A stretch of DNA of 64,000 nucleotides, from the NCBI GenBank assembly GCA_036172245.1, contig JAYWIR010000007.1, positions 5,332,001 through 5,396,000 of the forward strand. Direction: 5' to 3'. Shown piece by piece: positions 1 through 64,000 of the stretch (position 1 is the stretch's first letter; each line of letters opens with the position of its first letter). The stretch is from Raillietiella orientalis (taxonomy: Eukaryota). The translations under genes and the position numbers were made by a program. The notes beneath the pieces were generated by a model. The model saw nothing but the letters and a program-made list of their open reading frames with translations. It searched no databases and was not told the origin of the DNA.

Positions 1-3000
1 AACACTGAGTTCCTTTGGTCACTAGAATAGGTTGACACCAAACACATTTATTACTAACAGCTACTGGTTCTCGCATCCCCATCAAGATCTGCAAGTACAT
101 TCTAATTTTCTCTGTTAGAACTTATAGCCTTACCTCTTTCTGGATTGAAGGTCCAGACATAATCTGATCGTCAGCACAAGAACCAATGGGAAAATCATTC
201 TTGCAGTGCACCTGTGTATCAGATTTAGTGCTTGCAGGGTCAACAGTATGAGATACAGTGATTGCTAGGATTTAAAAAAAAAAAAAAAAACCCACTCTAG
301 TTCCCAATAAGAAAATATGAACAACCTGGGGATAGAGTAGTGATGACATTTTTTTGCTCCTGAAGCATCTTCTCTGCTTGTCGCAAACAAGTTGGTGAGC
401 ACACTCCTTGTAAAGAACCATTCAATACAATCAGTTTATGCTGTGAAGAAGATAACTGATGGCAAATCGCACACTCATGGGTGCTATTGGCAGAACAGTG
501 CTGATGAGTTGTCAAACAGAACAGAGAACAGAACAGGTGTTGTTGGCCATTCGCATCAGCCTTTTCGATCATATCAAAGTTGTATTTTTTAACCTAACAC
601 ACAACTCTGACATCTAAGAAAAATTAGTTGTTGCTTACCTTGCAGTTGGCACAAGCAACAATTTTTCGATTGGCCACAATGAAGACATTGAAGCATGTAT
701 GTGAACAGAACAGCTGCCGATCTCCCGAGAAGTTAATGACCCAATTCTCTTCTTTGCTTTGAATTTTTGGATTCCAGTCAAAGTACTTTTGACACATTCC
801 ACAGCACACTAATGTACAGATCAGCACTCACTCTGAAGATTCAACTAACCTAAATCCAGCTTCTTTGCAGACATGTACGCAATAACACATGGATCACTGC
901 AGAGAGGGATTGTTGAAGAATTAGATTTCAAAATTCCTGTTTGAATTTCTTTTTCTTCTCCACATACAACACAGGAGTCAACTTGCAACTGGCCAGAACC
1001 TGCACAAATCCGTTCATATGCATCAACACATTCCTGATTGCAAAAATCCTATGAAACAAATGTTGGAACATGCTCCACAAGTTATACATATAACCATGCC
1101 TTTAATTGTCCAGAACTCAGTTGTGCAAAAAGACCAGGTCCTTGGATGTTGTTCTGGCAAAAATGGCATGCATGCTTCTCTTTTTTGTACGCTTCCAAGC
1201 AACGATGACTGCAAAATTGCTTGATAAAACAGCCAAAACGGACACACAATTTGCCTAGTGAACTGGGCTGGCAAGTTCCATCACAATAGGTGCAAAAAGA
1301 ACCAATTTGCTGCTGCCGTTTGCCTGTTGACAGAAATTTAGTTTTTTTCATTTGCATTGCTGGATACAATAAAGTATGCAACATAAAAACGTGTATTTCA
1401 ATAATTTGCATGTTACATGATGTACATGAGGTTTATCTCCTACAAAAGCTTTTCAAAGACAGGCTAATATTATTTATTCAAGCAAGCAGAAACTGCACAA
1501 TGATCCAAGGATTCAATACTGATTTGCATAAACCATAGCTTCACTGCCAAGAGTTATCATTTCCTTAATAATTCAAGGTCATCTTGAGAGATAATTTATA
1601 CCATGAATAAGCTGTGCATCTTGTGTTCGTTTCATTGCACTACAAGTGCAAAGAATAGCTATTACACAACATATGCACTTGACATGCACATCATAAACAA
1701 AAAGAAATTTCAAATTTCCTCAAAGACCACCACTTTTGTATACTTATTAGGTAATACAACACAGATATTAAATTTTCTTCACTTGTTTCTGCCATTTTTT
1801 TAAAATATAAATTCCTTTCGTTTCTAATTATCTTTTCTTTCCTGGTACTGACTTATCTGCGGTTTTGGCAGAACCAACAGCTAGTGATCAGGAAGATGAG
1901 AACTGTAAAGTCAATTTAGTTTTAGATAAGCTAAATTGATTTCTGAAGAGATAATTATCATCACATACTTTTTGTCCAGAAGCTTTCTACCATATTTGCA
2001 AGCGAAAGCTAAAATATAATCACTTTGAGTACCATTTTGAATTGTGTCTTCTATTACAAAAATATTAGACATGTATTACTAAAACAAAGTTTGAAAATGA
2101 AATCCACATTGCCATCATCAATACTGCAATTTACAAAAGTATTGTATATTTAAAGAAAATACATTAAATATTATTGCACACCTTATGAAAGTGTTTAAAA
2201 TAATTTCTTAACAAAGCTCAATCTCATATTTAATTCACTATTATGAAGTATCTGCCCAAGGAACTGTTGCACACATCCACATATCATCCTAAATAACTTT
2301 TAGTGATAGACGCTTTTTTCATAATAAAGAAAAAAAAAAGAAAAAGAATTCAAACTACCATGATTCTGATGGAAAATCAAATGAGGTTCCATACAAAAAT
2401 TAAAAAAAAAATTTACCAAGGCAACTTTCGCCACAAAATTCCATGGTTTGCCAAGTTAAACACTGTTCTCGGTTTTGAATCACTGTAGAACACTGAGAAC
2501 ATTGCCTGTAATCATCAAGGACTGGTGAAGTTTTTTGTGCATCAGTGGTAATACTTTCTGGTATTTTAATGTTATTTCAAATTGGAATCAAAGCACTTAC
2601 GAATTACAGTGTTGGGTAATGAGTTGGCAGATTTGTTTGGAAATGAATCTGAGCATTCATCCTTACATATTTTTTCTACTACATTATTTTGTTGCATTTG
2701 TGCTCCAGGTGAGGGAATCTAAAATCCCATAATTTCTAATTATTTCAAATGTGAGCTACATGTCATCAATTACCTTTTCACACCGAATATAAAACTCTTC
2801 TGAATCAGGATGTTTTGATGTAAGAGTGCTATAATTTTCCAATTTTTTGTCCTCATGACTTGAATTTTCAGCACTGTCAGAATCAACAAAGCTTGTTGAT
2901 TTGTGATCACCAAGACCATGATCAGAAAACTTCTGCAATAATTTGTTCATTACTGTGTTACAAGCTTTGTCCACTCAAATTAACCTCTTCAACAATGCCA

Positions 3001-5905
3001 GATGCCTGAAACACTTTTCTAACTTCTGGCTGCAATGAATGTTTTGTTCCAATTTCAATAATGTCAACATCAGCCTCATGTGGAGGTGAGGATACCACAA
3101 CATCACTGCATGTTACATTTTCCTGAACTTTGAGAACACAACAGTTCACACAGAAAAGACGAAAATAACATTTTCAAACAACAAAAATCTGATTTTGGAT
3201 ATGCATTTCAAACATTTCAACATCTAGAACTGAATGGCCTCATTTTCACAGATTTATTTCCTATATGCAATTTATGATTTATGGAAGACTGCCTTGTGAA
3301 CTGCTCCATTTTACACACAATTATGATGTGAAAATTTTAAGCAATACTTGAACAAACAAGAATAGCAACAATTACCATTGTATAGATATGTGAATTCTCC
3401 ATTTTCAAAAATTCAATAGAAATTCAATTTGGGAAATAACTCTCTCTTTCTCAAACTCTCCTAATTCATGAAATCTTCCATGAAAATAGAAACCAGCTTT
3501 TTTCTATTTGAAAAAAAAAAAAAGAAAGGAAGAAAAATGCTTTTCGTATGCTGGTGTAGTGAAATGGAAGACTAAAGAAATAGGAACACATAACTACTGC
3601 AAGGCTCAGAAGTGAAAATGCCTCAAGAAACAATTAAATTTTCAATTGCTATTTTCCTAATTTGAAACAATTGAATCAAATCATTTCCATAATTTATCAG
3701 ATAAGAAAAAAAAAAAGTCCATGTCAAAAAAAAAATCTTTGGATAATTATTAAAGGTTTTTCATTTTCAAACAAAAAAAAAACGTTTATAAAAACAACTT
3801 AGACTTACACAAAACTCAGCAAACTTTATGATTGCATATAAAATTACAGAAAATTTTCATGGAACAAATAATCCTCCACACTGTCACCAATTAGATATAC
3901 GCAATAGAATCTGAATACTGACAAACTGCATAAAAAATGGATAACAAAGAAAGTTATGTAAGCATATGAAAGCTGTTAAAGAAAATTATGTGGGATGGCA
4001 ATTTCTGAACGCGTTTTTGGAAAATCAAGGTTCCCTTTGGGAGCCTATAAATCATCTTGATTGAAGTGACGCTAAAAATGTGAAAGGAATACTTGTGGAA
4101 CATGAACCCGAATGTTTACCGACAATGACTTATCACAGGTAAAAAAAGGGGGAAACATCAAAGATGCCAGTTGATTCTTTGATTTCATGAAAATACTCAA
4201 TTACAAAATTCTGAACCACGTAGAAAACCGTCTTGAAGGTTTAATTTATAAAATAGTACAATACAAAGGCAATCTTACTGAGAAACTCGGCTTTTAACAG
4301 TTTCCAGTTGAGAACAAAATAAGCTTCTTCAAAAACTATTTCAAAACTTACCAGATGTTGTTGTACACGTATTATTATGCACTACATCCTTCGAAGCGCA
4401 GTTTTTACCATCACTTGAAGCATTTTGCAATCCTATAATGGGCTCACTAACAGAACACGATATCATTTCTGCTATGGTACAAGAATTCTCATTACATTGG
4501 TCTTTGCCAATTTCACAGAGGTCTCCAAGTCCTGAGATGTTCGAACTGTTTTGTGAAAAACTTGGGTCACTGCTTTCAGAACAGTTTTCATTTTTCTCTT
4601 TTGATGGGATAAGGTCACTGTCACAGTCATTTAAAGTCACAGCTGGAGAAACAAAGTCTTTTACTGTTGAAAAATCTACAAATTCTGAAAGTCTTTTTTG
4701 TTTCAATGCTTTCGGAGCGGATGCTTTCTGTTGCTCCGGATTTTTGGTTATCAGCAACTGTTTACCTTCATCAGCACTTACTGATGATAAGTTTTTACCT
4801 TTTGATGAATCATAATTTTTACAGCACACTCCTAATGAATTGTCCTTAGTAATAAATGGATCTGTTATCTGCATTTCTCCATTGCTGCTCGCCAGTTCTC
4901 CTGCATGTTCTTTGGGAATTTCTTGACTAGAATACTCTAGACCACTTTTCGGCATAAGATCATTTTTATTAGTGTTTGCACTGTCCCCGACAATGCTGTT
5001 CTGCGTACAGTTCTCAAACTCATCATTTCGGGCACTTGAAAATTGTTTAGTCAAATTTATAGCTGATGATGGTCTCATACATTCCAATGGGGCTGCAGTC
5101 AAATCAAAGTCATTAACCTTCTGTACACAATTTATGCCTTGCTTTAGAAGAGTATGAACTTCTGTATCAATTCCACTGTTTCTTATTTTCGAATCACATA
5201 CTTTCTTTTGATTTTCAATGTGTTCATCCAATGTATCATCTATTATCACCACATCCTTAATACTCATAATGGCTAACTTCAGCACTTCACTATAATTTTC
5301 TGTATTTTCTGTCAAATCATTTTCTAGCCATAAAGTGTTTTAATAGATAGGAAGGATAGGGTTACTGCATTATTGCAGTATTTTTCTACAATAATTCAAA
5401 CTTATTAAGTCCATACAATGCAACACATAACAGTAACGTGTGGGTTACCAAATATGAAAATAATTAAATAACAAATTCTGACAAAACTCAGTCGTTACTA
5501 ACAGTCGAAGCTAAGGAATTTGTAGAAATATTATAAATATTGTATAATGTATTTTGTACAGTCAGTATACTATTTTTTAGATAATTGCAATTTCAGAGCA
5601 AAAAATTATAAACAACTGACTTAGTAACACCGATATGAGTCAACAAATAAACAAAATATTTTCTTCAATATAACGTTTATTAAAGGAGAAAGTCTTTGAA
5701 GTATCTTAACATAATGTGAGAATAATATAATCAATGTATAGCTTCCTATAGTTTCTTTAATTTTAAATGGTCTTTCGGAAATAGGGAATCCTAGTAAGAA
5801 CACATGAAAGATGTCAGATCTAAATATTGAGCACACTGTGTGAAAGTTTGCTGAAATCTAATAAAAAATACCTTTCGAAGATACATCACTACATAAACTT
5901 TGCAT
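1..5905 (-). CDS. Woc/ZMYM2-3-4-like MYM (TRASH/FCS) zinc-finger protein, multi-exon; 3' part continues beyond position 1
   Basis: Spliced exons in ~300-1390 give tandem CxxC...FCSxxC fingers (FCTYC...QFCSHRC, CHFC...KDFCNQEC, CVVC...LCSDPC, CGMC...LFCSHTC, CANCKVKKYNFDMIE...LFCSLFC, CAIC...VCSPTC). CKVKKYNFDM resembles Drosophila Woc as I recall it. Introns resolved: 594-638, 809-849, 1049-1099. There is a large Ser/Asn/acidic exon at ~4350-5323. A putative first exon 5905-5872 (MQSLCSDVSSK) joins it in matching phase, but the start is uncertain. Confidence 0.85.
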
Positions 5906-7515
5906 AAAATAGAAAATAATTAGCTGAATGGTCTTACTTTCGATATGATTGCATATCCTTTGCAGCAGCTAGCTTCATTTTTTTTAGGTTCAAGCTCTTC
6001 GTTTCTTTTATATCTCTTAATTTACTCACATTCATCAATGGAAAATGCTTAAGGGATCAATCTATTCAATTACGCAATGTATCGTTTCTATAAACATAAG
6101 TGTAAGCAGACCAGTGTTTATGTATAGTTTGTAATTATCATGGCTGCATATTTTTCTTATACATATAGCAGTGAGTATGTCAAAGTGAACTTGTATAAAA
6201 CATTCTGTCCTTCTCGGCGTGTCTTAAAACTACTAATTACTACCTATTTTCTTTTTTTGTTTATTGGTTCATATTTTGGATGCAGTTATCATATTTGGCT
6301 CAGATTTTTCTGTGCTGACTTTTGACAGAAAAAATACTAATTTCGATTCACAATTATGAATCATCTTTTTTTGAATTCTTTGATTTTTTTTGAATTTTTT
6401 CATCATAACAGATTCTCCAATGGATTGCTACTGTGGTGCATTTTCGAGATGTGAATGCAAGTCAAAGGAAATCTTATTAGCGTTTTTTTATATCTGAAAC
6501 ACAGACATTATATTGGAAGTCTGTAATTAGTTTTCGCTTGTTTAAATAAAAGTTAATTATAAAATGTGTAAATGAGCACGTGCCATCTGAATTTTACGAC
6601 GTCTATCTTTTGGACTTTGTAGCTCAGTCTTTTCCAGAAATGTCCAGTCACATTTAATATATTTCTGGTTCTATTGATGAAAGCAGAATCCGATTTCTAC
6701 ATAGGACATTACTGAATTTGGAATTAAATTTCCTTAAAAGTTTTCCTCTTAAAATAAGCGTGTACTTAACACTTCAAATTGTGCATGTATGCGGTTCTTA
6801 ATTCCAAAGCATGCCCATATCATCTTAGCTTAAACCATTTTGACAAAAAACAGCAGTTATTTTTGTTATATTACGAACTAATGTAATCGTTTTCATAATA
6901 TACTTCAAGTGTCAAATAAAAAATAAACGATGACAAAAAAAAATGAGTAATTTTTAAAGGTGAAGAGGAATTGAAAGCTACACTTGGTGTCTTCGAACCA
7001 CTTACAGTACTTTTGCTTGCATGCAAAAATGAATGGATGAAAAATCGAAAAATTATAATTATAAACGATAAGGCCACCAAGAAAGTTGGATCACAAAACA
7101 TTTTAAGATTTTTAATCTGAAGTGCTACTGGCATTTTGATGTGACACTGTATTTGGCAACTTCGTAACAGCTGGGAACCTTAAAAAACCTTTGGCGCAAA
7201 CATGTATTCACACCAGGAAGATACCTAGGAGATTAAACAGTCTTACATTTCACTACAAGTAGATCCATAATTATGCCGCTTATTTGTTAGCACGCTTTTC
7301 GTATGAAACGCAAATATACAACTAAGCCGTGTAGTGTGCATTGAGTTGAATGCTGCAACGTTCATGGAAAAAAAATAGTTTATTTTGATCATTCTTGAGT
7401 TTAACCGAGTTGCATGCCCATTAAACTTTCATATAGCTGCTTATAATTTGAGTAGCCAATTCAATTTGTAATGTCGAAATTAGTTCCTTGAGAAACTTTA
7501 CGTTGTTTACTGGCA
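5906..7515. promoter_or_regulatory. Putative bidirectional promoter / 5'UTR region between divergent genes
   Basis: About 1.6 kb of AT-rich sequence between two head-to-head start codons. CG dinucleotides are visibly more frequent here than in the flanking gene bodies. Confidence 0.5.
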
Positions 7516-10109
7516 ATGGCTTTACAAAATTTCACATATGGAGATATTATCCATCTAAATGTCGGTGGAACAAGGTATAAATATGCAAAATAATAGACAA
7601 GATTAGTAAATGTAGCTTCAGATTTTCTACATCAAAGCAAACTCTAACGTGGATACCAGATTCATTTTTTACAACCTTGATCAATGGTCAGATACCTACA
7701 TCCAAAGATGATACTGGAGCAATATTTATAGATAGAGACCCCTTCCTCTTTAGTGTGATTTTGAACTATCTTCGTAGCAAAAGAATCTCTCTGAAAAATG
7801 TTGATATTTCAAGTCTTTTTCACGAAGCAGAATTCTATGGTATCACACCATTGTTGAAACAGCTGTTACTTTGTGAAGAAGTTGCTCATTCTTCATGTGG
7901 GGATGTTTTATTTTACAATTACTTAGCTTCATCGGGTATGCACCAAAAGTGTATGAATATGTGTTTTATGTGTTATACTATGCTGCAGAAACTCAAAAAG
8001 AGAAGTCTAGAGTTTTAGAGTTTATGTTTATAATTCCTAAATGTTGACCTTTGATGTTGATATGTACAAGCATGCCTTCAGTTTGGGATGTCATTAAATT
8101 CTTTAGACATTTTTCTTGAATGATTTTAGAGGATTTCAGTTCTGATTTAAATTTATAGAAGACAAATCTATTAACTTAGATTTGACAAATTCAGAGTTAG
8201 CAACAAAAATTGAAATAGTTCAATAGCCTTTTTTGTTTTCAATGTGTACCTTTTTCACTTTTAATTGTTCATTTTACTATTGAATGTTGAAAAAAGTTGC
8301 CTGCATCATTTATTTTATTCATCCTTTTGTTTTTTTTTTAGATTGTCAAGACACAAATGTTCAAGCAATCAGAGGTCATCATGATTGGATTGCAGTTGCT
8401 TACTTGTATTCAGTAACGTGCTACAGGTTAATTGGTTTCCAGAGTAAAAGAATTCACTCTTCACAAATTTTCATAAATTTGCTGATTGCTTTGTCCATTC
8501 TCGGATGCAGCTACTAAATGAAATTAATGGATCTTAACAAGTGTTTCTTGCAGGATGAAGAACTCTGAAGGTTGCTATTTATGCTTCCGCAGCCCTAAGT
8601 TGGAAGCCAGCATCGAACAAATAGCTTTAAAGGCTAGTCATCATGGCACAGATGCCTGCTTTCTAGGCATTGCTACAGCAGATCATTATATTCGCTTTTG
8701 GGTTGTTTACAAGGATCACAATCATTATGAAATTGGTAACATGTGAAACAAACAAACATTCTATTGATTGTATTTGAAAGGTATTTTTAGTCTAGGTATA
8801 TCAACAGATCATGTGTTCTTCATTAATAACCAGTTGGTATGTTTATCTCATAAGGGCAAAGTGGGTATTTGGCATGCTAATTCACGACACTGGCAACTAC
8901 AAGATGTGAACCCCATTTCCAGTTATGATGCAGCAGGATCAATTCTTCTCTTAGGTTGCAGCAACGGTTCCATTTACCACATTGGTAGGAATGAAAAGTA
9001 AATGTGTTTTTAGTTTTTTTCAGATATGGAAAAGTTTCCTGTTCGTATGAAAGATAATGACCTTCTTGTTTCTGAGCTTTATACAGATCCTCTTGCAGAT
9101 GACATAACAGCAATTAGTGTGTATTTGGCACCACACACAAGTAAGAAGGAAGAAGCAAGGAACAGTAAGATGATGAATAGTTTAGGCATGCAATTGAATC
9201 GGATCGAGATTGCATATGGCACAAGATCTGGAACAGTGAGAGTGATTGTTCAGCATCCAGAATCTGTTGGCTATGGTCCCCAGCTGTTTGAGACATTTAC
9301 TGTGCATCGCCATGCAGTGATTAAAGTATGTTTCATAACTATATGTAACGTATTCAATTGTTTCTTAGATACAATTGTCAGAAAAATATCTAATCAGTGT
9401 TTGCAGTGAGTCTAATCATATACGTAGCTGGATGGTCACACGTTTTAGAGGAATGTTATCTACTCAACCTGGATCATTACCTGTAGCATCATATAAAATT
9501 GCTACACTGGATGTGTTCCATTCTCATTCCTCCACAAATAGCTGTGGTCAGGACTATTTCCTATGATATTACTAAATATACATTGTTTTTTTTTTTTTTT
9601 CTCCCCAGGGCCATACGGAAAGCAAGATGAAGAACAAGTTTTCATTCAGAAAGTAACTCCATACGCAAGTCAGTTATTAGTTCGTGCAGCTTCCACTGGG
9701 AAAAGGCAAACTCTACAATAGCATTTTAATCAAATATTCAGTCTACCCTACTTTTTTTTTTTTCAGAATATGCACAATCAAGTCTGTAGATGGCACTTCT
9801 ATTAGGTCATTCTGTTTGCATGAATGTGAAGCTTCTAGCAGAATGGCATGCTGTTCTCATCGTTTTTTGTTAACAGGCCATAGCAATGGATCAGTTCAAA
9901 TTTGGGATCTCACTAAAGCTTTAGACATTTACTATAAAAGTTCGAATCAAAAAGGTTTTTTTTTTTTTTTTAAACAATTGTCAAGATATTAATTGCATTT
10001 TAATGCAGAGGTATTGACAGATGCAGGACCAAGTAATGAGGAACTGTTCAAATTCATGGAACATTATGATCATGACAATTCATGTAATTCCAGTCCCATT
10101 AAGCATTAA
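7516..10109 (+). CDS. KCTD3: BTB/POZ (T1-type) + WD40-like protein of the KCTD3/SHKBP1 family, ~11 exons
   Basis: ATG 7516: [36 protein letters not shown]...GAIFIDRDP...ILNYLR...[11 protein letters not shown] (BTB domain). Later family motifs: [99 protein letters not shown]. Stop TAA at 10107-10109. Intron phases are consistent (e.g. 7575-7621, 7936-8341, 9706-9766, 9955-10008). Confidence 0.93.
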
Positions 10110-10151
10110 TGAACATATTCACAACAAAGGCCAACAGAGGCAAGAAATTGC

Positions 10152-10157
10152 AATAAA
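10152..10157 (+). terminator. Candidate polyadenylation signal AATAAA of the KCTD3-like gene
   Basis: Canonical hexamer about 40 nt after the stop codon. Confidence 0.45.
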
Positions 10158-11289
10158 AAATGACTAACATGTTAACTTGAGAATTATTTTTGTGTACTTA
10201 TTGAGGCATCATATTATAAAACCATTGGAGTTCCCTGGTACATATTTCTTGAACATTTATAAAAGAAAATTCACCAAAAATGATTTCATAAGCATTCTTT
10301 CTGTAATGGAAAAGTAATACAGCCTAGATTTCGCATTCATCAGGGTTGGGGTCACTGAATTTATGAGAAAGAGGAAGTGGAGATTCTGAGAAAAAAATTT
10401 ATCTCAGGATTGTAGAAGTGTTTACTCATGTATATAACCACAAACTATGTCGATAGCATCAAAATTCGGTAATTTGTATTTCACATTTTCATTTATTCAA
10501 CATTGAATTCTTCCTTATGGAATTGCCTAATGGCCTGATTTACCTGTTCTTAAAAAAGCTCTGTACCTTGGTTTCGCATGAATTTCTTTCTGAAAATTCC
10601 TTTTCTTAAAGACATAATTCGAAACATAATGGTTTTCTGTATTAATAAATCCAAAAAAAAAAAGGATTCTAGAACTCCGGTGTGAGCTTGTTTAATACGT
10701 CAATTACCATACTTTTGTGAAATCTTAAGCTATAATAAAAAGAGAAATACATGGACTGCCTTTTTACAAAACTGTTTCATTGCTGCAATGAATGTCATTC
10801 AATGAAGGCTGCGAACTATTTTATGGAAATAATCTGCACATTACTTAATCAGGAAATACTTTCAACTGACTACACATGCAATTAGGTACGATGCACTAAA
10901 ACGAAAAAACTAGATTGGTTTTCTTTTCAGGACAAAACAAATTTAGCTGCTTTTAATTTCATTTTCCATGAGTCAAGTGTTTTAGCACGGGTAAAGAATA
11001 CATCTTTTTATCAATTTGAAATGCTAATTAGGGAACGAATCTAATTTCAAATGGGCTAAACTCCTTACTCCGATGCTTATGCATCAGAGGATTCAGACCA
11101 CAGACTTACTTTTCAGAAAAAGAATTTCGAGGCAGCAAAATAGCACAAATGTGATAGAATACTAATGTTTCCTAGAACATGCACCACCACTGCTTCATTG
11201 CCTTTGAGACCACCAATTTCTACTCCACACAAGATACCTTGTCTTTACGTTCACAAACCCAACAGCACCACTAGTAATTCGACCAAACC

Positions 11290-11950
11290 ACCACCGAGAG
11301 GCTTCGACTTCCCGATGAGGCAGTCTGGCCTCGCTCCTGGAAGCCCATCCTGGGATCTACTGCTGCCCAACGAACTTCAACGCCTGGATGCAGGAGGCGC
11401 TATCGTTTGGAGCACCAGGAAGTGTAGCTAATCGAACTTCGTTGCGGGCACCTATCCCCACTGGGTCCAGTGGAGGATGCGTTTTAGGACCAGGGCAAGT
11501 CCGCCACGGCCTGGCCGCCACGCCCCTGGCCGGAGCCCAAAGGGCAGGGGGGCACCGCAATCGACATCATGCACAACTTCTTCACTCGTGGTAGCCTCTC
11601 TTTAGGTTCGGTCGTCGTAACCATCTGTTGCATCCGGGCCACCCTCACGGCCCACAGGCAGTTGGAGTCGCGGGCGGTTCCTCAAGAGGTCACCAGAATA
11701 GCCGACGTCGACATGTGGACAGCTGACGGAAGAAGTGAGGAAGGGGATCTCCGGCATCGAACGCCGCTTCTGAAAGGAGGAACGGCCGAAGCCAAAGTCC
11801 CCTGTTCCTTACCCTTCTATATTCATATTTTCCATTTTTTATGTATCTATGTGTGGTCCCCTCCCTTCCGTTCCGGATTTTCGGTGTGCCCGACCTGCGT
11901 GTCGGGGAGCCCACTTCATCGAACTTCTTTTCCCTTTGACCCTTGTTTTC
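11290..11950 (+). mobile_element. 5'-truncated L1/Tx1-type LINE fragment (ORF2 C-terminus + 3'UTR), internally deleted
   Basis: Aligns by eye with 28,770-29,030, 33,590-34,125, 63,490-63,740 and, inverted, 52,140-52,490 (e.g. NFNAWMQEALSF vs NFSAWRQEALSF; VTICCIRATLTAHRQL). Confidence 0.8.
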
Positions 11951-14900
11951 CCTATTCCCGGATGGTTTGTTCGTTTCCTAGAATTAAACGACCCACCGCC
12001 ACCGGGTGGCGGAAGACAGCAGCTTTCGTGCGTCTTTCCGCTTGCTGGCCCGCCCTGCATCTCTTTCCATCTGCAACGTCCTTTGCCGGCAGTGAATGCG
12101 AACGCGCTTCCCGCACGCGGAAGAAGACGCACTCTGCGCGGCCAACACTCGCTGGACACGACGTGCTTCTTGAGTGCGGAGAACGCACACAAGAGAAGAA
12201 GGAAATTTGCTGAGGGAATGCACAGTCGCCCGATCAGGGTGGGAGCATTCCCTGGAATGAAAAAAAATCGGACGTTTTGTTGGAACGGTCGACGACGCAA
12301 CGATGATGGCGGGGGCCCAAGAAGCGAATGGGCTTCCTCTTTCGAACGCGCGTTCCGACGGTGCCGGGAATTCGGGCTGGCGCCACGCAAACGCCCAGCC
12401 CCTCCCGTCACTCGGTGGCTGTCGCGTGAGCCTCCTTTCAGCTGCTCACCTACGCCTAGCAGGTAGGTTAAACTTTCTGCCGATGAGGCGAGGTGGACGC
12501 GCGTGCCACGCACAGACCTTGGCGTGTACTCCCTCCCCGTTCGCCTTCCTTGGGGCAGGCATCGCAGAAGGGCCGCCCGCTACACACGGGAGCGATAGGC
12601 CGCCTCACTGCGGACGCGCTGCCCCCGGGGGTTTCGTCCGGTCGCGCTCCAATGCGACGAAAGGTGTTCACACTTTCCCCTCTTCTTACGGAAAGCAGCG
12701 GCTCGGTCGCCAGAAGCGCCCCGAGGCACCGACGTTCGCAGCGTGAGCACGAGAAAGCGCCAAAAAGGGCAAACTGCACCATCCGTACGACCTGGCAAAC
12801 GGCTCCGACAAAGAAGCGGCGCGTCAGGCATGTTCATAACGGCGCCTCAGGCGGGATGTGGGATCCGCCGCGCATCCGAATCCAGAAGGAGAAAAATAAG
12901 ACAACAGGAATCCATGTATGTGATGTGCCTCATTCATATGAAAAGGAAGATGCGCCAAATTGATTGACACAAAAGAGCACTTAGCTGCTGCACACAATAA
13001 AATCAACATTGAAACCATCACAGCAGCATATGTGCCGATGAGGGTACGTATGTACAAAACAATGGGCATACATTCATATCAAAGAATGCATTCGAATGTA
13101 CAAATATGAATATCGATATCCGTATAATTGCATTCTCATCAAAATGTGTATATGGAATATTTCTCCACATAGGTAGGCATCGGGATACATGCACACGCAT
13201 CCACAAATATATGTGTATATCTATAAGTAAACAGGGAAATACATTCCAAAATCTACGAAAATACGCATAGAGTAATAGTGACGAAGAACATGCGTGCACT
13301 TATTTTTCTACAGTTATTTCTATATGGAAATAGGGAGATAGAATGTTCAGGATATGCTTCAGAAAAAAAAAGATGAAAATGACGTTACTCATTGTATATG
13401 TGCGTCGACAAACACGTGTACATATCCCTGTATACCGACATACATGGGTACATATTTGATTCTTATCGTACAGTATAAACACATATGTAAGTTCATCCGA
13501 GTACGTGCATTGAGCCATATTTCTGCTCATAGGTGACTCCAAACCTACATGTATAGGACGAGAGATTGATAAATGAATGCATGTAGATATGGATAGAAAT
13601 ATACATTAATATCAATTGGCAGTCGTGAATACAGATGTATACAGTTGTACGAGCATCAGTAAGCATTGGCCTACAAGTTCCATCATCATGTGCGTGACAC
13701 CCCTAACCGAAGAGTGTTCGGGAAGGCAACTCCCCGTGTCTGCGATGAGAGCATTGGAATGCCACACTGGAAACACCTTTCCCAATGTTCACAGCGGGAG
13801 ACGGGGCGGGAACGTGGAGGTGGGCACACACACACAGGGAAGGGACCACGAGTTCTTCTCCGGAGCAGACCTCCATCTGGAACGCTTTCCTGGCCTCCCA
13901 ACTCCGATCTTCATTTCTTCCTTGCCCGCTCCCTCATTCGAAGAAGATTCGGGCGAAAAGCCGAGTGGAGGCTTCCAGGTGCCCAATTCGTTCAAAACAC
14001 TTGGTGGAACCGCGTCGGGATGCTGCTTTGAGCACCCTCACGATTTCAAGGTGCAGTTTGGGAAGTGTGCGGAGCCACGGACATGCCCACGGTGTGCACC
14101 TGCGTGACTCATTGTGCGGGGCACTGCAATCAGTCGTGCAGTCGGTCTCTGCGACGGGGCGAGCTTTCCCGTGGCTGCGGGAATACCGTCTTCGTGCGGA
14201 ACGCACACGCGGCACGACAGGATGCGGATGTTGCCCCAAGGCGCCCAGCGAACCAGCAGACCGAAGGCGATACGTGCGAGGCAACAGGCAGGCGGATCCC
14301 CTGCTGGAATCCACCGGAAGCGAACGCGGAAGCCAAGCGCTGAGCTCACCGCACGCGGTGGTTCACGAGACAGGGACCGAGGTGCGGGCAGGAAGACGTG
14401 CCGTGACATGGCGGCACCCACGGCAGCGCTCGCCGTGCCCAGGGTGGCGGACGTTCCTTTCGACCGGACGTCGATTGCGACGTGGCGAGGGAGCGACCAG
14501 CTGCCGATGCCCGTCAGCCCGTCGTAACGCCTGCCGACGGACCGACTGAAAGACGGTTGGACGCTGCCCGACGTCAACAACCGCTCTTCCCCGTGCGGTC
14601 ATGTTCGCGAGTGTCCCGGTGGCAGGGCGAAAAGGGTTGAAAGCTTGCAATGCACCGCTTGCAGTTCATGCAGTTCGTAAGAGAGGGTCTTTGCTGCAGG
14701 GGTGATGCGGACGGAGAGGCAGTGTCCAGCGTGAGTGCATGCTGCAAGCGAGCACGCAGGCGCGCAACGTTCCTGGTCGCAACCGTCCGGGAAGTGCAAC
14801 CGTGGAGCAGCAGGAGTTCCTCGAAACAACGTGGTCTTCCCTACTCGGAGCCATGGATTCCTTCTCTTCTTCCCTGTTGTCTTTCTGTCTCTCACCAGCA

Positions 14901-17900
14901 ACGCGCGCTCAGCGTCTCACTGCACGCATCCGACCGCGTTCACGGAAATTTCAGCCTGTTTTCAGCTTTTCACCGTTACCAAGGCAACAATCGGGCGTGG
15001 TAAGGAAAAGAAAAAAAACTCTTCATGGGAGGAAAGATGTTTCGGAGATGCGCCTTTGCAAAAGCAGGAGTTGTGGCGTGCGCGTTGGGAGCGGCGGCGG
15101 CCGCATACTGCTACCGCAAGGAGGTGAGTGGCCATCCTTCTGTCTCCTTTTCCTCTTTCTTTCCTCCCCTGTTCCTTTCAGATCTTGGGCGCGGTCCAGC
15201 AGCTCTGGAAACCCGTTAGGAAAGAGGAAGAATCCGAAGAGCGGATGCTGGAAGACAGCCTGCAGCGTGCACTGTCGGGGGGCGATGCACGCTGCCGGGA
15301 AGGAGCCGGCCATGCTATGAGCTTTTGCCCGGGGGAGGAAGAGGAACCTCCCCTGGTGGTAGTTTGGGTGAGTTTCGGGTACACGCGCCACTCACCCGCT
15401 GCCCGTATTCCAGGAGTCGCGCGCCTGGAAGGAGCTCACGCGGAAGCAGCCTCCAAAATAGGCGCGCTGTTGGGCACCTGGGGGGTAGGTGTCCAACTCC
15501 AAAATGAACAGGGTTGCATTGGAGCGTTCGCCTGCTTGTTTTTCGGGGTAGCCGGGAAGACATAGGGCTGGTGTTGCAGCGGATGGCGCAAGAGGCACGG
15601 CGGCAGCGCCTTAGTTCCAAGGAAAGAAGTAGCGATTTGCGGGAAAGGGGAACGGAGAACTGCGAAAGTGATCAGCCCAGGAGCGGCAGGCCGTCGCAGA
15701 GGCGCTTCAAAACGAAGCTCTGCACATCCGGTCCGGAATCTCGAAGCAGGAGCAGTCTTTGCCCCGTCTGCAGCAGCTGGAGGGTGGAACCAGGGAAGGC
15801 TTCGGCGCAGAAAAGAGAGTGAGAGAGATAAGCCGCAAGTCCGGCGTCCGACTTTCGACCGTCCCGCACTCGGGTGATGACCGAGCGAATAAGAAAGCCA
15901 GGCTGCACCGCGCAGGGCAGACAGGGCTGGCGACACCCCTTGTCCGGTGCTCCTGCGGTAGCGCGCGGCCTCCGCAAAGAGTCGAGGCGACCCGGGAAGC
16001 GGTCCGGTCGGGCACTGGGGAGGAGGCCGCCGACCCCTGCCTGCCTTCAGTTGGAGACGTCGGCAGGGCCTCGCGCGCAGACCTGGCCACCGAGCCCGAG
16101 GGTCGCTTGTGGGAAAGAGGCGCAAGGAAAGAGAGTGCAGCGGATGCAAGCGGTTCGCAAACGTCGGGCGCGGGTGGGGTGCAGCAGTCGAAGAAACCGC
16201 TCGCCCGAACTCCGAGGAGCTTTCGATTCGTAGCATGACGGTCGTGAGGGAAGGAACGCCCCACGAATCCACATTCTTCCTGGAGGGCTTTACTCATGAG
16301 CTCGAGCTTCTTATCTTTGCTCCCTGGCTTGCGTTCTTGATCACTTGCTTTCCTTTTTTCTTTGCTTTTGTTTTTCCTTCGGGACACTTGTTTGCGCTGA
16401 TCTCTGGTTCTCGCTTACCATTCATATCCGGAGGCAATGATCATTCACGTGAACACGGAACCGTGCTTACTTTGCTTCCGCACGATCGGTCTGTAGCTGT
16501 ACACTCACGTGTGTATTATCCCGTGAATTCTGCTATACAATGGATATTCACATGATATGGAGTATGGAAGAGGTACTTTCGTCGAATGTATTCCTTACAA
16601 AACGTAGGTTTGCGTTAGCCCCCTCATATGAGCAGCACATAATGATACGCGCTTGCTGCGTTTGCCATTCAAATCACACTTCTTGCTGAGCTGTGAGCGT
16701 AGCGATTCGATGGCCATGGAAATGGATGCGATCAAGTAATGAGGAAATTGGTTACATGCAATTCATCAATTCTGTGTGCATTGAGTAGATGGACCTTTCC
16801 CGTAGAGAGCGTCGTGGACGTCATCGGAGTGTAGAAGGAAAGCACGTGGGTGTGGCTTCCGCTTTCTAATCTTTTGGCGCGTTCTTCCCCAGAAGTAGGA
16901 GTGGAAGCCGGAGGGCGAATTCTGCAAGGAGGAGTATCCGTGTGGGGCACCGCGGGGTGTGTGTGCCCGGAAACTCTTTCGATAAGAGCTCCCTTTGCAG
17001 CAAGGCTCTTATCGGTTCCATTCTTTGGGATTTTAGTGGCCACGGTTCTCGGCCTTTTGGCTAAGTTCAAAGTGCAGTTGCTACGCGTGCAGCTGCCGGA
17101 CGATGCAGAGCGACACCCTGCAGTGTGCAGGCGTCCGGCAGCAGAGTCTGCGTATCCGCGGACTTCCGAGTGCTGTCGATGATTGGTCTTCAGTGGAGCA
17201 TGTGGTGGTTCGACTTGTGGCTCGCTTGTAGCCACAGATTGCTTGGATTTTCCGGGATTTCTGTTGATTTCTTGGTAAGTCCTTTTTCGGGCGCCAGTGG
17301 ACTGGATGGGGTTCTTTAGGCAGTTCAAATCACCCTCGTCGCTGCACGCTGTCCTTGGGTGGTGGTGGCGTTGATGCTGCGCGGATGGTACTGCAGTGCC
17401 ATTGCGCATCGCTCGTTCCTTTTGTGAGGACCGCGACATTCGAAACCCCACGATCGGGCTGGGCGACGGAGAGCACGGTTTCGCTCTTCACGACGTTCGC
17501 CTCCGCCTTCGTCATCTTTTCTGCCGTGGTGATTGACAGCTGGGCGTCCACTCGTCGCCAGTCTTCCAATAAGAATCTGTGGCCCCTATCTTGGGTTCCT
17601 TGATGGGGACACAATGTGTTGATGGTCCTCTTAATGAGTCTTCTTTCTTGGCTTGGTCTCGCAATCCATTGATTTTTCAGGCAACAATTTTTACGTTCCT
17701 GCCACGGAGGAGGTCGTTGGGATTTTCCTGGAGGCCCTGGAGTCCTGCCGGTGTGAAGGCGTTTGCAGCGGGGCGTTCTTCTTCGACGTCGCTTTTACTT
17801 CCCAGTTGTCCGTGCCATCTGTGACGGGACTGCCTTGGTTTTCGGTCCTGTTGGACACCTCTTTGCGGAAGCAGCGGTGTAGACCTTGGTGTCTCACTGC

Positions 17901-18281
17901 TTGCGTTCTTTACGTCCGGAGTGTTGGACAAACACAAGCGAGTCTAACCTCTTTGTGTTGGTGCTTCACCTGCAAACGATGTTGCTCGCAGAGTACTCAC
18001 TGGAGGTTGACTGCCCGTACGGAACCGAGTTGGCGCTGCATATTCTCACGTTTACTCACTGCTTGCAGCGGTCGCACTTCGTTGCTTCCACCTGTCGTTC
18101 GTATTCTTTGACTCTTACGAGTTTCTTACTAAGCACGGTCAACTCTGACTGCGTTTCGTGTCTTCGTGCTTGCTCTATGCTTCCAGGAATTTCGCTGTTG
18201 TGGAGGAGGTCTTCTCTGGCAGCACGTTCTTCTTCCTTCTGCTGCATCGTCTCCGCGACGGTAGGAGACGTCGAGATCTTT
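11868..18281 (+). repeat. Segmental duplication, copy A (~6.4 kb)
   Basis: Near-identical (roughly mid-90s % by eye) to 34,044-42,136. Offset is 22,176 before and 23,847 just after the copy-B insertion. Similarity stops after ...gtcgagatcttt. Confidence 0.95.
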
Positions 18282-18340
18282 GTCCAGTCGACACACTTCC
18301 TGCACTGCCACTTTGCGTGAAGGAGAAGCTGCAGGAGCAG
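16950..18340 (-). pseudogene. Degenerate LINE relic (possible end of ORF1 and APE endonuclease start of ORF2), copy A
   Basis: Minus strand VKIVA*KINGLRD (~17,694-17,656) resembles the APE 'swNvnGL' motif, CVPIKEPK resembles 'lQEtk', and GDLNC (17,334-17,320) resembles 'GDFN'. Frameshifted. Confidence 0.55.
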
Positions 18341-19862
18341 CACAGCGGCGTCAGCGTGGAGGATGTGAGCTGGTGCTGCACCAGCGAGTCACGCCGTCTC
18401 TTAGGGCAGGCATCGACTCAGTCCGATCCAGAAGTGTTGCAACCTATTCAGGGCATGGGTTGCCTTTGGTAACTTTTTCGCTTTTCTGGATGTGCGCCTT
18501 GCACTCGTAGGAATCTGGCAATTTTCATCCATCTTCATTCCGGAGATCGCTTTCTTCGCAAACAATTGTCCCAATTCGATCGCGAAGGTGTCGATGCGGT
18601 TCCTTATTTTCATATGCACATCAGAAGCGAATTCCCATCGTCCTTGCCAGTCACTCCATCACGCGCATCGCACAAACATAAGAATCTTCCATCATCTCCA
18701 GGAACCCATATGCATCTTCACAACCTGCACTTTACGATTCATCAATCGGATTGCAAGCATCGTGCAACTTGGAGCCGCTAAATTGAATGGACTTCAAGAG
18801 AACGGGACACGAGTTGACATATCCTCTGTTCGTACCTATTTTACCGTCTTCCCAGTTCATTGCGACGCTAGCGGGTGAGATGTGAGACTGGGGAAGAGAT
18901 AAAGTCATCACACGTAATTGGAATATGGATTTTGGAAATCTTCATTTGGCTGCCTTGGTGCACAGACCGACCTTGGTGATTCGGTTGTTTCACGGTGACG
19001 CCGGCACGTACACGACAAAACAAAGAAACACACTACAAGTTCCGGGGAAAGTGTTTTCCTCCCCTTAATATGAGAGATGCCACAGAAATGGAAAAGTGCA
19101 TTTGAGATGAGCAGTGGCACGCAGGCGGGCTTGGAAAATGTAGAAAAGGGAGGAAGGGGACAATGAAGGAATGAAAAAGGGACGTGAGGGCGTGAAGAGG
19201 GAGGTGCGTCTTGGAATGCTTTGCCCTTCCTTTCTAGGAGCGTCTCTGGATGGTCGTGATTTCCCTGGAGACCATCGTGCTCCCGTATTTCGAAATGCGG
19301 CTTCGCTAGTGGTGCATTCGTTTCTCCGCGATCCTGACTCCAGCTCATGGCGGGAGGTCACCTCAACGCGAATGCAGCACCCTTCTTCGACACGTTGTCT
19401 GCGAAGAGGCGTCGCAGCTATTGCGGAGCGGTGTGGTGCGGTTGGCGGAACGCCCAGGCGACTCCACCAGCGGTGCTCACGGGCACTGCGGTCGAACAGA
19501 AGGTGCGATGCGAACGGGAAACGGTTTGTCAAGGCAACACTCCGTGTGTGCACTGGTCGCACTGGTTGACACTCCGTCACGCCTGCGTTTGTTCGTAAAC
19601 GAAAAAGAAACGTGCGTGGCCGGGAGTTTGATCGTGCGTCACGTTACTTGGAACCACGAGCAGGAACCTGCTGGGAAGTGGCACGCAGGCAAGCGGGCTT
19701 CGACTCGGCAGAACAGGGGAATGGGAGAGAAACAAAAAAAAGGAAAACAGGAAACGAAAAACAAGCGGTCAAAAAAATGGGGGGTTAGCGAAGAAATCAC
19801 TGTGTTCTTGACATCCGGGTGTAACTCAAACTCCAAAGAATGAGGTACCTCCTCATTTTGTG

Positions 19863-20006
19863 CCTGAGGACATCAAGAACTCGAAACAACCCAACAGCCA
19901 AAGTACCCATAAACAAAGAGCATCAGCCCTCGTTCCCTTACCATTTCCAAAATCCTCATTCTTCATCCTGAGGACATCAAGAACTCGAAACAACCCAACA
20001 GCCAAA
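19863..20006 (+). repeat. 40-bp direct repeat, two copies with starts 104 bp apart
   Basis: cctgaggacatcaagaactcgaaacaacccaacagccaaa at 19,863 and 19,967. Confidence 0.9.
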
Positions 20007-21444
20007 AGTTCTGTGTCCTTCGTTTAATCACGCTGCGAGACACTGACATTCTGCTACACAGCTCAGGAAGTGTTTCAGCAATACAGACCTCAGGTGTTCG
20101 TTTCTTGTGATTATAGCACTGACACTCAAGAGAATTCTCTACGTTGGGATGCGATTCTTTCCTCTACAATCAATGGAATATTCAAATACTTTGTTTGCTC
20201 TTTTCACGAAACAGATAAGAAATGTTGACTAAATGACAGATTGGCAAACCCGGGGAACGGAACGTTACCTTCCGTTTGAATGAGGCGGGTGCAATTGAAG
20301 ATGAAATAAGGAGCAGCGACCGGAACGGAAAAGGGTTCAAGGATCTTCGAGATCTCTGCATTGTAGGTGTGGTACTGCATGATGCAAACCAGGATTCTGC
20401 ATCACTCGTCATTTCGAAAAATTCCCACGACTGCTTCGCAACCGGAAGCATATTTGAATTGCACACGGGCACTTCACGTAAAATACACAAATGGAGAGTG
20501 TCCATCCTTCTTCATTTCCTTTGGCGGAGGAAGCCATGACGGTCTTGGTAATGCTTGTGGAAACAAGCAGTCGATGCTTGCGAATTCGGCGAGGTCCTGG
20601 GAATGCGAATTTTCCGATTTCGAAAAATTCGTGCGAACGGAGACACGAAGGGAAGACCCCTTAATGCGTGGGAGCATCCACACGGCTGATGTCAAAAGAG
20701 GCACTGCCTGTTTTCAAGTGCTTGTCGCCTGGTCAGGGGACCAAGAATGCAAAAGGCACAGGCAGCGAGCTTATTAACTTTCTTATAGGCAAAATCACAT
20801 CGAACAAATCACGGTGATTAAGGATGAAGAGCTGATGGAATCCACGACTGCGCAGTGAGTGTACTTCAGTGAACGGCGCGTGAGTGGAGCGCCACTGCAA
20901 CTTATCCGCTGAAAGCGCCGACTGGGGAACTCCACGGCGTGCTTTCCAAGCAGCCACTTTGGAACACTTTTTTGGATTGTTGGTCGTTTTCAAATTGTGC
21001 AAATGGTGGGGCTGCCGCCCTCGTAGGTGCCTTTGAATACCCAAATGGACTGTGTCTGCTGATCAGCGAGGCACCTACTTTGTGGTGTCTGCGCCCACAG
21101 TGTGCGTATTGCTTGCAATTTCGTGCCGTGGATATCCCTCTGCAAGTTGCAGTTTTATCCAGAATTCTATCGTGCATGATGCTTTTCCTTTTCAAAGTTC
21201 TTTGCTCATTATGATGAGCACCATTCTCGTCGTCACTGCTAGTGCTTTTTGATCACAGAATCATTCTGCAGGTGCTCACGGCAAACTACTGTATTTTCCT
21301 CGATTGCAGGCTGGACAAAGTTTTGCATGATACTCGCAAATTCTCATTGGCGCGGACACTAAATAAATGAATTAAAGAAAGAAAAACCAACAAGAAATAC
21401 CCCAAGGATTGCAAAAACGCATTTCGAATCGTCCGATTTCATGA

Positions 21445-21762
21445 ATGGAAACCGGAAGTTCCGAATCCAATCATCTGGTCGCGGATGCTGCTCTGAAGCA
21501 CCTGATTTATGAGTACGTGTGGGATGAAATCGATGCTGAAGGAATCTTTGGGAATGATGAGTCCAGGATTTCGAGCTTTCCTGATTCAGTGGCTAAAAGC
21601 GAACATCTTGATGCTTCTGAGGAAGGACGCGAGGCCCCACGGCCAGAAGAACTGGAAAGCGGTAAATCTTTCTCTGCGGCTTACAAGTGCACAGTTGTTT
21701 GCTTCGTTGATTTTTGCTCTGAGTCTAAGAAAACTTTGTTCGCCACGTTGGAGACTCCCTGA
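21445..21762 (+). CDS. Candidate first exon of an unknown protein
   Basis: ATG-initiated, protein-like acidic composition (LKHLIYEYVWDEIDAEGIFG), possible donor g|gtaaat near 21,661. No downstream exons resolved. Confidence 0.25.
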   Translation: METGSSESNHLVADAALKHLIYEYVWDEIDAEGIFGNDESRISSFPDSVAKSEHLDASEEGREAPRPEELESGKSFSAAYKCTVVCFVDFCSESKKTLFATLETP

Positions 21763-23749
21763 CTGAGCCATACTTTGCCCTGCACCCATTCTCTGCGCGT
21801 TCGCGTGTGTTCTTTCTGCGTTAAGGAGAATGAGCTGGTTACTTTCGTGAGAATAATGGGAGATTCATGATAGAGAGATACGTTTTTCAGTGAGGAATTC
21901 ATACTTCCAGTTTTCATCTTATGTGTTCAGTAACCTCCTCATCTTATTGCAACTGTATGAAAGATCACTTCTGTTGAGGGGATACTGAACAAATCTCATT
22001 TAGAGCGTTTGTGTGGAAACGTGCCCTGCCTAAGTAAAACTTTGTTTTATAAGCTTCTTAGGTTCCTGCATCTAGGACACCGCGCCTGGCACCTCTCGAA
22101 CCCGCAGGGTCAACTCCTTGAATTCATAAGGAACAAAGATGTGGAGCGCATCACAATGACCCACAAATAACATTCCTGGAACTTCCTTTCTCTTCTGTGG
22201 AAACTGGGATCATTCTCAATCACCACGAGACAATGCTTATCCTGATTCCTTCCATTTTTCTCAGAACCCTTAAGGTTATCACCGCGTGCCCAACCGGTAA
22301 CTGCGTCCTCCGTCTCAGCAGTTTGGGGCTCCTTCCACTAAAGTCGCTTTGATCGGTGCATTCATTTCGTGTTTGCATAGCTCGGAGGCCGCAAGGAGCT
22401 CCGGCCTCTTCTTTCCCATTAGGATTTTTCGCAGTGCTTGCGCGTGTTCCTCATCAGTTCTTAATGGGATGTCGGAATGCTATCCCGCCAGCTTCGTGTG
22501 GCGCTTCGTCATGGCATTCGTCCACAGTCTCCGTTTGTGGGATCCGGTTTCTCGAGAGTATTATGCGTTCCGCCCAGAAACCTTGGATGGGTTTTCCTTG
22601 CGATCCGAAAGAAAGCGCGAGGACGACTGTCAGCAGTCCCAAGGCAGCCGGAACTTTTCCGGCAAAGGTGTTTCTATCTGAAAGACTCCCCTCTGTGCAA
22701 ATCAGATCGCGGAGCATCGTAATTTGTAGCTGCTGCCTTCTCTCAGGTACTCACAAGAGTGCTAGGTTGCTTCCAAGCATCTCCGGTGCGCGAGAACTTT
22801 TGGGCGCTGATGACGGAAAGATGTCTTCAGCCATCTTCTCCATTCCAAATTCTGGAAGAAATCCATGTTTCAAACACGCGATAGAAACGATCATGACTTT
22901 GCTTGAGGCATCTGTGGACTCATTGCATGGACTGCCGCCGGCTCGCTGACTGTCCGATGAGGCAGCGGTTCGGAATAATCCTTGCTTCCTCCCTGGTTGC
23001 CTACGAAGAGGAATATTTGGATAATCTCTCGAAAGAGAGGGCTCAATCAACCACAATACGGTTCGAGAGAAAGTGGATGTTCCGTGTCGACCCTCTGGAA
23101 TGTCGTCGTCGTCGTCGTGTCCCGCCCTCGATTCAAGACGATGAGGCGAGCGTTTCCGAGAATCGTTCCCGACTGCCCCCAGGAACAGCAGCGGGCGATA
23201 GGGCTTTGGATCTCTTGGACCTCGAATTCCTTTGCTATCTCATCGTAGTACACCCTGCATGTGGCGTACTTTCAGTCCGGCGAACGATCCGTTCACGGCA
23301 CAATCCGACTTGCGTTCAGTGCAGTTCCGCAACAGCCACCGCCACGTGTTGCGATCCGATGTTGCCTGCTGCATCCGCGGTGTGCGTGCCTCAGCAAGTT
23401 CTTTTCAAACGCAGCTTGCCTCTGTTTCTTTCTATTCCAGTAACCCATGCGCTGGTCACTTCGTCTTCAGCCTCTGCGTTTTCACGCTTGGTGCTTTCGT
23501 TTTTGCGACCAGTCGTCGTTTCGTCAACCCCTGTCCTTCCCTGAGAGTTAAATCCGATTCTTCGCTCAAGCCTTTGTGGAGGCAAAACTCTCATGCGCAT
23601 TTTGGAAAGAAGGCTTTGCAGCCTTCCGCTGGGCCATGGAGATCATCCCGGCGGAGCGAAGCTCCCTGTTTCGCTCCCGGCGTTCACCGGGACTCAAGGT
23701 TGGCCGGCTTCTCCTAATGGAGGTGCCATTCATTGGTTTTTTAAAGGAG

Positions 23750-24760
23750 GTTGAACGCGTGCAGTAGATGCCCATCCCGCTCTCATGGGTGTTGCGCAAC
23801 ACCAGGAAAGGTTGAGCAAGCTGGGGATATAGTGGGGAAATCGCGGATGGGAGCAGAGTGGACGCCTACAGATAGAGAACCGCATTCACATTAGAGCGGT
23901 TGGAAACATTCATTTCGATGCATCATCCATGAGGTGGAAACTGCCATCAATTGTTGGTGACCTTAATCTCAGTGGGGCATGGCCTTTCGCGACAAAAGAC
24001 CACGTAGTCCAAGAAAAGCCAGGACGTGCCGCGAGCTGGCTTGCATGGAAGCCGCAGCCTCTGTCGGCGGGCATCCCGTTTTCGGACTGGCTGCTTATTC
24101 ATCCATGCTCCCTCTTCGCCAGTGGGGTCCTCTCTGCCCTTGTAGGCCGAAAACAGGGTCGCAGCTGCAGAAGGTGTCGAGCTTGGGACGAGGCATGTTC
24201 GAATGCGCTACATTTCCGTCTGCGGCACTCTCTCCAGAACTTTCGACGGCGGTATCCCCTGACCGGAGGCGGCAATCGAACAGAGCTGGGAATCGGCTTC
24301 CTGCGTTGAAATTCCTAATGTGGACGCTGTGCGGTCTCGGTGCGGATCTCGTGCTGCGCACCGGCAGACGTGTGGTCATCGTAAACGTTCCCTGTCCCTT
24401 GTGTCATCGACTCTGACGAATAAGCAAGAGAGGAGAGAGATCCAGATCGCAGAACTTGTTGTGTCTCGTTGTCATGGACAGATGCTGAGGTGACCATCCG
24501 GTGACTCAACAGCAGCTTTGCAGGGCCACAACACGTTCTTCCCTCCTCCAAATGAAGAGTGCATAAGAGAGTTGGCGTTCGCGCTGCTGTGCCTCGACAA
24601 AGTGAGGCGCAGCGTGGCTGCTGCCAACGTCCGCGATGCCTGTCGCACCCATAACATGGGACATTCCCGCGACGAAGGAATCGCTCAGAACACCGACGCT
24701 CAAGAAGAACTGCTTCCCGTCAACAGGAGCAGATGCGATTCCATAATCTCATGCGCATAG
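23750..24760 (+). pseudogene. Possible very old LINE ORF2 relic
   Basis: Motif-like IVGDLN, PFSDWLLI (SDH-like) and IRELAFALLCLDK (RT entry-helix-like) in the expected order; heavily degraded. Confidence 0.3.
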
Positions 24761-25558
24761 AGCAAGGAAGTCTTCCTCCTTTATTCTATGCGGTGTCGAT
24801 CAGAACCCCGGAAATGACGCAATCTCGAAAGACCAGAAAAAATAAAAATGCATACTTATGATGGATTGATTGGAACATACATGTGTATTCACACACTATC
24901 AATTATATGCGTTAATATATTATGAATACATAAAAACTAATACATCTGCTTCTTATATGTATTAATATATATGTATACATTACAGATGTAGGTTGAACGA
25001 ATTGACAAGGATCGAATTACGGAAATTCAAGAAAGAAGCGATAGTTTCTCAGCTAACGTTCTCAGTAAACTTTCTCAGTAGCGATAGACGGGAAACAAAG
25101 AAAAAAAAAGGAGACATTTTCAGTAAATCGTGGATTCTATTTTCGGAGTTTTGCTCGTTGAGTATACATCTATGTATTTATTAAGTATGCGGAAGAAACG
25201 TACGTTTTACTTCATATATTCTTTAATATGTATGCCTAACATGTCAGCATACATCTCTGATCATTATAATAATATAAATGTTGGTACATATTAATGAATA
25301 CGTTTGTTAAAAGAAATCTGCACATCAATCCACAAAGAGCACACGCATTTCTTGTTTAATGGTCTCGGGATTTCGATCCTTTGGGGTTTCGAACCAACCG
25401 CCCCTTTGTTTACAATCCCTCCGTTCACTGAATGAGCAGAGCCGGTCCGCGCACGTCCTGAAGACCTGCCGTTCTATTGCCATAGTTGCGGTTCTTGGAG
25501 TCTCTTCCGTCTACCGAGACGTGGTGACACGAAGAACGCTCAAGAGCAGGCAGGTCCG

Positions 25559-26158
25559 TTGTGCTGCTCGCCCTCTGGCCGTGCCCGTCTGACAAAAGAT
25601 TTGTCGCGCTCAGAGTGCGTGGGAGGCGGAGCACAAGCAGCAGTCTTGTTGCCCGTTGAGCGTGAAGCCTTGACCCCCCGAATCACTGGAATTTCAGATC
25701 CATATCTTCCAGCGGCGGCCGCCGACTTGGTCCCAGACCCTAGGGAGGAGGCCGTGAACTATTTCGAGGAGTGGCAGATACCTGCTTTCTTCGAGAATCT
25801 GTTCCGTGACCTGCTCCTGGAGATGCCCGAGGATCCGTTGGCCTTCACTGTGCACTCCATACGTGATCACGTGAGGACGACCAGGCTCACAAGGGTTTCG
25901 TCCCCGTTCCGGATGTCTTCGTTGCTCAAAAGAGAACCTTCTTCTCCAGGGGAAACAGAGCTCTTAACAGACGAGGAGGAGACCCTGGAGGACCCGAAAA
26001 AGTACTTGTACCCGTTCCTGAAATTCGCCAGGGAGTCGACCTTCAAGAAGGAGGAGAAGAGTCGGGTCTTCCAGTCCTCCTTCCTGGAGGTCCACGTGAA
26101 AAGGCAATCCCTGATCTGGCAACCGATGGAAAACGGGAAAGACATCCCACAAGGGTAG
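25559..26158 (+). CDS. Protein with a PKA-R (RIIa)/Dpy-30-type dimerization-docking (D/D) domain
   Basis: REEAVNYFEEWQIPAFFENLFRDLLLEMPEDPLAFTVHSIRD (~25,742-25,870) fits the D/D pattern Y..e..I..l...l...Ll...P.DP..F. A tttcag acceptor lies near 25,697. True start and exon structure are unresolved. Confidence 0.6.
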   Translation: MCCSPSGRARLTKDLSRSECVGGGAQAAVLLPVEREALTPRITGISDPYLPAAAADLVPDPREEAVNYFEEWQIPAFFENLFRDLLLEMPEDPLAFTVHSIRDHVRTTRLTRVSSPFRMSSLLKREPSSPGETELLTDEEETLEDPKKYLYPFLKFARESTFKKEEKSRVFQSSFLEVHVKRQSLIWQPMENGKDIPQG

Positions 26159-26876
26159 CTTCGAAAGTTCCAGAGGGGTGCGCCCAACCGGTCAGAAGGG
26201 TCGGGGACGTTCCGGACGGGAAACCTTGAAATCGTGGGGCATAACGGAAGGCTGCACCTTCAATTCCTCTTCCTGAAATAGAAACACGAAACAAAACTTT
26301 ATCTGAGTGCTTTCTTACTTGGCCTTCGAAAAGGGACAGGAGGACTCAGCAGCAGGACCGGTCGGCGAAGGGGCACGTCGCCTTCATGAAGGGACAAGAG
26401 CAAAGTCGGCGGTGAAGTAGACCTTGAGTGACGGCGGTTGCTCCGGGAGCAGCAAACCCCTCAAGAGTAGCCGGTGGCCAGGGCTCGACGCTTGCTGCGC
26501 TGGATGCGCTCTAGAGGGGAAGGGGACCCTGAAAGCGGAAGGCAGCTCCGTGAATTTCGGAAGGACCTCGGAGAGTCAACAACTTCCAATCTCGGCCGGT
26601 CAATAGGTCATGTAGGAAATCTCGTAGAGAAGGGGAGGTTGGAGTTCCTTCCGAGACTTCCTCTCTAGCACGCTATGGCGAAGAGAAAAAGCTCGCTTTT
26701 CCGCTTTTGTCGGGGAGAGGAGGAGAAGGAGGAAGAGGAATAGGGGCAAAGTGAGGTTTGCGACTGGAGGGTAAGAGGGTTGAGAGGATAAGAGGGTTCG
26801 CGAAATTTGTTCGGCTCCTTAGTCACCGAAGAGTCTCCGCGAAGAAAGGTTAGTCGCTGCGTCCAAAACTCATCTC

Positions 26877-27900
26877 ATGGCCGCTCTGGCAACCGCTGGT
26901 CGACAAGGCAGTGGCCTGCGTGGGCGCGAGAGAGCTCTTCCCAGTGCACAGCCGCGAAAGCTAGCCGTAGTCCAGTCATCTTGCGAGAGGACCGTGAACC
27001 GGCGACTGTTCCATCTCGGCGTCTCCCGAGAGGGTGCAGTGGCCGTGGCCGTGCAGGGACCGTCCCAGGCACCGCAACAAGTTTCGAGGGCGGTGGTTCG
27101 ACAGGTGGCCAATGCTGCAAACGATTTCTGTCCTCCCCCTTTAGCGAACCACCACCCTGGAACGTCACCCTCCTTCAAGGAAGACGGCGGAGAGGTGTGC
27201 GGCCCCGTTCCCAAGAAATAGGCCGCCTCGGCGTGACCGTACGGAAGCCAATCACGCCGCTGCGAACCGACATCCGTGGATGCTATCGAACCCGCGCGAC
27301 TTCAGGCGCGCGCCGGAGTTTGCGCCGGCAGCATCCACACTGCACAACCTACGTTATCACCCGGGTTCTCTCGGGGCGTTTCTTGAAAAAACCTACATTC
27401 GCGGTACAAGGCCCCGCTCACGGCCATAGGCAACGGACCTGCCGGGACGCCGGGACGCAGCCCGGCGTGGCTCTCCTCGGTAGTGAAAGGGGATGGGTTA
27501 AAAACCAAATAGAAAACTAAGAAATATGGAAAACAAAAAGAAGTTGGAGGGCAGGGAAGGGATCACTGGAAAATGTGGAACGCTTCGCGATTTTGCGTGT
27601 CATCCTTGCGCAACCGACGTGCATCGCGTTGCTGAACGTGGAGCGGATGCGCCTAATCCCACGGCTCTACTCGGGATGCCACCACCAGGTGTACGTGCAC
27701 GAGCGGACGGGAAGTGGCACCCTCACGCGCGTGCGCAGAAACCGTAAGTGTCCACCAGGTTGACGTCCACTCCGCAAGCAATCCTGCGAGCGATAGGTGT
27801 GAACGCGGAATGGCCTGTGAGAAGGAAAGGGACTGGCAGAACGCCGAAACACTGCCTCCCCCCCCTCACGCACGTCTACCTTGGAAGGCGGGTAACAGAG
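26877..27900 (+). pseudogene. Degenerate LINE ORF1 relic
   Basis: VNRRLFHLGVSREGAVAV resembles LWRELERVGVRESDLLAL, and IPRLYSG resembles VPNLHCG, of the ORF1 at 59,952. It lies directly upstream of an ORF2 fragment. Confidence 0.4.
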
Positions 27901-28089
27901 CACTGTTGAACTCCAGGAGACAGGACAAGGTCTGCGTGCCTGCGCCAAGAGGAGTAAATAATCCCGGCTCAGTCGGTCATTGCGTTGTTTTCCAGATGCC
28001 TTTTACGAAAGGGACGCGACTACCCTGACGGATGAAAAGCAGCAAAGTGACTTATTTGTCAGCCAATCTCACGGACCCTCTTGTCCATC

Positions 28090-29033
28090 CCTCCCTGAGC
28101 AGATGCGGACGTCTGCCTCTGTTGCTCACGTCCATCCTGACGCCTAGACTCGAGGGTTTCTCCGAGCTGATGCTTTGGGGAGCGGGTGCGAGCGTCAACA
28201 GGTTGAATTCCAAAGTCGTCGCGTTTGGCATATCTTCCTGGGAGCAGCAGTCCGACTGGATCTACCTAAGGATCCCCTAGACCACGAGCTGGACGTCCCT
28301 TGGCGTGCCGTTGGACGACTTCATTCTAGTAGAAGCGTGGTCGGACTGCCTTCGGGAGTCAGGGAGTGCTCTTACTTCGTTCCAAGGAGGCAGATTCCTC
28401 TTGTCGTTGCGGGCCTCCGCGTGGCAACGAAGGCCAATCCGGTCCTACCTTCGTTGCCTTCCTTCTACACTCCCTCTTTTCTGTCTGTGTGTATTTGGTC
28501 ATGCTGCAGGCGCGACGCCTGTTGAGAAACGCTCTGCGAGGCCCCGCGAGGTCCAGTGTCCGCATTGAGGACCGGACGGCTGAGCATCCGGATGCCGGCT
28601 TGGGAAAAGTGACGTTCTACAGGATCGAACTTCAAGTGCAGCTCCGGATGCTGGCACTTCGTTCCACGCTATGGACGACTTCCTTGTGTGCTCCTGCACG
28701 CCTGATGCTGCGGCGGTGCACATCTGGAGAAGGACTGCTTTCGTTGCTACGGCATGCCCTGTCCGCCACTGGAGGCTTCGGCTTCCCGCTGAGGCAGACT
28801 CGCCTCGCTCCTGAAGACCCATCCTGGCCTGGAGTTGTTATCGTTTGTGGCATCAGAAAGTGTTGCTAGTCGAACTTGTTTGAGGGCGTCTTACCCCATT
28901 GTTTGCAGTGGAGGATGCTTTGCAATACCAGGTCAAGTGGACTCAGTGGCCACCACGCCCTTTTCCGCAGCTCCGTCTGCTCTAAGGGTAGCGGGACACG
29001 GCCATCGACACCATGCGCAGCTTGTTCATTTTT
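28090..29033 (+). mobile_element. L1/Tx1-type LINE ORF2 fragment (RT thumb and C-terminal region), frameshifted
   Basis: GASVNRLNSKVV...DWIYLRIP...VPLDDF...WSDCL and NALRGPARSSVRIED...AGLG...RIELQVQLRMLA match the ORF2 copies at 48.4 kb and 63.2 kb. Confidence 0.85.
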
Positions 29034-29510
29034 GAAAAGGAAGAGAAAGGAAAGAAGAAGCCAAAAAGAAAGGAGAAAAAGAGGAAGAGGAGGGAGAAAT
29101 AGAAACAAAAAGGAGAACAAAAAAAGAAAAAGAAAGCAAAAAAACAGGTGTGAGAAAAAGAAAAAAAGAAGAAATTAGAGGAAGGGAATCGAAACGAAAG
29201 GACAGGTAAGAAAAAAAAGGGAAAGATAAAAAAAAAGGAAGTAGAAAAGGTAAAAGTAAAGAAGAAAGGAAAAGAAGGAGAGGGTGGAGAGGACCAAAAA
29301 GAGGTGGAAAGAGGAAAGAAAAAGAAAAGAAAATACAGCAAAGAAGAGGAAAAAAAAACACCAAACAAAAGCGAAATATAAAGAGGAAAAGAAGGGAGAA
29401 AAAAAAGACAAGGAAAAACAAGATAGTGAAAAGGAAGAAATAAAAAACACAGAAGAGGAGAATGGAGAAAAATATAAAGTGGAAAGCAAAAATGGAAAAA
29501 GAATAGTTGA
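29034..29510 (+). repeat. Polypurine (A/G) low-complexity tract
   Basis: About 480 nt almost entirely A and G on the plus strand. Confidence 0.95.
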
Positions 29511-29599
29511 GGCCAAAGGCTGGAGACATGGTTTCTTTTTGGGCCTCAGTTTCGTGTTCCCTATTCCCTCCTCCCAGTTATTTGCGAGGTCACTTTTCC

Positions 29600-30300
29600 C
29601 CCCTTTGTGCTGAGGACATTCGTATCGGCCCATCTCGTGCGCACGATGGATGGTCCCACTGCAATCAAACGCCTACTGGAAGCTGAGGACTTGGGTTGCA
29701 GTTGTGTGGATGAATCCGGTGAAGGCTTCATTAGATGAATGGTGAGTGTGTGTTCAGGTGGCTGCGGGCAGGATTGGAGGCAGTGGGATGCGAACACCGC
29801 CGAGACGGTACTCTTTTTCCCTGAGGCTTCGAAGTGGTAGCAGTGTTGGGGAGTGGCTTCCTGCGGAGCAGTTGCCGGATGGAAAGATGCGGAAGGAGTG
29901 GGGAAGGCTCCCGCAGCGTTGGAACCTGCCTTGCAGCGGGCTGACGTCCGGTAAATTGCCCGAATGTGCCGCCGCACTTCGAAGTCGTTCTTTCGGGCGA
30001 TCCGTCACGTCGCAGGTCTTAAGCGACATTCACCTGTCGGCAAGCGGTCGCTGCTGTGGCACGCTGTTTCCATAGCAACGAAATTGTGGACGCGGCGGAA
30101 AGGAAGAATCGACGCAAGGAGTGACAGCAGGGTTCGGTCGGCAGCCTACCACCTTTGGAAGATGGGTCTCCATCGAGGTGATCGCATCCCGAACGTGCAT
30201 CCAGCATTCAGTGTGTCGCCGAGACCCAGTTCTATCCTGGACCTCACTGGATCCCAATGGAACTATAGTGTGATCTTTGCAAGCATTGCTGTTTTCCGTC
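29600..30300 (+). pseudogene. Possible LINE ORF2 C-terminal (zf-RVT-like) relic of another subfamily
   Basis: LWTRRK...DSRVRSAAYHLWKMGLHRGDRI resembles the helix preceding the zf-RVT finger; the finger itself is not intact. Confidence 0.3.
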
Positions 30301-32383
30301 TTATTTCGTACGGTTGGCACTAAAAACGAACTGTGGTCGTCGAGCGTAGCGACAACAGAAGCCGTTCGTCGGGAGTCGTGCAGCCTCCACGTCGTTTCCT
30401 GTCGTTCGCGTCGACGGATTGCAAACGCATCAACCCGGGCTGTGACGTCTGCAGTTGCATCGCAGCGGCTGGCGCACCGCAACCGACTACTTGGACGACC
30501 ATGTCGATGTGGAACTCTGTGTGAAGTCCAAACAGTCAGCAAAACTGAATCTTTGGAAGCCTACCTGTTGTGTGTGTCAACTGATGCCAGTGATGTGGGT
30601 ATTCCGGCTACCTGCCGGAGCGGAATCCGACTCCCGAATGGGATGCACGGCCTCCTTTCCGTTAACGTGCGACATAATGCTGGAGTAAATTAGGAAGCCA
30701 GGAGCGAGCATCGATGGAAACGGAACTTGAAAGCGTCTTTCGTGTCTAAGGGAAGAAGGACTTGGAAGAAAGTGAAAGAACAGAACGAAACACTTCCATG
30801 TTCCTGCCTTCTCGCTTCCAGTAGTGGTCCCGTCGAGACGTGAATTGTAGGTGACGCGAACATGCGGCCTGACACCTGATGCCTCTGGTCGTGGATTTCT
30901 GGAGTTGGAGGCTGGAGGTGATCATCTACGTGAGATACTTGCATCTCTTCTCCTGTCATCACGAAAGACGTCTGCTTCCTACCTTGGGTGCGCGCCCAAG
31001 TGACAGCCCAGTGGGCACCAGGGTATGGAAGCGCATGAACGCTTTGACGGGCAGCTGCCTTCGGTTCGTGCAATGCGGCCACGCAGACGACAGAGTTCAG
31101 TAACGTGGGACTGCTCGGATCGCAACGCCCATGGCAACCACATCCGAAAGCCGAACCTGTCGCCCGAATCCTCGTTTCTGGAATTCTCTTTGCCGCGTGG
31201 CGATAGTGTAGGCTGCGTACCTCTTTCCGATTGCACAGAAATCGCTCTGGAGGATTCCGGACGATCTGCAGTCAGGATCTCCTCGAGGGGTGGCAGGATG
31301 CGATCTGCATGGGAAACGTTCTTGTTTGCTGATAGATCATCTTCCTAGCAGCGGTGCTGGTTGCGACGTGAAAGAAGCTTCCTAAGAGGACACCGCGATG
31401 GGCAGCGTAGAGGGAAAAGCCTCTCGTGCTCATCAGCAATGCATGAATCGGTAATGAAGAATTTACATTTTCTTCACATAAGAAGTATGATGAGCAAATC
31501 TTAAATGGATTTAGGAAGCTTGGAAACATTAAAGTTACGTGCACATTGCTTGCAATAAAAAGTATCGGTGTTTACGAATAAGATACATATAGGTGCATGT
31601 AAAATGAACATATACGAAATGAGTGCATGAGTACAGTGTTTGAGAAAGCCAGGATGGTGGAGAAACTATGGGAAGATCAGAGAAATGAAAAAGTCATCGG
31701 ACGAGAAGAGAAAGACCTTTGCATTTCTTTTTCCCACTTTTTTGCACTCAACCCACCGAACGAAAAATTTTTCAGGAAATGGGTGAATGACGCTGCTTTC
31801 GGGAATGCGAGCCCATGACGAATGCATGGGTTCAGAATTGATGGATCCCATGTCACCTTCATGTTTGTTTTGCTATGTGTATAGCGATGTTCTCAACAAC
31901 AGAAAAAAGCATATACACATTCATCTGGTAGCCATTCCAACGTATATGGGAATGCAAATTATTGAATATGTTGCTGATGTGAGTTTGTTAATAACTATTC
32001 ATATTGGTTTTTGGCTGAAATGAATTTGCGTATTATCGAACGTACGAATACCTTCGAACATTGGCGCGCAGCTTTGGTTTCCCCGAAGTCACTCGACTCC
32101 AGAATTCGGGATTTCGGACGAAACTCAACTGGCGGCTCATGAAACGGAAGATGAACAAGGTGAGCGTGAGAGACCCGTGCGAGCAGCTCGAGCCCGTCGC
32201 ATGTCCCGCTACCACCACATCACAAACCTGAATAAGGGAACCAATGCGGCATGCGGAACGGAGGTGGCGGCGAAGAAGGAGAGAACAGAGAAAGAAGACT
32301 AGCAGTGAAGTGGGGGGTAGAAAAAGCCACATCTCCCTTCCCAAGGACGGCGCTGCGCTTGGGGGTCTCCTCGGTGGTCACTC

Positions 32384-32917
32384 TCACTCGGCAGCATGCA
32401 GGCCGCAGAACAGGAAACGAACCGCGCGGTGCCAGAAGCGCGAAAGACGTCCAGGAATGCGGAAGGAGACATCAATGCTGCGAACGGATCCCAGCTGCGC
32501 GGGGCTCCGTTCCCATGGACTCCGTTGCGCTTCGTAGCGGTCGTGTCCCTGCCGGCACGCGAGCGCGACCCTGGCGCAAGGGTGCAGCTGCTGCTGCCCC
32601 GGCTGCCCCTCTGCTGCGTGCTCCTGCAGGTCCTCCTGCTGCTGGTCCGGCAGCCCCCCCTCTGCTGTGTGCTCTTCCTGGTCCTCCTGCTGCTGCGCCG
32701 GCGGCCCCGCTGGTACCTGCTCCTGCAGGTGCTCCTGCACGGCATGGCACGCTGCCGGCTGCTCCGCGCTTTGCTCCTCTTCGGGCACTTCGACGATGGT
32801 GTGCAGCTTCGTGCGGTGTCGGAAATACCAGCGGAGGTAACGCCTGTGCTGGATTAGAAGGCGAACGTAGATCCTGGTCCGCTTCCGCCGCGTGGGAGCT
32901 GCAGACTCCTCCGGCAT
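32384..32917 (-). CDS. Unknown 177-aa protein with a basic N-terminus and Q/E-rich tandem repeats
   Basis: ATG at 32,917 is preceded by a pyrimidine tract and acceptor-like ttcttccag|gcATG. Sequence starts MPEESAAPTRRKRTRIYVRLL...KLHTIVEVPEEE; the internal repeats keep the frame. Confidence 0.4.
   Translation of the reverse strand: MPEESAAPTRRKRTRIYVRLLIQHRRYLRWYFRHRTKLHTIVEVPEEEQSAEQPAACHAVQEHLQEQVPAGPPAQQQEDQEEHTAEGGLPDQQQEDLQEHAAEGQPGQQQLHPCARVALACRQGHDRYEAQRSPWERSPAQLGSVRSIDVSFRIPGRLSRFWHRAVRFLFCGLHAAE
32585..32770. repeat. Minisatellite, ~3.5 units of 48-51 bp
   Basis: Repeated ...ctctgctgYgtgctc...ggtcctcctgctgctg; encodes QQQEDxxEHxAEG on the minus strand. Confidence 0.85.
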
Positions 32918-33589
32918 GCCTGGAAGAAGCAGTCGGAAAGGGAAACCCGAAACCACCCCTTTGGTTCGCGGAGGGCGTTTCCGCGAGCACGCAGGTTGGC
33001 GCGGGCGTGGTAATTTTCCGCGCGCAGGCAGCGAGCGTTGCACGGAAAGTTTGGCTTCTTTCGAGGTCGCATGGCCGCGGAAGCGCGTCCGCCCGCGCGC
33101 GGCCTGCCCGCAGGCGCAATGCGCTGCCGCGAGCCGCCGCCGAACGCTCACGGCCGTGTTCGCCGTGAGCGGGGGCGCGCGGGACGCATGCGCGAGCGAG
33201 TGCGGCCAGAGGACCACAGGCCGCGCGCTCGCAGCTGCTGTCTGACGTCGTGATGGACGGTGGTACTCACTGCGGGAGGCTGGCGTCGATCCCTGGGTCC
33301 GATGGTACGTCTGGCGTGCAGTGAAAACGTTCCCAAAAGAGCAAACGTGCTGAACGCGAGGCAAGAGAGAACACAGTCCGTCGTCGACTGAAAGTGTTTC
33401 TCGAATGCTCGAAAATTCGAACCCGAGATCGGGCGATAGAATGTCGGACGACGAAACAATGATGTGTGTCGTCACGGCAGCGAGACCAACGTTCAGCAGC
33501 GGATGGGGGCAGATGGCGCTGTCGCGACCGGCGGTGCGCGGGCGGCGATCCGCGCCTGCGCGCTCGCGAGCCGCCGTCGAGCCGCGGTC

Positions 33590-34125
33590 GCTAATCGAAC
33601 TTCGTTGCGGGCACCTAACAGCATTGTGTGAAGTGGAGAATGCGTTGCAGCACCAGGTCAAGCGGACACACTGGCGACCACGCCCTTTGCCGCAGCTGTG
33701 TCTGCTTTAAGGGCAGGGGTACACGGCCATCGAGATCATGCTCGGTTTCTTCACTTGTGGCGGCCCCTCGTTAGGCGCGGTCACCGCAACGATCTGTTGC
33801 ATCCGCACCATCCTTACGGCCCTCCTCCAGCCGGTGTCGCAGACAGTACCTAAAGAGTTCACCGAAATCGACGACGTTAACATGCGGACGGCTGCCAGGT
33901 GGCCTCGTCTGAAGAAAGTGACGAAGATGTGCGGCATCGAAAGCCGGTAACGAAAATATGGGACGGCAGTGCGTAAAGGCCCCTGTCCCTTAGTTAGCAT
34001 TCTGTATTTCTTGAAAGGTTTTTCCGTTGAAACGTTTTTCCTCCCGTTCCGGACTTTCTGTGTGCCCGACCTGCGTGTCAGGGAGCCCATATCTTCGAAC
34101 ATCTTTTCCCTTTGACCCTTGTCTT
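33590..34125 (+). mobile_element. 5'-truncated L1/Tx1-type LINE fragment (ORF2 C-terminus + 3'UTR), internally deleted
   Basis: Diverged paralogue of 11,428-11,950, starting gctaatcgaacttcgttgcgggcaccta; encodes ATICCIRTILTALLQ. Confidence 0.8.
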
Positions 34126-35686
34126 CCCTATTCCCGGATGGTTTGTTCGTTTCCTAGAATTAAACGACCCACCGCCACCGGGTGGAGGAAGACAGCAGCT
34201 TTCGTGCGTCTTTCCGCTTGCTGGCCCGCCCTGCATCTCTTTCCATCTGCAGCGTCCTTTGCCGGCAGTGAATGCGAACGCGCTTCCCGCACGCGGAAGA
34301 AGACGCACTCTGCGCGGCCAACACTCGCTGGACACGACGTGCTTCTTGAGCGCGGAGAACGCACACAAGAGAAAAAGGAAATTTGCTGAGGGAATGCACA
34401 GTCGCCCGATCAGGGTGGAAGCATTCCCTGGAATGAAAAAAAATCGGATGCTCCGTTGGAACGGTCGACGACGGAACGATGATGGCGGGGGCCAAAGAAG
34501 CGAATGGGCTTCCCCTTTCGAACGCGCGTTCCGACGGTGCCGGGAATTCGGGCTGGCGCCACGCAAACGCCCAGCCCCTCCCGTCACTCGGTGGCTGTCG
34601 CGTGAGCCTCCTTTCAGCTGCTCACCTACGCCTAGCAGGTAGGTTAAACTTTCTGCCGATGAGGCGAGGTGGACGCGCGTGCCACGCACAGACCTTGGCG
34701 TGTGCTCCCTCCTTGTTCGCCTTCCTTGGGGCAGGCATCGCAGAAGGGCCGCCCGCTGCACACGGGAGCGAGAGGCCGCCTCACTGCGGACGCGCTGCCC
34801 CCGGGGGTTTCGTCCGGTCGCGCTCCAATGCGACGAAAGGTGTTCACACTTTCCCCTCTTCTTACGGAAAGCAGCGGCTCCGTCGCCAGAAGCGCCCCGA
34901 GGCACCGACGTTCGCAGCGTGAGCACGAGAAAGCGCCAAAAAGGGCAAACTGCACCATCCGTACGACCTGCAAAACGGCTCCGACAAAGGAGCGACGTGC
35001 CAGGCGTGTTCATAACGGCGCCTCAGGCGGGATGTGGGATCCGCCGCGCATCCGAATCCAGAAGGAGAAAAATAAGACAACAGGAATCCATGTATGCGAT
35101 GTGCATCATTCATATGAAAAGGAAGATGCGCCAAATTGATTGACACAGAAGAGCACTTAGCTGCTGCATACAATAAAATCAACATGTAAACCATCACAGC
35201 AGCATATGTGCCGATGAGGGTACGTATGTACAAAACAATGGGCATACATTCATATCGAAGAATGCATTCGAATGTGCAAATATGAATATCGATATTCGTA
35301 TAATTGCATTCTCATCAAAATGTGTATATGCAATATTTCTCCACATAGGTAGGCATCGGGATACATGCACACGCATCCACAAATATATGTGTATATCTAA
35401 AAGTAAACAGGAAAATACATTCCAAAATCTACGAAAATACGCATAGAGTAATAGTGACGAAGAACATGCGTGCACTTATTTTTCTACAGTTATTTCTATA
35501 TGGAAATAGGGAGATAGAATGTTCAGGATATGCTTCAGAAAAAAAAAGATGAAAATGACGTTACTCATTGTATATGTGCGTCGACAGAAACGTGTACATA
35601 TCCCTGTATACCGACATACATGGGTACATATTTGATTCTTATCGTACTGTATAAACACATATGTAAGTTGATCCGAGTACGTGCAT

Positions 35687-37357
35687 CGATGATTTACATT
35701 CCAATCTTTTATTCTAACGGCATCCCCTTCCGCTTTAATTCTGTGCATGCGAATGTGTTGCTGGAATACTGGGGCCGGGTGCATCCCGCCGCCTTACTCG
35801 GAGGACTACACGGTTTAGGGCGGAGCCGTGACCAGACCACGGCTCGCAGGATCGATGAGTTCACAGTGCCTCCTCTCGCGAAACCCTCTCGTAGCCGTCG
35901 GGGAGGATACCGCTGTAGCCCTGGAAGTTTCGCATCTTCTCGCAGAGGGTGTGGTCGAACATGCCTTGGAATTCCTCTTTGGTCATACACATCCCCGAGG
36001 AGGCCGGCGAATAGCCAGAAAGCTGGTTCTCGAGGTAGTGGATGGTGGCACGCCGGTCGCCAGTGAGTTCCGTTATGGAGTACACCTTTACGTTGACGTA
36101 TATCTTAGGAGAGTTTCGGATGCGCAGCATCCCCTTTATGGAAGTCAGCATCGGAGGGTTGAGAAACGCTATGTGGTCTTTGAGTACGTGTTGCACTTCA
36201 ACAAGTAAGTTCATGAGGTGCTCCATGTGGATGAGGAAATCCCGGGCGAGGTGGCATTTGCGCTGCAAGAAGCGGTGGGGCGTGACGAAGCGTCCCAAAA
36301 GGGAGAAGGCGTGCCGGAACACACGGCGCAGCAGCAGGTGCAGCAAACTGTAGCCTGGGAACGGCGACCTGCACTTCAGCAGCCTTAGCGTAAGCCAAGT
36401 GTTCCGGCAGTGCTAATTGGGGTACGGGACATACGCACTCCTCTCCTCATGGCTGGGGCAGTTGATGACGTGGGGATAGATGAAGACCCCTTATTCGACG
36501 ACCCTCGTTCCGAGGTCCGTCGTTGAAGGAGGGGTCGGCTCGGTGGTCTCGTCTGCGACGGGGAAGAAATCCCCCGTCACTAGGACCTGCGAAACTCATT
36601 TCTCCCCGCAAACCAGCAGACATTCCAGCAAATCGGCAGCGGCGGCGTCCCTGCTGCCCGACACCGCAGCCCAGAGCTCTTCGACCAGATCTGCAAGAGA
36701 AGACATCAACTTGTATGCGGGTCGCAGGTATTTGTTTCCCTCAGCTCCACAGCCGTATGAAATCCCATGGAGTCGTAGGAGAGGGGATGCAGTGGTACAG
36801 GTTGGACAGCTGGCTCTCAGTGGAAAGCATGAGGTTTGCATCAAGGAAATAGAATTGGTAAGAAACGCATATGTTATGGAACACACCAAAGAAGAGCTTC
36901 CCTGAGGGTAGCCCAGAACCACTTCGCCAATAGTAAAATCAAGGCAATCGGGAACAACGGGCAATGTCCGGCCATACGCTTGTAGATGTTCCAGAATCTC
37001 CTTAATCAGCACTTGTGATTCCACTCGGATCGTTCTTTTGTTAAAATCTGTTTGCAGCACAGAATTAAGATTCAGAAATATTTTAAAGTGCCTCGAAGGC
37101 ATTCGTGCCGAAAAGAGCTGTTCGTGTAAAAGTTTTCCAACAGCTAACTGGCTGTCTGCTGCAATTTTCCTACATCGTTTTAACTGGCGAACAATTTGAT
37201 CAATTTTTCTTTAATAGCTTACTGATGAACAAGGGAATCCACACCTCAAAATTTTGATTGGCAAAACTGCCAATAAGCGTGCAATCACAATTCAAGTTCT
37301 TTAAATGAATAAATGCCCCGGCATATCCGGGTGACAAACGCCAGAAAGAAAAAAAAT
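35687..37357 (+). mobile_element. 1,671-bp insertion ending in a LINE-like 3' terminus and A-rich tail; candidate non-autonomous or chimeric retroelement
   Basis: Empty site in copy A is gtacgtgcAT tgagccatat (13,501-13,520). Filled site is gtacgtgcAT[cgatg...gaaagaaaaaaa]AT tgagtcatat. Its 3' end, aataaatgccccggcatatccgggtgacaaacgcca (37,308-37,343), matches 50,314-50,348. Confidence 0.75.
35861..37210 (-). pseudogene. ~449-codon single reading frame with three internal stops; family unrecognised
   Basis: ORF-track pieces 36,596-37,102 and 35,861-36,346 are in the same frame, separated only by TGA (36,596), TAA (36,491) and TAG (36,413); no frameshift. Confidence 0.55.
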
Positions 37358-40300
37358 TGAGTCATATTTCTGTTCATAGGTGACTCCAAACCTACATGAA
37401 TAGGACGAGAGATTGATAAATGAATGCATGTAGATATGGATAGAAATATACATTAATATCAATTGGCAGTCGTGAATACAGATGTATACAGTTGTACGAG
37501 CATCAGTAAGCATTGGCCTACAAGTTCCATCATCATGTGCGTGACACCCCTAACCGAAGAGTGTTCGGGAAGGCAACTCCCCGTGTCTGCGATGAGAGCA
37601 TTGGAATGCCAGACCGGAAACACCTTTCCCAATGTTCACAGCGGGAGACGGGGCGGGAACGTGGAGGTGGGCACACACACACAGGGAAGGGACCACGAGT
37701 TCTTCTCCGGAGCAGACCTCCATCTGGAACGCTTTCCTGGCCACCCACCTCCGATCTTCATTTCTTCCTTGCCCGCTCCCTCATTCGAAGAAGATTCGGG
37801 CGAAAAGTCCTGTGGAGGCTTCCAGGTGCCCAATTCGTTCAAAACACTTGGTGGAACCGCGTCGGGATGCTGCTTTGAGCACCCTCACGATTTCAAGGTG
37901 CAGTTTGGGAAGTGTGCGGAGCCACGGACATGCCCACGGTGTGCACCTGCGTGACTCATTGTGCGGGGCACTGCAAACAGTCGTGCAGTCGGTCTCTGCG
38001 ACGGGGCGAGCTTTCCCGTGGCTGCGGGAACACCGTCTTCGTGCGGAAGCGCACACGCGGTACGACAGGATGCGGATGTTGCCCCAAGGCGCCCAGCGAA
38101 CCAGCAGACCGAAGGCGACACGTGCGAGGCAACAGGCAGGCGGATCCCCTGCTGGAATCCACCGGAAGCGAACGCGGAAGCCAAGCGCTGAGCTCACCGC
38201 GCGCGGTGGTTCACGAGACAGGGACCAAGGTGCGGGCAGGAAGACGTGCGGTGACATGGCGGCACCCACGGCAGCGCTCGCCGTGCCCAGGGTGGCGGAC
38301 GTTCCTTTCGACCGGACGTCGATTGCGACGTGGCGAGGGAGCGACCGCAGCAGGCGCGGCAGCAACCAGCTGTCGATGCCCGCCAGCCCGTCGAGACGCC
38401 TGCCGACGGACCGACTGAAAGACAGTTGGACGCTGCCCGACGTCAACAACCGCTCTTCCCCGTGCGGTCGTGTTCGCGAGTGTCCCGGTGGCAGGGCGAA
38501 AAGGGTTGAAAGCTTGCAATGCACCGCTTGCAGTTCATGCAGTTCGTAAGAGAGGGTTTCCGCTGCAGGGGTGATGCGGACGGAGGGGCAGTGTCCAGCG
38601 TGAGTGCTTGCTGCAAGCGAGCACGCAGGCGCGCAACGTTCCTGGTCGCAACCGTCCGAGAAGTGCAGCCGTGGAGCAGCAGGAGTTCCTCGAAACAACG
38701 TGCTCTTCCCTATTTGGAGCCATGGATTCCTTCTCTTCTTCCCTGTTTTCTTTCTGTCTCTCACCAGCAACGCGCGCTCAGCGTCTCACTTCACGCATCC
38801 GACCGCGTTCACGGAAATTTCAGCCTGTTTTCAGCTTTTCACCGTTACCAAGGCAACAATCGGGCGTGGTAAGGAAAAGAAAAAAAACTCTTCATGGCAG
38901 GAAAGATGTTTCGGAGATGCGCCTTTGCAAAAGCAGGAGTTGTGGTGTGCGCGTTGGGAGCGGCGGCGGCCGCATACTGCTACCGCAAGGAGGTGAGTGG
39001 CCATCCTTCTGTCTCCTTTTCCTCTTTCTTTCCTCCCCTGTTTCTTTCAGATCTTGGGCGCGGTCCAGCAGCTCTTGAAACCCGATAGGAAAGAGGAAGA
39101 ATCCAAAGAGCGGATGCTGGAAGACAGCCTGCAGCGTGCACTGTCGGGGGGCGATGCACGCTGCCGGGAAGGAGCCGGCCATGCTATGAGCTGTTGCCCG
39201 GGGGAGGAAGAGGAACCTCCCCTGGTGGTAGTTTGGGTGAGTTTCGGGTACACGCGCCACTCACCCGCTGCCCGTATTCCAGGAGTCGCGCGCCTGGAAG
39301 GAGCTCACGCAGAACCAGCCTCCAAAATAGGCGCGCTGTTGGGCACCTGGGGGGTAGGTGTCCAACTCCAAAATAAACAGGGTTGCACTGGAGCGTTCAC
39401 CTGCTTGTTTTTCGGGGTAGCCGGGAAGAGGGAGGGGTGGTGTTGAAGCGGATGGCGCAAGAGAGACGGCGGCAGCGCCCAAGTTACAAGGAAAGAAGTA
39501 GCGTTGTGCGGGAAAGGGGAACGGAGAACTGCCCAAGTGATCAGCCCAGGAGCGGCAGGCCGTCGCAGAGGCGCTTCAAAACGAAGCTCTGCACATCCGG
39601 ACCGGGATCTCGGAGCAGGAGCATTCTTTGCCCCGTCTGCAGCAGCTGGAGGGCGGAACCAGGGAAGGCTTTGGCGCAGAAAAGAGAGTGAGAGAGATAA
39701 GCCGCAAGTCTGGCGTCCGACTTTCGACCGCCCCGCGCTCGGGTGATGACCGAGCGAATAAGAAAGCCAGGCTGCACCGCGCAGGGCAGACAGGGCTGGC
39801 GACACCCCTGGTGCGGTGCTCCTGCGGAAGCGCGCGGCCTCCGCAAAGAGTCGAGGCGACCCGTGAAGCGGTCCGGTCGGGCACTGGGGAGGAGGCCGCC
39901 GACCCCTGCCTGCCTTCAGTTGGAGACGTCGGCAGGGCCTCGCGCGCAGACCTGGCCACCGAGCCCGATGGTCGCTTGTGGGAAAGAGGCGCAAGGAAAG
40001 AGAGTGCAGCGGATGCAAGCGGTTCGCAAACGTCGGGCGCGGGTGGGGTGTAGCAGTCGAAGAAACCGCTCGCCCGAACTCCGACGAGCTTTCGATTCGT
40101 AGCATGACGGTCGTGAGGGAAGGAACGCCCCCCGAATCCACATTCTTCCTTTAGGGCTTTACTCATGAGCTTGAGCTTCTTATCTTTGCTCCCTGGCTTG
40201 CGTTCTTGATCACTTGCTTTCCTTTTTTCTTTGCTTTTGTTTTTCCTTCGGGACACTTGTTTGCGCTGATCTCTGGTTCTCGCTTACCATTCATGTCCGG

Positions 40301-40829
40301 AGGCAATGATCATTCACGTGAACACGGAACCGTGCTTACTTCGCTTCCGCACGATCGGTCTGTAGCTGTACACTCACGTGTGTATTATCCCGTGAATTCT
40401 GCTATACAATGGATATTCACATGATATGGAGTATGGAAGAGGTACTTTCGTCGAATGTATTCCTAAAAAACGTACGTTTGCGTTACCCTCCTCATATGAG
40501 CATCTCATAATGATACGCGTTTGCTGCGTTTGCCATTCAAATCACACTTCTTGCTGAGCTGTGAGCGTAGCGATTCGATGGCCATGGAAATGGATGCGAT
40601 CAAGTAATGAGGAAATTGCTTACATGCAATTCATCAATTCTGTGTGAGTTAGATGAGACCATTGAGTAGATGGACCTTTCGCGTAGAGTGCGTCGTCGAC
40701 GTCAGCGTAGTGTAGAAAGAAAGCAATTGGGTATGGCTGCCGCTTTCTAATGTTTTGGCGCGTTCTTCCCCAGAAGTAGGAGTGGAAGCCGGAGGGCGAA
40801 TTCTGCAAGGAGGAGTATCCGTGCTGGGC

Positions 40830-42136
40830 ACCGCGGGGTGTGTGTGCCCGGAAACTCTTTCGATATGAGCTCCCTTTGCAGCAAGGCTCCCATCGGTTCT
40901 ATTCTTTGTGATTTTAGTGGCCACGGTTCTCGGCCTTTTGGCTAAGATCAAAGTGCAGTTGCTACGCGTGCAGCTGCCGGACGATGCAGAGCGACACCCT
41001 GCAGTATGCAGGCGTCCGGCAGCAGAGTCTGCGTATCCGCGGACTTCCGAGTGCTGTCGATGATTGGTCTTCAGTGGAGCATGTGGTGGATCGACTTGTG
41101 GCTCGCTTGTAGCCACAGATTACTTGGATTTTCTGGGATTCCTGTTGATTTCTTGGTCAGTCCTTCAAGCGCCGGTGGACTGGATGGGGTTCTTTAGGCA
41201 GTTCAAATCACCCTCGTCGCTGCACGCTGTCCTCGAGTGGTGGTGGCGTGGATGCTGCGGTGCCCTTGCGCATCGCTCGTTCCTTTTGTGAGGACCGCGA
41301 CATTCGAAACCCCACGATCGGGCTGGGCGACGGAGAGCACGGTTTCGCTCTTCACGACGTTCGCCTTCGCCTTCGTCATCCTTTGTGCCGTGGTGATTGA
41401 CAGCTGGGCGTCCACTCGTCGCCAGTCTTCCAATAGGAATCTGTGGCCCCTATCTTGGGTTCCTTGATGGGGACACAATATGTTGATGGTCCTATGGATG
41501 CATCCCCTTTCTTTGCTTGGTCTCGCAATCCATTGATTTTTGAGGCAGCAAATTTTACATGCCTGCCACGGAGGAGGTCGTTGGGATTTTCCTGGAGGCC
41601 CTGGACTCCTGCCGGTGTGAAGACGTTTGCAGCGGGGCGTTCTTCTTCGCTTTTACTTCCCAGTTGTCCGTGCCATCTGTGACGGGACTGCCTCGGTTTT
41701 CGGTCCCGTTGGACACCTCTTTGCGGAAGCAGGGGTGTAGACCTTGTCTCACTGCTTGCGTTCTTTACGTCCGGAGTGTTGGACAAACACAAGCGAGTCT
41801 AACCTCTTTGTGTTGGTGCTTCACCTGCAAACGATGTTGCTGGCAGAGTACTCACTGGAGGTTGACTGCCCGTACGGAACCGAGTTGGCGCTGCATGTTC
41901 TCACGTTTACTCACTGCTTGCAGCGGTCGCACTTCGTTGCTTCCACCTGTCGTTCGTATTCTTTCACTCTTACGAGTTTCTTACTAAGCACGGCCAACTC
42001 TGACTGCGCTTCGTGTCTTCGTTCTTGCTCTATGCTTCCAGGAATTTGGCTGCTGTGGAGGAGGTCTTCTCTGGCAGCACGTTGTTCTTCCTTTTGCTGC
42101 ATCGTCTCCGCGACGGTAGGAGACGTCGAGATCTTT
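40830..42136 (-). pseudogene. Degenerate LINE relic (possible ORF1 end / APE start), copy B
   Basis: HVKFAASKINGLRDQAKK (~41,560-41,510) and GDLNC (~41,213-41,199); duplicate of the relic at ~17-18.3 kb. Confidence 0.55.
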
Positions 42137-44313
42137 TAGCAGTCGGCACCGGTTCCACAACGCGCAATAACCTTCAACAGACGCGAACGTTCCGTCAGTT
42201 GGAGATAACTGAGCAAAGATCGCCAAACAGGGATCCATGTACTGTTATTGTTAGTGTGCAGGTTCCGTGGGAATGCAACCCGTCAGATTCTTCGTGTCCA
42301 CAGTGGAGAAACCGCCAGCGTGTGTACACGCCAATTTGCACAGCTGAACGTAGGTGTGGAAGTAAATGACCTTATCTACTGTAAAGCATTATGAATCTCT
42401 TGATTTGCAAAAGTGCATGTGAGCATCAGACTTGTGTTGTTAGTTATATCGACTTCGATAACCAAACGATCAAGTTCTCGATCTAACTTGGTATATGTTA
42501 ATTGGCGTTTATTCGCAATCAAACGCAAGTATGTCGACTTGCACGAATCGATATATGTAGAAGTATTTAGGTAGGAGGTAGAAGGTATAGGTAGAAGAAG
42601 GAGAAAGAAACTTGTTATCAATGGTGAAGGGGGGGCGTGAGCACTGCGTGTCAGTGTTCCGTGATATCACACGGCCGATCGACAACAACCTTCCCCTCAC
42701 ATAGACATCAGCGTGTTGTGGTCTCAAAGAACGTATACGATTCGGGTGTAGCGTTGTGCCCACAGTGCGAATGAAGTCTCCATAAATGCCTTTTCTCTCC
42801 AGGAAGAAAGACAGACAGAGATTGCCTCAGCTGCTGCGGGTCATCTCGAGTGATTCCTGCCGTGAGATAAGACGATTGACGTGCACTGTTACTCCACGCC
42901 GGGGTTGTACGCCAGTCAGGACACGAAAGCACGCAGGAACCGGACGATCATAGCGAAGACCATTTAGGTCAACCCTTTTTCACGAGGCTTAGTTCCCTCC
43001 AAAACGGCCAAGATGATGCTACGGGATCTGCGATACCGAATCGCCTCGATGCTCGTTCTCGAAGGAGGCGATCTACCGTGAGGAAATGGAGCGCGGAAGT
43101 GTGCTCCCCAATCTCGTTCTTTATCCTATGAGAACCTGCTGACAACCTGTTGCCCGTTTGTTCCATCACGAAGGAAAGCGCTGACGGAGATGGTGACGAT
43201 CCTTGCAGAACTGCACGAAAAAGAAGAACAAAGGTTTCGGAGAAAAACGAACCGAAATTCGGAGAAATCCAAGAAGAAAACGGATGGTGCGAGAGGATTT
43301 GATTCGGTGAGAGTATGAAAGGCATCACATAACCGTGCACAAGACGTCCCCTCTAGAAAGCACATTACCATTGAATATTCAAGGAGAACGTTGGAGGCAT
43401 CTGCGGGTACGTGGAGACAACTTGGGAGAACCAATTTTCCTCTTTCTGAGAACTGCTGAGTAACGAAGGTGACACTCCAAGGATTCCCTGGGAGGATGAC
43501 CCCCATAAACGACTCTCATGTAGCGGAAGTAAAGCAAATTTCTGGTTGACCACAGTCAGCTCTCCGATCTGGAAATAAACAACGGCCAGTGCGATGTGCA
43601 GTCCACCCTCCTTCCGCTTCCGCAAGACTCGAAGGATTGGCACGGCCGCAAGGCGTACCGAAGGCGCGTGGCGAAATGCGGAGCTGCTGGGAACGGCGGC
43701 CTTTGCGTACGGGGCGTGGCGCACGAGCGAAATCTGCGCGAGCGAGTGACCGCCTCGATCACCGTTGCTCCGCAGAAGTTGGCGGATAGCTTAGTGCCGC
43801 CTGGCCACACTTCCCCACAGATCCAATATGGCCACCCGACCACAATTCCCGACGGATCGAACATTCCTTTCGCGGCGCCTGCGGAGGGCGCCGACAAATC
43901 GACTCCCTACGCGACTTCGTTTCCCGAGTCCATCAATCCTTATATCCCTGAGAGCGCCGTGTATCCCAAGGGTCAAACTCACACGAAAATGATCTCTTCC
44001 CTGTTTTAGAAGGTGATCCTGTGCAGCCTTTCCAATGGTGCCGGACTTTTCCACGCGTGGAGAAGTGTGGACATAGTGGTTTCAGTATCTTTCAAGGAAC
44101 ATAGAAAAAGCGACACATTGGGAATACATACACGTGTCGCGGGAATGGAGGTTTCCTTTCCTTTTTCGGAACTAATCCAAGGTGTAAAATTTTTGGGTAC
44201 TCCGTCAAGTGTAATGAATGTCGCTATCTCTCGTATTCCCATTCGTATACGCACGGAATGAACATGTCAAGAAAATTAGCATAAAGATTTCCATTGAACA
44301 TTTGTTTTTTTAG

Positions 44314-44584
44314 AAGTGCGCTACTTCAGTTCCTGTTCAGGAATAACAGCTCAAGGATTCCCAACGCCGCACAAGAGGAGATTCTCTCTTGGATGCAAGC
44401 AGCGATGAGGCTGCTTGACTACTTTCTTATCGATGTCGTTATGAAACCTTCAACCTACGATGTTGACGGTAGAGAGAGGAAGGAGTCGATCCGCAGGTTG
44501 GCTGAGCAAATCGTGCGCGCGGGGGACACGGTCCTCGCCAGATTCCCCCCGAAATGGTGCCTCAATCCCTCTTCAGTCCTCTGA
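44314..44584 (+). CDS. Candidate terminal exon with a BAG-domain-like helical segment
   Basis: Strong acceptor tttgttttttTAG ending at 44,313. MRLLDYFLIDVVMKPSTYDVDGRERKESIRRLAEQIV resembles BAG helices 2-3 (L...llkLD.v...G...RK..vr.i). Confidence 0.3.
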
Positions 44585-47500
44585 ACACCTGGTAGCCGTA
44601 AGAAACATACAGCCGCAAAGTGAGCGCATTTGCTCGCTCAAACTGAAAGGAGCGTATCCGTGGAAAGCTGTATGTTGTAGTGAACTGCAGTCAAAGTGAA
44701 GACCTTGGTGTAGCGGGCATTCGAAAATGGAGGAGTCCCACGAGTGAACCCATGTGCTGCTGGTAAACAAACCCGACAGGAAGAGCGCCCTTTAGAAAAA
44801 AGGGAGTGGCAGGCTTGCGGCGCTAACGACCAGAAATGCAATGCGCTTGCTCGCATCAGTTTCAGCAGCAGGCACGTCAATTGTGTGCCGATGGAGCGAG
44901 ACAGGAGGCAGGAGACAGAGTCGGCCCTTGCCCGCTCTGAAAAAGCTTCTTGGAACTGGTGCTAAGGTTGCAGCCGAAGAGCTGGCGCTGAAAGAAACGC
45001 TCAGCTGCTCCTGGCGCTATCCGTGCCAGTCACAGTGGCATAGATGGTGAAGCCGTCCGAGTTCCGTCGAGGTGGGGTCATGAGGGTGAAACCGGCTAAG
45101 TCGTCCGTGTTATCAGTGGCGCGGTTCGTGGTGGACGGCCGGACTGAATCGTCTTAGAGATCTTTCCGGCCAGGTCCTTGAAGAATCTTGAGGTTCGGTT
45201 CGGGTACATCTGCCCTACAGGTGCATGGCCGGGCTTTGTACGGAAGGCAGAGTCGGTACTCCATTGCTTCCGGGAACGCAAGTCTTCTAGTCTGCTCGGG
45301 CCACGATTGGGAACAATTTTGCGGCCAGCGTTCGTCGTCGCATGGGTATCGCTGCTTCCACCATTAGTAGAGAAACAAAATGGACTGAGGTTTCTGGACA
45401 AGAATTCGCGTGGAGCACTGAGAGGTTCACGATCTTGCAGCAAAGGTGTTTTGTGCTACGTGTTTAGACAATGGAGTTTGGCTGCTGATGCTGGCACTAA
45501 TGAAGGTTCGGTTTTAATTCTAAAGATTATCGTTGGCTGCCCAGAGTTCCGCGACGCAGACGGCATGCTGACGTTTCCACTCTCTTGGAAGGATAATAGC
45601 ATGAAAGGACTAACGGCGCTTCCTTTGGATAGTTTTCGTAGCCTTGCCGTTCATGTCTTTCGTCACTGTAAAGGCATCTCCCAGGCAAGAAAGGTCTGCA
45701 GTTGCCCTTGAAATACGTACGCTTGGCTGCAAGAACTGCTCAAACGTAAGTACAGATCACCAGCTAAACGCTAATGTGAGTTTCCGCCTATTAAAAGGCA
45801 ACAAGGGAAGTAGGAAGAAGTGAAGGGCAGAAAATTCGAAAATTTGGCGTGCTTATCAGACGCCTTCTAAGCCGCCAACATGTCGTTCCCTTTGGACATC
45901 GTTGCTAAAAGCTCATTTGGGATATCGAACGTTTGCTGCAACATCCACAGTAGCTATGGTTCTCTTGTAGGCTTGTGTGCTCCTCAGTTTGCTGAAACAA
46001 CCTACAATGGTCCCATACGACATGTACGCGGAGATGGTCTCTTAGGCAACTCAGAGGAAGAGCGCGGAAAAGTCCCAGTAATGACGAACAACTCTTGTCT
46101 CCTCTTGCTGCTGCAACGTTGAAGACTTTTGTTGTACAAACGCTGCTACAACTAAATGAGGGGAGGGCCATTGGCATCTGCAGCAGCTCTAAAGAGACAG
46201 AGATCCTTGCCTATCTGTCATTTAAATCTGTTGCCCTCTTGTCACTCTAGAAACGCTTTTTAGCGTACGTAATTACCGCGTTGTGGAACCCACTGAACAT
46301 TCTAAGGAACTCTTTGTGCAGGATTTTAAGTCGTCGACTGTCCGCAGTCGCTGCTCCACATTGCCCAAAGAAGAGGAAGAAGATGACCCACGTCAAGGGC
46401 TTTGCTGTCTACCTGCCTTCTTTTTTTCATTGCTATATCATAGAACACTTTTTGTTTTGTTCCCCCTCCGTTCCACAGAGCTTTTGAAAACCTCCCCTGT
46501 GTTTCGCTTACTTCCGTGGACTTTGTGGTTCAACAGACTCCCGAAAGTTCAATTTGCGGCTAACAACCCACCACAGTTGTACCACGCAAACAATTCAACA
46601 CCAGCGCATCAGCAGACAGGGTGGTTTCAACTAGCAATAATCACGGCTCAGTCGCCTTCCTCGCCTATGATAATGCCCGTGCGCAAGACAGGGTGGTCGG
46701 ACGCGTACTCACGCGATTCTCATGTAGAAGACGTGCTGACGATATGAGCGGTCTCCCGCTCGGCCCTGCCACTGGTCCACTGCCATCTGCTGTTCGGCTG
46801 GAACCGGAATGGCCGGGGTGCTCCAATGAAGCCGTCTAGCGCGCAGCATTCTTCCCGCACTTTTCGGAGATGCTGGTGGTTCTAAGATGACCACAAAAAT
46901 GGGAGGAATTCGGTGAATCTCCCTTCGCGAACGCTTCAACCGCCATATGGCATGTTTTCCGGGACAGCTTTCGGAATGAACCTACAGGAACTAGTTTGCA
47001 ACTGATTGCGCATGCGCCTGCAGCTCTTTTTCTTCACTAGGGGAGACAGGAGGAACGTCTGATTTGAGTTAAGGGGAGCGGGATACTTTGAGGAGATTTT
47101 CGAGCGGAGTACGGAGCAGTGCTGGGAAGGAACACGAGGATGGGAGCAGAAGTGGCGAACGACCATTTTCGGGAAAGCAGCAGAGGACGCCAGAAGGCGG
47201 CAGAGAGGGTGTTGGCTTTCTTTGTACTTCCGACCGTGGGCATTCTGCCTGCGAAGGTGTCGGGGAGAGGGTAAATGTAATCGGCGAATGGCACGGAGAT
47301 GGCATAGAGAAGCAGGAAACCTCATATCTGGACGCGTCCTTCCGAGTCCGAACTGCAGCCCTTGGACTGAGCATCGGACAATCTCGTGCTCTCAGAAAGA
47401 AAAGCGCACCGTTTTCTGCGTTCCTTCCAGGTAGGTGGGAAAAGCTGTTGGGTGGGCAGGCGATTCGTGGAACGCGGCCGACGCGACCTGCTGCGTGCTC

Positions 47501-48357
47501 ATCGCGTATGGCCGTAAAACGCGAACGCTCAAAATGAGATTTCCGGCGGCAGTCGCGCATTCCTCTTTTTCGATCCAGTGCGCACTTCGTGACATTTTCA
47601 GGAAGTGAAAAGCGGCCCAGCCAGCAGTGTTTGGTTACTCACTTAGTGTACGGAAGAGAAGCAACTTGACATAATTCGTACTTACATCATGCTGACGAGC
47701 GAGCTACGAGCTGCTGAAGAGCCAACTGCAGGGGAGAAATCTTCACGCCGTGAAGTGACCGTCTTCTGCGTAGTGTGAATACCCATTCTTCGGTAGAAAG
47801 GCACGAGGTGAACGCAGTTGACATTGACCTTCGGTGGAGGGAATATTGCCCCATTGCCAAAGGATGCATCGCTTGGCTGGGCAGCAATTTTTCTTCCAAC
47901 CGTTGTCAGCGTGAACGAGGAAGTGAATCTATAAGCTTTGGCAGGTGTAATGATTCCACCTGGAGAAGTTCTCCGAGTTCCTCTTCTCGCGCCGAGAATT
48001 TGTAAGATTTAAAGAACGACAAGAATGTTCCCCCTGTGGTCTCTTGAACATCTTGCTTTGCACGGACTGGTCAGGAGAGTCAGTCGTTGCTGGTTATCTT
48101 CCCGAAACGGTGATGATTTCATTGGATACGACTTGCTGTGTCACCCTCGAAAACGAGGCAGTTTTATTTGTTGAGGGTGGTGGTTTCAAACGGCAGAAGG
48201 AGAATAGCAAGTGACGTCATTTCAGGCGCCACCATGTCGTGTTGGGCAGCACTCTTTCCTCTTTCTTCGCTCCAATCTTCACGCAATATGAGCTCGAATT
48301 GAGTTTTTCTGTTGCTATGGTAAAGCTGCACTGTCGAAGCCGTTTCAGAGCACAGTG

Positions 48358-50348
48358 GTGCTCTGAAACGGCCGGCACGTGTACGGTGTGCCAGTGCGCC
48401 GCGGCATCCGGCAAGGGGACAGCCTGAGCCCCTTGCTCTTCAGCATCTACTTCGAGTTGGTGCTGAGAGCATACAGGGTAACTATAGCAACCATGCCGAG
48501 CTCGTGTGCCGGCACGCCTGCCGTGTCGGCCTATGCAGACGATCTTCTGCTACTGCTTCCCGGGTCCACCCCGGCGAGTGCGCTCGAAGACTTCGAGTTG
48601 ATACGCCGCGGGACGGGCTTGGAGGTGAACAGAGTGAAGTCGTCCATCGTCTATGTCGGCTCGGCGAGGGCTGGACGGACGGACTGGATCCGCCTGAGGA
48701 TCCCCACGGGCAGGTGCTTCAATTACCTTGGCGTTCCGTTGGGGGACTTCTGCATGACAGAAGGCTGGTCCGACCGTCTCTAAAAGGCATCGTTGGCGAT
48801 AGGTCCGTTCCACGAAGGCAAGTTTTACTTGCTGGAACGGGCCGCGGTGTGGAACGCGTTTGCGGTCCCCCTCCTCCGCTCCCTGCTTTTTGTTTGTCCT
48901 GCCCCTTACTTTGTTAGAAAACGAGCAGCGGGCCTCCTGAGGACAGTCCTTTGGGGCAAAGGGAGGTCCCGTGTGCTGCTCAAAGACTTGTGCGCTCCAC
49001 GTAAGGACGGTGGACTTGGTCTACTTACGCTGGAGCGAATGGAACTGCAAATTAAATTTAGGACTCTCGCCTTTGCGGCAGAACTGTAAGGCACGCCCTG
49101 GTGCGTTCCAGCACGCCTCCTGGCCCAACGGATCCGGTTATGGCGGACTTTCGTCGTTTCTCTGGGCGCGCGACCGCAGACAGGCACACTGCGGTTTTCT
49201 CCTGCGGCGCATGGCTGTTGTGGTTCGCGAGAACGCCTGGATCTCCTGCCTCCCCGGGAACTTCTCTGCATGGCTGCACGAGTCAGTCTCCACGTGGGAG
49301 AAGATCAACGTTCCGGGGGGCACAAAGAACACTTGCCTGAAAGGGCACGCCCGCTGGACACTGCAGGAGATCATGTAGTCCCACGACCAGCTTCTGTGGG
49401 CTCTGATTACTTTCCTTGCCCCTGTGCTGCCCTTTCTTGTAAACTCTAGGGACAGCAGCGAGCAGGGGAAATGGACAGTGTCCTGCACTATTGACGGCAG
49501 GTCACAACTGATCAAGGCGTGAACATTTCGGCAGTTAGCGGACGCTGCGACGCCGAGTGTTCCGCCCAACGGAATTCGACGCTGGGGCGAGCTACTCGGA
49601 CTATCTCTGGAGGAGACAAAGTGGCCCCCCAGCGTCCTGGAACAGTGTATCCCTCCCCCTGAAATGGCAGGAGGTGGCGTTGCCTGTGATACATTGGGGT
49701 TTATCCTTTAAATCACGCCTACATCACTGCACACGGGGGGCTGTGGACTCCCAGTGCGACCAGTGCGGGGAAAAAGAGACATTCCTCCACCATCTGCTTG
49801 AGTGCAGTGCCATTCGCCCCTTATGGGATCGTCTTGCGGCGATTCTGGACATTCGCGGAGGCACTCCTATGAACGTTTTTAGGCGCCTCTTCTCCGTGAC
49901 GTCTTGTCCCCGTCCTCTTGTGTAGCAGTTCTATGTTGCATTTGAGGGATCGTGGCGGCTTGGTACGCGATAAGAAGGTGTGAGGCCAGCGGCAACGCCA
50001 TACATTGGACTCGCCTTTTTGTGCGGAGCATCTGCAGGTGGCGCCATTTGGGCGCAGATAGGACGCAGCTTGTGAGGATTCTGAACAGGATCTAGAGGCC
50101 CGCTCCACGCTCACAGTGACCTTTTCCCTTCCCTTCCACCCCTAAAACATTTGTTCGCTCCCCACCTTTGAACTTTTTGTTTGTTTTGTTTTTTATTTCC
50201 CACCTCCACGCGTCGGATACACCTCGACGGTTCCGCACCGGCACGAAGCAAGCTGTCTTGATGTGGTGAGCCAATGAGCTCGCCACAAGAAAATTCTTGT
50301 ATTTTTATTATTAAATAAATGCCCCAGCATATCCGGGTGAAAACACCA
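48358..50348 (+). mobile_element. 5'-truncated L1/Tx1-type LINE: RT domains 4-7, C-terminal CCHC finger and 3'UTR; inactivated by stops and frameshifts
   Basis: RRGIRQGDSLSPLLF, AYADDL, GLEVNRVKS, YLGVPL, LWG...LCAPRKDGGLG, CDQCGEKETFLHHLLEC; pyrimidine-rich 3'UTR and AATAAA at 50,314. Confidence 0.93.
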
Positions 50349-50519
50349 CTGTGCATTGACGTGGTAGTTCGTTCACAGAGACGTTTGCTCACTCCTCTCT
50401 AGTGACTCTGTGCAATATTTGGTGCGGTCGTAGCGATGATACGAAAAGCACTTCGTCTTCAGAGGGAAGATGTATGAGAAGGGTAGAATGTTTTCTTGAA
50501 CCCTGCCCATTTTTACAGT

Positions 50520-51260
50520 GACGGTCGAAACGATTCTTGCGATATTCTTGAGTTCAGCGGATGAACCTCTAGGAAAAAGAGGTGCAGCTCTACAGCTTCC
50601 AACGCAGGTTAGCACGATAATGGACTTCAATTTAAGCGAATGTCACGTGTACGGTGTTGCCGTACGCAGATTTATCAGGCAAGGCGACAGCTCAAACTCT
50701 CCTAGGAACTCGTGGTCCCTTACTTTTGAGCGGAAAACCTCCGTTTTCCCGGTTCGCTGGGAACAAATTGCTCAGCTGTTTCTGCCCTAGGGATTTCAGT
50801 GCAATCATGGGAGTCATCTGGTTTCCAGAGAAGTTTTCTCCCCGAACTGTTTCAGGTGCGGAGTGATGGTATCGCTCACTCACCTTTCGTTGGAGTGCAG
50901 TGCCTTCAAGGACGTGTGGCAGAGAATGCTATGTGGGTTTGCGGACCGCAAAAGGCTAAAGGGCTCTTGCTGAGGCGCATCTTCACAGAACGCGCAATGA
51001 GGAATGGCCTGCAATCACATCCGTCTGCAGCAGCTGCATCATAGCTACGACCCGCAACGTGTAAGAATCACGTTCGCGGCGAAGAGAGGACACCAGCATG
51101 GCAGCAGCAAGGTTGACTGACCTGCCAAATGAAATCGTCGGGAAGATCAACACGATCCACAGACGCTTTTAAAGAAGAAGGAATGTCATATAGGAAAAAC
51201 TCTTGTCCTAACTTCCTTTTATTGTGATTTATTTATTGTCTACTCTCTCCATTCCATTTT
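50520..51260 (+). mobile_element. Older, internally deleted LINE copy in tandem behind the previous one
   Basis: HVYGVAVRRFIRQGDS (~50,645-50,692) jumps to PVRWEQIA...CFRCGVMVSLTHLSLECSAFKDVW (~50,750-50,920), homologous to 48.4 kb and 49.65-49.83 kb. Confidence 0.75.
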
Positions 51261-52139
51261 TTTTGGAAACCTGTTTGTGTCATTCCCGATAAAGTTCTTC
51301 TTTATGGCCTTTCTTGTCTTTTCCTGGATATACATATTCTCCGAGACTTTTAGTTTGGTTTTGTATTTTGAACAAGATAATCGTCCCGGCATGAGCGAGT
51401 GAAATGCTCATCGATGCTCTCGAAGCGAGCGGACGCGCGTTTTTGTCTCTCTTTTCGCGCCAGCATGTGATCTGATTTTTCCTGCGAGTGCTGTCTTCTC
51501 CAACGTAAGGACTTGAAAACAAGGACATGGTGGTAGCTGTTTCTATCTTGCAGGTGGATGCCATAAAGTAACGAGTGGTCTTTTGGCCGGCGAGAACATT
51601 CGCCCAGGTGCCTGCCGTAGCGGCGGCGAGGAGAATTTGTCCCGTGACCCCTGAGCTGCAGGCTTACGTAGGAAATGGTCACATGCCTGCACTCAATTAT
51701 AAGGTAGGGCACCTTATTGCGGAAGGGGTTGGGAGTGAGTTCGACCGAGAACTCCAGCATATAGGAGTTCTGAAAGGCCAGTTGGACTCGCTCATCCCAA
51801 CGAGTGACAGCGGCCTCTGAAAAGGGTCGTGCAAAGACGCCCTCCTAACGCAGAATTTGCTGCACACCCTGCTAATCATTCATAGACGTGAGATACCCCC
51901 TCGGCAGCAGACCAGTCGTTCGTGATTCGGCTGAGTAGAATAGTAGAGCAAATGACGAACCACAGAGTCATTGCGGTTCTAGAAAGATTTGGCATCATCC
52001 ACTCACTTCGAAGGTTGATGAACCCCGCAATGTCTTACAAAGACATACATTGCAGGCTTGTTGAAGTGCGTGTTACTTTGCACTCGGGAGCGCCGCGACC
52101 ATTTTTCCACAAAGAGAACGAACTACCTGGAAGCCAAGT

Positions 52140-52490
52140 CCCCAAAGGATGGGCAAAAAGTTTCGAGGGGAGGGGTCCCTGACACGCAGGTGGGTCACAC
52201 CGAAGGTCCGGAACCGGGGGGAGGGGACCACAAATACATGTATGAAAAAATAGAAAAACAGACAGGATAAGTTGGTGACAGGGGTCATTGCGTTCGGCCG
52301 CACCTTGCTTTCAGAACGGCGTTGGATGCCGGAGACGTCGTACCACACTTCTTCCTTCCGATGAGTCCACCTGGCAGCCGTTCACGTGTCGGCTATTTTG
52401 GTGACCTCTTCAGGAACGCCGTGAGACTTCAACTGCCGGCAGGCCATGACGATAGGGCGGATGGAACTGATCGCTGCGACGTGCGTGCTG
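52140..52490 (-). mobile_element. Inverted LINE 3'-end fragment
   Basis: Reverse complement gives AAISSIRPIVMACRQLKSHGVPEEVTKIAD and the 3'UTR block ggttccggaccttcggtgtgacccacctgcgtgtcagggaccc, matching 11,620-11,930. Confidence 0.8.
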
Positions 52491-55400
52491 CTGTGGTAAA
52501 TCGCTCCGAGATGTCTACGCGGCCACAGAAGGTGGCAGCGACTGTCCGCCTGCGGCGCGTGGGACATCAGCGCGCCTAAGGGGAATGCGGTCAAGAGGGA
52601 CACCACATGATTGAGTGTTACTCGCATGCCGCTACTGCTAGGTGCACGCGCGCATGGAAGGACGTGCACCGAGCTCGCAATCAAACAGGAAAGAAAGAAA
52701 AAACGCACAACGCCGTAGGAAAAAAGCCGCCGTTTGAAAGCCACACATAAGGAAAGCGGCGAAGGGCAAACAGCGGAGGCTGCTAATCGCTGGTGGAATG
52801 CTCCAAAAAAAAAAAAAGTGCGAGAAAAAAGGGAGCACGTTGATGAGGAATGGCGCGTCTCCTCGGCTCCCCATCTTCGCGAGAACACCGATGCGACACG
52901 GAGATCTCACGATGAGTCTGATAAAACACGGCCGACCACACCCGAGGCAACGAGAGTCCGAGGATCGAGGTCGAGCAGGCAGAGTCTGCTTCGGAAGGAG
53001 GCTTTCAGCACGTCGTGAATCACTTTGCCATTTTTCACAATCCTACGGTTTCGCCATCAGTAGATTGCAGATTTCCTTGTGAAAGCGAGTTCACTAATTT
53101 CTTTTAAGTTTTGTAAGAATCATTCGCATATTGAATGTAAAAGGTCAGAAATGGAAATAAAGAACTGACTTTCAATCATCAGAATCCATACAATACAAGT
53201 GGGTTTGTACATTTTCAATCAGCTTTCCCTTGAAACATTCCATATATGGAAGGAAGCATACAGCATCCGTGTTTGGATCAAGCAGGCCGATTATCCTTCC
53301 TGCTTTGATTATTCTTCCTGCTTTGAAAAAGAGTGACTTTCGGAAAATGACTTGAGGGCACGAATCTCACGTTTGTGAAAACCTTACAGACGTCGTGAAT
53401 AAACGTCGATTCTATTAAGCTTCATTTTTACTACGGTAATTAGGATGAACCGTCAAGAAAAGCTGCTGACAGATGAACTCGATGCCTTCTGGAATTTGAG
53501 AAAACATTGCGCCACACTTATTCACCATTCGAACAGTTCTTGAGAAATGGCAAATTTTGCAATTTTTTATAATGTCCTTTGCTAATGACTTCGAAGTGTT
53601 TAGCTTAACTTGGATCTCTAACGCTGCTCTTAAGATGCTGTGATGTAGTCGTGTCCATTCCGAATTTTTCTGAATCCAAGCACAGTTGTTCCCTGGCATC
53701 TTCGGTAACTCCAGGTACACAATCGTAATACCAAGCTATTGCATGTATTTTTTATGAATGTATACGAATTAACTGTGTTCTTACAGTCATTTTTGTAATC
53801 ATTTAGTGTTTCTTAAAACATGAACTTTGAAATCCAAAAAAAACAGATATTTATGCGATTTCGACTCGGAAGGGTGAAGCCGATGATTTTTGGGGGGTTT
53901 TGCTTTGACAATTTCTGGCCAAACGTGCTGTATGTAAAAGAATTTGCAAAAATTGCAAACTGCTGCTGTGAATTAAGTGTGTTCTGCGCCCTGCCTACGA
54001 ATGATGGGCAGATACGGAGTATTTCAAGTCGATCTTTACCCCCCACTGCGATGGTGATTGCATTTGATTGTGAATGGAATGAATGTGCTCCCGACAGGGA
54101 ATGGTGACATCGAAAGTATTCTTTTTCTTATGGAATTCTCAGTGCTTTTTTCCCCTCTTTTATTCTTCTCGAGTAACCGCTTTTTTCTCTTTGCAAGAAA
54201 AATCTTTGGGTTTTTTTCCTTCTTTGCTACAAGAACGGAATGTTCTTTTGCTGAAAGTGAGTTTTCCGGTAGATTCTTTGATGGAAGACCTCATTTTAGA
54301 CCTCTCAGCACACCAACTGATGGACACAACGATCGGAGACGCGTAAGAAATTTACTCATGAATCTCTGTCATCTGCACGAAACATTCAAAGGAGATTTCA
54401 GATTCATCCTTTGCAGTTATTTGGTAATTATCATTTGGTTATTTTGGAAGAATGCTTTTGACAACAAGTTTAAAGTTCATTTAAACAGAATGTCGGGATA
54501 CCAACGCAAACACCAAAATGATAGAATACTGTCACTTAAAATTCTGTATACCATTCAACAAGAGATTTCTTGTTTTAAAAGAATTCAAAATTTGGGATTT
54601 AATGCCCGATTCCTGACAAATGAAGAATTTTTCGTTTTTTATGGTTTTGTGTGTAAACCAAAAATTTGTGCCTTTAATTGCTATGTCGCAAAACAAAAGT
54701 CACTAAGGACTCTAAAATGCTCTTCAGAAAAAAAAAAAAACATTCTATTTATCCCAAGTCCCACAAGGGGTGGGGTGAATTTATTTTTCCTTTTGCATTC
54801 ACACTATAATCTCATTCCTACAAATTTCACAAGAAGGGCACTGCACTTCGGTGGTGTTCACTTGAAGTCAACTTCTTTAAGTCTCTGAAAAATTCCCTGC
54901 ATGGAAATGCCTGGGTGTCGTCTGAGTCTGGATGCTGCGTTCAATCCTCCTCAGGAGTTGACGGGAGTTCCAGCCCTGCACTCTTCTGCAGTTTGCGACG
55001 CCGATCTCCTTCTGGGTCAGCCCTTTCAGGATGTTCATCGGAGATACGGCAGTCCTGGTGGTCTTCGTGTTCCACCACCCCACAAAATTCTATACTACCC
55101 CTAGTTGGGAAATGCAGAATTACTGTAATTAGTATTGCAATTAAAGCGTTGTTCAATTTGTTCTACTTTGAACTGAGACTCACTTCGTCTTGTTCCGAGC
55201 TCACGAGTGCGTAATGTTCACATTCTCAGGAGAAATATACAGCTTCTGTCAACGCAAGTGAACACAGCCAGCTACCTGGTTTCCCATAAGTGCTGTGAAA
55301 GGTACACCATAATCCACCAAAAGTCTTCATAAATCGTCATATTTCGTCCCTTCACTTCATAGGATACAATCATAGTGAAACAAGAAGATGTTTAGAGTAA

Positions 55401-58400
55401 GGTGGTCTGCAGCTGATTCGAAAGCAAGAAAAGTGGACAATATGAGAACTGAAAAAAGATCATACCCAGAGTACCCACAGTATGTGAATTAGGCGGAGCT
55501 ACACATAGTGCACCATGAAATCATGGATCTCACTACTGTGAAATTTCCTATAGGGAGATCCACAGTAGTGATTTTATTACCTGATCTTTCTTTGAAAACA
55601 GGTGCATCTGTGAGAATTGAGTTTTCAACAGAATTTATTTAAAAAAATCCCATAAGAATTCAGGAGAAATAATTTCGGGTGAAACTTCGCATCGGAACTT
55701 TCCTTTGAACCTGAACACGCGGTTCGCAGATTTCTGTATGACCACAGCGCCATCTCTTCTGGAATGCACGATTTGCAGGGTCAGCAGCAGAACCAGAAAA
55801 CGGTCACGGAAGAAGTTTCCTGCTGAATGCCACAGTAGTCTTCAATTGGAGGTGAAACTGCAGATGGTTTTGAGTAGGCACCGATATCGATCACTTCTTT
55901 TGCTAATACTCATAGAAGCGGGAAAATCGTTGTGGATTTCCGATTTTCGGTCTTCACTCAGTTTCATGGGGGCTCACTGCGGACAACTTTGCAAAGCAGG
56001 CTGTTGAAGCACAGTGAGCAAATGTGTACGGACTTGTTCCAGGTTTTCTATGTGTGACCGGTCTCAAGGTTCTGGCTTTTTCGTGCTACTTGCAACCTGG
56101 ATTCCAGAAGCATTCCATCATCCACTTGCAAGATGTGACCGACCATTCATACTATTCTTCGAAGTTTGCTTTAATGCCTCTCTCGCAATCTTTGTCTATT
56201 CTGGAGGCATTCCGCATCAGCTATCTGTGCCTCATCAGTCCAAGCGGCGCAGTAGTCATCATGCTAGTGAAATTGTAGTGTATTATGTATTCTTGTTTTC
56301 CTGTCAGTGTGCTTAGGGTGCAACCTTTACGAAATTACGGGAATAAGTAGCAAGCTCTGTGGGAAGCCATTTTTCCGCTGTTTGCAAAAAAAAAACTGGC
56401 TTCTTTCCAGTTAGTAGGAATCTACATTTCCCTGTGCTCTGTAAATCTTGCGAGGCAGTGACATAACTATCCATAGTGAATCTTTGGAAATTTCATTCTG
56501 CCCGTTTCAGTTGCTTACACTACTTTTTGAGGCGCTGCATCATTTTTTTCGAATGGAAGTGTACCGTCTTAGAATACGTGCTGGTAACCAACTTTGCTGT
56601 CTTTTCTTCTTCTTCTCGAGTCTTAAATGCGGCAAGAATTCCTCTGAATGAGGATACACTTCGCTGATCCCACGGCTTTTTTTTCCAGCAACTGGTGAAA
56701 TTCAGTCGGGTCATCATGCTTCCATTTTTATATCGTATTCGAAGCTCTGTATAGCAACCCTACTATAAGTTGTGCAGTTTTCTCATGATCACTGGATCAT
56801 GGTCTGGAATTTGGTTGTCATGAGGAAACTCGAACAGTGGTACCTCTTCTATGACTGAGTTGACCCTTTTCAATTTTTGATCGGGGTTCATGAAGATTTG
56901 CCATATTCATAGAACTGAGTCCTTATTTTGCTATAGTGCTCGCCAAAAAATTTTGCAGCTGTCGATGAACTGTTCCCTTTTCTTTTACTTTCCAGCTCCT
57001 GAATGGCTGTTCCGTTATAAAGGTGGTATTTTCATTCTGCATTTATAATGCATGGTATAATTTTGTGCATAAACTATGGCAATTAATGATCTGCAAGAGT
57101 TCGTCTCATGGGCATTTCCTGCATATCGAATATTAAAGCAATCTACATTGAAGCGATCTAATGCGCTTGTTTGTAAGAATTTCTGTTGCCAGTTTGACTT
57201 ATTTCAATTTCGAAATTATTGATTAACAAATGGTAATTTGCTCGGCTCTGCACTTTCGTAACAAAATATTCTACCTAAATGCAGCTGATAGACTACAGAG
57301 CTTTTTGCAAACTATTGGTACCATAAATTCAATCAGTTGCTTCCAGGAGCTCGTCTCGCAATTGTCTGCTTGCCTGCTTTTGTTCGCAAATTAAGAATGA
57401 CCTTTCGCATATGCAAGTAGGTTCAGGGTCCATGCTTTTTGAAACGGGTGGTGACAGCAAAAGATTCATGAGCCCCATTACTTCACCGCAAAGACTACTA
57501 GCAATTTCAGATAGCGTAACAGACGTATGCTGCTTGGCAGACGGCACCCAAACTTTTTATCATACAACAAATTTGGCTCTGCATTCGTCTATAGATTCCA
57601 GAGCGCATCATCTTCCTCTGCACCTTTCATGAGACGATCTTATTCAGCTACTTGAGATGTCTTGAAGTTGGAATGAGCTGCACTTCTTTCCTCTAGCAGG
57701 TTCACTGTGTAACCCTTCACATTCCGCAATCACATGAACTCCTTGTTCTTGAGTAATTTCATTTCCTCATATCAGTGTATCAGAACATCTCATTAGTATT
57801 CCTCCTGATGTTTCTAAGAGTTCTTAAAAATGGCTACTCTTAGGCTGAGCAGCTGACTCACTTTAGAAGGCTCCTTCGTATCAAAGAAAGCGAGACACCC
57901 GTGAAAGGGTTTCAATGTGATCAAGAAAGTCAAGGCAGATTGCAGCCCAATTCTCTTACACACCAAAACAGATCTAATTGATAAGAGCAATTATTCGAAT
58001 TTTAGAAATGCCTAAATAAGGATCCTGAATCACGATCATCATCTTTCCAGTTGCTACAAGACGCATACTGGAACGAATTACGACTCCCAAAGAGTTTTTT
58101 GGTAGAACAGGAAATTCCCAGGAACTCATTTCCTGTTACTAAAGTGCGTGATTTAATAACAAAGTCTTTGGATCACATAAAAATCACGCTTTTCTTAAAA
58201 TCTGCAGTGCGTCAATACATAACATTACAATAATTAAATGAAGCGATTGGTGCTTATGCTCAATACGTTTCAGGGGCTTCCATCCATAAAACCAGTGTTT
58301 CCTCATCTTCGTCAGAGTGACCTAAGTAACCTTAGAAGAAAGAGAACTGGACTCATTCTTCATCGAAGAAAAAGCTGATTTTGCACAATATCAAGTGAAG

Positions 58401-59951
58401 AAGCGGCTCCCAGGAAGTGTGTTTCCCGGGTTTCCAAATTCAGAAAGCAACATTTCTGTAGATTTAACGTAATTACTAATTTGGACAGAAGTGTTTAATT
58501 GTGGAGAATCATAATGCGTTCCTTATTAAAAATATTCCAGTCATTACAAAAACGTTTACTGTAACCGATTGAATCCTTTAGTTCTCGTGCAGACTCATTT
58601 GTAGGAATGCAATAAGGAGGAAGGAAAATTTTTTTTCACCAACATTACAGTGCATATTTCTCAGAGACCTTTAACACAAGAGAATTTCCTACAGCTTTGA
58701 AATAGAATTCATTAGTGCACTGACAGCATCTATAGCATAGGATACATTCCATTAATCATCCTGACATGTTCAGATGAACAGATGGGCAGTTTTGGATTTT
58801 TGTTCCTTCTTGAATCTACATTCTGAAAGTAGAAACCACTTTCCGATGCCAATAAAATGGTCGATTTCAGTCCAATTATCTTCTGCGGCTGATGGCGAAC
58901 CTTTGAGGGTCTGGGAATGTAGCCGCACCCATAGGACGTTGGTTAGGTTGTTGGAAAGGGTAGCGTAATCCCGCATGTCTGCGTACCCTAGTCCACTTCT
59001 CCCAGTGTTTCCATCATTCATTACCTTACATTTTAATTTCCCATCGCAACACATGTAATACCGCGCCTGCGGCTACACTTGCGTAGCAACCTTGTCGTAG
59101 GCTGGAAGAACGGAAGGGAAGCTTTGCCAGACAGACGGTTCCTTCAGTCCAGACAGGGAGCTCCTAGCTCAGTCTTCAGGGCTGTAGGCAAACAGCAACG
59201 TCACCAATTTCCTGAAAATACTTTTCTTCAAGAGTATATAGGGGCCGCCTCACAAGTTCGATATCATCATTCATGAATGAAACGCTGAGAATACGTGGAT
59301 GCTTTTCTTTATGATTAAAACTCCTCCTTTATGAGAATTGTCGTATGAATGGTGATTTCATCGACGGTGGCGTTTCTTGCAAGTACAGAAGAGCGTTTTC
59401 ACGCATCTTGTCACCCCATCGTGCTGCACTGAGTGTTTGTAAGAGAATGGAAAAAGATGTATAAACATAAAAGTGTTGCGATCAAGGTTTATTTGGAAGT
59501 GTTCAACTGAAGAATATATACTCCCTTAAGTCCTGTTTCGGCGTTGTTGCTGGCACTCTCAGGTTTGGCTGGTGTTCTCATTGCGTTGACAACCGTTGGC
59601 AATTGGTATCTGATCTTTTCGATATCCTCCTCCTTGAACATACGTTGAGCGCCTTTTAGTTATCAGATCTGAGTGGCAAATGAGATATAGTTACACGAAT
59701 GTAAATGGCATTTTGCCTCACCACCTACCGGTTGAAAGTGAACCTCGCTAGGTAAGAGATGAAGATGAAGTGTTGAAAGACTGTGCTGAAGTTGAATGCG
59801 TCAATACCCCCAAATCTCTACCCTTGCACTCAAACCCAAGTCTCGAAACGCGCGGACGTGCTTTGCTGCGCTCCTCGCTTGTACTGTTTGAGTCCGTCTT
59901 TGTGAGCACTGTTTCGTTTCCTTGTGGTAACTGGAACCGGCTCATTCTTCC

Positions 59952-61350
59952 ATGGAGTGTGGGGAACGTTTACTACGGATTCCTAGTCTGCCGGACGCCT
60001 CACTGCCGGAGAGACTTCCCACCATCGTGAAGACAGAGCCAGCCGAAGGCGCGCCTGCAGACGTGGCAGAGTCGCAAGCATACGTTGCCCAAGGCTACAA
60101 GCCTGTGCTCTGCTACAAGGTAAGTACCTTGGTTCCAGAGCAGACGGGTGACCAGCTGTGGAGAGAGCTGGAACGGGTCGGGGTCCGCGAGAGCGATCTT
60201 CTGGCTTTGATGCCAGTGAACCAGCTTCGACATTGGGAGGTACACTGCAAGGATGCAGCCCTCGTCCAGCGCCTGCTTCAAACCCCGTTGACAGTCGATT
60301 GGCAGCAAGTCGTTCCTACTGTGATGGACCAGTCGATCGCACTCGAACTCTCGGCCATTCGGCCGGGAATCGCCAACCGCGATTTGATCAGCGCGCTGGA
60401 GGCGTTCGCCACCGTGCACGCGTTGTGGAGGCATGTCAACCCAGCGAAAGAGGTTCCGAACCTCCACTGCGGACTCGCCACCGCGCGAGTCACCATGAAT
60501 GACCGGTCTGAATTGCCTTCGCAAATGGAAATTCGTGACGCGGTCGTATTTATACGGTTGGTCGGCTAGAAGCCGGCATGCGGCAACCGCAGCAAAGAGA
60601 GCCACCGTCCGCGAAAGTGCCCCACGCGTAGTTGCCGTTACTGCAAAATGCTCGGCCACTTAATTAATCAGTGCGCCGAGCTGAGAAGTAAACGATGGGT
60701 GCCAAATCGCTCCGCAGATACGCCGTCCGCGTCGAATATTCCGGTCCAGTCGGTGGGCAAGAATTGCGGCGCGAGCGCGGTATGCTCGGAACGTGGCGCT
60801 GCCACGAAAGAACCCGCAGGCGTTTCAGCGGGCAGGGAACCGCGAAAGCTCGTGCCGAAGCGTGAACAGCCGCAACCCCCTGAGGAGAGGCCTGGCGCTA
60901 CGCTGCAGGCGAAGAGCGGTGTCATAAAGCCTGCGGCGCCGTGCGCGTCGGTCGCCGTCCCTGAACAAAACGGCCGCGGCACGCGCGGAAATTCTGCCGC
61001 GGCCGTCAATGAGGGACGAGCACCCCTCATCCCGCGGAAGGCCAAGTCGTCAATGGTGACCCGTTCCGCAGGTAAAGCTGCGAAAACTCGTTCGAGTTTA
61101 CGTCATTCCGACGCTTTGCGTTCACCTTCCGGTAAGGAGGAGCAAAATGCAAAGGAGGCGAGGGAGCTCCATTCCGCGATCGCGAAAGCGGAGCCTGTTG
61201 CGGAGACGGAAGGGCACTGCAGAGCATCCCTTGTCCAGCGAGGGAACTCCCGAGGATCGCGAAGCTGAATGGACCTTGGTGGGAAGCAGAAAAAAGTACG
61301 TATTCAAGAAGAAGAGGTCTTCTCGCTTCCCCACAAGATTGGTGGGGTAA
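59952..61350 (+). pseudogene. LINE ORF1 (Tx1/ZCCHC3-like: RRM-like region, two CCHC knuckles, basic low-complexity tail)
   Basis: One frame across a TAG at 60,567-60,569. Knuckles CGNRSKESHRPRKC (mutated) and CRYCKMLGHLINQC (intact CX2CX4HX4C). EWTLVGSRKK follows a frameshift; the 3' end is approximate. Confidence 0.85.
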
Positions 61351-61765
61351 AAAGGCAGTCCCGCGGGCCAAAAAAGGCAACAGCCGCAGTCACGATCGGC
61401 CGACTCTTGAGGTCTTGAAAGAGGCTAAGGCAGAGGCGGCACGCACCGCCAATGCTGGAAGAGCATCGAGCTGCCAGCAGGCAAAAAAGCAGGCCAAACG
61501 CCTGTGTCGTGTGCGGCGCGACATTCCGACTCCGATGAGGACAAAGTGCGCAAAAGTGCGCGAAAGCCCGGTACTACCTGGACAGACGCGAAGCCAAATT
61601 TTCCAGGCGTAAGTCTGATGGTGGGAACGGTTCCCGATGCTCGGAGCCCGAGGCAATGCTCCTCGACACCCCGTGCGGCGCGGCGGAGGCAGGGGGCGGT
61701 TGTGCTCCCCAATCTGCCACGCTCTCGGTTGATGCCTCGCCGAACGGAGCGAGGAACGCGCCGCC

Positions 61766-64000
61766 ATGTCCGCAGCCGTAAAGCGCGTTCTCGAATCTTC
61801 TCGTCGCGTCCGAGTGGCCTGTTGGAACGTCAACGGGCTGCAGGACAACGAGAAGGGGCGATTGGTTGCTAACGTTTTGCACGACTTCGATCTGGCCCTG
61901 CTGCAGGAGATTCACGCTCTCACCGAACAGCAAGCGGCCAATCTTGCAGATCGCGCAGGCGGGACGCTCCATTGGAAGAATACTTCTCCCAGAATACCTG
62001 CGGAGTAGCATACCTTGTCCGGGGCAAGGTGGCGGTGCGGTGCGGAACGCTTGTTCCGACGAGGAAGGTCGTGTGGGCCAACTTGTTCTCAAGTGGTCCG
62101 AATCGATCGACCTTGTCGTCACGAACGTGTACGCGCCGTGTGGCTCCGTGCGTCACACCGAGAAACTCGGTGACCACCCCATGCCGTCCGAGCTGTCCGA
62201 CCACCACAGGCTGGAATTTGAGCTACTCCCGCCTGGAAAGGGCCCTCTGACGCACGTCTGGAGGTTGCCGACCGACTGGCTGAAGAACCCAGTGGCTGCG
62301 GAACACCTCCGCCAGCATCTCCAGGGCTTGGTCGTTCGAGAGCTTGCGGACTGGGAAGAGTTTTGCTGCCGGTTTCCCATGCTCCCCTGCTGCTTCTGGG
62401 AAAGCGTGGCCAACGGCAGACCGTTTTTGCAGGTCCGCACTTCTTCCCGCTTCCCGGACGTCCGGCATCTTGCGGAATAGAAGGCGAAAGCTGAGCGCCA
62501 TGTCTGGCACTCAAGAGCGGCTTGTCTGCTTGACGAACAGGGCCTGGAATGCTCGGCCTACGGCTTTTGCCGGCCGATGCCCCTGCTGTCAACGAGGAGG
62601 AACGCGCAACCTTGGATCTGCCCTTCACGGCGGGAAAAGTGCCTTCTTCCGCCATAGCGTGCCTGAAGAGGCGAAAGTCTCCTGGTGAGGATGGCCTGCC
62701 TGAGGAGTTCTTCCAGTGCTTCGCGGCGGAACTCATCCCTTTCTTCGCTGATACGAGAGTCCGAATCACCTTGGTGAATACAGGCGTCTTCTTGTAATCC
62801 AAGCTGTGGGTTGCGCGCTTAGGAAGAATCGCGGAATCCGTGGTAAGTCCGGAGCAGTCGTACGCTGTTCCCGGACGGTCCATGGAGGCGAACCTTTTCT
62901 TCGCGCGCACACGGATACAGCTACAGCTGCGCGTTGCGCGCTGTAGCTGTAGCTGTGGTAGGGAAAACGTGAGCGCTTACGGCGAGAGGAAACGCCGGGT
63001 GCCTTGTCGCTCGCGGTCGATCTCTATAAAGCGTTCTACTGTGTCAACTAGAAACTTCTTTAGAGTGTGGTCGTTCGTGTCGGTGCGGCGTTGGTGGGGC
63101 AGTCCTACTGGATCTGCCTGGAGATCCCCACGGCCAGGTATTTCGAGTATCTTGTGGAAGTTCGTCGTTGCCCCCCTCTTTCGCCTGCTCTTTTTCGTTT
63201 GCCCGCCCCCTTGCTCGGCCAAGCTACAGGCAACTTGCCTGTTCAGAAACGCTCTGTGGGGTCCAGCGAGGTCCAGGATCCGACTCAAGGACTTGGTGAC
63301 CCGGATCCTGAACGCCGGCTTAGGCATCCTGACATTGGAGCGCATCGAACTGCAGTTGCAGCTCCAGATGTTGGCGCTTGGTGCCAACTATGGTCGTCCC
63401 CTTGGTGTGCTCCCGCGCGCCTGCTACAGAGGCGCTGCGTCGGTAGCGAGGGACTGCTTTCGCTTCTGCCGCATGTGGAACACGCCACGAAGAACTTTGG
63501 TTTCCCCCTGAAACCCATCTACAGGCTGTTGCAAGCCCATTCTTGGATCTCCTGCCGCCCTGCCAACTTCAGCGCCTGGAGGCAGGAAGCCTTATCTTTC
63601 TGGGCCAAGCATCTGGAAGTGCCACTTACGCAACTACGTTGCGTGCGACTCTTCCCTTATTTTCCACTGGAGGATGTGATGCAAGACCAGGGCAAGTGGA
63701 CGAGCCTGGCCACCACGCCGCTCGCCTGTCTGCCCTGAGGGCAAGAGTAGACAGTTGCCTACTGGCAAGGTGGGAGGTCTTCTGCAACATTGCAGGAGCC
63801 ACCCGACCCATGGATGGCTGGAGAATTAGCGAGCTGGCACACGCCGTCACGCCTTGCAACATCGCGAAGGGAATCCTTCCGTGGAGCGTGAACTGTGTGC
63901 TTACCGAAGTACTTGTGGTCCCTCCGTCTCTCAACACCTCAAGTGTTCCCTCTTGTATGGAAACAGGACGTGTTTCTGCTGGTGCATTGGGGCTTTCATT
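61766..64000 (+). pseudogene. LINE ORF2 (APE endonuclease + reverse transcriptase), frameshifted with internal deletions
   Basis: ACWNVNGL, LLQEIH, GVAYLV, NVYAP, LSDHH, WRL, KSPGEDGLPEEFF, PEQSYAVPGRSM, DLYKAF, LWGPARSRIRLKDL...AGLG. The GDFN, QG and YADD segments are missing. Confidence 0.9.

Follow-up and report, generated by a model that had tools for sequence, protein, structure and literature searches.

A segment of 1,671 bp, present in one member of a duplicated pair of sequences and missing from the other, combines a copy of a protein-coding gene in antisense orientation with the 3' tail of a LINE in sense orientation. We consider it somewhat probable (roughly 0.55) that the segment arose by a single LINE-mediated chimeric retro-insertion into one of the duplicates (copy B), in a reaction of the twin-priming type. 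The apparent product is a head-to-head chimera between a non-mammalian LINE and the transcript of a gene, for which the evidence comprises one insertion and two copies of the tail. All positions refer to the window, that is, the whole stretch of 64,000 nucleotides that was analysed; features are collected in Table 1.

Table 1. Features of the insert, its two sites, the related LINE and the adjacent host gene, with positions in the window.
Feature	Position	Strand	Basis
Compact KCTD3/SHKBP1 orthologue, at the AT-rich left end	7,516-10,097	+	BTB domain similarity
Copy A, duplicated segment, empty allele	11,424-18,294	+	self-BLAST, A/B alignment
Empty site, copy A	13,509-13,510	none	break between GTGCA and TTGAG, AT common
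Copy B, duplicated segment, filled allele	33,587-42,149	+	self-BLAST, A/B alignment
Insert, copy B only, 1,671 bp	35,686/7 to 37,356/7 (AT ambiguity)	none	junction reading, spacing, self-BLAST
Cargo 3' UTR, ~175 nt	35,687-35,860	-	AATAAA position, stop codon
Cargo pseudogene, DHCR24 / delta(24)-sterol reductase family	35,861-37,252	-	tblastn with P0006
Cargo terminal TGA	35,861-35,863	-	frame reading
Cargo in-frame stop TAG	36,413-36,415	-	frame reading
Cargo in-frame stop TAA	36,491-36,493	-	frame reading
Cargo in-frame stop TGA	36,596-36,598	-	frame reading
Cargo in-frame stop TAA	37,211-37,213	-	frame reading
Inner junction zone, 55 nt	37,253-37,307	none	tblastn alignment stops at 37,252; no significant LINE 3' UTR match
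LINE-derived 3' tail of insert	37,308-37,343	+	BLASTN, 16-mer core count, AATAAA count
A-rich run GAAAGAAAAAAAA, 13 nt	37,344-37,356	+	direct reading
Degenerate 5'-truncated LINE (LINE48)	48,339-50,349	+	RVT_1, zf-RVT, P0018 similarity
LINE48 foldback, perfect, 15 nt	48,339-48,353 vs 48,358-48,372		at 5' truncation point
LINE48 reverse transcriptase homology	from ~48,358	+	RVT_1, E 1.8e-10
LINE48 zf-RVT-like stretch	49,539-49,922	+	E 2.5e-4, below Pfam curated cut-off
LINE48 3' tail	50,314-50,348	+	BLASTN match to insert tail

Filled and empty sites in a duplicated segment

Both alleles of the insertion site are found in the window. The spacing between members of repeat families is 22,176 bp to the left of the site and 23,847 bp to the right: the difference is 1,671 bp, and copy B is therefore longer by this amount at one point. 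Self-BLAST pairs 11,424-13,513 with 33,587-35,689 (90.4% identity) and 13,509-18,294 with 37,356-42,149 (95.4%). From the extents of these pairs it follows that the duplicate measures approximately 6.9 kb and is dispersed, with the two copies 22 kb apart, which removes from consideration a whole 22-kb unit repeated in tandem. When the insert is taken out, copies A and B align over 6,934 columns, with 327 substitutions and 16 indel events. The two are approximately 97% identical throughout, except in the first 700 bp (81%), and divergence of the flanks is approximately 3%. The idea that A and B are themselves LINE copies, both truncated on the 5' side and sharing one 3' end, was rejected, there being no tail or A-run at either 18,294 or 42,149.

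The presence/absence pair can be read directly at the junctions. Copy A runs without interruption from GTGCA to TTGAG; copy B reads GTGCAT/CGATG at the left junction and AAAAAAAAT/TGAG at the right (the slash denotes the edge of the insert). The shared dinucleotide AT leaves a 2-bp ambiguity in where the boundary falls, with no further duplicated bases, and direct reading of both junctions in copies A and B reveals no target-site duplication beyond these 2 bp. Neither is a motif of the L1 endonuclease type present at GTGCA/TTGAG, a site that is not A/T-rich. An earlier note on this DNA had claimed 1,671 extra bp in copy B at an AT, and an empty site preserved in the paralogous duplicate: the former is borne out by spacing, self-BLAST and junctions alike, the latter by the uninterrupted GTGCA-TTGAG of copy A, and its coordinates were correct in every case. 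That the extra 1,671 bp represent an insertion in copy B, rather than a deletion in copy A, is strongly favoured, since deletion from copy A would need two independent coincidences of boundary.

A LINE tail and an antisense pseudogene

The right end of the insert is the part that resembles a LINE. In a BLASTN comparison of insert against window, 37,308-37,343 matches 50,314-50,348, near the end of a LINE copy on the same strand, at 33 of 36 positions (36 columns, 91.7%, E 3e-7), and this pair is the sole non-self match at E < 0.01. A 16-mer core of the tail occurs twice in the window; two or more occurrences were obtained in none of 100 shuffles. Judged by these comparisons, the likeness of the tail to the LINE is non-random, in keeping with the earlier note, which had described a ~36-nt end with three differences from the LINE at 48.4-50.3 kb and had seen nothing LINE-like in the remaining ~1.6 kb. 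The second of these statements likewise agrees with BLASTN and with shuffled local scores: upstream of the 36 nt the best local score is 19, compared to a shuffle mean of 15.0 (sd 2.1), and 22 of 500 shuffles reached 19. An upstream extension of the LINE match, hinted at by a MAFFT alignment, was discarded given that this score is not significant relative to the shuffles. The 36 nt may correspond to the true terminus of the LINE, as defined from just two loci.

AATAAA at 37,308-37,313 is the sole plus-strand copy of this signal in the insert and lies 30 nt before the A-rich run GAAAGAAAAAAAA, which is presumably a decayed poly(A). Tail and 13-nt run directly adjoin the flank that is common to copy A. 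A 5-bp stem with a CATAT loop (37,317-37,331) falls within the tail, exactly where a hairpin had been proposed in the note; the position is right, but the fold is statistically unsupported (z = -1.1 and -0.5), and the stem is mismatched in the LINE copy. BLASTN found no second copy of the insert within the window. A metagenome scan with the tail core yielded 35 matching loci, against approximately 30 chance matches expected, by our own estimate, for 18 specified bases; none of the 35 extends into flanking tail sequence, and these matches are chance only. A 24-nt tail pattern had 0 matches in genome contigs.

The LINE copy that carries the second tail (LINE48) has the order expected for an APE-type non-LTR retrotransposon – RT domain, zinc-knuckle region, 3' UTR – and its 36-nt match lies approximately 260 nt past the last coding similarity. 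No A-run follows the LINE48 tail, the sequence there being unrelated. LINE48 is 70% identical to residues 273-528 of P0018, a reverse transcriptase protein without a name, and among named proteins it is plant L1-type reverse transcriptases that come closest to it (36-37% identity); a search of genome contigs with P0018 returned one uninformative RT match, on a MAG contig, at 26% identity. A further relative, P0020, contains Exo_endo_phos, an endonuclease domain of the APE type, and this endonuclease part is missing from the truncated LINE48 copy. The foldback at its 5' truncation point indicates that insertions of the LINE48 family can form inverted joints at their 5' ends. Other degenerate LINE pieces are present at 28.1-28.8 kb, ~45.1 kb, 50.6-50.9 kb and 62.6-63.9 kb, and also within both copies of the duplicated segment, where they lie 330 bp rightward of the insertion site.

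Most of the remaining insert is an intronless retro-pseudogene of the DHCR24 family, antisense to the LINE tail. Residues 38-505 of P0006 (508 aa) align by tblastn to 37,252-35,876 in a single frame, -1 (E 2e-24, 24% identity), and the single insertion thus holds two parts of opposite orientation: cargo on the minus strand and LINE tail on the plus strand. P0006 itself matches FAD_binding_4 (E 1.6e-13), and the named Atlas cluster nearest to it is 'Delta(24)-sterol reductase' (TM 0.94, features 0.98); the cargo's own match to FAD_binding_4 is weak (17.5 bits vs a cut-off of 26.4). When the 183-aa C-terminal ORF of the cargo was used as query, a word-index protein search gave no match at E <= 0.01 and an exhaustive protein search gave five matches (best E 1e-6, 26-34% identity); the full-length, 508-aa P0006 belongs to one cluster among these matches. 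No intron-sized interruption is evident in the cargo; the neighbouring KCTD3 host gene has several exons. The stretch 36,413-36,595, a candidate intron, aligns to coding residues of P0006, and the copy is therefore intronless.

Four in-frame stops mark the cargo as a copy without function. An alternative genetic code, or recoding, was rejected as an explanation of these stops, because TAA, TGA and TAG are all present in frame. The frame holds neither a start codon nor a frameshift, and the lack of frameshifts is unsurprising given that only 16 indel events separate copies A and B over 6.9 kb. Of 35 residues that are invariant among homologues, 17 are retained. Simulations put the probability of at least four stops at 0.009 when divergence was 1.5% and at 0.08 when it was 3%. 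Neutral decay of the cargo is roughly 5-10%, as against the ~3% divergence of the flanks: this mismatch fits a template that was already degenerate or very divergent, error-prone reverse transcription, or gene conversion of the flanks. The GC3 of the cargo is 0.61 (0.76 in its 3' half), compared to 0.66-0.77 in LINE ORFs and 0.27-0.35 in the adjacent KCTD3. Being LINE-like and not KCTD3-like, this value implies that the source gene was not obviously an ordinary host mRNA.

The arrangement of the two parts is reflected in their polyadenylation signals. The insert contains one AATAAA per strand. That on the minus strand (35,708-35,713) is located 22 nt before the left junction and approximately 150 nt downstream of the cargo stop codon, the junction itself lying 175 nt past that codon. 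AATAAA occurs 24 times in 43 kb of the GC-rich island, counting both strands (0.00028 per nt per strand), a frequency at which one would fall 10-35 nt away from any given end with a chance of approximately 0.7%. With one signal per strand, each near an outer end, the insert looks as though it has an RNA 3' end set against each flank, and the two 5' sides meet internally, somewhere within the 55 nt of the inner junction zone. Direct reading shows no T-run at the left junction, so that copying of the gene transcript would have begun at its extreme end or at an end that lacked poly(A). The inner junction zone may be either N-terminal coding sequence of the cargo or further LINE 3' UTR.

Routes to a head-to-head insertion

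A twin-priming-type reaction would have begun when the DNA broke, almost bluntly, between GTGCA and TTGAG. The 3'-OH of the bottom strand would prime reverse transcription of the LINE RNA from its 3' end, of which merely the last 36-50 nt plus the A-tail would be copied; the 3'-OH of the top strand would prime reverse transcription of a second RNA, the transcript of a divergent DHCR24-like gene, with the cDNA beginning at or next to the polyadenylation site and extending approximately 1.6 kb toward the 5' end. Joining of the two cDNAs at their growing ends would leave a head-to-head product: an antisense copy of the gene on the left, followed by the sense LINE tail with its A-run. We infer that both DNA ends served as primers for reverse transcriptase, that the templates were two separate RNAs rather than one read-through RNA, and that the enzyme was supplied by the LINE family represented at 48.4-50.35 kb.

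This route is preferred because template switching, RNA ligation or an RNA with a shared tail would each give parts of the same orientation. For this reason template switching of the U6-L1 type, which the earlier note had offered as a precedent, does not suit an insert whose parts stand head to head. The note's broader suggestion of a LINE-tail-dependent element or chimera is upheld as far as the insertion in copy B, the LINE 3' cap and the gene-sized non-LINE stretch are concerned, and unsupported in its plain form of a shared-tail RNA, since the cargo is antisense and has an mRNA-type 3' end of its own at the left flank. Several findings count against twin priming. Beyond the 2-bp AT the insert has no target-site duplication, and it has no L1-type endonuclease motif, the two features by which L1 events are defined; the T-run is missing, although a tail-primed polyadenylated mRNA should leave one; four stops, and the retention of 17 of 35 invariant residues, stand beside flank divergence of approximately 3%; and cargo GC3 (0.61) matches the LINEs and not the adjacent host gene.

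An unlikely account invokes one plus-strand RNA mobilised in trans through its tail, either once or as a non-autonomous family. A severely 5'-truncated LINE tail would have resided antisense in the 5' part of a DHCR24-like gene or pseudogene, and an antisense transcript of that locus would have ended at the LINE AATAAA, bearing the tail by which the LINE reverse transcriptase recognises its template. This would be in line with a 36-nt tail, AATAAA and A-run in common with the LINE, and with a cargo that lacks its first ~15-37 codons exactly at the start of the tail; a LINE insertion in the source gene would in addition explain why the cargo was already degenerate. However, the 5' end of such an RNA (or its truncation) must fall by chance 22 nt past an antisense AATAAA, for which the probability is approximately 0.7%, the hairpin is unsupported as a recognition signal, and the window holds no second copy. 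Nor was a SINE-type promoter, tRNA or Rfam family found: the tRNA scan of the window found none, the Rfam scan of 35,400-37,700 gave no match at E up to 1, and by these two scans the insert has no head derived from a small RNA and no internal promoter.

No likelier is the capture of filler DNA, in which one or two ready-made cDNA or DNA fragments, namely the DHCR24-like copy and the LINE tail, were end-joined into a double-strand break without target-primed synthesis. The nearly blunt break, 2-bp microhomology and absent target-site duplication all conform to such an event, as does the joint absence of an endonuclease motif and a left T-run. Random capture, however, gives no reason for RNA 3' ends to face both flanks, and leaves without reason a LINE piece that ends precisely in an A-run at the junction.

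More doubtful still is a composite in which the LINE is of the stringent type and the tail is its recognition handle, with reverse transcription starting on RNA 3' termini at both DNA ends, independent of poly(A) pairing and of a staggered cut. The inserted unit would then be the founder or a member of a family of tail-capped antisense-gene retroposons, whose cargo would come from the GC3-rich, maybe foreign, compartment of the LINEs rather than from the AT-rich genes of the host.

That the 1,671 bp are ancestral, and were lost from copy A by end joining mediated by the 2-bp microhomology, we regard as very improbable. An AT microhomology is typical of such deletions, and the cargo does look older (~5-10% decay) than the ~3% divergence between A and B; yet excision must have matched the retro-insert exactly, starting 22 nt beyond the antisense AATAAA and stopping at the final A of the A-run, so that each of two independent boundaries would have had to coincide to within a few bp over kilobases. 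Helitrons begin with TC, end in CTRR, carry a hairpin approximately 10-12 nt from the 3' end and insert between A and T. A non-autonomous Helitron with a captured gene fragment, the alternative raised in the note on account of the A/T insertion point, the TC at the left end and the small subterminal hairpin, can scarcely be entertained and was rejected: the 3' end is an A-run and not CTRR, the hairpin is not significant and ends 25 nt from the 3' end, the last 36 nt are LINE-derived, and the cargo is an intronless copy of the full-length type, whose own poly(A) signal lies at the margin of the insert.

Related systems and genomic setting

Ostertag and Kazazian (2001) is among the references of the chimera paper that appeared in Cell Genomics in 2026. 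According to that paper, twin priming by mammalian L1 gives rise to chimeric segments in opposite orientations, and antisense mRNA/LINE-1 and small-RNA/LINE-1 chimeric insertions in mammals are attributed to it (Cell Genomics 2026, PMC13174262). Like the mammalian chimeras, the present insert consists of two opposed retro-copied segments, with a LINE 3' end and A-tail at one flank, a second RNA in antisense, and an empty site for comparison. The differences are several: the LINE contributes only approximately 36-50 nt here, and the copied cargo, at 1.6 kb, covers almost the whole of a gene; the mammalian insertions have target-site duplications of 7-17 bp and a site of the TT/AAAA type, whereas the present one has neither; and the antisense RNA begins here at its own 3' end, there at an internal position. 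Moreover, the LINE is not mammalian L1, its closest named relatives being reverse transcriptases of the plant L1 type (36-37%). A literature search on twin priming in invertebrate LINEs produced no useful match, from which we make no claim that the subject is absent from print.

Chimeric retrogenes with parts in the same orientation, ascribed to template switching or RNA ligation, are reported for U6/L1 (PMC6789731) and for the tripartite pseudogene of Magnaporthe MGL (PMC2104539). The insert resembles both in fusing a LINE 3' part to an unrelated copy of a cellular RNA within one insertion, and differs from both in its head-to-head parts. SINE/LINE partnerships depend on a 3' tail common to the two elements, with recognition of the 'stringent' kind. 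The insert is similar in that a non-LINE body ends in a LINE 3' tail (33 of 36 nt), and dissimilar in that a head of the pol III type was not found, the body copies a protein gene in antisense and the stem-loop is unsupported. With the classical processed pseudogene it shares an intronless transcript copy, a 3' end defined by a poly(A) signal, and inactivity on arrival or soon after; unlike such a pseudogene, it has no poly(A) or T-run at the 3' end of the gene, no target-site duplication, and a LINE tail joined head to head.

Filled and empty sites in one window make this a clean natural case, the value of which is as a mechanistic footprint. If the twin-priming interpretation is true, a route catalogued mainly for mammalian L1 also works in a distant LINE lineage, and is able to transport an almost complete copy of a gene. 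What remains of the event is a non-functional pseudogene within an island rich in repeats, with no evident effect on the organism. The locus may also point to an unusual LINE island, GC-rich and CpG-undepleted, beside a compact AT-rich animal gene: between 11 and 53 kb GC content is 52.5% and the observed/expected ratio of CpG is 1.0, as compared to 33.5% and 0.41 in the host part. AT-rich and GC-rich DNA meet at approximately 11.2, 53 and 59.5 kb, and the island may be foreign, misassembled or simply a compartment of its own. The BTB domain of the KCTD3/SHKBP1 orthologue in the host part is 62-73% identical to those of arthropod, mollusc and nematode proteins, which identifies the genome as that of an invertebrate animal.

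Comparison of the 3' flank of LINE48 with the flanks of the insertion site revealed no significant homology beyond a 9-mer, GTGCATTGA. This 9-mer occurs four times in the window, where approximately one occurrence is expected; in 100 shuffles a count of four was never attained. The empty site is spanned by one of the copies, and a second begins two bases beyond the end (50,349) of the LINE tail match; the nick positions implied at these two sites differ by approximately 6 nt.

Sequence at the empty site and at the LINE termini

The 9-mer GTGCATTGA, which straddles the empty site in copy A (the duplicate copy that lacks the insertion), is also found close to the degenerate, 5'-truncated LINE at 48 kb, where it starts 2 nt past the LINE tail (50.35 kb). 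Within the window it occurs four times, against approximately one occurrence expected; the recurrence may reflect a target preference, or it may be due to chance.

At the other end of the 48-kb LINE, an inverted repeat (48,339-48,372), comprising two perfect 15-nt arms separated by a loop of 4 nt, is placed exactly at the point of 5' truncation. LINE RT coding sequence forms the right arm, an inverted copy of which makes up the left arm. The foldback looks like a snap-back, or a short inversion, that arose during integration.

Positions of the 9-mer, the host gene and the other degenerate LINE fragments in the window
Feature	Position	Strand	Remark
GTGCATTGA	13,505-13,513
GTGCATTGA	50,351-50,359
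GTGCATTGA	7,336
GTGCATTGA	16,776
KCTD3/SHKBP1 orthologue	7,516-10,097	+	compact, multi-exon; BTB_2 domain E 8e-19
LINE-family fragment	13,839-14,051 (copy A); 37,686-37,898 (copy B)		in both duplicate copies; 330 bp right of insertion site
LINE-family fragment	28,089-28,773
LINE-family fragment	45,070-45,437	-
LINE-family fragment	50,644-50,928		only 300 bp past 3' end of 48-kb LINE
LINE-family fragment	62,564-63,993

LINE fragments and the left edge of the duplicate

The other degenerate LINE fragments show 28-50% identity to the 48-kb LINE at the protein level. LINE-related sequence also makes up the first 700 bp of the pair formed by copy A and the filled copy B (11,424-12,123 vs 33,587-34,300), and is similar to 28,763-29,034 and 63,530-63,743. 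Over this interval the identity of the two copies is only 81%, whereas the other 6.2 kb are approximately 97% identical; of the 16 indel events that distinguish the copies, half (8) fall within the same 700 bp. The boundary of the duplication may lie near 12.1 kb.

Base composition of the window and of the cargo

A sharp compositional break separates the host part of the window (1-11,200; GC 33.5%, CpG observed/expected 0.41) from an island of LINE debris (11,200-53,000 together with 59,500-64,000; GC 52.5%, CpG observed/expected 1.0), while a block at 53-59.5 kb is intermediate (GC 40%). The break could stem from a misassembly, or else mark a segment of foreign origin or a repeat compartment that is unmethylated. 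The KCTD3/SHKBP1 orthologue spans residues ~1-680 of arthropod and mollusc proteins. Within the cargo of the insertion – an intronless DHCR24-family pseudogene (35,876-37,252, minus strand) – GC3 follows a strong internal gradient, with a value of 0.45 for the gene's 5' half and 0.76 for its 3' half.
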